A stretch of 41,941 bases of DNA, taken from Candidatus Omnitrophota bacterium. GTDB taxonomy: Bacteria > Omnitrophota > Gorgyraeia > VGKN01. Of the stretch, positions 1 through 41,941 are shown one piece after another. The position numbers and the translations under genes were made by a program. Numbering within the stretch: the first letter of the stretch is position 1; every line of letters starts with the position of its first letter. The notes beneath the pieces were generated by a model. The model ran no database searches, was not told the origin of the DNA, and saw only the letters and a list, made by a program, of their open reading frames with translations. The stretch spans positions 1-41,941 of the forward strand of contig JAGVOB010000163.1 in NCBI GenBank assembly GCA_020052955.1. The letters run 5' to 3'.

Positions 1-362
1 ATAGGATTCGGAACTCCCAACGTCTCTTATGGTCATGCATACGGGCTTCAGATTTGCCGTGGAAATAGTGTTTCTATTACTTATGCGTAAGTCAGTAATC
101 TTTCCTTGCTAAGCTTATCTTTTACATATCCCTGCATGGCCTTAGTTAAAGTTTTCCTTATATCTTTATTTCTAATACGAATGTCAAGGCTTTCGCAAAT
201 CCTTGGGCATCATTAGACTTAACCGCAATTCCCCCCAATTTGCTTTAATTATCAAAATAATAATATTCTACCTACCCGCCTAACTAACGGGACATTTTAC
301 TAATTACGGCGTTTATCTAACTTATGGAGTTAAACCATAATTTTCTCTTAATTTATAAACAC

Positions 363-1887
363 TCATCCCTGTTTTCTTAGAAATAATTTATTTATCGCCG
401 GTAAGTAAAATGCTTTTATGATTTTAAAAGTTCGCAGCAGCCTAAAGTCGTTGGAGTTAAAAACTAACCAGAGGTATATAAACGGTTCCACAATCATAGA
501 TAAAATAAAACAAATTATAGCCGCTATTTTCCCCAACATAGTTTTTCTGCATCGGACTAGTAAGCGAACTAAAGAAGATGGTAAAGTGGCGCTCATCCGG
601 ATATAGCGGTTAATCATCTTTGGCTCTGGTTCTGTATAAGATTTCATTCCTACTTCGGGAACCAATAAACCATCCTCTATTGCCTTATGCCGCAATTCAG
701 TACCAGGAAAATAGTCCAACGAAAACAGATCAAGTTGAAATGGCCGTGGAGTACACAAGAGAATATCAATAGTCATGAGATGGTCAGTTTCTGTTTCGTA
801 AGGATTATCAAGAATTACATCATACCAAGAAGAAATTTTTAATTCTGATACGGTCTTTGCTGCCCTGATAAAATCCTCAGAGGTTACATCCCGGCCATAA
901 ACCTCTCTATTTATACGGTCACTGCCGGTCTGAAGCCCCATAAAAACCCAACTTAATCCTGCCTTCTTTAATAAGACCAACTTATCCTCATTGATATGCT
1001 TCGGGGTAGTCCTGATTATAAAAGGGATATTAATTTCTTTTAAATACTGCTCAGAAAATTCAGTAAACCAAGTTCAATAATGAAGTGCAACACTTAGGAT
1101 GCATCATAAAACAATCATCCTGAAAATTAACATATAATATGTTACCAAAATCATGTATTTCATTAATAATCTCATCAATCACAAATCTTGCGGATCTGCT
1201 GCGTAAATTATTTTTACCGTACAATGACCTCAACATTGAATTAGAGCAGTAGTGACACGAAAAAGGGCATCCCCTGGACGATAAAACAGAAAGAAAAACA
1301 CCCCGATATCGTCCATATTTTCTATACATTACAGGTTTCTTAATAGACAGTATTTCGCCTTGATGAACCACGTACATATATTCAGGTAGATGTCTAGGAT
1401 AAGGTAAAGCATCTAAATTCTGGATAGGCTGCCTCACTGTATTATTTACCACTCGATCGTTTTCTCTGAATGAAATGCCAGCGACTTGTGTAATTTTACC
1501 CGATTTACTGCCATCTAAAATCCGAAGCAATTCTAGTAGTGTTTCCTCACCTTCTCCTCGGACAACAATATCTGAAACCGTTAAACAAGACTCTGGATCG
1601 GCGGTAGCATGAATACCTCCAAAGAAAAACGGAACAGTTGTAAGCTTGGTTCTAAGAAGATTAGCGAAGTCTCGTGCCCTCCTAAACTCATAACTCATTG
1701 CGCTAAAACCAAGCACGTCTGGCCTGCATTGAATAATATAATCAATAGCTGCTCTAATATTATTAGTTTTTGTGTTTGGAATAAGCATGATTGAGCTATC
1801 ATACCCCTTAGAAATTATATAGGCATGCAAATATTTTACTCCGATGATATCGCTATTCTCTTGAAAAGAAACAAAAATTACTTTCAT
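363..1887 (-). pseudogene. Cobalamin-binding radical SAM protein (class B methylase-like), frameshifted by a 19-bp insertion at 1074-1092
   Basis: The N-terminal ORF 1060..1887 has a B12-binding domain (GGIHAT, VRGEGE) and the motif RGCPFSCHYC. The C-terminal frame is open from 1073 to 363 (WFTEF...GLQTGSDRIN...YFPGTEL). Removing 1074-1092 gives a continuous DDCFMMHPKTWFTEF. Confidence 0.85.
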
Positions 1888-1978
1888 TTAATATTTATTC
1901 TTTTTATCAGTTTTATCATGGCAATTGATACTTTTTATTACCCCTTTATTTTCAAAGCCTTATATGAATTCCTCCAGA

Positions 1979-2734
1979 TTATTTACAAAAAAAATCCTTT
2001 TCCTCTTTATAGGCTATACCTATGGGCGTGTTTCTGCGGACAACCAATTCGTACCATAACCTAAAAATATTCACCGCTGTTTTAAATAACCTTTTAAGAT
2101 TAAAAAACTGCGACCTGCCATAGCTGCGATTGTAGTGATGAACCGGAAAGTCCACAAAACGATAACCGGCCAGTTCTAATTTCTTTACCAGCTCCAAACA
2201 GATAACTCCGCTATTGTGATGGAGTTTTATATGTTCAAAAACGCGGCGATGGATAAGACGGAAGTCGCAATCCACATCGCGGGTATGAAAGTTAAAAAGC
2301 AAACGCATAAGCCGGAGATAAATAATCCCTATGATTATCCGGTGAAAAGGATCACTTCTTCCTATCTTGTAGCCATTCACAACATCAACGCCATCCTGCA
2401 TAACCTTAAAGAACTTGCGCAATTCAAATATATCATACTGACCATCACCGTCCGTGTAAAAGATCAGGTCCTTAGTAGAATTCATAAAACCGGAACACAA
2501 AGATGCGCCATAACCCATATTAGCCTTATGAAAAATCAGCCTCAGTTTCGGGTATTTATCTTTTAAGACCTGAAGTAATTCCCGGCTGCCATCCGTTGAA
2601 CCGTCATCAACCACCAGAATTTCATAATCAACAGTAAATTCACCGGCCACTACATCAGCTTCAGCAACCAAAGTAGCTATCGTCCCGGCATCATTATAAC
2701 AGGGGAAAAAGATAGAAAGGCTGTTTTTACTCAT
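1979..2734 (-). CDS. GT2 glycosyltransferase, polyprenol-phosphate sugar synthase (DPM1-like)
   Basis: Motifs FFPCYND, VVDDGSTDGS, NMGYG, TDGDGQY, RDVDCDFRL, and C-terminal R.YG.S. Confidence 0.9.
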   Translation of the reverse strand: MSKNSLSIFFPCYNDAGTIATLVAEADVVAGEFTVDYEILVVDDGSTDGSRELLQVLKDKYPKLRLIFHKANMGYGASLCSGFMNSTKDLIFYTDGDGQYDIFELRKFFKVMQDGVDVVNGYKIGRSDPFHRIIIGIIYLRLMRLLFNFHTRDVDCDFRLIHRRVFEHIKLHHNSGVICLELVKKLELAGYRFVDFPVHHYNRSYGRSQFFNLKRLFKTAVNIFRLWYELVVRRNTPIGIAYKEEKDFFCK

Positions 2735-4460
2735 ATTTCTCCAATTTGTATAAGGAATATAACCCTTTATTATATCTCAAGTTAAGTATTTTTGCAATTT
2801 TATTATTTCCCAAAATACGCCCCTGGCCTTGCACATTCAACATAACATAATCCACCCGGTATCTTCTCAAAAGAGATAGCGGGTCATGGCCGGCTAATTC
2901 CAGGTACCGCTGCTTTAAGGCGTTAATGTATGCGTCGTTCTTTTCCGCTGTCCCTCCATAGCGTGGATGAACCTGCATGCCTTTAAAAAGTCCGCCATCC
3001 ATAAATTTAAACAGTTTTTCCGCTTCTGAAGCGCTATAGCCGAAAAAATATAAGGCAAAAAGATACCTCTCTTCCACCTCCTTATCCTTCATTGCCGAAG
3101 TGATAAAGAAAGAGTCGGATATATAAGGGTAATTTTTAGTAAAGACACTGATCATCCGTTCCTCTTCCAGGTTAAAAGGATCAGTTAAGATTACCGCGTC
3201 CGCGGGGATTTCCTTATGGATATCCCGTAAAATTCCTCCCATGCCCTGCAAGCCACGGAAGACGCCGCTTCTGGCGGAATAATATAAGTTTTGCTGTATT
3301 GTACCCAGAGCCAAAAATAAAAAACACGCCGGATAAAATAAAAAAGCGAAGTTGAGTAACCTTGCTTTTTTATTTTTCAATATAAATGAAGCGCAGGTAA
3401 AAAGGCAAATAATAATAAATGCTTTATTGGTATAGCTTTGCCAATGCATCGGCTCGACTGTTTTTCCGGTGATAACCTGCTGGTTAAGGCAAATTAATCC
3501 TCCGGCCGCGAAAGAAATCATATAATAGAGATACTCTTTTTTTTCTTTAAAAACAAAACGCATGATGACTAAGAAAAATAGAGTAATAATTTCCATAATG
3601 GGTAACATATGCTGATGAGTATACAAGCCGCCGCCGCGCAAGAAAATTTCGGAAAAATAAGGAAGGCTATTAAGGGCCGCCGCGCTCAAGAGATATGGAA
3701 TACCGGCTATGAATGAAATAATATAGATAAACAGGAAATTCTTTGCGTGATCAAGCCTTTTCCGAAATAATTCAATAATCAATAGTGCGAATAATCCGGC
3801 ATAAATAAAAGTCCAATAATAAACACTGGTATAAAATAATAATCCTGCCAATATTCCGGACGGCACAACAAAAACATAATCCTTTTCTATGCAAACCTTA
3901 GAGATAAAATACAATGTTAAAATAAAAGGAATAAAATGGAATTGCGGACTAATGGGACGGACAAAAAACAAGGCCTGGTTAAAATAACCGGGCGATAAAC
4001 TGAAAATTGCCCTGAAATCGGGGGTAATCCAATAATAACCCAGGGTAACCGAAAGCGATACCAAAATTCCGGTTTTAAACGAACTGCCAAGGTTTTTAAC
4101 CAGAAGATAAATAAGAAAGCAAAGTAAAACAGGAAAGAGAAAAGTTGCCGCTATATCAACCTGCCAGGCATTTAAACCAAACGCCTTCCCTAATAAACCC
4201 TCAACAACTTCTGCCAGAGGAGGCTGGAATACGGGGTCGTTCTGATGCCCGTAAACCCCGACGTTTGCCAAACGCAGGTCATTGCGATAAATTACGCCAG
4301 CAATCCGGCTTAAGTATACGCTTTCATCGGACGCGCCCATAAGAGGGATGCCTTTAAAATTATGGCCTAATTCACAGATGAATCTGATGTCGGGATAAAC
4401 ATGAACCAGCCCCACAGCGATAAAAAATATAGACAAAAACAATACTTTTCTTTTATCCAT
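2727..4460 (-). CDS. Polytopic membrane protein, probable GT-C fold glycosyltransferase
   Basis: Many hydrophobic segments, a DE..Y motif (SDESVY) in the first loop after TM1, and a soluble C-terminal domain ending YRVDYV. Lies next to a polyprenol-P GT2. Confidence 0.65.
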   Translation of the reverse strand: MDKRKVLFLSIFFIAVGLVHVYPDIRFICELGHNFKGIPLMGASDESVYLSRIAGVIYRNDLRLANVGVYGHQNDPVFQPPLAEVVEGLLGKAFGLNAWQVDIAATFLFPVLLCFLIYLLVKNLGSSFKTGILVSLSVTLGYYWITPDFRAIFSLSPGYFNQALFFVRPISPQFHFIPFILTLYFISKVCIEKDYVFVVPSGILAGLLFYTSVYYWTFIYAGLFALLIIELFRKRLDHAKNFLFIYIISFIAGIPYLLSAAALNSLPYFSEIFLRGGGLYTHQHMLPIMEIITLFFLVIMRFVFKEKKEYLYYMISFAAGGLICLNQQVITGKTVEPMHWQSYTNKAFIIICLFTCASFILKNKKARLLNFAFLFYPACFLFLALGTIQQNLYYSARSGVFRGLQGMGGILRDIHKEIPADAVILTDPFNLEEERMISVFTKNYPYISDSFFITSAMKDKEVEERYLFALYFFGYSASEAEKLFKFMDGGLFKGMQVHPRYGGTAEKNDAYINALKQRYLELAGHDPLSLLRRYRVDYVMLNVQGQGRILGNNKIAKILNLRYNKGLYSLYKLEKYE

Positions 4461-4470
4461 TTAAATCCCG

Positions 4471-5985
4471 CTATTCCATCAAAATAACTCTTATATTATG
4501 AAATTCTTTAGTGCTGATTTCCTTCAGGCCGCAGCGATTGAGAAAATCATAGGCAATTTTATTACCTCCGAATATCTCCGCGTTTCCGTAACAACGGATA
4601 AACCATATTCTTTTAAATCCTCTCAACTGCTCCTTTACTTTATCCGTATCGCTCTCCGGCATAATATAATATCCCGAAGTCAGGGGATCCCTTTTTAAAA
4701 GATTATCATGAATGCTAAAATACGGTATACCCAAATTCTCCCTACCCGGCAGGCGCTCAAGCATAACAGTGCAATCTCCGTCCTTTATATTTCTGCTTAA
4801 ATATTCCAATGCCTCATTGCCCTCATATATCGCAGTGACCGCCATAGGTATCCTCGCGCCATACAGAAAAATAAAGAAAACTAATAGGGTTAACCCTGTT
4901 TTTTTGTATCTTGCAATTAAGTTATAAAAAAAATAGGCAACCAGGATTAGAAAAACCGCGTGCGGCGCCGCGAGATACCTTGCGTTAGGCAAGGTCTTTA
5001 AAATTTTGGCTATTGCCCAGGAAAAAACGACGGGCATTAAAGAAAAAAACGGCAGGAACCATGCAATCTTGGGATCAAAGTGAAATTCACGCTTGAGCCA
5101 TTTTATGCTAAATAACAGAAACAAAAATAGCGCTGCTATCGTCAGAATAAACATTAAAATAAGCACTGGCAAACTAAAATGATTCCTGATCCCTTCCGGA
5201 TAAACCATAAAGAAATAATCCATCCCGAATAGGGAAGAAATATTGCGCGAGTATATGCCGAGGTCGAATCCGGCTATCTTAAAGCTAATCTTTTCCCAAT
5301 GCAAGGATAACGAAGAATTTTTGTTGGAGAATTGTAAAACGAAATTTTTTATCCAGGGAATAAACAATATAAAAATATAGCACTGGACAAATACCCACTT
5401 TTTAAGTACACCTTTTTCCTTTAAATTAAAAATAAACACATAAATTGACTGACAGAGAATTAGAATGAATGAAAAATAAAAAGTGTAAATACTGAATACT
5501 GCTGATAGAAAATATCCGTGCCAGGCCAGTTTTTTGCCTTTATTTTTGATTATTAAAAGCAAAAAATAATTAGATAAAAGCATCCAGAAGGCTGAATCAA
5601 TATAATTGCGGATAAACTGCGATAGAGAAATAAGCATCGGTGATATCGCTCCCAAAAACAATGCCAATAAGGCGACTTTCTCATTAAGGCATTCCCTGGC
5701 GATAAGATAAATCATCAAAAGCGTACCCATCCCAAAAATAATAAAATAAAGCCTGATAAAAATCTCATTCCTGCCTACCTTCATCCAAAGATGAAGAAGC
5801 AATGAGGTCAATGGCGGATTCGCGTCATTTTTAACCAGGCTGGGGATAATGTCAGTAAGCTGTTTAGAAGCTGAACTCATGGTTATCGACTCGTCGCCAA
5901 AAAAACCCCTCTCTAAATTGAATACCCTTAAAGAAATGGCCAACAAGAACAAAGCCAATATTATAAGGTGAGTTTTATTTTTCAT
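4471..5985 (-). CDS. ArnT/PMT-like (family 39/83-like) membrane glycosyltransferase, GT-C fold
   Basis: LRVFNL...FFGDE motif, D.NPPL, E...RL, multiple TM helices and an ARYL motif. Confidence 0.8.
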   Translation of the reverse strand: MKNKTHLIILALFLLAISLRVFNLERGFFGDESITMSSASKQLTDIIPSLVKNDANPPLTSLLLHLWMKVGRNEIFIRLYFIIFGMGTLLMIYLIARECLNEKVALLALFLGAISPMLISLSQFIRNYIDSAFWMLLSNYFLLLIIKNKGKKLAWHGYFLSAVFSIYTFYFSFILILCQSIYVFIFNLKEKGVLKKWVFVQCYIFILFIPWIKNFVLQFSNKNSSLSLHWEKISFKIAGFDLGIYSRNISSLFGMDYFFMVYPEGIRNHFSLPVLILMFILTIAALFLFLLFSIKWLKREFHFDPKIAWFLPFFSLMPVVFSWAIAKILKTLPNARYLAAPHAVFLILVAYFFYNLIARYKKTGLTLLVFFIFLYGARIPMAVTAIYEGNEALEYLSRNIKDGDCTVMLERLPGRENLGIPYFSIHDNLLKRDPLTSGYYIMPESDTDKVKEQLRGFKRIWFIRCYGNAEIFGGNKIAYDFLNRCGLKEISTKEFHNIRVILME

Positions 5986-5990
5986 CTCAA

Positions 5991-7280
5991 TTAAAAGAAC
6001 TGACCCACTAACCTACCGGCATATTCCACCGAGGCATTTAATACTGTGGGCTCAGGATAAATCTGGGCAGTACACATTAGATAAAGATTCTGGACTGGAG
6101 ATTCAAAAGACGGAATTAATTTAGCATAATTAAGCGAATGCAGCGGTTCAACATTTGTTTTCCTGGTAAGGCTGATATCTAAAACCAGTTTTTTATCAAA
6201 GCCAGGGCAAATCTTCTTTAAATAAGGTATGTAATAATCTAAAAGCGATTCTTTATCAATATTTAAAAAACTATCTCCCTTTAACAGATACTTGCTGATA
6301 TAAAGCACATACCCTTTGCCAAAGTCTTCAGGCGGGTATAAGGCATCAGCCCCGATAATGCCGGTAAAGGGAAAACCGGCTTCAGCAATATTAAGCTGAT
6401 AATAAGGGCTAAACCGCTCTTTTAGCCTGAGTATCAGAGAGATATTATCAAGGTACCTTATTCTGGACAGGGCATTGGCATATTCCCCGCAATCTTCCGG
6501 CAGAAGATTATGAAAATCAGCCAAAGCTATGGTGGAAATTATCTTATCGCAAACTAATCTTTCCCTGTTATTTAAAAGTATGCCGGATACGCGGTTCTTA
6601 TCGGTTTCGATTTTCTCTATCTTGGAGTTTTTAAGAATCTTTACCCCATCCAGGATAAGCCTCTTCTCCAGGGCATCAAAAAAAACCTTGAGACCGCCCC
6701 TCATTGAATACACGCTTGAGCCGGTGTTTCTATTGCGCAAAGCGGACAGCCGGTTAATACGAAACCACATATCCGTAGCAACTACCTCGTTGCTGGCCGG
6801 GCCAAACTTAGCATTCATTATGGGTTGCCAGATTTTTTTGTAATTTCCTTCGCCGCTTGTGCGCGTCAGCCATTCTGCGGCAGTAATCTCGTCTAATTTC
6901 CGCCAGTCCCTGATAGCCTTGCTTTGGAGTATCAACATGCCCAGCCTGAAACGCTCGCCCCAGGAAAGCGGTGGAAAACTTAAAAATTCTTTCGGGGTTG
7001 ATATAGGATAGAGTTTCCCCTTTTGAAAAAAACCCATTTTTGTGTTTATCGCTAATAGCTTATCCTCTATTCCCAGCTCTTTAATCAAGTTCAGGAGACA
7101 AGCATCCCTATTGGTTACGACATGATAAAAGATCCCAACATCAAATTCTCCTAATTTGGTCCAGGAGGCATTACCTCCTAATTGGGCATCTTTTTCTATT
7201 ACCGTAACTTTATGGCCTTTTCTTTTAAGGAAATATGCCAGGGTAAGCCCCGTAATACCTCCCCCGATTATGGCTATCAT
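5991..7280 (-). CDS. FAD-dependent oxidoreductase (protoporphyrinogen/amine oxidase-like superfamily)
   Basis: N-terminal IAIIGGGITGL...E...LGG FAD-binding motif, then FYH, and C-terminal QIYPE. Confidence 0.85.
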   Translation of the reverse strand: MIAIIGGGITGLTLAYFLKRKGHKVTVIEKDAQLGGNASWTKLGEFDVGIFYHVVTNRDACLLNLIKELGIEDKLLAINTKMGFFQKGKLYPISTPKEFLSFPPLSWGERFRLGMLILQSKAIRDWRKLDEITAAEWLTRTSGEGNYKKIWQPIMNAKFGPASNEVVATDMWFRINRLSALRNRNTGSSVYSMRGGLKVFFDALEKRLILDGVKILKNSKIEKIETDKNRVSGILLNNRERLVCDKIISTIALADFHNLLPEDCGEYANALSRIRYLDNISLILRLKERFSPYYQLNIAEAGFPFTGIIGADALYPPEDFGKGYVLYISKYLLKGDSFLNIDKESLLDYYIPYLKKICPGFDKKLVLDISLTRKTNVEPLHSLNYAKLIPSFESPVQNLYLMCTAQIYPEPTVLNASVEYAGRLVGQFF

Positions 7281-7296
7281 ATCAAATATCCTCTTC

Positions 7297-8748
7297 TTAT
7301 TTATAAACGAATGATTTCTTAATGATCTTGGCTATTGATTTAAAACCGGTAAAGTATTTTTTAGCGTCCGAAAATGAGCGGATGCGTAAAAGAAATCTTA
7401 AAATTGTAGCCGGGGAAAGGTAAAATGACCTTACCGCGTAATTATATAGCTCTACCATCCTCTCTTTGCCGATTTTAGGATTAACATATAAGGGATTGGT
7501 CTGGTCCATCCACTGGCGGTAATCCTGCCATTTGATTTTTTCTACCAACCCGCCTTCTTTTTTGCAGATATCGTAAAGTTCAGTCCCTGGGAAAGGAACG
7601 GGAAGGAAAAATACCACGGTATCAAGTTTAAGTTTTTTGGCAAATCTGATGGTATTTTTTACCATCTTCTCATCTTCGCCGGGAAGGCATAAAATAAAAG
7701 AGCCAATGACCTGTAAACCCGCCTTTTTAGTCATCCTTACCCCTTCAATATTCTGTTGTAAGGTAACTCCTTTGCGAATTATTTTCAGGCTCTCTTCATT
7801 GCCTGATTCCAAACCAAAAGCCACTCCCCAGCACCCGGCCTTTTTCATTAAGGACAAAAGGTCAGGGTTAATCCGATCAACCCTGGTATAGCAGGTCCAG
7901 GATAAATTTAATTTCTCGTCTATTAACCTCTGGCATAATTTTTTGGCAAAATCCATATCTATAGTAAAAGCGCTGTCGTGGAATAGAATCCCCTTCATGC
8001 CATATTTTTCCACCAAATAACGAATCTGGGAAATACTCTTATCAATACCATCATGGCGCACTTTTTTACCGTGGATACGGGAATCGCAATATACGCAAGC
8101 GTAGGGACATCCCCGCTGGACCAATAATCCGTAAGTCGGCAGGTCCCGGTAATTAGACGGCGGAGGCACATAACGCTCAACCGGCAACAAATCAAACATT
8201 AATTCCGGCAGCTGACTTAAATCTTCTATCAATGGCCGAGGAGGAGCCTGATATGACTGGTTGTCTTTCCTAAAAACTATACCTTTAATATTTTCGTAAT
8301 CAAACCTGCCGGCCTGGATAAATTCCAGCAATTCCCTAAAGGTATATTCGCCTTCACAAAAAACTACAAACTCCGCTTCCGGGCAGGCCTTTAGCGTTTC
8401 GCTCGGAAAAAGCGTGGGGTGAATACCGCCTAATACTATCTTACAGTCAGGAAGGATCTTGCGGCAGATCTTGGCAGTCGCGAATACCAAATGGGCTAAT
8501 GCGGTATAACAATTTCCCAGGCCTATAACATCAAACTTTTCAGCCTTGAGATAATCCGCGAATTCATCTTTAGACATCCCCAAAGTAGAAGCATCGCAGA
8601 TCTTAACATTGAAACCGCTCTTAATACTAACACCGGCTATGGAAAGCAGGCCCAGCGGCATATAAGCCCCTGCCCCATCTTTATACTGGCCCCATAATTC
8701 TTCCGCAGTCGCGACCGGAGTAGCTAAAAGAACTTTGATCTTCTTCAT
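7297..8748 (-). CDS. Cobalamin-binding radical SAM protein
   Basis: Motifs MPLGLLSIA, GGIHPT, RGCPYACVYC, GLESG and PFPGTELY. Confidence 0.9.
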   Translation of the reverse strand: MKKIKVLLATPVATAEELWGQYKDGAGAYMPLGLLSIAGVSIKSGFNVKICDASTLGMSKDEFADYLKAEKFDVIGLGNCYTALAHLVFATAKICRKILPDCKIVLGGIHPTLFPSETLKACPEAEFVVFCEGEYTFRELLEFIQAGRFDYENIKGIVFRKDNQSYQAPPRPLIEDLSQLPELMFDLLPVERYVPPPSNYRDLPTYGLLVQRGCPYACVYCDSRIHGKKVRHDGIDKSISQIRYLVEKYGMKGILFHDSAFTIDMDFAKKLCQRLIDEKLNLSWTCYTRVDRINPDLLSLMKKAGCWGVAFGLESGNEESLKIIRKGVTLQQNIEGVRMTKKAGLQVIGSFILCLPGEDEKMVKNTIRFAKKLKLDTVVFFLPVPFPGTELYDICKKEGGLVEKIKWQDYRQWMDQTNPLYVNPKIGKERMVELYNYAVRSFYLSPATILRFLLRIRSFSDAKKYFTGFKSIAKIIKKSFVYK

Positions 8749-8750
8749 GT

Positions 8751-9710
8751 TTATCCTTTTTTAGCCACAATAGCCACGGGCAGGTCAAGCACTTCTATAT
8801 CCATAAATCCTTCCTGACGATACCACTCGGAGACTTCTTTATTGGTATGGTGGGTCTGATATTTTGGTGAATACCAGTCATAGATAACCTGAGCGCACTG
8901 ACTCCAGGAATTCTTGGGAAAACTGGTTTTGCTGAAAGTCGGCACAACTGACAAAAGAGGCACTGCCAGATAACAAAAAAATTCCAGCAAGCCTGCCGGC
9001 ATCCGGGTAGTAAAAAATCTGATAGACTTCTGGGAGATCTCCCATAAAAAACCCTTCTTAGGATAAAGCCAAATATCCAGATATCCACCCTTCTTAAGTA
9101 TTTCTGCCAGCCGGGTGAATGCCTTGCGGGTATCAGGCGTATGATGAATTACCCCATTACTCCAGATATAATCAAAAACCCCTCTTTTAAACGGAGGATT
9201 TATAATGTCACCCTGGACTATACAGGCGTTAGAATATTTTTCCACCCTGTATCTCGCTATCTCAACCCCGCTGCCTAAATCCAAGCCTACTGAATAGGCT
9301 CCAAATTCAGCCATAATTTCGGCAAACCTGCCGTGCCCGCATCCGCCGTCTAAAGTAAATTTTCCCTTGAGATACCCTGGATTAATCTTTGAGCCCGCGT
9401 AATCAAGAAAGAATTTCTTACTCTCTTCTCTGGTCCTACCGAAAATAACCTCATCCCTGCCCCATCTCTTCCACTGGTATTCGAATCTCTGCTGGACCTG
9501 ACTGGACTTTACATCTTTACCTTCAGTTTTATCCAGACGATAGTTATCAAGAAATCTGGGCACAGCGTTTATAATCGGGTAGATAGCACCACAAGAGCAG
9601 TTAATTTTACCAGAAACTATTTCAATATTGTTTTTCTCTTCTATTGTAAGTTTTAAAGACCCTTTTCTGCAAGCAGGGCAATCTAACAACGTCATCACAA
9701 ATTCTCTCAT
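8751..9710 (-). CDS. Class I SAM methyltransferase with N-terminal Trm112-like zinc-ribbon domain
   Basis: N-terminal LDCPAC...CSCG.YPI..VPRF, SAM motif LDGGCGHGR, and GVIHHTPD. Confidence 0.85.
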   Translation of the reverse strand: MREFVMTLLDCPACRKGSLKLTIEEKNNIEIVSGKINCSCGAIYPIINAVPRFLDNYRLDKTEGKDVKSSQVQQRFEYQWKRWGRDEVIFGRTREESKKFFLDYAGSKINPGYLKGKFTLDGGCGHGRFAEIMAEFGAYSVGLDLGSGVEIARYRVEKYSNACIVQGDIINPPFKRGVFDYIWSNGVIHHTPDTRKAFTRLAEILKKGGYLDIWLYPKKGFLWEISQKSIRFFTTRMPAGLLEFFCYLAVPLLSVVPTFSKTSFPKNSWSQCAQVIYDWYSPKYQTHHTNKEVSEWYRQEGFMDIEVLDLPVAIVAKKG

Positions 9711-9722
9711 TATTCTGCTCCT

Positions 9723-11618
9723 CTATTGATCAATAAACTGCTTAAACCATAATTCTAAGCATAATAATCCCCATATTTGCCGGTCAAACTTCCTCTCTTT
9801 GCTGATTAATCCCTCAATGCCCTTGATATTATAAATACCTCTTCTTTTTGCCTTATTATCCAGCAAGACATCCCTGATAAATGCATTTAATTCCTTTTTA
9901 AACCATTCGGATATCGGCACGGGAAAACCCATCTTATCTTTTCTAAAGAATATTTCCTTCGGGATTACCCCTTTAACCGCTTTTCTGAAAATGTATTTAT
10001 TTAATCCATTTTTAAGCTTGATTCCCACGGGGATAGAGGATACGAATTCAGCTATCCTGTTATCCAGGAGCGGGACTCTGGATTCCAGAGAAAAACTCAT
10101 GCTTGTCCTATCCTCTACATGCAAAAGCGCGGGCAGTAAAGTCTTGAGGTCAAAATGGATCATTTTATTAATATAGGATTTAGTTTGAGGTAAATTAAAC
10201 AACTCCTGATAATCGCCGAAGATATCGTATCTCTTAGCGTTATCCAGCAAATTCGAAGAATAAACCTTCCGGGCATCCTTACCCCTGTTAATTAAATCAA
10301 AATAACGTTTATCCATACTGTCAAAAATACCGCCGCTCCAAAAAGACTGCATTAGCGGTTTGTAATTTTTGAGGACATGCAGGTTAGGCAAGAGCGATTC
10401 AAAGCTTATTAAATCCCCGACTTCTTCGTTACCCTGAAAAATAGACTCTTTAATAGACTGCTCCAGGTAAGCTATCAAATACCTGGCATAACCGCCAAAT
10501 ATTTCATCTCCTCCCTGGCCGCCTAATACAACTTTAACATTCTGGCTTGCAAGTTTTGAGACAAAAAACTGAGGGAACACTCCGGGGCCAGCCAGAGGTT
10601 CATCCATCATATAGATAATTCTGGCTATGCTCTGCTTAAAATCTTCAGCGGTCGGCCGGATTTCAAAATATTTAGACTTTATATAGCGGCTTACTTTTCT
10701 GGCATAGGGTGTCTCATCATAATCCCGGCCATCATCAAAAGCGCCGCTAAAAGTCTTTATCCTGCCGTTTGAATTTTTGGATGCAAGGCAGCTTACCACG
10801 CTGGAATCTAATCCCCCGCTAAGATGAGCCCCCAATGGCACGTCGCTTCTTAATTGCAGCCTAACCGAATCTTTGATAAGCGCTAAAAGTTTATCCGCGA
10901 AATAACTTTCATCATGGCTATGGTCTATATTACTAAAATCCAAATCCCAGTATTTAGTAACCGAGAGCCTGGGCTTACGGTTAATGTTCTCTAAAACCAA
11001 GTAATGCCCGGGCAATAGTTTTTTGACATGCTTAAAAAAAGTCTTGTCGCCTAAGCAGAACTGGAAATTAATATAATCGTATATCGCTTCAGGATTTTCT
11101 TTTTTGCAGGAAGGCCTGATGCCTAAAATTGCCTTTATTTCCGAAGCAAAGATAAATTCGTCTTTATTAAATACATAATAGTAAGGTTTTATCCCAAAAT
11201 AATCGCGGGCAGCAAATACCCTGTTTCTTTTCTTATCGTATATAGTAAAGGCGAACATGCCATTTAACTTAGGCAGCATTTTCTCGCCATATTCCTCATA
11301 GAGATGGATGATAACTTCCGTATCCGAATGGGTCGTAAATTTATATCCGCGGGAGATTAGTCCTGAACGTAATTCAACATAATTATAAATCTCTCCGTTA
11401 TAAACTATCCAAAGGCTTCCGTCCCGATTAGACATCGGCTGGTGCCCGGTTACAAGGTCTATAATGCTTAAACGTTTATGGACAAACCCGACATTCTCTA
11501 AAAGTAAGAAGCCTTCGTCATCCGGGCCGCGGTGGTGGAGTAAATCACCCATTAACTTCAAGCTCTTGGGGTTTATTTTTCTTTTATCGCTGGATATTAT
11601 TCCGGCTATTCCGCACAT
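9723..11618 (-). CDS. asnB: Asparagine synthase (glutamine-hydrolysing) family amidotransferase, probably acting on a glycan
   Basis: MCGIAG N-terminus, HRGPD, NGEIYN, LSGGLDSS, GQGGDEIFGGY, SLESRVP and KMGFPVP. Confidence 0.93.
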   Translation of the reverse strand: MCGIAGIISSDKRKINPKSLKLMGDLLHHRGPDDEGFLLLENVGFVHKRLSIIDLVTGHQPMSNRDGSLWIVYNGEIYNYVELRSGLISRGYKFTTHSDTEVIIHLYEEYGEKMLPKLNGMFAFTIYDKKRNRVFAARDYFGIKPYYYVFNKDEFIFASEIKAILGIRPSCKKENPEAIYDYINFQFCLGDKTFFKHVKKLLPGHYLVLENINRKPRLSVTKYWDLDFSNIDHSHDESYFADKLLALIKDSVRLQLRSDVPLGAHLSGGLDSSVVSCLASKNSNGRIKTFSGAFDDGRDYDETPYARKVSRYIKSKYFEIRPTAEDFKQSIARIIYMMDEPLAGPGVFPQFFVSKLASQNVKVVLGGQGGDEIFGGYARYLIAYLEQSIKESIFQGNEEVGDLISFESLLPNLHVLKNYKPLMQSFWSGGIFDSMDKRYFDLINRGKDARKVYSSNLLDNAKRYDIFGDYQELFNLPQTKSYINKMIHFDLKTLLPALLHVEDRTSMSFSLESRVPLLDNRIAEFVSSIPVGIKLKNGLNKYIFRKAVKGVIPKEIFFRKDKMGFPVPISEWFKKELNAFIRDVLLDNKAKRRGIYNIKGIEGLISKERKFDRQIWGLLCLELWFKQFIDQ

Positions 11619-12409
11619 GTTTTCTTAAGATATTCCCTAATTTTTTTCCTATACCCGGTTCTCCATCCGCCCCAGGGCCAATAATAAAAAATAGCCAGAG
11701 TGAAATATCCAAAAGTAGTTATACTGCCTACCATTTTACTCTTTGACTTCTTCTGGTCATAGCGCAGGGTAAAGGGAATTTCCGTGAATTTAGCTCCCAG
11801 CATTTTTAATCTGATTAATTTTTCTAAAGTACAGGTAAAACCCAGGCCTTTTAGCTGTATAAAATTATTTCCGAATATATCTATCGCCGTTTTTACAACC
11901 TTTGCCCGGTAAGCCCGGAAACCGCAGGAATACTCCCTGACACCTCTTATGGGAAAAATTATCTTCATGAATATATTCGCGCACAGGGAAACAAAAGCTT
12001 TGTAAACGCTTAAGCCCTTCTGCCCCCCTCCCGGCTGAAAACGCGAAGCAATTACCACGTCAAAACCCTGATCCAACTTGGTGAACAAATCAGAGAAAAA
12101 TTTAGGCTCATGTGTATCATCGCAGTCCATCCTGATGATCACGTCATCAGGATGCGACAGTTCCGCGGCCATCTCAAAAAGGTCTCGCGACGTTTCCCCC
12201 AGGCCGCGGTTTATCTTATGGGTTAATATTTCCAGCGGCATCTTCCCGCAGAATTCCTTCAGGATTTCTCCGGTGTGGTCACGACTGCCGTCATTACAAA
12301 CAAAAAGCCTATAATCCTTTTTGAGTGTTTTAAAAACATGGTTTATCTTCGGCAAAAGCGCAGACAAAGACCGCTCTTCATTATAAGCCGGCAGCAATAC
12401 ATAAATCAT
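11606..12409 (-). CDS. GT2 glycosyltransferase, polyprenol-phosphate sugar synthase-like
   Basis: Motifs LLPAYNEE, NDGSRD, NRGLG, MDCDDTH, ASRF and SCGFRAY. Confidence 0.88.
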   Translation of the reverse strand: MIYVLLPAYNEERSLSALLPKINHVFKTLKKDYRLFVCNDGSRDHTGEILKEFCGKMPLEILTHKINRGLGETSRDLFEMAAELSHPDDVIIRMDCDDTHEPKFFSDLFTKLDQGFDVVIASRFQPGGGQKGLSVYKAFVSLCANIFMKIIFPIRGVREYSCGFRAYRAKVVKTAIDIFGNNFIQLKGLGFTCTLEKLIRLKMLGAKFTEIPFTLRYDQKKSKSKMVGSITTFGYFTLAIFYYWPWGGWRTGYRKKIREYLKKTCAE

Positions 12410-12540
12410 ATTTTTACTCCCATCACGGTAATTTTATTCTCGAAAATCTTAATCTCCCGGCCTTCCAGAGCAGCAGCCTTTCGTAGAAGATGGCTTCCAC
12501 ATTCCGGACAAATCAAATAATCCAGTAATTCTTCTTTCAT
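12406..12540 (-). pseudogene. 44-aa mini-ORF, probably an internally deleted Trm112-domain methyltransferase (not in the ORF track)
   Basis: Hand translation gives MKEELLDYLICPECGSHLLRKAAALEGREIKIFENKITVMGVKI*. It has ATGA overlaps with both neighbours, and its two ends resemble the two ends of 8751..9710. Confidence 0.65.
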
Positions 12541-13781
12541 AATAAATCACCTGCCTTTTTTGTCCTTAGCAGATTAGATATAGCCGCCCCTACGGGTATA
12601 GTTAGAATCAGCTCTATCGGCAGCCTGAACCTGAAATCGTAATCTACCAGAGTCAGGGCTATAAGAAATACCTGTGATGCAAGACAAGTCAATATTAAAA
12701 CGGCAAAAGGCCGCTTTTTTACCCATATTAAAATCAGACCCATAATGCTAAAAGTATAAATAAACCCGTAAAATAAAAGATTAAAGATATTGTGCCTTAA
12801 GGAATACTCCGGCACCCAGGGATTAAACAGGGTATAAATCCGGGCAGCCACTAAAGAAATGAATTTAGGTAAATTTTTCCTGAAATAAGAATAGATGTCT
12901 TTAAGCCTGATTTGAACAGGGACATTATCGGCCTTAGGTATGCTTAGGCCCGGCGGTAAGGTAATCCTGGCAGAATAAAACCTGATGTGCCCCTGGCCTT
13001 TTTCCAATTGAGGCATTTGGTCGATATACAAAGACATCTGCAGGAGTTCCTGGGGGTAATCCTGAGCAATAACCTTATTGATCTTAGTGTTGAAATTAGG
13101 CAGGATCATAATGATCGCGGCCAGAATAACGGTATTAATTATAAAAAACAACGCAGCATGGTTTTTTAAAAAAAGTTTTTTAAACCCCAGCCACTCCAGG
13201 CAGAGCAGCATAAAAATCGAGAAAGTTATACCCAAGGGCCTGCTGACAGGCATAAGTATTAAAAATACGATCAATAGTAATAAATACCGGGGTTTTCTTT
13301 TTTTCAAAAACAAACTGAATAAATAAATACTTAAAGACATAATTAAGAGAAACGCCGCTTCGGTAGTGACAAATGGCGTCCAATAGACCAAGACTATCTG
13401 AAACGAAGCAGCCAGGCCGACTATAAATGCCGTTTTCTCCTTAAAAAACAAACGGGTTGCCAAGAATAGAAAAACCACACTCAACGCCCCTAGGAAACAG
13501 TGAAAAATACTAACCGGCCAATAATGATGGCCGAAAAAACGGTAAAATAAAGCCAGGTACCCTAAAAAAGTAAATCTGGTTGCGCTAAGCAGCGAGGTTT
13601 CGGTACTGCTACCAACGGCCATTTTTAAAGCCAGGGGATCATAATAAAAAACCGTGTCGGCTGTAACAAACTTCTGTAGATTTCCGGGAAGATTGTTAGA
13701 GGCGATAAAATAAAATAAAAGCCTTATCGCCAAGGCTATAAAAAACAGCAAAATTACGGTTTTAATCTTTGGCCTGTCCAT
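12537..13781 (-). CDS. ArnT/PMT-like membrane glycosyltransferase (GT-C fold)
   Basis: ALAIRL, loop-1 Asp (ADTVFYYD), TTEA, SRP and RFRLP motifs, with multiple TM segments. Confidence 0.75.
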   Translation of the reverse strand: MDRPKIKTVILLFFIALAIRLLFYFIASNNLPGNLQKFVTADTVFYYDPLALKMAVGSSTETSLLSATRFTFLGYLALFYRFFGHHYWPVSIFHCFLGALSVVFLFLATRLFFKEKTAFIVGLAASFQIVLVYWTPFVTTEAAFLLIMSLSIYLFSLFLKKRKPRYLLLLIVFLILMPVSRPLGITFSIFMLLCLEWLGFKKLFLKNHAALFFIINTVILAAIIMILPNFNTKINKVIAQDYPQELLQMSLYIDQMPQLEKGQGHIRFYSARITLPPGLSIPKADNVPVQIRLKDIYSYFRKNLPKFISLVAARIYTLFNPWVPEYSLRHNIFNLLFYGFIYTFSIMGLILIWVKKRPFAVLILTCLASQVFLIALTLVDYDFRFRLPIELILTIPVGAAISNLLRTKKAGDLL

Positions 13782-13785
13782 TATT

Positions 13786-14559
13786 TTAATCTTTTTTTAA
13801 TTCCACGCTCATAAACATCCCAATAAACCTGTTCAAAGGCGATAATATATACTCCAGCCCCTTGACCGGCTGATAGGCCCAGGAAGGCAAAAACTGCCTC
13901 AACGATAGCCCTCCGCTGATTAAATAACGCAGCGGTGTATGTAATTCTATCTTTTTTATCCGCAGTCCAGGAAATTCGTTTTCAAATATTTTTCTATCCC
14001 GGACAAAAATTATCCAGCCTAAAGCGTTATTAGCTGTCGAGAGACGGCCTTGCTTATCCATGTCCCACCCGGCCTTAAGAGCAAAATCTTCGTGATGGAA
14101 TTTTTGGTAAATGAACCGCGACCATAAGGTATTAGCTGGTTCAACCATTAGGATTTTTCCTTCGGCCTTAAGAGAACGGCTTAATTCCCGTAGGAAAAGC
14201 TTAGGTTTTTTGATATGATGCAAGACGTTTAGCATAAAAAATCCGTCAACCGTATTATCCTGAAACGGCAAGCTCTCTGCGGAAAAACATAAATCAATAT
14301 TATCAACCTTTACCACATCGGAAGTAACCACAGTTGGTATAACCTGCTTAATGAAACCTCCACCGCTGCCCAGCTCTACCAGTAAGACATTGCCGAAATT
14401 GTTTTGAATCTTTTTAAATTCTTTGTAAGAATCAAGGTAAATTTTTCTTAAAAAACCTTTGCGCAAAATTATCCCTGAGTGCAGCCGGGTTACCGCGACA
14501 CCATCTAACTCCTTTATTTCTTTAGTTTCCGGTAATTTCAACCAGTCTATCACGCTCAT
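13786..14559 (-). CDS. Class I SAM-dependent methyltransferase
   Basis: Motifs VELGSGGG, LPF, NVLHHI and MVEP. Confidence 0.88.
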   Translation of the reverse strand: MSVIDWLKLPETKEIKELDGVAVTRLHSGIILRKGFLRKIYLDSYKEFKKIQNNFGNVLLVELGSGGGFIKQVIPTVVTSDVVKVDNIDLCFSAESLPFQDNTVDGFFMLNVLHHIKKPKLFLRELSRSLKAEGKILMVEPANTLWSRFIYQKFHHEDFALKAGWDMDKQGRLSTANNALGWIIFVRDRKIFENEFPGLRIKKIELHTPLRYLISGGLSLRQFLPSWAYQPVKGLEYILSPLNRFIGMFMSVELKKD

Positions 14560-14562
14560 TGT

Positions 14563-15213
14563 TTAAATCTTATTAAATAACATATTAAAATATAACCCCA
14601 TTAGCTTAGGCGCCCAACAAGGCATACTGGTACATTTATTCAAGCTGAATAAACCTTCTGAGGATTTAATAAACTGTTTGTAATCGCTGACGTGATGGGC
14701 TTCTATATTATTGAAACCGATTAAAGTAAAAATCATCTTCATTAAGTTGTCTACCCGCGGTATGCCTACTAATAATTGGCCGTTTTGACGCAAGAAGCCG
14801 GATAACCTGATTAATATCGGCCTTAAATCTTTAATATGTTCAAAGACCGAAATCGCTATGATAAGGTCAAAACTATCCTTAGGGTAATCTACAGTCAAAA
14901 TATCTGCCCTACTCAAATTTGCCCGGACTCCCAAACCGCTTAGGCTGGTAGTTATTTTTTCTGGGTCAGATTTAACATCTACTCCATAAACATTTTTAGC
15001 CAATTGATTAAGCGTCGGCAGTAAAATACCGCTGCCGTATCCTATCTCCAGCACCGATTGATAAGGCGGTTTCAACAGCGAAAGCGCCTGTTTAATCCGA
15101 TTATGGTATAAAACCCCTACTATCGGCCGGTAATAATAATCCAAGGGGTCATCTTTATCAACCGGCTCTAAAACCCCTTTGGGTGGTAAATCAAAAAAAA
15201 ATCTATTTTTCAC
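14563..15213 (-). CDS. Class I SAM-dependent methyltransferase
   Basis: Motifs VLEIGYGSG, GVD, SFDLI and SVFEHI. Confidence 0.88.
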   Translation of the reverse strand: MKNRFFFDLPPKGVLEPVDKDDPLDYYYRPIVGVLYHNRIKQALSLLKPPYQSVLEIGYGSGILLPTLNQLAKNVYGVDVKSDPEKITTSLSGLGVRANLSRADILTVDYPKDSFDLIIAISVFEHIKDLRPILIRLSGFLRQNGQLLVGIPRVDNLMKMIFTLIGFNNIEAHHVSDYKQFIKSSEGLFSLNKCTSMPCWAPKLMGLYFNMLFNKI

Positions 15214-16625
15214 TATATCATCTTCAATTTCTTAAGCGCAACCGCGGACATTCTTAAAAGCAATAGCCCATGTCTGAAGCGGCTTATCTGAGTAGATCCG
15301 TAGGTGCGGGCGGTATACCTTACCGGTACCTCAACTATCTTGAGATTCTGTTTTGCCGCCCCGAAAATCAGGTCAAAGTCGCCGAAAGGGTCAAAATCGC
15401 CGAAAAATTTACGGTTTTCTTCTATTTTTTGATAATCCCTGCGGAATAAAACCTTAGTACCGCAGAGAGTGTCTTTTATCCTCTGCTCTAAAAGATAGGA
15501 AAATAATGAACTAAAAAATTTATTTCCCAGCAGATTAAGAAACCGCATCGCCCCTTCTCCTACTGAATAAACCAAGCGTGAACCCATAATTAGTTCGCCC
15601 TTGCCTTCTACTAAAGCCTGGTAAAATTTGAGGAGGTCTTCAGGAGGAGTTGTCAAATCCGCATCCAGTATCATCAAAATATCCCCTGTGACCTTAGAAA
15701 ATCCTTTTTTAACCGCATCGCCTTTGCCGATACCATCCTGGACAAAGACCTTTATATCTTTTCCAGGAAACTCCTTTATCTGTTTATTTATCTCTTCTAA
15801 AGTCCCGTCCTTAGAATGCCCTTCCACGAATATTAACTCATTGTGACTTCCTAACTCAGGCATTTTTTCAATAACATGCCGTATATTACCTCTTTCATTT
15901 CTGCAGGGCACTATAATCGAGCAGGCATAATCGTCATTATCATCATTACGGGCGGGTCTGGGCCTGGCGACAACAAACTCGATTAAACATAATTTGGAAA
16001 GTAACGGTAAATTAGCAAGAAATCTATTGAAAAAAGTTGAAATGAAAGGGATATGTTTTGGCAATAGAAACTTGTAGCCCTTCTTTATCACTTCAAAGTC
16101 GCTTAAATATAACAGGTTCTCAATATCGCAAAGAGAGAGCCAATTTTGTAATGGCTGGAGTGTTTTTAATCTTAATTTCTCGGATAGCTTAAGAATAGGC
16201 TCCCACAGATAATTATAATAAGTTATGATCACTCTGGTCTGAGGGCCGGATATTTTCTTTAATTGATTAAAAGTTCTCTGCACATCCAACAAACAACCTA
16301 TTAGATCAGATAGAATAATGTAATCGAATCTTTCTTCGACGGTTATATTTTCCGCGTCTTCAACCCTGAATTCAAGATGTGGAAATTGTCTTTGGGCAAT
16401 CTCTACCATTTTCTGACTAAAATCTATGCCCATTCCCCTTGATGGCTTGACAGAATTTAATAACTCCGCTGTTCCGCAGCCAATTTCTATAACAGATGAA
16501 CTCGGGGGAATTAAAAATCGCAGGTATTTCTCTAATTCCTGATAATAGTACTTATTCCTGGCCTTCCATTTCAATCTATCTTTTGCCGTTTGGTTAAAAT
16601 AATTTATTATATCTTTTTTATCCAT
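15213..16625 (-). CDS. Bifunctional methyltransferase::GT2 (polyprenol-P glycosyltransferase-like) fusion
   Basis: N-terminal VIEIGCGTA/GIDFS. C-terminal SIIVPCRNE, GKG.AV..GF, ILDADL, DTLCGTK and R.YG. Confidence 0.88.
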   Translation of the reverse strand: MDKKDIINYFNQTAKDRLKWKARNKYYYQELEKYLRFLIPPSSSVIEIGCGTAELLNSVKPSRGMGIDFSQKMVEIAQRQFPHLEFRVEDAENITVEERFDYIILSDLIGCLLDVQRTFNQLKKISGPQTRVIITYYNYLWEPILKLSEKLRLKTLQPLQNWLSLCDIENLLYLSDFEVIKKGYKFLLPKHIPFISTFFNRFLANLPLLSKLCLIEFVVARPRPARNDDNDDYACSIIVPCRNERGNIRHVIEKMPELGSHNELIFVEGHSKDGTLEEINKQIKEFPGKDIKVFVQDGIGKGDAVKKGFSKVTGDILMILDADLTTPPEDLLKFYQALVEGKGELIMGSRLVYSVGEGAMRFLNLLGNKFFSSLFSYLLEQRIKDTLCGTKVLFRRDYQKIEENRKFFGDFDPFGDFDLIFGAAKQNLKIVEVPVRYTARTYGSTQISRFRHGLLLLRMSAVALKKLKMI

Positions 16626-16643
16626 TTATTTTTAATAAAAATA

Positions 16644-17576
16644 CTATTCTTTATAATTTTCTCTATACCACCTGTAAGTAGCCTTGAGGCCATCTTCTAA
16701 TTTTACTTTCGCATGCCAACCAAGATTATCCAAGCGGCTTATGTCTAATAGCTTGCGTGGCGTCCCATCAGGCATAGAGGTGTCAAAAACTAAATCTCCC
16801 CCATAGCCTGTTACTTCTTTAACCAATAATGCTAAATCTTTAACAGAAATATCTTCCCCCCATCCCACATTAATAATCTCACTACTCATATAATTATCCA
16901 TTAGATATAGACATGCATCCGCTAAATCATCGACATAGAGAAATTCTCTACGTGCAGATCCTGTCCCCCATACCACGGCAGAGGATAATCCTCTGATTTT
17001 TGCTTCATGAAATTTTCTAATTAACGCCGGTATGACATGCGCGTTCTCGGTATCGAAGTTATCATTTATGCCATATAGATTAGTAGGCATTAATGAAATA
17101 AAATTAGAGCCATACTGCCGATTATAAGATTGACACAGTTTTATACCGGCAATTTTAGCAATGGCATAAGGCTCATTAGTGGCTTCTAACCTGCCAGTAA
17201 GCAAATATTCTTCATTAATTGGCTGAGGGCAATCCCGAGGGTATATGCAAGAACTTCCTAAATACAATAATTTTTTTACGTTACACCTATAACTCGCATT
17301 AATTACATTCGCTTCAATCATCATATTATCGTATATAAATTCAGCGGGAAAAGTCAAATTTGCCTTAATGCCGCCTACTTTGGCTGCGCATAAAAAAACA
17401 TATTCCGGATTTTCTTCCTGCATAAAACTTTCAACCTTATCTGTCCGCCTTAAATCTAACTCTTTAGATGTTTTAAGAATTAACTTCTGGTATCCCTGCT
17501 CTTTTAAGATTCTTAAAATAGCACTGCCAACCATCCCTGAATGACCTGCTATATATATTTTTGACTTTTTGTCCAT
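16644..17576 (-). CDS. fcl: GDP-L-fucose synthase
   Basis: Motifs AGHSGMVGSA, AAKVGGI, GSSCIYP, YAIAK, PTNLYG.NDNF, HVIPA and DGTPRKLLD. Confidence 0.96.
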   Translation of the reverse strand: MDKKSKIYIAGHSGMVGSAILRILKEQGYQKLILKTSKELDLRRTDKVESFMQEENPEYVFLCAAKVGGIKANLTFPAEFIYDNMMIEANVINASYRCNVKKLLYLGSSCIYPRDCPQPINEEYLLTGRLEATNEPYAIAKIAGIKLCQSYNRQYGSNFISLMPTNLYGINDNFDTENAHVIPALIRKFHEAKIRGLSSAVVWGTGSARREFLYVDDLADACLYLMDNYMSSEIINVGWGEDISVKDLALLVKEVTGYGGDLVFDTSMPDGTPRKLLDISRLDNLGWHAKVKLEDGLKATYRWYRENYKE

Positions 17577-18623
17577 TTAATCCTTCTTCCACCATTTCAT
17601 ACTTAATTTTTCTTTTATAATCTTATCACCTTCTCCGATAGGTTTTAATCCTTCCTTGCGCATATCGGCATCAACCATAATCTTTACCAAATCGTAAAAC
17701 TTTATTTTGGGCTGCCAACTTAGTTCTTTTCCGGCCTTAGCCGCATCTGCTATCAGGTTGTTCACTTCTGTCGGCCGGAAATAATGCGGGTCGATCTTTA
17801 TGTATTTCTGCCAATCCAGACCGGCATATATAAATGCTGCTTCAACAAATTCTTTTACTGAATGAGATTCGCCTACTCCTATGACAAAATTCCCGGGACT
17901 ATCCTGCTGTAGAATCTTCCACATAACCTCTACATATTCAGGGGCAAACCCCCAATCTCTTTTCGCGTCAAGATTACCCAGATAAAGGCAATCATCTAAG
18001 CCGGCTTTTATCCTTGCTATCGCGCGGGATATTTTTCGGCTCACAAAAGTTACTCCCCGCCTGGGGGATTCATGGTTAAAGAGAATTCCATCCACAGCAA
18101 AGAGCTTGTATCCGTCACGATAGTTACGCACCATCCAGTGCGCGTATGCCTTTGCAACCGCATAAGGGCTTCTTGGATAAAAAGGCGTTTCTTCATTCTG
18201 AGGAGCCGGTGCATTACCGAACATTTCGCTGCTCGAAGCATGGTAAAATCTCGTTTTTATCCCGCTAAGTCTTATGGCTTCCAATATCCTTGTGGTGCCT
18301 AAGGCGGTTACCTCTCCGGTGAATTCCGGCATATCAAAGCTCACACGAACATGGCTTTGCGCTCCCAAATGATAAATCTCATCAGGTTGTATATTATATA
18401 TTAAATTGGTCAACTGTCCGCTATCAATTAAATCTCCATAATGAAGAAAAAGCCGTACACCCTTAGTATGGGGATCAGCGTATAAATGCTCTATCCTTTC
18501 CGTATTGAGGGTGCTTGCTCTGCGGATTAACCCGTGGACGTCATAGCCTTTCGACAGCAAAAATTCCGCTAAATAACTTCCGTCCTGTCCCGTAATACCT
18601 GTAATAAGTGCTTTTTTAGCCAT
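17577..18623 (-). CDS. gmd: GDP-mannose 4,6-dehydratase
   Basis: Motifs [45 protein letters not shown] and RPTEV. Confidence 0.97.
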
Positions 18624-18646
18624 TGTTAATCTCCCGTATAAGATAA

Positions 18647-19765
18647 TTAAGTTCGCGCTATTGAATCAACATACAAATTTATTACTCTTTTTATATAGAC
18701 ACTTGGATTACAGTATTTGCTCACATATTTTCGCGCAGATGATCCCAACTCTCTTCTGAATTTTTCATCAATAATAATCCGCTTTAAAGCCGAGATTAAG
18801 CCATCAAGACTCCTCGGAGGTATCAGTAGTCCTGTTACTCCATCCTCTACAATTTCTCCTATACCACCTACACCCGTAGCTATACATGGTAATCCTATAG
18901 ACATAGCTTCAAGCAATGAAATGGGAAAGCCTTCACTAAGCGAAGGTAAAACGAAAACATCCAAAGCATTAAGAATATCTGCCACGTCATTCCTCCATCC
19001 TGTAAAACGAATCTTAGAGTTGACGCCGATTTTTAGCGAGTATGAGGTTAATTCATCTCTCAATGGCCCATCTCCACTCATAACTAAAAAAATATCGTAA
19101 TCTTTCAATTGAGACAACGCGTCAATAAGAATCCTCTGGTTTTTAATCCAATACAAGGTTGAAACGGTTCCCATCACGATAGCATTAACGGGTATGCTCA
19201 GCTCTCTTCTCATGGCTTCTCTTGATTTCGTTATCTCTTGCCTTTTGTCTTCTATTGGATTCCTCAGAACAATTGTCTTTTCTTCCTTGGCGTTGTAAAC
19301 CTCCTGGATACCATTTTTTACAAAATTACTGCAGCAGAAGATAATGTTACTCTTTTTAACTATATATCTGCCTATGGCACGATAAATAATGTGCCTCTTC
19401 TTTAAATGAAAACTATGCTCACCGTGTTCCTCCGTAATCAAAAATGGAACTTTCGCCCAATTCGCGGCTAAGGCGGAATGATAATTAGCATAAAAAAGGG
19501 AGGAATGAATAATATCAAAATCATTCTTTTTTATGTAGCGGTAGAGCGCGAGGGTTGTGGAAAAATCCCACAACCCGAATGACCTGTTGAATATCTCTAC
19601 CTTATAACCCAAACCCTCGATTTTTTCTCCAAACTCACCCTTTTTCCCTAAACAGCATACCGACACGTCCAGTAAACCTGAATTTAAGTTTTTCAGCAAC
19701 ATATATCGCACAGATTGCGCTCCACCAATATCTAAAGCATTATGCACATATAGCACTTTCAGCAT
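18647..19765 (-). CDS. GT4 family glycosyltransferase
   Basis: IGGAQ, GDGPL and the EX7E motif in [18 protein letters not shown]. Confidence 0.92.
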
Positions 19766-20687
19766 TATTCTTCTTTCTTATCCCAATAGAATTGAGGATT
19801 AACTTAAGGCTTAATTTACCCGCTTGAATATTCAATAATTTATTTCTAAACGAATTAACTATGGCACTTAGCACCTGCGAGTAATCATGCACGGATAGAT
19901 AATAAAGCCCTTTTTTGTAATATATCTGCGCTAATCTATTCTTCAAACTTTTCTTATAACGCGTATTAATCTCAGGATCTTTTTTAATCCAGTAATCCAA
20001 TATTGCAAAACTTTCATCAATAAGCTTTCTGTGCTTGGATATTATCGTATTACTCCCATGCACATAGTAAACAGCTAGCGGTTCATTAATATAATCAAAC
20101 TCATAATCCCGTGCTATCCTGAGAAACATCTCAAATTCTTCGTTGACTTCATAATTTGTATTAAAAGGCATAAACTTAACTAGGATATCCCTAGATAAGA
20201 TAGCCGTAAGCAAAGGGACAAAATTATCAGAAAAAAGATAACGGTAAAAAACGCTTCCCTTAGAAGGTTTTCTTTCTTTAAAACACCTGCCGATTATTTT
20301 GTTATTATTCCTTATATACGCATCGGCAAAGACCATCCCCAACTCGGGGTTTTTTTGGAAAAACAGCATTTGTTTCTCCAGCTTTAAATCAAGCCATTCA
20401 TCATCATGATCAATAAAAGCAATAAATTCGCCACGGGCCAAGCTGATTAGACGGTTACGTGTATCCGACAAACCGCGGTTGTCCTGATAATAATATCTAA
20501 TCCTGGCATCTCGCTGCTGCATTAAACGCACAATATCCCCTGTTTTGTCTTTAGAGCCATCATCGAGCACGATGATTTCTAAATTCTTGTAAGTCTGAGT
20601 TAGGACACTCATAATGGTGCGTTGGATAAATTTTTCAGCATTGTAGGCAGGGATAAGAACACTGACTTTTGGTATTTTTTCTTCCAT
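19740..20687 (-). CDS. GT2 family glycosyltransferase
   Basis: Motifs VSVLIPAYN, DDGSKD, N.G.S..RN, FIDHDD and KLEKQ. Confidence 0.92.
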   Translation of the reverse strand: MEEKIPKVSVLIPAYNAEKFIQRTIMSVLTQTYKNLEIIVLDDGSKDKTGDIVRLMQQRDARIRYYYQDNRGLSDTRNRLISLARGEFIAFIDHDDEWLDLKLEKQMLFFQKNPELGMVFADAYIRNNNKIIGRCFKERKPSKGSVFYRYLFSDNFVPLLTAILSRDILVKFMPFNTNYEVNEEFEMFLRIARDYEFDYINEPLAVYYVHGSNTIISKHRKLIDESFAILDYWIKKDPEINTRYKKSLKNRLAQIYYKKGLYYLSVHDYSQVLSAIVNSFRNKLLNIQAGKLSLKLILNSIGIRKKNNAESAICA

Positions 20688-20690
20688 ATA

Positions 20691-21821
20691 TTAAGGTTGT
20701 TTAAAGAATTTCTTTATGCTCGCGATTACCCGCTCGACAACATTATCTGTCATATCGCTATATAAAGGCAGGGTAAGTATCTCCTGCCAGACTTTTTCCG
20801 TAACCGGCAAAGAAACCGCATAACGTTTAAAAAAAGGCTGAAGGTGGTTAGGTATATAGTGCACCCCAGAATCGATCCCTTCTTTCTTCAAAAACTCCAT
20901 TAAGCCGTCCCTGCCTTTTTTGACTTTTACGATATAATTAAAGAAGGCTGTATTTTTATAATCGCGCTTTAAGACTTCGATCCCTTTAATCCTTTTAAAT
21001 TCCTTATCGTATATTTTAACTATCTTCTTCTTTTTCTCCAGAAACTCAGCCATTTTTTTAAACTGGGTTAATCCTATAGCCGCATTTATATTGCTCATAT
21101 GGTATCTGAAACCCAAAGTAGTGACATTATAAAACCAATCCCTCTTGTGTTTATAGCGGCTCCAGGTATCTTTATCAATGCCTAGAATCCTTTTTTTATA
21201 AATCAGCTGGGCAAGTTCATCATCGGGCGTAGTGATTGCCCCGCCCTCTCCGCAAGTGATATTTTTAATGGGGTCAAAACTAAAACAGGTCAAATCTCCA
21301 AAAGACCCAATTTTCTTTCCTTTGTAACTTGAGCCAAAGGCATGAGCAGCATCTTCTACGACTTTCAGATTATTCTTCCTGGCTATATCTAAAATAGCGT
21401 CCATATCGCAGGGCAGACCGCAGTAGTGCACCGGCATAATGGCCTTTGTCCTGAGGCTGATCTTTCTTTTTATATCCTTAACATCCGCGTTTAAGGTATC
21501 GGCGGATACCTCACAGAATACCGGCCTGGCCCCGCAGAGCATAATTGCCTGAATTGAAGCGGCAAAGGTTAAAGAAGGGACAATAACCTCATCGCCGCGT
21601 TTTACCCCTATCGCATCCAGAGCCAGATGAAGCGCGGTAGTCCCGGTATTTACCGCGATAGCATTCTTTGCCCCGGTAAAACCTTTAATTACGTTCTCAA
21701 ATTCAAAGACCCATTTTCCCAAACCCAGCCATCCGGTTTTAAAGACTTCATTGATTTCCGATAGCTCATCCTGGCCTATCGACGGCCTGGATACCGGTAT
21801 TAATTTCTCATAGTTTGACAT
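20691..21821 (-). CDS. DegT/DnrJ/EryC1/StrS sugar aminotransferase
   Basis: Motifs GTTALHLAL, PVHY.G, EDAAHA and SFDPIKNITCGEGG (PLP Lys). Start moved to ATG 21821, which follows a GGTGA RBS-like sequence and avoids overlap with the upstream gene. Confidence 0.92.
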   Translation of the reverse strand: MSNYEKLIPVSRPSIGQDELSEINEVFKTGWLGLGKWVFEFENVIKGFTGAKNAIAVNTGTTALHLALDAIGVKRGDEVIVPSLTFAASIQAIMLCGARPVFCEVSADTLNADVKDIKRKISLRTKAIMPVHYCGLPCDMDAILDIARKNNLKVVEDAAHAFGSSYKGKKIGSFGDLTCFSFDPIKNITCGEGGAITTPDDELAQLIYKKRILGIDKDTWSRYKHKRDWFYNVTTLGFRYHMSNINAAIGLTQFKKMAEFLEKKKKIVKIYDKEFKRIKGIEVLKRDYKNTAFFNYIVKVKKGRDGLMEFLKKEGIDSGVHYIPNHLQPFFKRYAVSLPVTEKVWQEILTLPLYSDMTDNVVERVIASIKKFFKQP

Positions 21822-21825
21822 ATTT

Positions 21826-22616
21826 TCACCATTTTTTAGAATGCAAAATTGCAACGTATTGATAAGGATGAACTGACATTTCTTTGTGTATTATAAATCC
21901 CGCTTTTCTATACAACCTTCTTAATTCTCCTCTGGTCCGTCCCCACCCATGGAATTTACCACGATATTCTTTATTAACAGGCAATTTACCAAAAATCCTT
22001 CTGACTAGAGTTGATTCCTTAGTAGGCAATATACAAAACATTGTAATCAATTTCTTTATACTTATGTATCCACCATGAAAATCTATAATCTGTCTAACTC
22101 CCAGCTTCTTCAACTTACGAAAAGTGTCTATAAATAATACATCGTCCATTACATAACTAGCGCCAAAAAAAATTACCATATCGATACCCCCCCCGCAACA
22201 TCTAATAATCCTACTATATTGTCATTAAAGAAGTCAAAAACAACCGGGGTAATGCTCGGAAATAGAAATTTAGCTTTTTTAATCATATAAGCATCAAAAT
22301 CTGCCGCTATTATTCTTGTCTTTGGAGGAACGGCGCAAGATAGTAAATACTCAAGAACGCAATGCCCTGCCCCTAAAGATAAAATACTGTTCAGTTTATT
22401 ATCGTTTATATAACGAATTAAGAAAGCGAGAGAATTTAGTTTTTCCGGATTCCTGGAAAGATACCAGTATAGAAGCAACTCTTTATTCCTGAATATATCG
22501 CTAAATTCGTTTTCGATAACATAGGCGTGTTCCTCGGCGGTAAACTGCCTGCCATTATTATCAACGTCTTTAAGTAAGTCTAATTTGTGGCTTTTAGTAT
22601 AGAGTTTTATTTTCAT
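21826..22616 (-). pseudogene. Class I methyltransferase-like gene frameshifted at a G8 tract (possibly phase-variable)
   Basis: ORF 22173..22616 has ILSLGAG and AADFD. ORF 21826..22179 supplies the C-terminal half. G9 or G6 at 22187-22194 fuses them. Confidence 0.75.
22187..22194 (-). repeat. Poly-G8 homopolymer at the frameshift junction
   Basis: The plus strand reads tcgata-CCCCCCCC-gcaac, in an otherwise AT-rich gene. Confidence 0.85.
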
Positions 22617-22628
22617 CTTGTTTATTTT

Positions 22629-24104
22629 TTAACTCTTTAACGCTATAACGCATTTACGGATCATACTTACGGGGTCACTGAACATTTTTTCTGATATTTT
22701 TTTCGCCAAAAGGACCGGATGCTCCGCATAAAAAGCCTTCTGTAGGTACAACCACCCCGCTTCGAAAACTTTCTTTAACTCTTCACCGTTCCAATCCTGG
22801 GTTGAAATACTGTAGCTTCCGATATACAAATCGTCAAACGAATAATCTGGCTTGATATACCCCTTATCCAGGCATATTTTATACAATTCAGATCCGGGAT
22901 ACGGGGTAGCGATGGAAATAAACGGCTGGTACATCTTAAGGCTCCTGGCAAATTTAAATGTATCCCACATCTGCTTAATAGTCTCTCCGGGCATGCCCAG
23001 TATCAGGAAGATGCCGACATTAAGGCCTACCCCCCTAGCATATTCAACCAAAGGCTTTATTTTTTTCAGGTCCAACGGCTTTTTAATCACATTCTTTAAA
23101 ACATCGGGATTCCCGGATTCAATAGCCAGGTTTAACTGATAACACCCGGCATCCTTCATTTTTCTGATAAGCGGCTCATTCAGGGAAAAAGCAGCTACCC
23201 CATTAGGCGTATCCCACTCAAAACCTAATTTCTCCTCTACCATTAAATCAAAGATTCTCTCGGCCCGTCCGATATCCAAAGTTACATTGTCATCTTCAAA
23301 CATCAATTCCTTAATGCCGTAGTCATTCTTCAGTCGCTTCATCTCGGCGATTACATTCTCAGGGGAACGCCTGCGGTATCCTCTGCCCCAGACATGATGC
23401 GCAGTGCAGAAAGTACAGCCTGCAGGACAGCCACGGGAGGTAATAATGGGGGCGAAACACCTATGCCTTCTCTTGCCATGCGAAGACTCTAAGCCAAAAT
23501 ATTTCGCAAAATTTAGCAAATGCCAAGCAGGAAAAGGCAAAGTATCCAAGTTTTCTATGAACCTGGTTTTGGGTATTATTTTAACGCTGCCGTTTATGCG
23601 CATGGCAATGCCATCAATCTCATCTATACTTTTTTGCCCTTCCATGTATTCTATTAAATCTTTCGCCGTATTTTCCCCTTCGCCCAAAACGACAAAATCA
23701 ACGTTATTATCCTGCATAACCAACTCCGACATCACCGTAGGGTGCGCTCCGCCGGCAACTGTTATAATATTAGGGTTTACCTCCTTAACCAAGGCATAAA
23801 TGCTGTGGGCATTCTTTCTTTGCCTGGAAAATAGATTATTAACCCCTACAAGATCTGGGCCAAAATCGGATATCTGCCGTTTAACTTCCTCAGGCGTTAC
23901 CCCTATTTGGATGATTTCTGGGTTAATCTCTCTCCTGTTATTCCAACCCTCTATAAGGCAATCATAAATCTTGACCTCTATCCCCATCTTCTCAAGCACA
24001 GCCGCAATATAAGCCAACCCTAGAGGCGGTAAGGGATTTATATCTAAGTTATCCTTAAAAGTAAATGCAGGAGGATTAAATAACAAAACCTTTTTTATTT
24101 TCAT
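22629..24104 (-). CDS. Cobalamin-binding radical SAM protein
   Basis: Motifs PPLGLAYIAA, GGAHPT, GEGE, RGCPAGCTFC, FEDDN, IESG and PYPGSELY. The likely start is MKIKKV at 24104. Confidence 0.9.
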   Translation of the reverse strand: MKIKKVLLFNPPAFTFKDNLDINPLPPLGLAYIAAVLEKMGIEVKIYDCLIEGWNNRREINPEIIQIGVTPEEVKRQISDFGPDLVGVNNLFSRQRKNAHSIYALVKEVNPNIITVAGGAHPTVMSELVMQDNNVDFVVLGEGENTAKDLIEYMEGQKSIDEIDGIAMRINGSVKIIPKTRFIENLDTLPFPAWHLLNFAKYFGLESSHGKRRHRCFAPIITSRGCPAGCTFCTAHHVWGRGYRRRSPENVIAEMKRLKNDYGIKELMFEDDNVTLDIGRAERIFDLMVEEKLGFEWDTPNGVAAFSLNEPLIRKMKDAGCYQLNLAIESGNPDVLKNVIKKPLDLKKIKPLVEYARGVGLNVGIFLILGMPGETIKQMWDTFKFARSLKMYQPFISIATPYPGSELYKICLDKGYIKPDYSFDDLYIGSYSISTQDWNGEELKKVFEAGWLYLQKAFYAEHPVLLAKKISEKMFSDPVSMIRKCVIALKS

Positions 24105-24105
24105 T

Positions 24106-26166
24106 TTATTTCCCAAAATCAATATCGAATAAATCACTCAAAACAGGCCTATCACATACAAGATAGCTGGCCTTATCCCTGTAAGACGGGTAAACTTTAG
24201 CATTATGGGCAAAAAGCGCCAACTTCAAAAAATAATCCATAGCCCCAGTTTCAATTCCAGACTTGCTGCAATAATCTACCAGATGTCGGTTAATTAAATC
24301 TACCCCTCCTACCTTCTTTAAATATCCGCCGAAACCAATATCCCGAGTACGGCTTTTATAGTCCATAAGGAATGGATGAAAAATCAAAGTAGCCAAGTCA
24401 AAAGTCGGCAGCCCCTCCTGTTCAAAATGCTCGAAATCTACAACTCGAATCTGATTATATTCACCGCGCATTATATTAGAATAAAAATCAAAATCCCCGT
24501 GAATAGCGCACATTTTCAGCTTAAGCCCTGCAAATTCTGCCTTCCTTGTAAAATATTGACTCATCTTTCTTTTAAGTAAATCATCCTCGATACCCTGATC
24601 TTTTCCTTTTAAGCCAGCCAGATAATCACGGACAGAAAGTTCCCGGGTAAAGGTGCTACGCTGAAAATCTATCAGGAAATCAAGGCTCAATTTTACGGCC
24701 TGGTTAAATACATTACAATTGCGCCTGGAAACATTTCTAACCTTAAATGCCTGGCAATCAAGGTAATTTGTAACCAAGAAACTTATGCCGTCAATGCTAC
24801 CGTAATACAAAACAGATGGTATCTTATTCCTTAGTCCGATATCGGTTAAAAGTTTATTTACTGTCAAAAGGTTTTTAGATTCATCATCCAAAGCCTCCGC
24901 GCAACCCTTGCTGCGGGATATCTTACAAAAAAATAAAGGTTTACCCGCATGCCTATCATAAATCAGGCAGTTTAACGGTAGGCCATCACCAGACCTATTC
25001 TTTAATAAAATTGGCTCAATTCCGGCTTCCCCTGCTTTTAAAACACCCGCTTTTTTAAGCAAACTAATAATTCTGGGGTCCGAAATTTCTCCGGAGTCTT
25101 TTTTAGCGATAGCAATGAGGCTCGGAGAAAAGAATTTCATTATTGAACGCGGAACAATACTGAAAAAAATCTTCACCCGCTTGCCGCCGCAGGAAATAAT
25201 AAGTTTTTTAAAATTGGCGATTAAATCAAAACAGACAATCCTGTTGGGAGATATGTAATGAGGAAACGCGCCGTACATTTTTAGTCCGGCATACCCGGCC
25301 TTTTTTAATATATTTTTGCAGCCCATACTTGAATATATATAAGTCCTGTAACTATGCCCCTTCTTAAGCCTAGTTATTAAATCGGCTATAAACCGGGGCA
25401 GAAAAGGAACAAACCTGATATTTACATGGTCGTCAGGATAACCCATAAGGTATTGACAACCTATCCGGTTCTCTATCGCCAGAAAAAGATAGCCGCAAGG
25501 CTTAGTAACTCTTCTTAACTCTTTCAAAACCGCTACCTGCATAGAAAATGGATTCTTCGGGTATTTCTTGTTGCCTGACACCCTGTTGTTCCATTGCCTT
25601 TCCAGTATTACATCCTGTCTAAATGCCGCCCATTCCAATACTCCATTAAGTATTACTAAATCAAAATAATTATCAAGAAAAGGCAGCCTGTCCAGAGTCG
25701 CGGCCATAGGATATATATTATCAAAACCCATCTGCCGGGCGCGTATATTCAGAAAAGAAAGAGTTTCTACGGTTTTATCTACAGCAAATACCTGTCTGAC
25801 AAACTGGGCAACAGGAATTGTCAATCCTCCCCACATACTCCCGGCATCCAATACTCGCGCCTGGGCATCAATAGGCCAAATAAACTGAGCATCCGCCCTG
25901 TCAAAACTTTCAAAATGCTCCAGGTACTCTGGGATAACCGACTTCGCTGCTGACTGCCAATCATTCATTTCACGGGCCTTGTGATTCAATAGCTGCATTT
26001 TATCCCGGGAAACATTACACCAATATTCGTCATTTCTCCTAAAATCCGGGATATTGTCTATAACCGGATATTCTTTCCTACAGATAGCACAGGAAAAGGC
26101 GTTTTCCTTTTCCGTGATATCACTATGACAATCAGGACAGACTAACTTATGATTTTGAGAAAACAT
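24106..26166 (-). CDS. Trm112-like zinc ribbon::class I methyltransferase::APH/choline-kinase-like phosphotransferase fusion
   Basis: N-terminal LVCPDC...CAIC..YPV..IPDF, SAM motif VLDAGSMWGG with GVLEW and IENR, and C-terminal kinase motifs HGDF....N and VVDFE. Confidence 0.8.
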   Translation of the reverse strand: MFSQNHKLVCPDCHSDITEKENAFSCAICRKEYPVIDNIPDFRRNDEYWCNVSRDKMQLLNHKAREMNDWQSAAKSVIPEYLEHFESFDRADAQFIWPIDAQARVLDAGSMWGGLTIPVAQFVRQVFAVDKTVETLSFLNIRARQMGFDNIYPMAATLDRLPFLDNYFDLVILNGVLEWAAFRQDVILERQWNNRVSGNKKYPKNPFSMQVAVLKELRRVTKPCGYLFLAIENRIGCQYLMGYPDDHVNIRFVPFLPRFIADLITRLKKGHSYRTYIYSSMGCKNILKKAGYAGLKMYGAFPHYISPNRIVCFDLIANFKKLIISCGGKRVKIFFSIVPRSIMKFFSPSLIAIAKKDSGEISDPRIISLLKKAGVLKAGEAGIEPILLKNRSGDGLPLNCLIYDRHAGKPLFFCKISRSKGCAEALDDESKNLLTVNKLLTDIGLRNKIPSVLYYGSIDGISFLVTNYLDCQAFKVRNVSRRNCNVFNQAVKLSLDFLIDFQRSTFTRELSVRDYLAGLKGKDQGIEDDLLKRKMSQYFTRKAEFAGLKLKMCAIHGDFDFYSNIMRGEYNQIRVVDFEHFEQEGLPTFDLATLIFHPFLMDYKSRTRDIGFGGYLKKVGGVDLINRHLVDYCSKSGIETGAMDYFLKLALFAHNAKVYPSYRDKASYLVCDRPVLSDLFDIDFGK

Positions 26167-26169
26167 AGG

Positions 26170-27057
26170 TTAATTTTTGCCAATAGTAATATCATCTTTA
26201 TATAAATCACTTCGCGCATGCACTGTTATTTTAAGTCTGTTTAACTCCTCTTCCGCCCATCCGCCGCGGTATAAAATAAGAAGCCGCATAATAAAAATGT
26301 AGGCCTGCCAGAATAGAAAAGAAAGATAATATACCCATAAAATAGAAACCGAAAAAATAATTTCTATCACCAATAATAAACAAATTATGTCAATTGTACG
26401 CGCGTTATGCTCGAAGATAGCGTCGATTTTATTTTTTAAAAGTGTAAGCTTTGATTTACGGAGATCATTACCGATTACGTCCGCTGACTCCTGCTTATTG
26501 CCTGCGTAGGATGCGTTATATTCCTGCAGTTCATTCTTAGATAAGTAATGGTAAATAAACCGCTGTCTGGCTATGGAGTAGATATCCACCGCGAAGAAAA
26601 AAGGCGAGAGCGGACAAAGAATATAGAATAAATGGTGCACTGTGCGCCCTAAGTAAATCCCCATGCCAACCCAGAGTGCGGCCCATCCCAGATAAGCCCC
26701 ATAAGAGTCTAAAATATCTCCGGTGATTGACGTCTGTTTTAATTCCCGGGCTAGCGGCCCATCCGCCCAGTCCAGAAAAGGGCGCAGATAGAGTAACAGC
26801 ACTGCGGTTAAGACTGCCTTTTGAGAAGGAATAGCCAGAAAAACACCGGACAAAAGACCCATAAGAAGATACATAAATGTTACTGCGTTTGGCCTTATTT
26901 TTAGCTTTAGAAATAGCTGGATAAGCACAGCGCAGACGTTTACATAGACTACGGTTTTAATTTTTCGGTATGAGTATGGCTTCCAGAGGGCAATATAACT
27001 GTAATATTTATAGATATAGTCGTATTGATCCTGTTTTAATTCTCGTATGCTTTTCAT
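26170..27057 (-). CDS. CDP-alcohol phosphotransferase family membrane protein
   Basis: PNAVT, the signature DWADGPLAR-x8-G-x3-D, and hydrophobic helices. Confidence 0.85.
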   Translation of the reverse strand: MKSIRELKQDQYDYIYKYYSYIALWKPYSYRKIKTVVYVNVCAVLIQLFLKLKIRPNAVTFMYLLMGLLSGVFLAIPSQKAVLTAVLLLYLRPFLDWADGPLARELKQTSITGDILDSYGAYLGWAALWVGMGIYLGRTVHHLFYILCPLSPFFFAVDIYSIARQRFIYHYLSKNELQEYNASYAGNKQESADVIGNDLRKSKLTLLKNKIDAIFEHNARTIDIICLLLVIEIIFSVSILWVYYLSFLFWQAYIFIMRLLILYRGGWAEEELNRLKITVHARSDLYKDDITIGKN

Positions 27058-27063
27058 TTTTCG

Positions 27064-28314
27064 TTACCCTACCAGCAAAAGGCCTATACGGTAGAATTTA
27101 TTGGCCACGGGAAATTTCAGTTCTATGCCTAATTTTGCCACAGTCTTTACCACATCAACACCTACAGCTTCCAGCGGTATCCGCGCAAGATTGGGGAACC
27201 GGCACTTAGCGGCGCATTCATTGCATAATTTACAAGAACCTCCGATAAAAGACTGCGCGAAATGATAACTATGAGTAAACGCGAATTTCTCCAAATCCAA
27301 AAGAATGCGGTGTAATTTAACCGTAGATTCCTGTTTTATCTTTTTCCAATCTTCTCCTATTGCAGATTGTAATGCCACGATTAACCCTTTCTTGTAGCTT
27401 AAAAACATTTTTTGATAGTCAAGTTTCGGTATGTGCGGCGGACAGGTTAATTTTTTATTGTGATTAACGCAGTTATAGCAAAAGAGTTTCACCTTGGGAT
27501 CAAAAACGATATCCTTAGGATTAATAGGTAATACCTGTGTGGCCCCCAGGCTAAGAGCATGCTCCTTTAGTTTATCAAGCGCGCTAAAGATGTTGTTCAT
27601 TCTCTTAAACTCTTCAATACTATCAACCTCCATCCAGTTGAATCCATAAGTCGACACTGCGCGAAAAATATACTTAGGCAAAAGCTCATCAATGACATCT
27701 TCGTAAATAATCTTTCTCTTACCCATCTTCACCAGTTCACCCATTCTCTTTATAAAATCATTATTGCCTGCGCTTATCTTACCGATACCGATTGAACGGC
27801 CAAAAATCCCCTTGGCCGATAAAGGAACGTTTCTTCCTATGCGCACAATGCGGTTATGCGCAACTTTGACTTTATTCTCGCGCGGACTGACGTTATAATC
27901 AAAATCGACCAAAAGAAGGTTTTCCTTTGAACTCTTTGAATGGATAAGCTTCTCCAGTAATTCTTTTTCGCAGATAATATCACCGTCTATCAGGAGAAAA
28001 GGCTTAAGCAGGTATTTACGGCACAACCACAAAGAATATATTACGTTTGTAGTTAAAAAATCTTTATTCTCTATGCAAATTATCTCCCTAAACCATACTC
28101 TTTTTTTAATCTCCTTTAACTCCTTAAAGACCAGCTCTTTTTTATGCCCAACAACAATTATGATCTTTTCAATTTTTTTTAAGGATACCAGTTTTTCTAC
28201 CATATTTTCCAAGATAGTCTGATTATCTGCCAACCGGAAAAGGCACTGGTGCATCTGATTAGTATAAGGTAAAAGCTTCTTTTCCTTTCCCGCTACAAGT
28301 ATTATGGCATTCAT
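27064..28314 (-). CDS. LicC-like nucleotidyltransferase (degenerate motif) fused to a Cys-rich DUF2284-like metal-binding domain
   Basis: N-terminal MNAIILVAG, N...SL, DGD and WMEVDS. C-terminal CYNC...TCPP and GGSCKLCNEC...CRFP..AR..LEA.G.DV. Confidence 0.75.
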   Translation of the reverse strand: MNAIILVAGKEKKLLPYTNQMHQCLFRLADNQTILENMVEKLVSLKKIEKIIIVVGHKKELVFKELKEIKKRVWFREIICIENKDFLTTNVIYSLWLCRKYLLKPFLLIDGDIICEKELLEKLIHSKSSKENLLLVDFDYNVSPRENKVKVAHNRIVRIGRNVPLSAKGIFGRSIGIGKISAGNNDFIKRMGELVKMGKRKIIYEDVIDELLPKYIFRAVSTYGFNWMEVDSIEEFKRMNNIFSALDKLKEHALSLGATQVLPINPKDIVFDPKVKLFCYNCVNHNKKLTCPPHIPKLDYQKMFLSYKKGLIVALQSAIGEDWKKIKQESTVKLHRILLDLEKFAFTHSYHFAQSFIGGSCKLCNECAAKCRFPNLARIPLEAVGVDVVKTVAKLGIELKFPVANKFYRIGLLLVG

Positions 28315-28316
28315 AG

Positions 28317-29015
28317 CTATTTTTTTGTAATCTTCTTTAGGCTGACCAGGTCTTCGGGGGTATCAATCTCATGCCAGAAGAATGAATTAATGAGTATAGG
28401 CTTAACCCCGAACCCTTTGCCGGCCATTTCGCTTACCACATCTTCATACCAATCATTCCATCGTCCTTGCTCCAGCCATTTTTCTAACATCCTGCCGAAC
28501 AATTTAAGGTAGTTATAACTTATTTTTGTGATCCCTGAATATACCCCAAAAGTCAACTTATCAGGAATATCCATAGCCATTTTTATTATCCTGCCTCTAT
28601 TAAGCCTTACCCGATATCCGCCTTTCTCCCTCTGCTTTACCAATACCGAAAGATTAGCCTTGTCTTTAATTATCTTCTTTAATAACGCGGATTCCAGAAT
28701 TATATCGCTGTTCATAAAAATCAAATCGCCATTCCACTTGCTCATAGACAACCATACCGAGATAATACTGTTGGAATGGGCGTAAAAGGGGTTGAAAATA
28801 ACCTCAACCCCTTTAAATCTTCGGCAAAATAATTTCACCTTCTTGGCCTGAAACCCGCAAACTATCAGGATATCTTTTATGCCGCAGGAATTTAAAAGCC
28901 CTATCTGCCTTTCCAAGAGAGCCTTACCGCCCACCTTTACCATGCACTTTGGCAAGTTTTGTGTATATGGCTTCAAGCGTCTGCCCATACCCGCGGCAAG
29001 TATTATCGCCTTCAT
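28317..29015 (-). CDS. Phosphocholine cytidylyltransferase (LicC/PntC)-like nucleotidyltransferase
   Basis: Motifs MKAIILAAGMGRRL...PKC, N..Y...NS..S, NSD and WHEIDTPED. Confidence 0.88.
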   Translation of the reverse strand: MKAIILAAGMGRRLKPYTQNLPKCMVKVGGKALLERQIGLLNSCGIKDILIVCGFQAKKVKLFCRRFKGVEVIFNPFYAHSNSIISVWLSMSKWNGDLIFMNSDIILESALLKKIIKDKANLSVLVKQREKGGYRVRLNRGRIIKMAMDIPDKLTFGVYSGITKISYNYLKLFGRMLEKWLEQGRWNDWYEDVVSEMAGKGFGVKPILINSFFWHEIDTPEDLVSLKKITKK

Positions 29016-30073
29016 CGGGAAAAATATCCTTTCAATGCGCGTAATACGATCTCCATTTTCTCCTTAGGCCCGGTGGTAATCCGCAGATAATCCCGCAGGA
29101 ACGAATCCTCCGAAGGCAGGTAAATCAATACGCCTTTTGATTTTAAATAAGCATATACGTCTTTTCTCTTACCGTATACCTTTGCTAATACAAAATTAGC
29201 ATGCCCTTTAATAATTTCTAAACCCATCCTCTTTAAACCTGCCGCGAGATACTTCTTGCCTTCAGATTCAACTTTAACATAATTCTGGATATGCTTTGGA
29301 TGGTCAAGGATATATTCCGCGACTTTTAAAGCAAAGGTATGCGCCTCATACATCGGCCTAACTTTAAAGAAAGCCTCGATGGTATCCGGATGGCTTACCG
29401 CATATCCCAGACGTATGGATGCCGCACCTAAGGCCTTGGAAAATGTTCTCAGCACTATGAGGTTATCAAAACGTTGTGTCAATTTGAGGACAGTATGAGG
29501 ATAAAAATGAAAATAAGCTTCATCAATTAACACCGCTATACCCAACCGATTAGCCTTACGGATAATCTCCCTTAAAAAATCGAGCTCTAATACAGTGCCG
29601 GTCGGGCTATTAGGATTAGCCAGAGCGATAAGTTTAGTTCTTTTTGATACCGATACCGTCAATTTCTTCTTATCAACGCTGAAATCATTTTTAAAACCAA
29701 CTCCTATTTTTCTTGCTCCAAAAATCTTAATATATATATCATACATTGCATAGGTGGGATCCAGAACCACAACCGAATCCCCGGGTTCAACAAAAACCTC
29801 AAAGGCGCTTTTAATACCGCCATCGGAACCATTGGTAAGCAATATCCGTTCCTCGGGAACCCCCAGGTATCCGGAAAGTTTCTTGTAAAGGCGGCAAGGC
29901 TCAGGATACATTGAAAACTCCTCGGGCCTGATAGAGCTATATATGCAGGACAACGCTTTTTTATCCCAATCCAGCATACCTTCATTCTTATCCGCCCGAA
30001 CATAACCTATCCGCGATTCATTAACTCTGGGGAAACGATTTAATTTCCTTATTCTTTCTTTAATTTTTATCAT
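29012..30073 (-). CDS. HisC/CobD-like PLP enzyme (class I/II aminotransferase or phospho-amino-acid decarboxylase)
   Basis: Motifs DKNE, YP, TNGSD, NPNSPTG, DEAY, RTFSK...RLGY, ANF and RITTG. Confidence 0.87.
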   Translation of the reverse strand: MIKIKERIRKLNRFPRVNESRIGYVRADKNEGMLDWDKKALSCIYSSIRPEEFSMYPEPCRLYKKLSGYLGVPEERILLTNGSDGGIKSAFEVFVEPGDSVVVLDPTYAMYDIYIKIFGARKIGVGFKNDFSVDKKKLTVSVSKRTKLIALANPNSPTGTVLELDFLREIIRKANRLGIAVLIDEAYFHFYPHTVLKLTQRFDNLIVLRTFSKALGAASIRLGYAVSHPDTIEAFFKVRPMYEAHTFALKVAEYILDHPKHIQNYVKVESEGKKYLAAGLKRMGLEIIKGHANFVLAKVYGKRKDVYAYLKSKGVLIYLPSEDSFLRDYLRITTGPKEKMEIVLRALKGYFSR

Positions 30074-30083
30074 GTATTTAAGT

Positions 30084-31613
30084 TTATTTTAATTTATTTA
30101 AATGCAATTTAGCTTTTACAAGGGCAGCACAGTAGTTAACACACTCCTTTATCACCTTGTTAATCTTATCTCTCGAAAAGTATTTTCTATAAAATAGAAA
30201 TATTGTGCAACTCCATACCACTATCTGAGTAAACAAGGAAACAACCCCTACCAACCAGAAGCTCCTTACTTCGCGTATTAGATAGTTATGAAAGAAAGAA
30301 AAAGCTACGCTTAATACGCAAGGAATGCCCGCCAACTTTATAAAAACAAGCAATTCTTGTTTGTTCTCGAATATATAGCCTCGGACAAAATAGTAATTAA
30401 TCAGGGTGACTAAACCCTGAACCGAAACATTTATTAAGGCGATGGCTTTAATCCCGTATCCCATACGTATAGCAGTTAGATTAAAAATAACATTTAAGAT
30501 AAACCCGGCGATATAACTATTCAAGGAAAGAGCTTGTTTATTCACAGACGAACATTGCAAGATTAAAGCCGGGATTATAAGAAGGGCAATCATATAAAGA
30601 TTGCAGGAGAGTATAATAAATATTGCTATGCTGTCTATAAATTTTCTGGTCACTAATTCTGTCAGGAAATAAAAACAAATTTGTAAAAATGGTATCATTA
30701 TAGCGGCAGCTAACGCTAGATAAATAATTATCCGTTTGCTATCGTAGAATATATGCGCACGATGCTGGGCCTGGCCTGCCTTAGTCCAAAGGACAGGGGC
30801 AAGTACGTTTCCGAAATCCCTTAAGAATATCGAACCGAGGCTGGTATAGACTGCGGCATACGAATAGATGCCTAATACATTAAGGGGCAAAAGGCTAGCG
30901 ATGGTTGTTCGGTCGATAAGCTGATACCCCCAATAGACTAAGGCCAGTGAACTAAAGGTAATACCTACCTTAAATAACCGTTTAGTCTCTATCCAATCAA
31001 ATGAAAAACGGTAATTAATCCTCCCCTTTTTCCAGTAGTATTGGGCGGCAAGAAAAGCCCCTATAATAGGCGCAAGCAATACCGCATAAATTTTCAGCCA
31101 GTATATAAAAATTATAACTGCTGAAGTCGTAGCCACAGCCTGGATTAAATCGGATTTAGCCACCAGGTTAAACCTCTGGCGCACAAAATTCACCCCTCGC
31201 CAACATGCGGCTAAATGACTTATGGCAAAGGTGCATGCGGTCAAAAGAAAGCCTATTTTTAAAGTTCGGTCGGTAAAAAATAAGGAAGCGGCTGTGATAA
31301 CCGCAAACGGCAGCAAAGAATATAGCAAATCTGAAGTAAGAGAAATATTTTGCAACCGGATAGCCTCACTATCATTATTATTTCCTATTAGATGCGCCAT
31401 TTGCCTATTACTTGCTGATAATAACCCCGGATTAATCAGGGCAGCATATGTAGACCATAAACCTAAAAAACTTATAATACCGTAATCCTTGGGAGCCAGA
31501 ACCATAGCTATAATAATTGACTTAGGTATAGATAAAATATTAGAAATAATGCCTACCAGATTAAATTTTCCGGATTGCTTTAATATATCGACTACGCTAA
31601 TTTGCTTTGTCAT
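30084..31613 (-). CDS. wzx: Oligosaccharide flippase (Wzx/MOP superfamily)
   Basis: About 12-14 hydrophobic segments, with LAPKDYGI, IDR...LG.YS and G..A patterns. Confidence 0.75.
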   Translation of the reverse strand: MTKQISVVDILKQSGKFNLVGIISNILSIPKSIIIAMVLAPKDYGIISFLGLWSTYAALINPGLLSASNRQMAHLIGNNNDSEAIRLQNISLTSDLLYSLLPFAVITAASLFFTDRTLKIGFLLTACTFAISHLAACWRGVNFVRQRFNLVAKSDLIQAVATTSAVIIFIYWLKIYAVLLAPIIGAFLAAQYYWKKGRINYRFSFDWIETKRLFKVGITFSSLALVYWGYQLIDRTTIASLLPLNVLGIYSYAAVYTSLGSIFLRDFGNVLAPVLWTKAGQAQHRAHIFYDSKRIIIYLALAAAIMIPFLQICFYFLTELVTRKFIDSIAIFIILSCNLYMIALLIIPALILQCSSVNKQALSLNSYIAGFILNVIFNLTAIRMGYGIKAIALINVSVQGLVTLINYYFVRGYIFENKQELLVFIKLAGIPCVLSVAFSFFHNYLIREVRSFWLVGVVSLFTQIVVWSCTIFLFYRKYFSRDKINKVIKECVNYCAALVKAKLHLNKLK

Positions 31614-33519
31614 ACGATTTCATAAGCGCTCTTGTAATGTTATCTTTCGGATCGCCTTTATACACGCAATACTTCTCCATAAATTCTGTATTATTTAAAT
31701 CTTTTATCTCGCGCCTGCCCTTCATAAAATCCTCAACCTTATTCAGAAAATCCTCAATAGTATTACAAACTATCGCCCTCTTCTGCAACAGAAAGGCGGC
31801 CTCATCTGTAAGGCTTAAAAACATACTGTCGTTATATACCAAAATATGGCTCTTAGTAACAAGAGACTCATTCAAGGGGGTGCTTTGCTGCTCTATCAAA
31901 ACTAAGTCCGGATTATATATCTCCAGTGATTTCTTAAAAGAAATATTATCAATAACGGTAAACTTATCCGGATACCGGGCTTCAATATACTGTTTCAGAT
32001 AATGGTTATCGTAAGTACCGCAAAGAAATTTGAGCACTATTCTGCACTTAGGAAAACTTGCTAATTTATCAATTATCTTAGTTTGCAGCTTATAAATTGA
32101 CGGGATGGTGAACTCCGAAGCGAAAAATATATTTTCAAATGTTACCCCTATAAGGTATAAAATATTTACGTGTTTATTTTTATTTCCCTTAGAATTATAA
32201 CTTTTCGCGAAATCAGATATCGCAACAGAGCCAACCGGAATTACTACCGGTATTTTCTTTTCAGCCGGGTATCTTCTTTCAATAACATCGCGGCCGAAAC
32301 CGTATGAAAAATAATAATCACAATGATTCAGGTCTAAATCATAAAAAGCTTGGCCCATATAATTCGATCCATACACCCCTCCGTGCTGCATGCCGAACCG
32401 CGGCACATTATTCAGACGGAAAAACTCATTAACTATGCCGGCAGGATATCTATGGGGAGGATTACCCCAACAAACCATATCTATCGCAGTAGTATTATGC
32501 AACTCTTTAGCTGCTTTCCAATAATTCAGAATATTGGGCATTTTTCTTTCATAGAAACGCTTAATAAGAGGCACTAGATAAGAGTAAAGGTTTATAGCGT
32601 TATTATCGTTATTTTTCAGTATTTCATTATCAAAATTTAATTCATGCAAATTAAATTCGCCTTCATTTTTTTTATGTCCGTCTTTGTCTAGAAAGAAATC
32701 GCTAATGGGCTGCTTCTGCAAAAATTCCGGATTCATATTGTTATCTATATCCCAGAAAATTAAATTGAATTTCTCTTTAATCTCATTTGACGATGCAACA
32801 AAATCTAAATCGTAAAGCGGCTTCATAAAAAGGATATTCTTTTTACCCGCCGAGTATGGCAACATGGCTTCATGCCTTTTTTTAGCATAATGCCTAAGGG
32901 CCCGATAAAACACCTTAATTTTATTCATAAGATATTCAAATTTATAGGCATTTTTATGCCGACAAGGATTATTAGCCGTTAAATTAACTTTTAATGCTAG
33001 AATCGGCGGCTTTTTGTTATAATTCCAGGATTCCAACAATTTCCAGGTAATATTATCCGGGAAGAAAAAGGCGTTTTCTCTACTGTTGCCGCATAAGTCA
33101 ATCGGATTACCATTGTGCGGATAATTTAAACTAGCTATACTTTCGTGCTCTGTTATAGCTTCCAGGCCTTTTATCAGCCTAAAACTTCCAACTACAAACC
33201 TCTTAAATAAATAATTCATAGATACATAGAAAAAATTTATATCTTGTCTGCCAAATATTTGGCCATATACTTTTCTATTGTTCTCATCAAACCAGACAAT
33301 CGACTTATCCACCAACTCTGAAGCTTCCCGCGTAATCTTGTCTATTTCTTTATTCGGAAGATAATCAAATATACCTATGGCAGAAATACCTCTCTCCTTT
33401 TCAAGAAAAGAACGAATATAGGCGCTGTACGCAACAGGTATATATCTATGCTTAAGCTCAGCAAGAAAATAATCTGCATAACCAATGTTGTCTAAAAGAA
33501 GACAATCTTTTTTTTGCAT
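31597..33519 (-). CDS. Hypothetical surface-carbohydrate protein, putative GT-B type (nonulosonate?) transferase
   Basis: Soluble 640-aa protein with GMQHGGVYG, YFSYG and ST..E motifs. It lies between the NeuA/NeuB genes and the flippase. Confidence 0.5.
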   Translation of the reverse strand: MQKKDCLLLDNIGYADYFLAELKHRYIPVAYSAYIRSFLEKERGISAIGIFDYLPNKEIDKITREASELVDKSIVWFDENNRKVYGQIFGRQDINFFYVSMNYLFKRFVVGSFRLIKGLEAITEHESIASLNYPHNGNPIDLCGNSRENAFFFPDNITWKLLESWNYNKKPPILALKVNLTANNPCRHKNAYKFEYLMNKIKVFYRALRHYAKKRHEAMLPYSAGKKNILFMKPLYDLDFVASSNEIKEKFNLIFWDIDNNMNPEFLQKQPISDFFLDKDGHKKNEGEFNLHELNFDNEILKNNDNNAINLYSYLVPLIKRFYERKMPNILNYWKAAKELHNTTAIDMVCWGNPPHRYPAGIVNEFFRLNNVPRFGMQHGGVYGSNYMGQAFYDLDLNHCDYYFSYGFGRDVIERRYPAEKKIPVVIPVGSVAISDFAKSYNSKGNKNKHVNILYLIGVTFENIFFASEFTIPSIYKLQTKIIDKLASFPKCRIVLKFLCGTYDNHYLKQYIEARYPDKFTVIDNISFKKSLEIYNPDLVLIEQQSTPLNESLVTKSHILVYNDSMFLSLTDEAAFLLQKRAIVCNTIEDFLNKVEDFMKGRREIKDLNNTEFMEKYCVYKGDPKDNITRALMKSYDKAN

Positions 33520-34395
33520 CTATTTCTTAATAGTCCATACCGCAGTAATCATATTGCCCCAAAAGGGCACGGAATCTTTAATAATGTCTCTGCGCCCTTT
33601 CGCGATTAATAAAATATCTCTTTTCATTTTTTCATAATCCCTGGGCAGATTAGCATAGGGTGTCTCTTCATAAAAATATTTTTTTTCCACTAACTCAAAC
33701 CCAAAAGGATGCAATATCTTATCTAATAAATCTACACTAAAAAAATGTAAATGCTCAATGGGAGTGAACAACCTCCATTTTTCCCGATATACTTCTGCGC
33801 AGAAAGATTCAATATTCGGCGTAGCTGTTATAAAAAGCATACCTTTATTTCTTAAAATAGAGGCACATTTTTTAAGATAACTTCCTGGTTCAATACAATG
33901 CTCTATAACGCCCCTTAAAACAACTAAATCAAATTTCTCCTTGCCTAAATCTAAATCTGAGAAATCTCCCTCAATTACTTCTATGCCAAATTTTTTCTTT
34001 GCATAATGCGCTGCGTTCGAATCTATTTCTATTCCCTTACGCTTCCACTTCCGCCGGTCAAACTCGTTTAAGAAAAACCCTCCTGAACAGCCTAAATCCA
34101 ATACGCTTCCCCGGCTTATAAATTTATTTATAAACTCATATTCCAACTTATACATTATCTTCCTATCATGGCACAGGACCTTATTCTCAAAGCGATTCCT
34201 GAGGTATGTGCCGTAAAAGATTTTAAGCCCATCTTCATTTATATGGGGATTTACCGAAACCATCCCGCATCCACGGCACCTAAGGGCTCCCAGATAATAC
34301 AGCCTGCCCCATAAATAAAACTTATTACTTCCGCAGATAATACAATTCCTTTTCTTATCGATATACTTCTTTAATCTCTTATAGACTTCTTCCAT
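33520..34395 (-). CDS. Class I SAM methyltransferase with N-terminal CxxC/CxxC zinc site
   Basis: CIIC...CRGC, VLDLGCSGG, GVIEH, TPN and EHL..FS. Confidence 0.88.
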   Translation of the reverse strand: MEEVYKRLKKYIDKKRNCIICGSNKFYLWGRLYYLGALRCRGCGMVSVNPHINEDGLKIFYGTYLRNRFENKVLCHDRKIMYKLEYEFINKFISRGSVLDLGCSGGFFLNEFDRRKWKRKGIEIDSNAAHYAKKKFGIEVIEGDFSDLDLGKEKFDLVVLRGVIEHCIEPGSYLKKCASILRNKGMLFITATPNIESFCAEVYREKWRLFTPIEHLHFFSVDLLDKILHPFGFELVEKKYFYEETPYANLPRDYEKMKRDILLIAKGRRDIIKDSVPFWGNMITAVWTIKK

Positions 34396-34399
34396 TAAT

Positions 34400-35452
34400 T
34401 TAAACTGTTAGGAAAATACTTTTAATCTTTTTGATCTTCTGTATATCTTCTTCGCTGATATTTCTTATTATATCCCCCATCCCATCCGCTATTCCTAAAC
34501 ATCTTGTCGGTTGAATAATATTATCTACTATAACATCCCCGTGCCTACCCATCATTCCACCCGCAACAATGTTTATCCCTTCCACTGTCCTTCTGCCAAT
34601 GACCTCACTAAGCAACTTTTCGGTTGCTAGAATATTCGCAACAACACCCTCAAAACCCGCCCTTATGTCCAATCTTAATACGGTATGGCCATGCCTCTCT
34701 GCAAAGGCAATTGCATGTTTAAAAATACTGCCTTTACCTACATCGACAATTAATGCATTTTCATTTAACAGTTTTACCATCTCGGTATTAACCGCCGGCT
34801 CACCCGCTGTAGCCGCAATAAGAATGTCAGCGTTCTTCACAGCTTCCCGGTTTGATTTAAATGCCTTCACAATAGCTAGAGTCTGCGCAGGTTTAATTAA
34901 ATTTAAGGCTTTTGCAATAGCAAACGCTTTTTTGTAATCTCTCCTCGCAATATTAACCCAAGCACCTCTTTCAACCAAACGAAGAGCAATTTTGGAGCCT
35001 ATATTCCCTACGCCTATAATGGCTACTTTTTTCCCGCCTATCTTATATACAAATTGCGCCAGCAGCATATCAATAGCATCTACTGTAAGATCATTAGCTT
35101 TGAATGTAAAAACCTTGGATTTCTTAACTGTTTCTTTAACCAGGCGTTCTATATTACCGCCTATCCAATCTCCATATTCACTCTGGATTATCTTCTTCTC
35201 GGCATCAACTAGAATATATTCCACCTTGCCGTCTACATAACCGGCAATCTCTTTGGCTTGTTGCGGATTATATACAATCGCATTACCGGCAATGGCAAGC
35301 CTAGTTACCCTTAGGGGCGGGAAATATAAGCCTTCTCTATCGAGCTTTCTAGTATTGGCGATAGTAAACATTGTATGTTTGCCGCCAACAGCATGATGCT
35401 TTATATCGCGTAAGATTAAATCTATTTGCTTCTTAAGATCTTTTTTAGACAT
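34400..35452 (-). CDS. NAD(P)-binding domain protein (shikimate dehydrogenase/glutamyl-tRNA reductase-like Rossmann domain), function unknown
   Basis: KKVAIIGVGNIG, ADILIAAT and IVDVG. The N-terminal part was not recognised. Confidence 0.65.
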   Translation of the reverse strand: MSKKDLKKQIDLILRDIKHHAVGGKHTMFTIANTRKLDREGLYFPPLRVTRLAIAGNAIVYNPQQAKEIAGYVDGKVEYILVDAEKKIIQSEYGDWIGGNIERLVKETVKKSKVFTFKANDLTVDAIDMLLAQFVYKIGGKKVAIIGVGNIGSKIALRLVERGAWVNIARRDYKKAFAIAKALNLIKPAQTLAIVKAFKSNREAVKNADILIAATAGEPAVNTEMVKLLNENALIVDVGKGSIFKHAIAFAERHGHTVLRLDIRAGFEGVVANILATEKLLSEVIGRRTVEGINIVAGGMMGRHGDVIVDNIIQPTRCLGIADGMGDIIRNISEEDIQKIKKIKSIFLTV

Positions 35453-37820
35453 CGTTCCAGGTAATAGGATGGTCTTTAGGCACAGCCCGTTTTACTTTCC
35501 TTCCAATGACTAAATCAATATACTTAGGCATAATCCCATGGCCGGGGCCTTTTATGTCTATCTTATCCGAATCTAGGAGCTCGCCGATAGCCAAATCCTT
35601 AGCGGCAAAAATACTCTTTCTGAATTTATTAATCGTTTCAAATTCAGCCGGCCGAATAACTTTTACTCCATCTCCTAGTATCTGTAAAATTTTCGAAGAA
35701 TTACTTACCAATTCAGCCATTTCGTCAGGGTCAGAAGACAGTATATGGTCCGGTCCTTCCAAGTACTTATTAAGCGTAAAATGCCTCTCGATAACATTAG
35801 CGCCCAAGCCAATAGCCAAATTAGCAGTCAGTAGACCGATACTATGGTCAGAATAACCAACAGGCAACTTAAATGCCGTTTTTAATGTACTGATAACTTT
35901 CAGGTTTGCATCTTCCATATGCATAGGATAATCAGATACACAATGCAAAAGTATAACATTTTTATTCCCGGTTTTGGTGATAACCTCTAAGGCCTCTTCT
36001 ACCATAGCTAAATTAGACATGCCTGTAGATAAAATAATCGGTTTCTGCTTAGAGGCTGTATAACTTAAGAGCCTATGGTTAACTAAATCAAAGGAAGAAA
36101 TTTTATAGCATCCGACCCCCACCATCTCAAGAATATCCACATCTTCTTCGCTGAAGGGGGTTGAAAAAAAAGGAATACCATTTCTTTTTGAATATCGATA
36201 TAGTAACTTAAATTCATTTTCCGTAAATTCGAGCCTGGAAAACATATCATAATAGTTCTCTTCCATGCTTAATGTCTTTTCAAAATAATTTGCGCTTTTT
36301 ACCTTAGAAGATACTCTTTTTTCGGCTTTAAAAGTTTGAAACTTAACCGCATCACAGCCTGCTTCTTTGGCCTTCCGTATCAATTCTTTGGCTATCCTGA
36401 TGTTTCCATTATGGTTTAAGCCTGCCTCTGCGATGATAAGCGGTTTATAGCCATCCCCCACTAACTTACCCAAAATATTAACTACGCTGTTAAAGCCAAA
36501 TTTATACCCTTGCCTGATATTTATATTCTTAGAATAGTAATCACTTGAAATCAATTCCGCAAGGTCAACGCCTTTGGCAAACAATATCTGGATATCCGAG
36601 TAATGAAACTCAGCTAAAGAACCACAATTATATAAGTTTATCAATTTGGATAAAGCGCTGTTTATGTTTGATAATTCAACTTCGTAGCCATAGAAATACT
36701 TCGGATATACTTCATCAATACGCTGTATCATACCAGAGACAAAATCATCGCGGTTTACAAAACCTAATTTCACGAATTGAAGTAAGGTTTCTGCGATTAA
36801 ATGGCTGTTTTTATTTTTGTATAACGGCTCATCCTTATCGCATGCGATTTCAAAACAAAGGGTTGTGGTATCTTTAGAGAGGCCTTCGGAGGAAAACCTC
36901 TTCTGTTCGGTAACCCTATGGAAAATTATGTTAGGGTCATCAAAATATAACCAGTCAAACTTATCTTGAAAAACCAACGGTTTTTTAAATTTCAGAAAAA
37001 CAAAAATGATACTCCGGAACTTCAAATTATTTTTTATTCCCAAAAACCGCGTAAGATGATTTAGGGGAACTGTAGAGATTAAAATACTATCTTTTAAATC
37101 AATGGTCCTTTTTTTATTTATTACTAAAGATAAAACACTGTCTTCATTAGTATTTATCGAAGTGACCTCGGAATTAAGCATTATGTTCCCGGACATCTTC
37201 ACTATCTTTCTTTTCAGGACATCTACAATCTGCCCGCTGCCCCTTCGGCATACTGCACACCATTGGTTACAATAAAAGGCTTCGTATTTCTTTCTTAATT
37301 CTATTCTCTTGGGCGCCCAATTCGTTATCATATCTGCTGTTTTCATGCCCCATATTTTTTTGGGATAATCCTCATAGAATAATTTTTGCAGGGTTGGGCC
37401 AACCAGGGATTCGACATATTTCTTATAATTTGTGGCTATTGCCCTCTTAAAAGGATCAACAGCCTCTAACTCCTTGCGGATTTGATTTTGCAGGTCTGCG
37501 GGAAACTCCTTTATAGTGGAAACGGCTAAAGGATAATCATAAAGTTTGCCGTTTTTGAAATTCTTGCACCAAAACTGTTTCTCCAAAAATATATCCGGAG
37601 ATAATTTCTTCCAATACTTAACAATATTTTTGTTAAAAGAATGGAATAATTTCGGACCAAGATCCACATAATCCCCTTCAAAATCCAAAGTCCTTAAAAG
37701 ACCCCCGGGATTGCCAAGTTTTTCAAGAATAGTCACATTGATGCCTTTTTGCAATAATTCATATGCGGCAACTAAACCGGTGATGCCTGCACCAATTATG
37801 TAAACGTTTTTATCTTTCAT
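35445..37820 (-). CDS. Fusion of an FAD-dependent UDP-galactopyranose-mutase-like domain with a NeuB-family nonulosonate synthase (SAF C-terminus)
   Basis: N-terminal IIGAGITG, GP..FH, Y..K.WG, YP.Y and G.LAEF.Y.D. C-terminal AEAGLNHNG, KFQTF, STGM, LHCVS.YP, GYSDH, ERHFT, GPDH and K.PG.GI.P. Confidence 0.88.
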   Translation of the reverse strand: MKDKNVYIIGAGITGLVAAYELLQKGINVTILEKLGNPGGLLRTLDFEGDYVDLGPKLFHSFNKNIVKYWKKLSPDIFLEKQFWCKNFKNGKLYDYPLAVSTIKEFPADLQNQIRKELEAVDPFKRAIATNYKKYVESLVGPTLQKLFYEDYPKKIWGMKTADMITNWAPKRIELRKKYEAFYCNQWCAVCRRGSGQIVDVLKRKIVKMSGNIMLNSEVTSINTNEDSVLSLVINKKRTIDLKDSILISTVPLNHLTRFLGIKNNLKFRSIIFVFLKFKKPLVFQDKFDWLYFDDPNIIFHRVTEQKRFSSEGLSKDTTTLCFEIACDKDEPLYKNKNSHLIAETLLQFVKLGFVNRDDFVSGMIQRIDEVYPKYFYGYEVELSNINSALSKLINLYNCGSLAEFHYSDIQILFAKGVDLAELISSDYYSKNINIRQGYKFGFNSVVNILGKLVGDGYKPLIIAEAGLNHNGNIRIAKELIRKAKEAGCDAVKFQTFKAEKRVSSKVKSANYFEKTLSMEENYYDMFSRLEFTENEFKLLYRYSKRNGIPFFSTPFSEEDVDILEMVGVGCYKISSFDLVNHRLLSYTASKQKPIILSTGMSNLAMVEEALEVITKTGNKNVILLHCVSDYPMHMEDANLKVISTLKTAFKLPVGYSDHSIGLLTANLAIGLGANVIERHFTLNKYLEGPDHILSSDPDEMAELVSNSSKILQILGDGVKVIRPAEFETINKFRKSIFAAKDLAIGELLDSDKIDIKGPGHGIMPKYIDLVIGRKVKRAVPKDHPITWNDV

Positions 37821-37821
37821 A

Positions 37822-38787
37822 TCATTTGCCTTTCTCGGCAGCCTCTAAAGCAATCCTTAAGACTTCTATGCCTTCTTTTAACGGTATTAAGGTTTGCTTC
37901 CTCTTTTTTATACAATATAGGAAATGTTTGAGTTCGCTTATAAACATACCATTCCTTTCAAACCCTCGGGGGTTCCTCCTGATATATTTTTTACCATTTC
38001 GGCTTTCACTTATCAATATTCCCTCATGGCAATTCCAATAAATTCTTCTTTTCTCGGCTACAATTAACAAATCATGCACTCGGGGCTTTTGAAAATAATC
38101 AACGTGTACATGTCCGATAACCTTATTATTAAATCCCAGTGTGATTTCCGCTATATTTTCCACATCGGTTTTTAAGCCGGGAAGCCTGTCATGAATACAC
38201 GTAACTCTAGAAACCCCGCCAAAAAGCCAATACATATAATCAATCGGATGGATAAGTGTTAGAATAACGCCGCCGCCTAATCTTTTCAAAGCGCTATAGC
38301 CCTTGCGATAATCTTCCCATGGATGCCAATCTGGCAAATACTCCGCCCATCTGGCACTTGCATAAATAACTCTCCCTAATGCCTTATTCTTAACCCAATA
38401 TTTTATAGTTTGCAGGTGCGGATGAAACCGGAACTGACAACCGATAAAAGTAATTAGTCCTTTTTTCTTAACCAAAGAATGTAATTCTTGCAAATGCACC
38501 AGATTATGAGAGACGGGCTTTTCGATAAAAAGGTTGCAGCCGGCTTTTGCACATTTCAATGCAACTTCAACATGCAAAGAAGTGGGATTGGCAATAATTG
38601 CGACATCCGGTTTCTGTGCAAGGGCATCATTAATATCATGATAGGCCGGTAATGAAGAAAATTTATTTATATCCTTCATTACGCTTTTTTGGGTCCTGTA
38701 AAGAATTATATCTTTATATCCTAAACTTATAAGATTAGAGAGATGCCTTGAACCAACTGATCCCAAACCTATAACTAATATTTTCAT
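37822..38787 (-). CDS. Gfo/Idh/MocA family oxidoreductase
   Basis: IGLGSVG.RH, NPT..H, FIEKP and YLPDWHPWEDYR..YS....GGG. Confidence 0.9.
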   Translation of the reverse strand: MKILVIGLGSVGSRHLSNLISLGYKDIILYRTQKSVMKDINKFSSLPAYHDINDALAQKPDVAIIANPTSLHVEVALKCAKAGCNLFIEKPVSHNLVHLQELHSLVKKKGLITFIGCQFRFHPHLQTIKYWVKNKALGRVIYASARWAEYLPDWHPWEDYRKGYSALKRLGGGVILTLIHPIDYMYWLFGGVSRVTCIHDRLPGLKTDVENIAEITLGFNNKVIGHVHVDYFQKPRVHDLLIVAEKRRIYWNCHEGILISESRNGKKYIRRNPRGFERNGMFISELKHFLYCIKKRKQTLIPLKEGIEVLRIALEAAEKGK

Positions 38788-38793
38788 TTTATA

Positions 38794-39516
38794 TTATCTG
38801 TTTTTTAGCCTATCTGAAGCACTTAAAAGATCTTTCTGCTCATCGATATCAATCATATCTGCTGCGCTTATTATCAAAGGTAATACATTCTTGCCGGATA
38901 TCGAATTTTCTTCCAAAAGAGTCTTTCTTCTAGTCATTTCCAGGTCGCCCGTCTGAAAATAAACATCCGGGAGCTTTTGTCTGGGAATGTTATAAGGTTC
39001 AAAGATGCTATCATTTAATACAGGAACTATAAAATCCCCCTTTATTTTAAACATCCGGTAAGGATGCTGTCTGCACAACGCAACCGTTCTGACTGAATTA
39101 GCATCTGGATATTTTTTAAGAAGACGATGCCCCTTTTCTATTAGTCCCTCCGGCCTCAAAGGCGAGGTTGGCCGTAATAATACAAAAATATCAAACATTT
39201 TGTGTTCATATTTTTCCAGCCAATCTGCGGCGTGCTTAAAAACAGGATAATCAGGCGTACCATCTTGAGCGTATTCTGCCGGTCTTATAAAAGGGACATC
39301 CGCACCGTATTTCTTGGCGATATCAGCTATTTCTAAATCATCTGTTGATACAATAGTCCTTTTTACTAAAGGGCATTTTAAGGAATACTCAATCGCGTAT
39401 GACAATAGGGGTTTCCCATTTAAAAGGCTTATGTTCTTTTTCTTTATACCCTTACTCCCACCTCTGGCTGGGATAATAGTAACAATGCGCACGTCACGCT
39501 TCTTAGCTACCAACAT
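38794..39516 (-). CDS. neuA: CMP-nonulosonic acid synthetase (acylneuraminate cytidylyltransferase)
   Basis: IIPARGGSKGI..KN, VSTDD, RP...A.D, PTSPLR, RQ.LP and DID...D. Confidence 0.9.
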   Translation of the reverse strand: MLVAKKRDVRIVTIIPARGGSKGIKKKNISLLNGKPLLSYAIEYSLKCPLVKRTIVSTDDLEIADIAKKYGADVPFIRPAEYAQDGTPDYPVFKHAADWLEKYEHKMFDIFVLLRPTSPLRPEGLIEKGHRLLKKYPDANSVRTVALCRQHPYRMFKIKGDFIVPVLNDSIFEPYNIPRQKLPDVYFQTGDLEMTRRKTLLEENSISGKNVLPLIISAADMIDIDEQKDLLSASDRLKNR

Positions 39517-40286
39517 GTAAAGCCCCCATCGACTATCAAATTATGCCCAGTAACGTATTCTGAGGCATCGGACGATAGATATACTAATGCTCCACTCAAC
39601 TCTTTTGTAAGTCCCATCCTTCTAAGAGGCGTCTTATAAGAATAATTTCTTATAAACTTTTCTAACTGTTTATTAAAAATTCCTCCGGGACTAATACAAT
39701 TCACTCTTATATTATACTTACTTAGATAACACGCCAAATATTTAGTAAGCTGTATAACCGCAGCTTTGCTCATAGCATATACCTCCGAACAATTTCTTCC
39801 GGAATCAGCATATATTCTTTGATCAGGCGCGACTAATCCATAAATCGAGCCTATATTTACTATGTTCCCTTTTCTTCGCTTAATCATGCTTTTAGAAACA
39901 ACCTGAGAACAAAGAAAAGCTCCTTTTGCATTAATAGCCATTATTTTATCGAACTCCTCAGGTGTCCTTTTTTCAAACGGCGTAAATACACCCATGCCGG
40001 CATTATTCACGAGAGTGTCTATCTTCTTGAAATGTCTCAAAACTTTATCCACGCATTTTTCAATAGAGCCTTTATCTGTAACATCCATCTCTAACGATAT
40101 AGCTTTCCCGCCAGATTTGCATATTTTACTTTCCGTTTTTCTACACGCATCAATAACCTTATCGGTGAGTACCAGGTAAGCGCCAAATTCTGTTAATGTT
40201 TGGGCTATTGCCCTACATAGCTGACCATTGGCACCAGTTATTAATATAACTTTTTTATCTAGACTAAATAATTTACTTGCAGACAT
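39507..40286 (-). CDS. Short-chain dehydrogenase/reductase (PtmA/ElaC-like)
   Basis: ITGANG, NNAG, SIYG..APD..IY, YAMSK, RVNCISPGG and TGHNLIVDGG. Confidence 0.9.
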   Translation of the reverse strand: MSASKLFSLDKKVILITGANGQLCRAIAQTLTEFGAYLVLTDKVIDACRKTESKICKSGGKAISLEMDVTDKGSIEKCVDKVLRHFKKIDTLVNNAGMGVFTPFEKRTPEEFDKIMAINAKGAFLCSQVVSKSMIKRRKGNIVNIGSIYGLVAPDQRIYADSGRNCSEVYAMSKAAVIQLTKYLACYLSKYNIRVNCISPGGIFNKQLEKFIRNYSYKTPLRRMGLTKELSGALVYLSSDASEYVTGHNLIVDGGFTCW

Positions 40287-40401
40287 AGTAGAATAACCCC
40301 TTTATTATTGTTCGAATGTGCATAATTAACAGACTCTATTATTCTATTTCTTCTTAAAAAGCCACCAAGTAGTGCTCTTCCCCTCTTTAGTGGACAAATT
40401 G

Positions 40402-41304
40402 TTAAGATTGTAAAGAGCGTTTTTCATACTCAAAAAGGCTTAGGTAACCGAGCGTTGAATGCGCCCTTTTGCGGTTGTAGTACATCTCAACGTACTCAAA
40501 GATCCTTCTTTTTGCCTCTTCCCGTGTTTTGAACTTTGTCCGGTGAATCAGCTCCACCTTAAGCGTATGAAAAAAACTCTCAGCTACGGCGTTATCCCAG
40601 CAGTCGCCTTTTTTGCTCATGCTGCCTACGAATTCATTTTGGGCCAATAACGCTTTAAAATCATTAGCGGCATATTGAACACCCCTGTCAGAATGATAAA
40701 CAAGCCCTTTAGGGGGAGAACGCCGTAGGATTGCCTGTTTTAACGCCTGAAGCGTCAAAGTCTCGGCAATTGTTTTATCCATAGCAAGCCCAACGATTCC
40801 TCGTGAAAACAAATCGAGTATCGCCGCCAGATAGAGCCAGCCCTCATACGTCCAAATATAGGTTATATCCGATACCCAGACGGCGTTCGGTTTTTCTACC
40901 GAGAAAATCCGGTTCAAGACATTAGGCCACACAGGATAATCATGCTTCGAGTTTGTTGTCACCCTGAACTTGCGCCTCTGTATGGCAACCAGGTTACTAA
41001 GGCGCATAAGGCGGGCGATACGATTCAAAGAACAAGGAATCTGCTCTTTATTACGCAGTTCGTTCCATACCCGCGGGCTGCCGTAATTACGGTTATTATC
41101 CCAGAATACCCGCCTTATTTCAATGAGCAGATTGTCGTTATTGATTCTGTTTAGGCTTTTAGGCCTTGTCTTAAACGCGTAATAACCGCTCCTGGATACT
41201 TCCACCGCGCGGCACATCTTCTCAAGCGGAAAGACCAAACGGTTTAAGTCTATAAATTCGAACCGTTCTCGGTCGGTTTTGAAAATATGCCGACTGCTTT
41301 TTTT
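40402..41304 (-). CDS. IS3 transposase OrfB (DDE integrase core), expected to be expressed as OrfAB by -1 frameshift
   Basis: VSRSGYY, YGSPR, WVSDITY, HSDRGVQY and DNAVAESFF. The frame is open upstream of 41238 to the A7G site. Confidence 0.93.
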   Translation of the reverse strand, partial: KKSSRHIFKTDRERFEFIDLNRLVFPLEKMCRAVEVSRSGYYAFKTRPKSLNRINNDNLLIEIRRVFWDNNRNYGSPRVWNELRNKEQIPCSLNRIARLMRLSNLVAIQRRKFRVTTNSKHDYPVWPNVLNRIFSVEKPNAVWVSDITYIWTYEGWLYLAAILDLFSRGIVGLAMDKTIAETLTLQALKQAILRRSPPKGLVYHSDRGVQYAANDFKALLAQNEFVGSMSKKGDCWDNAVAESFFHTLKVELIHRTKFKTREEAKRRIFEYVEMYYNRKRAHSTLGYLSLFEYEKRSLQS

Positions 41305-41558
41305 AGTATTTCTATCTCCATTTCGGCGTTGCGCAGCTTACGCCGCAAGGCGACCATTTCCGTTAAATGCCCCTTGCCTACAAACGCTTTATCGCCATCC
41401 TGGGCATACTTCCTTTTCCAATTATAAAGCACATTGGCGTGGATTCCCAAAGAGCGGGCTACTTCCGAGGCTTTTTGGCCTTCTTCGGTAATCATTTTGA
41501 CCGCTTGAACCTTAAACGCCTTGTCAAAACGTTTCATTTGGACCTTTTCCCCATCCAT
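41250..41558 (-). CDS. IS3 transposase OrfA (HTH)
   Basis: FK..AV......VARSLGI...LY.W and EILKKA. RBS AGGAGGT upstream of the ATG. Confidence 0.93.
   Translation of the reverse strand: MDGEKVQMKRFDKAFKVQAVKMITEEGQKASEVARSLGIHANVLYNWKRKYAQDGDKAFVGKGHLTEMVALRRKLRNAEMEIEILKKAVGIFSKPTENGSNL
41297..41304 (-). promoter_or_regulatory. -1 frameshift/slippage motif AAAAAAAG
   Basis: CTA AAA AAA GCA in orfA. The -1 frame reads KKSSRHIFKTDRERFEFI into orfB. Confidence 0.85.
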
Positions 41559-41842
41559 CGGACACCTCCTAATTAAGAGCTGGCTTTTATGCTAACCACC
41601 AACTCTTCATTGTGTCCACTTTTTCGGGGGAAGATCATAGCGCCTACTTCACAGCCGACATCAAGGACCTTTTCTCCCTTGTTTATATCTAAAAGATGCA
41701 ATACATAATCCTTGTGTTTTATGGCGCCGATATCCCGGTATGCCCTCCTAGACTGCATATCACCGCATTTAATGTCTTCTTCTACGGCATAGAAATACCC
41801 TTTTAGCCACCCGTCTTCAGGGTATTTATCAACTAGGTCATA

Positions 41843-41941
41843 TGAACTTGCCCTACTAAAACGGACACTTAATTAACCCCATTTCTTCGTTCATACTCCA
41901 CCGGACTGACATAGCCAAGAGTTGAATGCAGTCTCTTGCGA
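41843..41941 (-). mobile_element. Right end of a second, different IS3-family element (truncated by the window edge)
   Basis: The minus strand 41940..41869 encodes RKRLHSTLGYVSPVEYERRNGVN*, an IS3 OrfB C-terminus. It is followed by the IR gtgtccgttttagtagggcaagttCA ending at 41843. Confidence 0.88.

Follow-up and report, generated by a model that had tools for sequence, protein, structure and literature searches.

A putative head-group cassette in an Omnitrophota glycan locus, with a HisC-like enzyme in the slot of the phosphonate-forming genes

Introduction

LicC/PntC-type enzymes cytidylylate both P-choline and AEP. In the Pnt cassette, as laid out in excerpts of Rice et al. (2019; PMC6697681), a cytidylyltransferase of this type accompanies Ppm, Ppd and an AEP transaminase or alcohol dehydrogenase, and fusions of Ppm with a nucleotidyltransferase (NT) are common. 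Clusters of pepM, ppd, AEPT, an NTP transferase and a CDP-alcohol phosphatidyltransferase have already been depicted in Nostoc and Burkholderia (PMC5987646, in extract), and cassette versions with a CDP-alcohol phosphatidyltransferase were noted in Borgs (bioRxiv 10.1101/2024.11.05.622173). In Campylobacter jejuni, phospho-amino-alcohols are made by Cj1437, a transaminase converting DHAP to (S)-serinol-P, and Cj1436, a decarboxylase converting L-Ser-P to ethanolamine-P; a first-pass annotation of the DNA considered here had described both enzymes in terms that agree with the extract of the source (PMC11800397). Here we compare these systems with six genes from an uncultured bacterium that carry elements of several of them.

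The locus and its genes

The window, i.e. the whole stretch of DNA that was analysed, covers 41,941 nt of contig JAGVOB010000163.1 from the uncultured Candidatus Omnitrophota bacterium GCA_020052955.1, whose genome is a draft of 232 contigs, 95.3% complete. Six tightly packed genes, in the order A-B-C-D-E-F, occupy positions 22629-30073 of the minus strand, within a sugar-coat (glycan) locus that includes many sugar pathways (NeuB, PseF-like, GMD, Fcl and DegT genes among them). The first-pass annotation had seen here a five-gene module followed by a B12 radical SAM gene; the ORF list places all six exactly where it had put them, and profile searches bore out its domain calls. The genes and their neighbours are:

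31597..33519, minus strand: LIC12162-like, possibly TagF-like protein, 640 aa; weak TIGR04331 match (E 0.0016)
30084..31613, minus strand: Wzx-type flippase, directly upstream of A; PF13440, 35 bits
29012..30073, minus strand: A, 353 aa, HisC/CobD-like fold-type I PLP enzyme; Pfam Aminotran_1_2, 153 bits
28317..29015, minus strand: B, 232 aa, LicC/PntC-type (MobA-like) nucleotidyltransferase; PF12804 (NTP_transf_3) 47.7 bits, PF00483 38.3 bits
27064..28314, minus strand: C, 416 aa, NTP_transferase (PF00483, residues 3-135) and DUF2284 (PF10050, residues 264-414, 117 bits)
26170..27057, minus strand: D, 295 aa, divergent CDP-alcohol-phosphotransferase-like membrane protein; PF01066 (CDP-OH_P_transf) 43.1 bits, cut-off 22
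24106..26166, minus strand: E, 686 aa, Trm112-like Zn ribbon, class I methyltransferase and APH-fold kinase
22629..24137, minus strand: F, 502 aa, cobalamin-dependent radical SAM enzyme; PF02310 (B12-binding) and PF04055 (Radical_SAM)
20691..21854, minus strand: DegT-family sugar aminotransferase, downstream of E/F; PF01041, 402 bits

A and B overlap by 4 nt, the spacings B/C, C/D and D/E measure 2-6 nt, and E and F overlap by 32 nt, given the GTG start listed for F; the packing of the six genes is operon-like. The LIC12162-like protein has Atlas feature neighbours of which a minority carry PF27859 (LIC12162), PF04464 (Glyphos_transf) and PF05159, and it may, as a lead only, be another transferase besides D that uses a CDP-alcohol. 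The DegT-family protein is PseC- and ArnB-like, with scores under the cut-offs of those families. Its orthologues (62-68% identity) come after F in loci L015, L071, L078 and L169, and the gene is part of a conserved unit downstream of E/F.

Gene order shared with phosphonate loci

The D family is associated with phosphonate head groups. A search with the D alignment found 80 metagenome loci, and PepM or Ppd occurs in 28 of them; the share is 25 of 39 among loci of 5 kb or more and 19 of 27 among those of 10 kb or more, and the other eight of these 27 have neither gene within the retrieved stretch. By Pfam, the phosphonate genes are accompanied by an AEP-type aminotransferase or an Fe-ADH and by a B-like nucleotidyltransferase. 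In another Omnitrophota genome (G257, locus L172), a LIC12162-like protein, a flippase, PepM-NT, Ppd, Fe-ADH, NT and D follow one another, with F further on. This is the order of the window with PepM-NT/Ppd/Fe-ADH in the slot of A (+C); the LIC12162-like protein (47% identity) and the flippase (53%) hold equivalent positions, and F is 65% identical. Two further loci, in G212 (L169) and G069 (L173), run PepM-NT, Ppd, AT5, NT, D, E-type methyltransferase or E, and F.

LicB, LicD and PEP mutase, which the first-pass annotation had reported as missing, have no Pfam match among the 37 minus-strand ORFs of the window that were scanned, and the PEP mutase profile PF13714 has no match anywhere in the organism's own genome. 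With moderate confidence, we assign A-B-(C)-D to the phosphonyl-tailoring kind of head-group cassette; the HisC-like A would here replace the C-P-forming front end. Because a HisC-like enzyme takes the place of the phosphonate-forming genes, the cassette probably attaches a phosphate-linked amino-alcohol; most likely, A-B-(C)-D makes, CMP-activates and transfers a phospho-amino-alcohol.

Close relatives of A and D appear to share contigs, judged from equal contig sizes alone: homologues of A (60-84% identity) and of D (56-83%) both occur on contigs of 49847, 7782, 40548 and 31560 nt. The A version of the cassette is rare, since none of the 80 metagenome D loci has an A-like gene and a sample of 400 other genomes of the class yielded no A orthologue of more than 41% identity.

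E and F as a separate, putative tailoring unit

E combines a methyltransferase with a family-specific extension (residues ~45-358; class I methyltransferase Pfam match at 100-230) and an APH-fold small-molecule kinase (~360-686). The kinase had already been called in the first-pass annotation. E of the window has no Pfam APH match at E<=0.01, and the family bears the call out: PF01636 is found in 11 of 21 aligned members (Trm112p likewise in 11 of 21), and the kinase part has invariant Lys, Glu, HGD and DFEH motifs. The model of residues 360-686 (pLDDT 86; 85.6 for the full-length model) resembles APH(3')-Ia, MTR kinase, Rv3168 and ethanolamine kinase in Foldseek, with probability 1.0 and TM 0.4-0.58. 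F has its best NCBIfam match in the Sden_1168 P-methyltransferase family (NF038361, 314 bits, under the cut-off of 575). It is probably a methylase that travels with E, and its orthologues (47-66% identity) come after E whether or not a locus has phosphonate genes.

E belongs to a widespread family of ~700 aa. Of the 20 genome loci with E, 17 (two of them on contigs of <2.2 kb) contain neither D nor, next to E, a B/C-type nucleotidyltransferase. Downstream of it there is usually a ~300-aa methyltransferase or F, followed by DegT, glucose-1-P cytidylyltransferase and CDP-glucose 4,6-dehydratase. E and F belong to a separate, widespread, putative tailoring unit, usually found alongside CDP-amino-sugar genes and not specific to the head group.

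It is unlikely that all five genes and F form one pathway, in which a LicA-like kinase and a phosphoethanolamine-N-methyltransferase-like domain of E would produce a choline-like head group for activation by B and transfer by D. Such a pathway would suit the D-E gap of just 3 nt, the presence of E or an E-type methyltransferase as the next gene after D in 20 of the 56 D loci with at least 600 nt of room, and the fold family of the E kinase, which includes choline and ethanolamine kinases. Phosphoethanolamine N-methyltransferases are also among the structural neighbours of the E methyltransferase domain, but dozens of class I methyltransferases unrelated to them are no less similar (Z 15.9-17.7 throughout, with ~17 for generic ones). 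Besides the predominance of E loci next to CDP-glucose-derived amino-sugar genes, the methyltransferases by D mostly lack a kinase domain, an A-like gene lies near E in just one of the 20 genome loci (L028, 35% identity, ~6 kb away), and the kinase would be superfluous if the product of A is already phosphorylated. On the 49847-nt contig, E is 55% identical to its counterpart whereas A and D are 83-84% identical, which suggests separate histories. The neighbourhood survey gives no support to the earlier claims that the five genes are one conserved module and that E is a LicA-like kinase and N-methylase of the amino-alcohol. A self-contained route that makes, methylates, activates and transfers had been envisaged; its making, activating and transferring by A-B-(C)-D survive as a prediction, while the part given to the methyltransferase and kinase of E lacks such support.

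The predicted transferase D

D, the proposed head-group transferase, has hydrophobic segments at ~32-91 and 217-263 and carries the motif D96xxD99G100xxA103R104x8G113xxxD117xxxA121. The canonical fourth Asp of the CDP-alcohol phosphotransferase motif is missing in all 19 aligned family members, and therefore the chemistry or the acceptor of D may differ from the textbook reaction. The same alignment has additional invariant residues (T221, D223 and E232), and the family has a block of its own, FEHNARTVD.

Characterised PF01066 members are mostly phospholipid makers, and phosphonolipids were proposed for the Nostoc pepM-ppd-AEPT-NTPT-CDP-alcohol phosphatidyltransferase clusters in the extract of PMC5987646. 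In line with this the cassette could make a membrane lipid head group, as in a Kennedy-type phospholipid, with diacylglycerol or a similar lipid as acceptor of D, but we regard this as improbable. Here and in relatives, D lies inside a glycan locus, with the Wzx flippase on one side and sugar-modifying genes on the other; it is set apart from the lipid synthases by the FEHNARTVD block and by its lack of the fourth Asp; and non-lipid acceptors are also used in the family, to go by the name of IPCT/DIPPS.

The HisC-like enzyme A and the nucleotidyltransferases B and C

A scores 254 bits against TIGR01141 (hisC), under the cut-off of 276.55, and 147 bits against TIGR01140 (CobD), under the cut-off of 290.55; its closest PDB relatives are HisC chains (E 1e-30). 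HisC and CobD act on phosphate esters, and Cj1436 and Cj1437, according to the first-pass annotation, are HisC/CobD-type PLP enzymes too. In an alignment with E. coli HisC, the Schiff-base Lys and the PLP residues are conserved in A, as are R335, a phosphate-binding arginine of HisC, and D85 and Y110, which hold the imidazole in that enzyme. A differs from E. coli HisC, and likewise from the HisC of its own genome, at positions 86 (G in A), 157 (S) and 322 (Y). Judged by sequence, A is a paralogue and not the housekeeping hisC, because a separate gene (C80:9279-10343) passes the TIGR01141 cut-off with 369 bits; hisD is also present. The possibility, raised earlier, that A is the only hisC of the genome is thereby settled in the negative. 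A may nevertheless have true histidinol-phosphate activity, because its score is near the hisC cut-off and D85 and Y110 are kept.

B carries the N-terminal signature AGMGRRL...PK and weakly matches MurU and the IPCT half of IPCT/DIPPS. It is the proposed CTP:phospho-amino-alcohol cytidylyltransferase, and many loci have a B-like gene directly upstream of D, with the phosphonate genes on its other side. C is 30% identical to B over 247 residues, with AGKEKKL as its Gly-rich loop versus AGMGRRL in B; on sequence grounds, it is a paralogue of B fused to a Cys-rich, metal-binding DUF2284 domain, which accounts for the Cys-rich part of the second LicC-like fusion first described. Full-length fusions of this type are rare: a search of 1.84 billion representatives gave 3858 matches, among them five representative clusters (P0263-P0267) of the C type.

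A might also be chemically unrelated to its neighbours and merely sit in the operon, as an aminotransferase acting on a sugar, a nonulosonic acid or an amino acid, while B and C activate a sugar-1-phosphate in the manner of GlmU, MurU or AglF and D uses another CDP-linked substrate. We give this a low probability. The many sugar pathways of the locus and the A-like genes (35-41% identity) in glycan loci without D are consistent with it, and the best NCBIfam matches of B and C are sugar-1-phosphate nucleotidyltransferases, but all of these are far under their cut-offs (best 82.6 versus 292 bits). The position of B-like genes in phosphonate loci, the A/B overlap, and the kinship of A with HisC and CobD as nearest profile relatives, with R335 kept, argue against it, and so do four A homologues (~45% identity) that are proteins of ~610 aa fused to cytidylyltransferase domains (PF02348 or PF12804). 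Other A homologues, at ~40% identity, are found in glycan loci close to cytidylyltransferases. Finally, an ordinary phosphonate cassette with PepM and Ppd in an unassembled part of the genome would fit the draft assembly and the phosphonate linkage of most D relatives, but it has very little probability, as PF13714 finds no match and as PepM and Ppd of the relatives stand directly beside the nucleotidyltransferase and D, a slot that A fills here on an uninterrupted 42-kb contig.

Proposed pathway

What the cassette A-B-(C)-D makes, which acceptor it serves and what C, E and F do are all inferred, and the steps would run as follows. A would convert a phosphorylated central metabolite into a phospho-amino-alcohol, most likely DHAP with Glu into serinol phosphate (a HisC-type transamination) or L-serine phosphate into ethanolamine phosphate (a decarboxylation); threonine phosphate to aminopropanol phosphate, or histidinol phosphate itself, may be other options. 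With CTP as the source of CMP, B would then turn this product into a CDP-amino-alcohol, from which D would pass the phospho-amino-alcohol on to a hydroxyl group and release CMP; the acceptor is likely a lipid-linked glycan of the surrounding locus, before it is flipped by the adjacent Wzx protein. E and F could act as a tailoring pair by methylation, phosphorylation and radical methylation. If this is true, the cassette would yield a decoration with a zwitterionic phosphodiester, analogous to 2-aminoethylphosphonate but with a phosphate ester in place of the C-P bond.

Comparison with known systems

E shares its domain order, methyltransferase then kinase, with WbdD of E. coli O9a (PDB 4azs, 4azt), which makes the O-antigen methyl phosphate cap and is the sole listed structure aligned across both E domains (627 columns, Foldseek E 2e-8, TM 0.20/0.29); a sequence comparison of E with the WbdD chains found no similarity at E<=1. 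Unlike WbdD, the isolated kinase domain of E resembles APH-type small-molecule kinases, and whereas WbdD acts in an ABC-transporter-dependent pathway, E loci encode Wzx-type flippases. IPCT/DIPPS (NF041135; inositol-1-phosphate cytidylyltransferase/CDP-inositol transferase) unites the activity pair that two genes would provide in the window, B matching the IPCT half with 67.9 bits and D the DIPPS half with 22.6 (cut-off 580). It sets a precedent for transfer to a non-lipid acceptor but differs in substrate and genomic context, and D lacks the fourth Asp.

The Lic route (LicA choline kinase, LicC, LicD) and the eukaryotic Kennedy pathway likewise use a LicC-type enzyme for a CDP-activated phospho-alcohol and phosphodiester transfer, and an APH-fold kinase is encoded nearby here. 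There the head group is salvaged, whereas in the window it would be made de novo by a PLP enzyme; the predicted transferase is CDP-OH_P_transf-like rather than LicD, and the kinase forms a fusion with a methyltransferase and also occurs outside such cassettes. The C. jejuni system is likened by description: in the extract of PMC11800397, a glycan locus has its own enzyme for making a phospho-amino-alcohol from a central metabolite. In contrast to the window, its product is amide-linked to glucuronate by an ATP-dependent ligase and then dephosphorylated, in a route with neither cytidylyltransferase nor CDP-alcohol transferase.

The Pnt cassettes, like the window, have a B-type nucleotidyltransferase followed by a D-family transferase, with members orthologous to D (29-48% identity) and F (47-66%), and are flanked by a LIC12162-like protein, a Wzx flippase, E or an E-type methyltransferase, F and DegT. 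The downstream transferases named in the excerpts of PMC6697681 are LicD-like phosphotransferases and not of the D family. In place of PEP mutase, Ppd, AEP transaminase and Fe-ADH, the window has the HisC-like A and the NT::DUF2284 fusion C, and its predicted product is a phosphate ester rather than a phosphonate.

Gene organisation and the surrounding glycan locus

The whole window is a single long glycan locus on the minus strand, in which six closely spaced genes, A to F, form the subject of this analysis. The ORFs of A to E coincide exactly with the coordinates proposed in the first-pass annotation, and its domain calls hold in Pfam and NCBIfam searches, that of an APH-like kinase in E by way of its family, motifs and model.

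Features of the glycan locus
40402-41558, minus strand: two transposase ORFs (HTH_Tnp_1 ORF and rve integrase-core ORF), at the high-coordinate end of the locus
35445-37820, minus strand: 791-aa NeuB fusion (FAD amine-oxidase/UDP-galactopyranose-mutase-like part, NeuB-type nonulosonate synthase, SAF)
31597-33519, minus strand: 640-aa LIC12162-like protein
29012-30073, minus strand: A, HisC/CobD-like PLP enzyme
28317-29015, minus strand: B, putative LicC-type nucleotidyltransferase
27064-28314, minus strand: C, paralogue of B fused to DUF2284
26170-27057, minus strand: D, CDP-alcohol-phosphotransferase-like membrane protein
24106-26166, minus strand: E, Zn-ribbon, methyltransferase and predicted APH-fold kinase
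22629-24137, minus strand: F, B12 radical SAM enzyme, directly after E
21826-22616, minus strand: G and H, small ORFs of 147 and 117 aa in different frames, overlapping by 7 nt, between F and a DegT aminotransferase gene
5991-7280, minus strand: second, stand-alone FAD oxidase
1060-1887, minus strand: B12-binding ORF, 275 aa
363-980, minus strand: radical SAM C-terminal ORF, 205 aa
Elsewhere in the locus, minus strand: Wzx-type flippase; GT2, GT4 and two PMT_2 glycosyltransferases; GDP-mannose dehydratase (over its cut-off); GDP-fucose synthase-like gene (492.8 bits, cut-off 500); PseF-like cytidylyltransferase; asparagine-synthase-type amidotransferase; several methyltransferases and further B12 radical SAM genes

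Genes A to F are separated by gaps of 2-6 nt, apart from a 4-nt overlap between A and B and one of 32 nt between the end of E and the listed GTG start of F. Alignments of F with its homologues open at about residue 9-18, and its true start may lie further downstream than this GTG. The transposase ORFs are read as an IS3-type element, whose position at the end of the glycan locus hints that the latter is mobile or recently rearranged. The ORFs at 1060-1887 and 363-980 look like a single B12 radical SAM gene in two pieces, and G and H look like one methyltransferase cut by a frameshift or an assembly error. G contains the SAM-binding-like motifs LSLGAGHC and IIAADFD. By Atlas features it groups with fragments of methyltransferases, a generic and weak match (score 0.95, 131 shared features). 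The idea that G and H represent a disrupted version of the ~300-aa methyltransferase located 3' of E elsewhere was dropped, the best tblastn match reaching only E 0.76. The LIC12162-like protein has a weak match to the family of that name and zero Pfam matches. Its Atlas neighbour clusters contain TagF-type glycerophosphotransferase or capsule-synthesis domains in 15-35% of members, and proteins clustering with it occur in six of 23 sequences (the window, the 20 loci with E described below, L044 and L048), 5' of the flippase wherever E is present. It may be a second user of CDP-linked donors and is a weaker candidate than D for a CDP-alcohol-using transferase.

An atypical putative transferase family associated with phosphonate genes

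Judging from its PF01066 score of 43.1 bits (cut-off 22) and its hydrophobic segments at about 32-91 and 217-263, D appears to be a polytopic membrane protein of the CDP-alcohol phosphotransferase family. The complete signature of these enzymes is D(x)2DG(x)2AR(x)8G(x)3D(x)3D. In D it takes the form DxxDGxxARx8GxxxDxxxA, with D96, D99, G100, A103, R104, G113 and D117 kept and the fourth aspartate replaced by Ala121; all 19 aligned members have Ala or Ser at this position, so that D and its relatives depart from the complete signature. They share an additional invariant block around FEHNARTVD. The family is small, with 20 matches in a search of 5.8 billion proteins, and a full-length orthologue is found in only five of the 401 genomes of the phylum sample, the window's own genome included.

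The neighbours of D tie the family to phosphonates. Searching metagenome contigs with the D alignment yielded 80 loci, and the subsequent tblastn survey found PEP mutase (PepM) or phosphonopyruvate decarboxylase (Ppd) in 28 of them, in 25 of the 39 loci of at least 5 kb and in 19 of the 27 of at least 10 kb. An A-like gene was found in none of the 80. An E-type methyltransferase lies directly 3' of D in 20 of the 56 loci with room for one, and full-length E is present in six loci. Pfam searches around two genomic D genes (L013 and L015) identified a PEP mutase::nucleotidyltransferase fusion, a two-domain TPP enzyme, read as Ppd, and an Fe-ADH or class V aminotransferase. Genome G257 has the order LIC12162-like protein, flippase, PepM-nucleotidyltransferase, Ppd, Fe-ADH, nucleotidyltransferase and D, with F further on; this is the order of the window, with a phosphonate front end in the slot of A (and C). 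Among the three genes in the E slot of this locus (L172), Pfam searches found no E homologue, a GNAT domain in one gene and nothing above threshold in the other two, which had sub-threshold matches. In G212 (L169) the order is PepM-nucleotidyltransferase, Ppd, aminotransferase (AT5), nucleotidyltransferase, D, E-type methyltransferase, F and DegT. The same front end recurs in G069, followed by full-length E and F, with DegT absent from the stretch read, and a 2.8-kb contig of G008 carries nothing beyond part of a nucleotidyltransferase, D and an E-type methyltransferase. L013 and the G069 locus (L173, on G069:C4) are probably one contig: their PepM-nucleotidyltransferase and AT5 are 100% identical, the gene order is equal and both measure 90197 nt. 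The sequence is labelled 'uncultured Planctomycetia bacterium' and was yet drawn in the phylum sample of the window, a mismatch of taxonomic labels.

A front end without PEP mutase

The absence of PEP mutase from the window, asserted in the first-pass annotation, was borne out among the window ORFs scanned and extends to the whole genome, a 2.38-Mb draft of 232 contigs that is 95.3% complete and has zero matches to PF13714. Run as a control on 14 reference genomes, the same search recovered the family in 11. A, together with C, stands where the phosphonate genes are found in related loci.

A is HisC-like and probably distinct from the housekeeping enzyme. It scores 254.1 bits on TIGR01141 (HisC), under the equivalog cut-off of 276.55, which another gene of the same genome (C80:9279-10343) exceeds with 369.4 bits. 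A is not the only hisC, as it would have to be for the refutation named at the outset. hisD is also present. The score of A on TIGR01140 (CobD) is 147.1 bits, under the cut-off of 290.55, and its PDB matches to CobD chains (E 2e-11 to 9e-14) are weaker than those to HisC chains (1e-30). Compared with the E. coli HisC residues that we take to form the active site, with presumed roles as PLP-binding residues and phosphate arginine, A keeps Y55, D85, Y110, D184, Y187, S213, K214, R222 and R335 and replaces E86 by G, N157 by S and R322 by Y, assignments that depend on the alignment. These three substitutions are shared across the A family, and the HisC of the same genome has E, N and R at the corresponding positions.

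The closest homologues of A (60-84% identity) are on contigs of 49847, 7782, 40548 and 31560 nt, and the closest D homologues (56-83% identity) are listed on contigs of exactly these sizes; the 49847-nt contig also has an E homologue (55% identity). From these equal sizes, homologues of A, D and E seem to occur together on the same contigs (49847 nt and others). Four further homologues (~45% identity) are ~610-aa fusions of the PLP domain with cytidylyltransferase domains. Those at 35-41% identity, in G203, G207 and L028, all lie in glycan loci, with a CTP_transf_3-like (cytidylyltransferase) match about 1.5 kb away in G203 and a CMP-NeuAc-synthetase-like cluster gene about 2 kb away in L028. 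The family and the order of this genome each comprise just three others, in which neither A nor D turned up, and the 400 other genomes of the class sample yielded relatives of A at no more than 40-41% identity.

By profile and loop, B is a probable LicC/PntC-type, MobA-like nucleotidyltransferase: it scores 47.7 bits on PF12804 against a Pfam cut-off of 27, and its N-terminal Gly-rich G-x-G-x-R loop and downstream lysine are present (AAGMGRRLKPYTQNLPK). Its paralogue C (30% identity) matches PF00483 alone (36.1 bits), has an altered Gly-rich loop, AGKEKKL, and is fused to DUF2284, an arrangement that is rare (five representative clusters). In the literature searched, DUF2284 came up in just two papers.

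Predicted tailoring enzymes E and F

The E family, of about 700 aa, is well conserved, with 196 matches at E<=1e-3 among 8000 candidates scored and full-length identities to the window protein of 38-55%. According to source names and record titles its hosts are Omnitrophota, Chloroflexota, CPR groups, Planctomycetes, Desulfobacterales, Gammaproteobacteria and Methanosarcinaceae. No Pfam APH match reaches E<=0.01 in the window protein, and PF01636 (APH) is matched by 11 of 21 aligned family members (best E 9.2e-10). In the family alignment the kinase motif residues K415, E429, G557, D558 and D577 are invariant, and H556 and N564 nearly so. A model of residues 360-686 (pLDDT 86) matches APH(3')-Ia, MTR kinase, Rv3168 and macrolide and ethanolamine kinases, the first three with a probability of 1.0. 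Profile, motifs and predicted fold thus point to an APH/choline-kinase-like small-molecule kinase. A second comparison (VIA), of the whole E model, returned methyltransferase-domain matches only (Z 15.9-17.7), all of them generic, so that neither phosphoethanolamine methyltransferases nor WbdD can be singled out.

Neighbours were counted in 20 genome loci with near full-length E (L009-L028).

Neighbours of E in 20 genome loci
F directly 3' of E: 7/20 (L009, L010, L011, L013, L015, L021, L027)
Methyltransferase of ~250-310 aa directly 3' of E: 9/20 (L012, L014, L019, L022-L026, L028)
DegT aminotransferase within 8 kb 3' of E: 12/20
256-aa nucleotidyltransferase near E: 8/20
D directly 5' of E: 3/20 (L010, L013, L015), with a B/C-type nucleotidyltransferase beside D only in L010 and L013
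A-like gene near E: 1/20 (L028, 35% identity, ~6 kb away)

The usual neighbours in these loci are glucose-1-phosphate cytidylyltransferase, CDP-glucose 4,6-dehydratase, cupin and DegT genes. In L011 the 256-aa nucleotidyltransferase is a glucose-1-phosphate cytidylyltransferase (381 bits, over cut-off) adjoining a CDP-glucose 4,6-dehydratase (499 bits, over cut-off). These counts, together with the L011 assignments, indicate that E and F normally accompany a CDP-amino-dideoxy-sugar pathway, and the neighbourhood has the appearance of a CDP-amino-sugar tailoring unit that is as yet uncharacterised. This argues against E as a dedicated kinase and N-methylase of the amino-alcohol, as first proposed. 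F itself exceeds the cut-offs of PF02310 and PF04055, and its best NCBIfam match is NF038361 (Sden_1168 family P-methyltransferase; 314.3 bits, under the cut-off of 575). E and F are predicted to be tailoring enzymes, separate from the proposed head-group cassette A-D. Of the original interpretation, a PepM-free CDP-amino-alcohol route gains from the comparative evidence; the self-contained, conserved five-gene module is not supported, E occurring mostly without D (17 of 20 loci) and hardly ever near an A-like gene.

Proposed pathway and its significance

A would first produce a phospho-amino-alcohol, most likely by HisC-type transamination of DHAP to serinol-P or by decarboxylation of phosphoserine to ethanolamine-P, the latter being the closest isostere of 2-aminoethylphosphonate. 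Both conversions are described for C. jejuni enzymes in PMC11800397. B would then turn the product into its CDP conjugate, and D would transfer the head group with loss of CMP, the acceptor probably being a lipid-linked glycan ahead of the Wzx flippase. Put together, the steps would amount to a salvage-independent bacterial 'Kennedy-like' glycan route, in which a HisC-derived PLP enzyme makes serinol-P or ethanolamine-P from DHAP or phosphoserine, a PntC/LicC-type enzyme forms the CDP-amino-alcohol and an atypical transferase lacking the fourth aspartate places it on a lipid-linked glycan. Its origin would lie in a phosphonate-tailoring cassette whose front end was exchanged, a single transferase family serving C-P or C-O-P head groups, and the product may be methylated by E and F. 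We advance this composite reading tentatively, with the balance leaning somewhat against it as a whole.

The A-B-D arrangement with a HisC-like enzyme was not found in the literature searched, and the supplementary neighbourhood tables of PMC6697681 and PMC8942020 may bear on the transferase family. No paper was found on a de novo bacterial source of CDP-amino-alcohols, nor on CDP-serinol, CDP-aminopropanol, CDP-histidinol or bacterial CDP-ethanolamine. Clusters of pepM, nucleotidyltransferase and CDP-alcohol transferase genes have been noticed before, in a Nostoc paper (PMC5987646) and a Borg preprint (bioRxiv 10.1101/2024.11.05.622173). Rice et al. 2019 (PMC6697681) treat PntC as well as Ppm-nucleotidyltransferase fusions, and the transferases they name are LicD-like; the main text of Li and Horsman 2022 does not mention CDP-alcohol transferases, and the six transferase and methyltransferase terms looked for in Acker et al. 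(PMC8931226) are all absent.

If correct, the proposal would provide a concrete example of bacteria switching their surface decoration between a phosphonate (2-aminoethyl- or 2-hydroxyethylphosphonate) and a phosphate-ester look-alike by exchanging the small-molecule-making enzymes alone, with the activating enzyme and transferase kept, and it would point to a de novo bacterial source of CDP-amino-alcohols. It would single out two uncharacterised families, D and the ~700-aa E, both of them common where uncultured bacteria and archaea encode glycans. The D family, without its fourth aspartate, would become a candidate for the phosphonate transferase in the later, 'enigmatic' stages of phosphonyl tailoring.

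Comparison with known systems

E has its domain order in common with WbdD, an O-antigen terminator and the only listed structure aligned across both domains. The Foldseek alignment covers 627 columns at E 2e-8, but the TM scores are just 0.20/0.29. PDB sequence searches with E alone and with the E family profile matched methyltransferases and Zn-ribbons only, with no kinase and, at E<=1, no WbdD. E also differs from WbdD in that its kinase is APH-like and its loci encode Wzx flippases.

Follow-up and report, generated by a model that had tools for sequence, protein, structure and literature searches.

What does a flavin domain of the UDP-galactopyranose mutase type (UGM, or Glf) do when it is joined in one protein to a nonulosonic acid synthase (NeuB)? 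Flagella, capsules, S-layers and LPS carry nonulosonic acids as decoration, and phage and host recognition depends in part on these sugars. To our knowledge, every bacterial route described so far begins with an NDP-sugar, which a NeuC/LegG- or PseG-type hydrolase frees for the synthase. UGM interconverts pyranose and furanose forms of a sugar with a reduced flavin, and we know of no UGM-family enzyme that acts as a net NDP-sugar hydrolase. A gene combining the two kinds of enzyme lies in a 41,941-nt stretch of a Candidatus Omnitrophota genome, here called the window. A literature search found no paper on a UGM-like::NeuB fusion. This gene probably marks an undescribed route to a sialic-acid-like surface sugar.

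The open frame claimed for this protein in the earlier note, which was made from the sequence alone, is present at exactly the coordinates given in Table 1. It is a single frame with an ATG start and no internal stops, and it lies on the minus strand, a detail absent from that claim. At the FAD end, Pfam matched NAD_binding_8 (residues 8-73), Amino_oxidase (13-284, 4.5e-19) and GLF/UGM (148-335, 39.7 bits against a cut-off of 26.3). The motifs that had been quoted as Glf/UGM-like were all found in the translation (IIGAGITG 8-15, GPKLFH 55-60, YPKKIWG 152-158, VYP 371-373 and GSLAEFHYSD 400-409) and aligned with their counterparts in Klebsiella pneumoniae UGM (KpUGM). The NeuB half was likewise as complete as described, with NeuB (PF03102) matched over its whole model (1-241) at residues 480-720 (5.6e-87, 291.6 bits) and SAF (PF08666) at 735-791 (43.5 bits). 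The AlphaFold2 model of the fusion reached a mean pLDDT of 92.5, with a dip to 58 in the linker block 431-440, and the mutual placement of the two domains in it is uncertain (pTM 0.64).

Table 1. Features of the fusion gene and its operon, in window coordinates
Feature	Coordinates	Strand	Basis
PtmA-like short-chain dehydrogenase (SDR), 259 aa, first gene of the tight operon	39507..40286	-	Pfam adh_short_C2 1.9e-54
CMP-ulosonate cytidylyltransferase-like protein, 240 aa	38794..39516	-	Pfam CTP_transf_3 (PF02348)
Gfo/Idh/MocA oxidoreductase, 321 aa, PtmF-like by position	37822..38787	-	Pfam GFO_IDH_MocA N- and C-domains
UGM-like::NeuB fusion protein (P0001), 791 aa	35445..37820	-	ORF, Pfam, homologues, AlphaFold2
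Residues 1-430, UDP-galactopyranose-mutase superfamily FAD domain	36531..37820	-	Profile, Foldseek, invariant residues
Residues 431-458, inter-domain linker	36447..36530	-	pLDDT dip, L126 TAA
Residues 459-791 and stop, NeuB TIM-barrel and SAF (antifreeze-like) domain	35445..36446	-	Pfam, Foldseek
Two-domain NAD(P)-binding protein (P0267), 350 aa, no described family	34400..35452	-	Linkage, Rossmann matches
SAM-dependent methyltransferase, 291 aa, frequent, not obligate	33520..34395	-	Pfam Methyltransf_23/11

The fusion is real and ancient. It might have been a singleton, as the earlier note allowed, but 116 of the 120 homologues listed (773-816 aa) share its architecture of NeuB with FAD-type Pfam families. 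Among the best 150 representatives at 50% identity, 26 are at least 780 aa long and match over both domains. The proposed check for recurrence of the domain architecture showed the fusion to be widespread: it is one ORF in 71 of 90 loci, runs off a contig end in 16 and is interrupted in 3. All 74 sampled NeuB domains from fusions form one clade (support 0.906), whose only non-fusion rows are the split NeuB of relative L126 and P0141, which look like one protein. Carriers comprise many uncultured and a few cultured bacteria, including SAR11, CPR, Omnitrophota (6 of 401 genomes of the phylum), Campylobacterota and marine gammaproteobacteria. Arcobacter iocasae KX21116 is among the cultured ones, and in it the question can be put to a direct test. 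A stop between the domains, also envisaged earlier, was not seen. Among sequencing runs, the highest share of the window's own words in any one was 0.14. The junction was checked on contigs of relatives about 93-95% identical, from two other studies. At about 36447-36530 these contigs cross the linker without a gap, and no indel was listed (X2 record 12, 36063-37446; X6 record 25, 35445-37237). The domain junction is not an assembly slip.

The N-terminal domain was compared with UGM at the level of profile, fold and active site. With a profile of 10 fused flavin domains, the best 20 PDB matches were all UGMs (4dsg 1.5e-26, 3gf4 2.7e-24), and the next family aligned with the N-terminal FAD part only. 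Foldseek against the PDB matched Aspergillus fumigatus (Af) UGM 5hhf at 7.3e-26 and Trypanosoma cruzi (Tc) UGM at TM 0.74-0.77 (target TM 0.77 for TcUGM 4dsh); the UGM three-domain fold is present. Protoporphyrinogen oxidases are nearly equal by TM (0.76-0.77), so the UGM fold alone is not exclusive. The Glf equivalog model TIGR00031 scored 52.2 bits against a cut-off of 303.75. Judged by its sequence, the domain is a relative within the UGM superfamily and not a Glf equivalog.

Most of the UGM active site is retained. A table in PMC3322874 gives twenty KpUGM active-site residues, and the same source describes the R174A and R280A variants as inactive, both arginines holding the beta-phosphate. 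Their equivalents in the fusion, R172 and R302, are conserved in 119 of 119 sequences, as are W157 (Kp W160), Y407 (Y349), D409 (D351), E324 (E301) and a second His, H60 (Kp H63). In the FAD-binding GxGxxG motif, G10 and G12 are invariant (119/119) and G15 nearly so (116/119). Y152 (Kp Y155) is kept in 117, F148 (F151) in 115 and Y372 (Y314) in 102 of the 119; position 149 (Kp F152) is F or Y in 118, and position 183 (Kp Y185) is Y, F, W or H. In total, more than 20 positions of the domain are invariant over 119 sequences, with overall identity down to 27%. Because these equivalents of KpUGM active-site residues are kept, NDP-sugar binding by the flavin domain is likely. Two positions depart from UGM. 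Position 401 (Kp R343/Af R447) is T in 47, S in 26, G in 26, A in 16, C in 2, V in 1 and L in 1, and Arg in none of the 119, and the Arg is present in 23 of 23 stand-alone relatives of the same phylum. The His-loop position (Kp H60/Af H63) is K57 in the window; across the family it is His in 112, Lys in 6 (the window's clade) and Arg in 1. With the Arg lost and Lys at the His-loop, the domain may have a changed form of the canonical UGM chemistry, or none of it.

The NeuB half showed a similar combination. Foldseek matched it to Neisseria meningitidis NeuB (NmNeuB) and PseI at E about 1e-31. NmNeuB E25, K53, Q55, H215, E234, H236 and D247 correspond to E465, K493, Q495, H659, E678, H680 and D691, each present in 119 of 119 sequences. 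The domain looks competent, since its metal and PEP ligands are invariant. In the account of NmNeuB in PMC11339185, R314, an Arg of the SAF domain, binds the N-acetyl carbonyl of ManNAc. This Arg aligns with G758 and occurs in 0 of 119 fused proteins (G 90, A 14, S 12, P 2, T 1); the position is G, A or S in 116, with Lys just before it in 103. An equivalent Arg is found in 83 of 95 non-fused NeuBs. The fusion falls below the equivalog cut-offs of both NeuB/NnaB (367.9 against 399.65) and PseI (293.9 against 340.25), so its substrate is unreadable from homology. Each half has thus lost one otherwise conserved active-site Arg; both are remodelled, and on these alignments the two halves are co-adapted.

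The hydrolase expected of a conventional route was not found in the locus. The statement in the earlier note that the window holds no NeuC was upheld: an Epimerase_2 or PseG-type family was found in 0 of 37 scanned ORFs (the fusion itself, 23 ORFs at E<=1e-5 and 13 at E<=1e-10), with the proviso that Pfam scores PseG-type genes weakly and may miss them at the thresholds used (1e-10 to 1e-12). The proposed check of whether fusion loci in general lack neuC gave a similar result: phmmer with two Epimerase_2 seeds matched, over 90 loci, only a gene in Arcobacter locus L005 that NCBIfam scores as WecB. In the genome, the sole strong Epimerase_2 (PF02350) match also scores as WecB (325.8 bits, whereas the NeuC model, with a cut-off of 235.9, gives 64.5), and the weak matches reach 30.7 bits (contig C128) and 22.5 bits. 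Another contig of the same genome (C157) carries a PseF::PseG fusion beside a stand-alone NeuB, the PseG-like hydrolase domain scoring 144.2 bits against a cut-off of 153.55. This hydrolase could act in trans for the fusion, and several neighbouring ORFs without a family could be a new hydrolase. With a second, conventional-looking route on C157, the cell need not make all of its ulosonic acids with the fusion.

Glycosyltransferases are numerous in the window, a large glycan locus; the genes next to the fusion are listed in Table 1. The CMP-transferase domain occurs in 16 of the 18 most complete loci; its PseF score (153.5 bits, cut-off 205.7) supports family-level membership only. The PtmA-like SDR (NCBIfam PRK09186-type oxidoreductase, 191 bits, below the cut-off of 255) has homologues in 36 of 90 loci and 10 of the 18. 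The TGA stop of the Gfo/Idh/MocA gene lies 1 nt ahead of the fusion ATG, and this family is present in just 2 of the 18. Methyltransferase homologues were found in 14 of 90 loci, including L005 at 37% identity. Other partners among the 90 are a HemL-like class-III aminotransferase (18) and an aldo-keto reductase (14). No window ORF matched Polysacc_synt_2 (PseB/LegB-type 4,6-dehydratase); the dehydratase in the window is Gmd (490 bits, cut-off 415), and the DegT protein at 20691-21854 scored 337 bits with the PseC model (cut-off 423.5).

The most constant neighbour is the 350-aa NAD(P)-binding protein encoded directly downstream, whose ATG overlaps the fusion stop by 8 nt. Where a locus has at least 2 ORFs on each side, this protein is encoded no more than 2 genes from the fusion in 33 of 34 cases, and in one 1141-aa triple fusion (P0150) the flavin domain, NeuB and this partner form a single protein. 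The partner is obligate and the linkage is strong. A family search returned generic Rossmann matches only, and its model has a pLDDT of 95.4. VIA-align gave Z 14-16.4, with rmsd 8.4 over 215 aligned residues for 2rir_A and Z 15.7, rmsd 6.2 over 231 residues for 6tlk_A. D83, K87, N120 and D121 are invariant and suggest what we take to be a Lys/Asp dyad of the shikimate-dehydrogenase type, a resemblance only. In G382, a divergent partner-like gene (29% identity) stands beside a stand-alone NeuB with no flavin domain, and in G292 another is fused to an HMGL-like aldolase domain. By these two cases, the partner is tied to C-C bond formation and not to the flavin domain.

We tentatively favour the reading that the protein has two enzymatic functions and is central to an undescribed CMP-ulosonic-acid route, in which the flavin domain strips NDP and passes the aldose to NeuB. 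The N-terminal domain would bind an NDP-sugar as UGM does, and N5 of the reduced flavin would displace the NDP. The flavin-sugar iminium would then be hydrolysed instead of re-closed to the furanose, and the free open-chain aldose would be handed to the fused NeuB and condensed with PEP. The flavin domain would thereby occupy the slot that NeuC/LegG or PseG has in known pathways. Tailoring of the sugar, or of its precursor, by oxidation or reduction would fall to the NAD(P) protein, whose gene is translationally coupled, and to the PtmA-like SDR; the CMP-sugar would be made by the PseF/LegF-like enzyme. Architecture, recurrence, residue conservation and gene linkage are observed; the nucleotide, sugar and product, like the chemistry of each step, are what we infer. 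A wider reading, doubtful as a whole, makes this a third, flavin-based feed for a sialic-acid-type synthase, with covalent N5 unmasking of an NDP-sugar that is channelled to a remodelled NeuB. In it, the obligate new NAD(P) dehydrogenase joins, at times as a third fused domain. The resulting CMP-ulosonic acid would be one other than Neu, Leg or Pse, possibly lacking the usual 5-acetamido group or having a longer backbone, and gene transfer would have spread the pathway over Omnitrophota, CPR bacteria, SAR11, Campylobacterota and others.

Other roles for the flavin domain were weighed. An unlikely one, which survives best, is new chemistry on the sugar or ulosonic acid without UGM-type covalent N5 catalysis, such as an oxidation that yields a keto group to be aminated or epimerised later, with the UGM scaffold for NDP or CMP binding kept. 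The Arg lost from all fused domains and kept in the stand-alone relatives, K57 in the window's clade, a fold almost as near to protoporphyrinogen oxidases and the frequent redox and amination partners would all suit such a role. However, the sequence profiles place the domain among UGMs, apart from oxidases, and the residues that hold the diphosphate and nucleotide are invariant, although a redox enzyme whose substrate is a free ulosonic acid would have little need of them. It is quite unlikely that the domain is an ordinary NDP-pyranose/furanose mutase, one that supplies the same glycan with a furanose donor and is fused to NeuB for co-expression alone. Its UGM fold and motifs, the Pfam GLF score above cut-off and the wealth of glycosyltransferases in the window agree with this, but no glycosyltransferase co-varies with the fusion, whose constant neighbours are the dehydrogenase-like protein and the CMP-transferase. 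The changed substrate site of the fused NeuB clade, the loss of R343 in fused domains only and the low Glf equivalog score also argue against it. Improbable, too, is a catalytically silent module that senses nucleotide sugars, or regulates or scaffolds NeuB and the partner; two active-site positions do differ from UGM and the partner accompanies C-C-forming enzymes even without a flavin domain, but the invariant positions include FAD-binding glycines and substrate-site residues, a pattern typical of a working active site. An assembly or gene-calling artefact joining two neighbouring genes is refuted for practical purposes: L126 does have a TAA in frame within the linker, followed two codons on by an ATG, and L009 and L182 are interrupted, but the single ORF recurs across many assemblies, including the complete genome of a cultured Arcobacter, and the gap-free contigs come from independent studies.

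If the favoured reading of NDP removal by the flavin domain is right, a conserved module puts a flavoenzyme domain, together with a dehydrogenase of no known family, in place of the hydrolase logic. This module occurs in abundant, poorly studied lineages, namely SAR11, CPR, Omnitrophota and marine gammaproteobacteria. It would add a new reaction outcome to the covalent flavin catalysis of UGM-type enzymes. It would also mean a new class of surface sugar, one that might explain ulosonic acids left unassigned in mass spectrometry, for example C10 species (SugarBase preprint).

Compared with known systems, the module is partly familiar. The flavin domain is proposed for the same pathway slot as the hydrolysing 2-epimerases NeuC/LegG and the UDP-sugar hydrolase PseG; folds and mechanisms are unrelated, and the proposed equivalence derives from absence and fusion. 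In legionaminic acid loci of C. jejuni/coli and P. shigelloides, the order is PtmA-LegF-PtmF...LegI (PMC4481668 Table 5). The window has the same succession of SDR (254-259 aa), CMP-transferase (229-240), oxidoreductase (321-326) and synthase, a likeness of family and order only. In contrast to that cassette, no counterparts of PtmE, LegH, LegB or LegG adjoin, the synthase bears a flavin domain, and nothing corresponds to the 350-aa partner. The partner itself shares a GxGNxGxK Rossmann motif and an N-terminal substrate domain with shikimate dehydrogenase, DpaA and methylene-H4MPT dehydrogenase, but differs in a flat match list with no family prominent (Foldseek TM at most 0.48) and an additional beta-rich C-terminal part (285-350). 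Relative to the NeuB family (NmNeuB 1XUU, Campylobacter jejuni PseI 8H2C, Bacillus subtilis SpsE 1VLI, LegI), the fused proteins are a separate clade without the Arg that binds the N-acetyl carbonyl, yet they have the same TIM barrel and SAF domain and the same metal and PEP ligands (E 1e-45 to 1e-52 and Foldseek TM 0.84-0.89 on target for solved members). Relative to UGM (KpUGM 3GF4/1WAM, TcUGM 4DSG, AfUGM 3UTE/5HHF), the flavin domain is only about 20% identical, is covalently joined to NeuB, lacks the R343 equivalent and, in the window's protein, has Lys at Kp H60/Af H63. UGM is nevertheless its closest sequence relative among solved structures, sharing the FAD Rossmann motif and the three-domain fold (Foldseek E 1e-24 to 7e-26).

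The fusion is real and recurrent. The earlier note had described a single 791-aa ORF in which Glf/UGM-like motifs are joined to a complete NeuB plus SAF domain. The ORF was confirmed exactly, as one open frame; all of the motifs were found in it and match those of the Klebsiella pneumoniae UDP-galactopyranose mutase (UGM) in alignment, and Pfam recovered both C-terminal domains, NeuB at full length. In NCBIfam, the models nearest to the C-terminal half were NeuB/NnaB (367.9 bits, cut-off 399.65) and PseI (293.9 bits, cut-off 340.25). The N-terminal half came nearest to unnamed PRK07208 models, at 182.7 bits and under the cut-off, and scored 52.2 against a cut-off of 303.75 for the Glf equivalog. 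AlphaFold2 modelled the protein from 119 homologues with a mean pLDDT of 92.5, the sole weak stretch of the linker region being block 431-440 (pLDDT 58). The pTM was 0.64, so each domain is placed confidently and their relative position is not.

Features of the window and of the fusion protein with their positions
Feature	Position	Strand	Remarks
Fusion ORF	35445..37820	minus	791 aa, ATG start, 0 internal stops
NAD_binding_8	residues 8-73 of fusion		Pfam
Amino_oxidase	residues 13-284 of fusion		Pfam
GLF/UGM	residues 148-335 of fusion		Pfam, 39.7 bits, cut-off 26.3
NeuB, full-length	residues 480-720 of fusion		Pfam, 291.6 bits
SAF	residues 735-791 of fusion		Pfam
SDR	39507-40286	minus	opens operon
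CTP_transf_3 cytidylyltransferase	38794-39516	minus	PseF-like, 153.5 bits
Gfo/Idh/MocA oxidoreductase	37822-38787	minus	stop 1 nt ahead of fusion ATG
Partner, 350-aa NAD(P)-binding protein	34400-35452	minus	ATG overlaps fusion TAA by 8 nt
Methyltransferase, then 640-aa protein without assigned function, then flippase			past partner in operon
IS3-type transposase pair	40402-41558	minus	HTH_Tnp_1 ORF (102 aa), then rve integrase-core ORF (278 aa); directly upstream of SDR
Gmd and Fcl	16644-18623	minus	Gmd 490 bits (over cut-off); Fcl 492.8 bits (just below cut-off 500)
PseC/ArnB-like DegT	20691-21854
Second FAD amine-oxidase-fold protein, 429 aa	5991-7280	minus	PRK07233, 375 bits, cut-off 252, unnamed function
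B12-binding radical-SAM enzyme	7297-8748	minus	adjoins 429-aa FAD protein
Four-gene run	26170-30073	minus	HisC/CobD-like class I/II aminotransferase, NTP_transf_3, NTP_transferase::DUF2284, CDP-alcohol phosphatidyltransferase

A domain-architecture search, proposed in the earlier note, found that the fusion is no singleton. The search covered 5.8 billion proteins and matched 137; among the 120 matches listed, 116 combine NeuB with FAD-type Pfam families (773-816 aa, 36-82% identity), under source names that include Omnitrophota, Elusimicrobia, Anaerolineales, Pacebacteria, and Magnetococcales. The 150 best representatives at 50% identity include 26 of at least 780 aa with one continuous match over both domains, and at least 10 shorter ones that span the linker. 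Relatives in genome contigs, none of which came from a single-protein query, were found by an alignment-based scan. The full fusion occurs in Arcobacter iocasae KX21116 (cultured, complete genome NZ_CP090177.1; fusion and partner orthologues at L005 7995-10391 and 10384-11475), a Pelagibacteraceae single-cell genome, and gammaproteobacterial and Kaiserbacteria MAGs, among others. It forms one ORF in 71 of 90 loci (80 from metagenomes, 9 from genomes, and the window itself; some share source studies and are not all independent), reaches a contig end in 16, and is interrupted in three (L009, L182, and L126). L126 (8001-10388) is a split form of the fusion: its linker has an in-frame TAA with an ATG two codons downstream, and the downstream NeuB retains the fusion-type KGPG motif. 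Of the 401 sampled genomes of the window's phylum, 6 carried the fused form as ORFs of 795-813 aa (E<=3.6e-94), and 75 others held stand-alone relatives only, at 21-33% identity. This patchy distribution is consistent with a glycan module passed on by horizontal transfer. The IS3-type pair beside the operon likewise fits a mobile glycan module. Among sequencing runs, none held more than 0.14 of the sampled window words, and no listed holder was recorded as RNA.

The NeuB domain retains its catalytic equipment and has an altered sugar site. Equivalents of Neisseria meningitidis NeuB E25, K53, Q55, H215, E234, H236, and D247 are invariant in the fusions, so PEP condensation should work. The equivalent of R314 is G758; this position is G, A, S, P, or T in 119/119 fusions, preceded by Lys in 103. 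According to PMC11339185, it is R314 to which the substrate's N-acetyl carbonyl is bound, and bacterial enzymes conserve this Arg completely. Among 95 non-fused NeuBs, 83 have an R314-type Arg; the stand-alone NeuBs found in the fusion loci and in the window's genome are among those that do. In a FastTree phylogeny of 169 NeuB domains, which sampled 74 of the 119 fusion domains, the fusion domains formed one clade (support 0.906). The only non-fusion rows within it were the split L126 NeuB and the protein P0141, whose identical Pfam scores suggest that they are the same protein. This single clade shows that the fusion had one origin and that the fused NeuB later changed its sugar-binding site. 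Scores of the fused NeuB against solved NeuB, PseI, and SpsE were alike (158-182 bits), and the Neu, Leg, and Pse types of substrate are therefore indistinguishable. A non-aminated product, as read from the missing R314, was not adopted as a conclusion because mammalian Neu5Ac-9-P synthase likewise lacks an R314-type Arg, according to the same source (PMC11339185), and DegT or class-III aminotransferases are present in some fusion loci.

The earlier note had stated that no NeuC-type hydrolysing epimerase is in the window, and this held: NeuC/LegG or PseG types occurred in 0 of 37 window ORFs. The fusion loci also appeared without neuC. A phmmer scan of 719 ORFs from the 90 loci, with two WecB-type Epimerase_2 seeds of limited NeuC sensitivity, matched one Arcobacter gene only, which NCBIfam scores as non-hydrolysing WecB. 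The window's genome (95% complete) has one strong Epimerase_2 match, a WecB (325.8 bits vs 64.5 for the NeuC model), besides two weak matches of 30.7 and 22.5 bits. Pfam thresholds of 1e-10 to 1e-12 could miss weak PseG-type matches, so the negative result for PseG outside the window holds at those thresholds. On another contig of the same genome, C157 (L120 8723-11433), a second NeuB adjoins a 550-aa PseF::PseG-like fusion whose PseG part scored 144.2 bits (cut-off 153.55). This stand-alone NeuB keeps the R314-type Arg, and its locus also has a Kdo-transferase-like gene and a heptosyltransferase. The C157 locus thus gives the organism a second, separate, conventional-looking route to an ulosonic acid.

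The fusion gene lies inside a tightly packed minus-strand operon. A CMP-transferase domain was found in 16 of the 18 most complete loci, in two forms: stand-alone with an SDR, which is the window's type, or within a 580-599-aa NeuB-like::CTP_transf_3 fusion. The latter proteins (L003 11463-13214, L117 12461-14224, L118 2828-4585, and others) combine a divergent NeuB-like part with CTP_transf_3 and stand directly after the partner in 8/18 of these loci. Their NeuB-like part scored 113-131 bits and lacks both the SAF domain and the R314-type Arg. Frequent neighbors were a HemL-like class-III aminotransferase (18/90 loci), an aldo-keto reductase (14/90), radical-SAM enzymes, and an ABC exporter.

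The partner is the constant neighbor of the fusion, being present in 18/18 most complete loci. It lies within two genes of the fusion in 33 of 34 loci that extend for two or more ORFs to either side and is adjacent in 27. Strong homologues occurred in 7/401 phylum genomes, namely six fusion carriers and the orphan G091 (2e-80). Strict co-occurrence was rejected as absolute on two exceptions. In G091, no fusion was found with an N-domain query at E<=1e-20, and the sole NeuB is ~820 kb from the partner homologue; in L201, the fusion is present with no partner among the 2 downstream ORFs covered. The G091 orphan (L203 9005-10066) is 57% identical to the L123 partner and adjoins a GT2, with no fusion within 9 kb. 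P0150 (1141 aa) carries UGM-like, NeuB, and partner-like parts in one chain, its residues 875-1124 aligning to partner residues 78-323 (28% identity, E 2e-21); as a single representative, it may be an artefact of read-through or a frameshift. For the partner, to which no family could be assigned, Pfam, NCBIfam, PDB sequence search, Foldseek (TM at most 0.48), wide VIA-align (flat Z of 13-16 across DpaA, methylene-H4MPT, shikimate, and 2-hydroxyacid dehydrogenases), and ESM Atlas (unnamed clusters) gave generic NAD(P)-Rossmann matches only. Its invariant D83, K87, N120, and D121 with GxGNxGxK are suggestive of a Lys/Asp-dyad dehydrogenase. A weaker partner-like domain adjoins a stand-alone NeuB in a PseB/DegT-type cluster of G382. 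In G292 (L205 3613-5682), a 689-aa protein joins an HMGL-like (DRE-TIM aldolase/lyase) domain (8-264) to a partner-like one (365-666) beside DegT and class-I glutamine amidotransferase genes, with no NeuB on the 9.5-kb contig. These two cases tie the partner to a 2-oxo-acid-forming step rather than to the flavin. A predicted complex of the flavin domain (1-445) with the partner (score 0.00, mark 0.32) speaks neither for nor against contact.

Among solved structures, the flavin domain is closest to UGM. A profile of ten fusion flavin domains searched against solved structures returned UGMs as all of its best 20 matches (T. cruzi 4dsg, 1.5e-26, residues 5-412; K. pneumoniae 3gf4, 2.7e-24), and Foldseek placed A. 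fumigatus and T. cruzi UGMs on top (E 7e-26 to 1e-23, target TM 0.67-0.77). Residue equivalents come from the profile alignment and from PMC3322874, which tabulates 20 active-site residues. Those of K. pneumoniae H63, W160, R174, R280, E301, Y349, and D351 are kept in 119/119 fusions, Y155 in 117, F151 in 115, and Y314 in 102; N270 is replaced by a Tyr shared with the fungal enzyme. R174A and R280A are inactive, both arginines holding the beta-phosphate, as reported in the same table's source (PMC3322874). Two positions differ. The R343/R447 equivalent is Arg in 0/119 fusions, and this Arg is retained in 23/23 stand-alone relatives of the window's phylum. In place of the His-loop histidine (Kp H60, Af H63), the window's fusion and its nearest relatives have Lys (H 112, K 6, and R 1 over the 119). 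Judged from these residues, UGM-like binding of FAD and an NDP-sugar is very probable, yet the domain is not a plain Glf.

Our working reading, the likeliest of those considered and still a tentative one, is that the flavin domain would take an NDP-sugar and displace NDP by N5 attack, UGM-style, and that the open-chain aldose would go to the fused NeuB, the ring not being re-closed. Next, the partner and the SDR would change the oxidation state of the sugar, leaving the cytidylyltransferase to activate it. We infer every chemical step. Such aldose release would explain why the two domains are fused, why the diphosphate site was kept and ring-chemistry residues were lost, why the NeuB sugar site was remodelled, and why a NeuC/PseG gene is lacking. 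Mannose-1-P guanylyltransferase/HddC-like and HddA-like genes flanking the fusion in L003 and L117, together with the window's Gmd/Fcl pair, which is for GDP-L-fucose, hint at GDP as the nucleotide.

New redox chemistry by the flavin domain is unlikely. Against it, carotene desaturase, the next family for the profile, matched over the N-terminal part alone (residues 4-141); in its favor, protoporphyrinogen oxidases came close behind the UGMs in Foldseek. Rather less probable is an ordinary mutase fused to NeuB for co-expression, which would share the conserved UGM residues and leave the absent R343/R447-type Arg to be accounted for. A silent flavin domain with a regulatory or scaffold role is improbable beside the fully kept diphosphate arginines, even with two positions changed. 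An artefactual fusion can be dismissed almost entirely, since in two other studies close relatives have contigs that span the linker gap-free.

Elsewhere in the window, the genes of the 26170-30073 run resemble a pathway for making a phospho-amino-alcohol, or a head group of that sort, for the same glycan. The table also records a PseC/ArnB-like DegT and a second FAD protein beside a B12-binding radical-SAM enzyme; on contig C135 of the same genome, a stand-alone PRK07208-like paralogue lies between two B12-radical-SAM genes.

Within the literature covered, which excludes subscription journals, no published account of a UGM-like::NeuB fusion was found. In the large-scale NulO-synthase phylogeny of 2021 (PMC8208679), the words fused, fusion, FAD, and mutase have 0 occurrences. 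For Magnetospirillum gryphiswaldense, CMP-activated ulosonic acids whose backbone is C10 are reported in the SugarBase preprint (bioRxiv 10.64898/2026.04.20.719630), in which no gene assignment for them was found. B12-radical-SAM genes of the C-methylase type, or genes for heptose-type activation, occur in several fusion loci, and a link to these C10 acids is only a lead. The fusion should interest glyco-enzymologists, with Arcobacter iocasae as a carrier for direct testing. The window's order of SDR, CMP-transferase, oxidoreductase, and synthase equals the PtmA-LegF-PtmF...LegI order of the Plesiomonas shigelloides legionaminic acid locus (PMC4481668, Table 5). By sequence, both fusion domains belong to known superfamilies, neither passes as the equivalog of a characterized enzyme, and in each one defining residue is missing.
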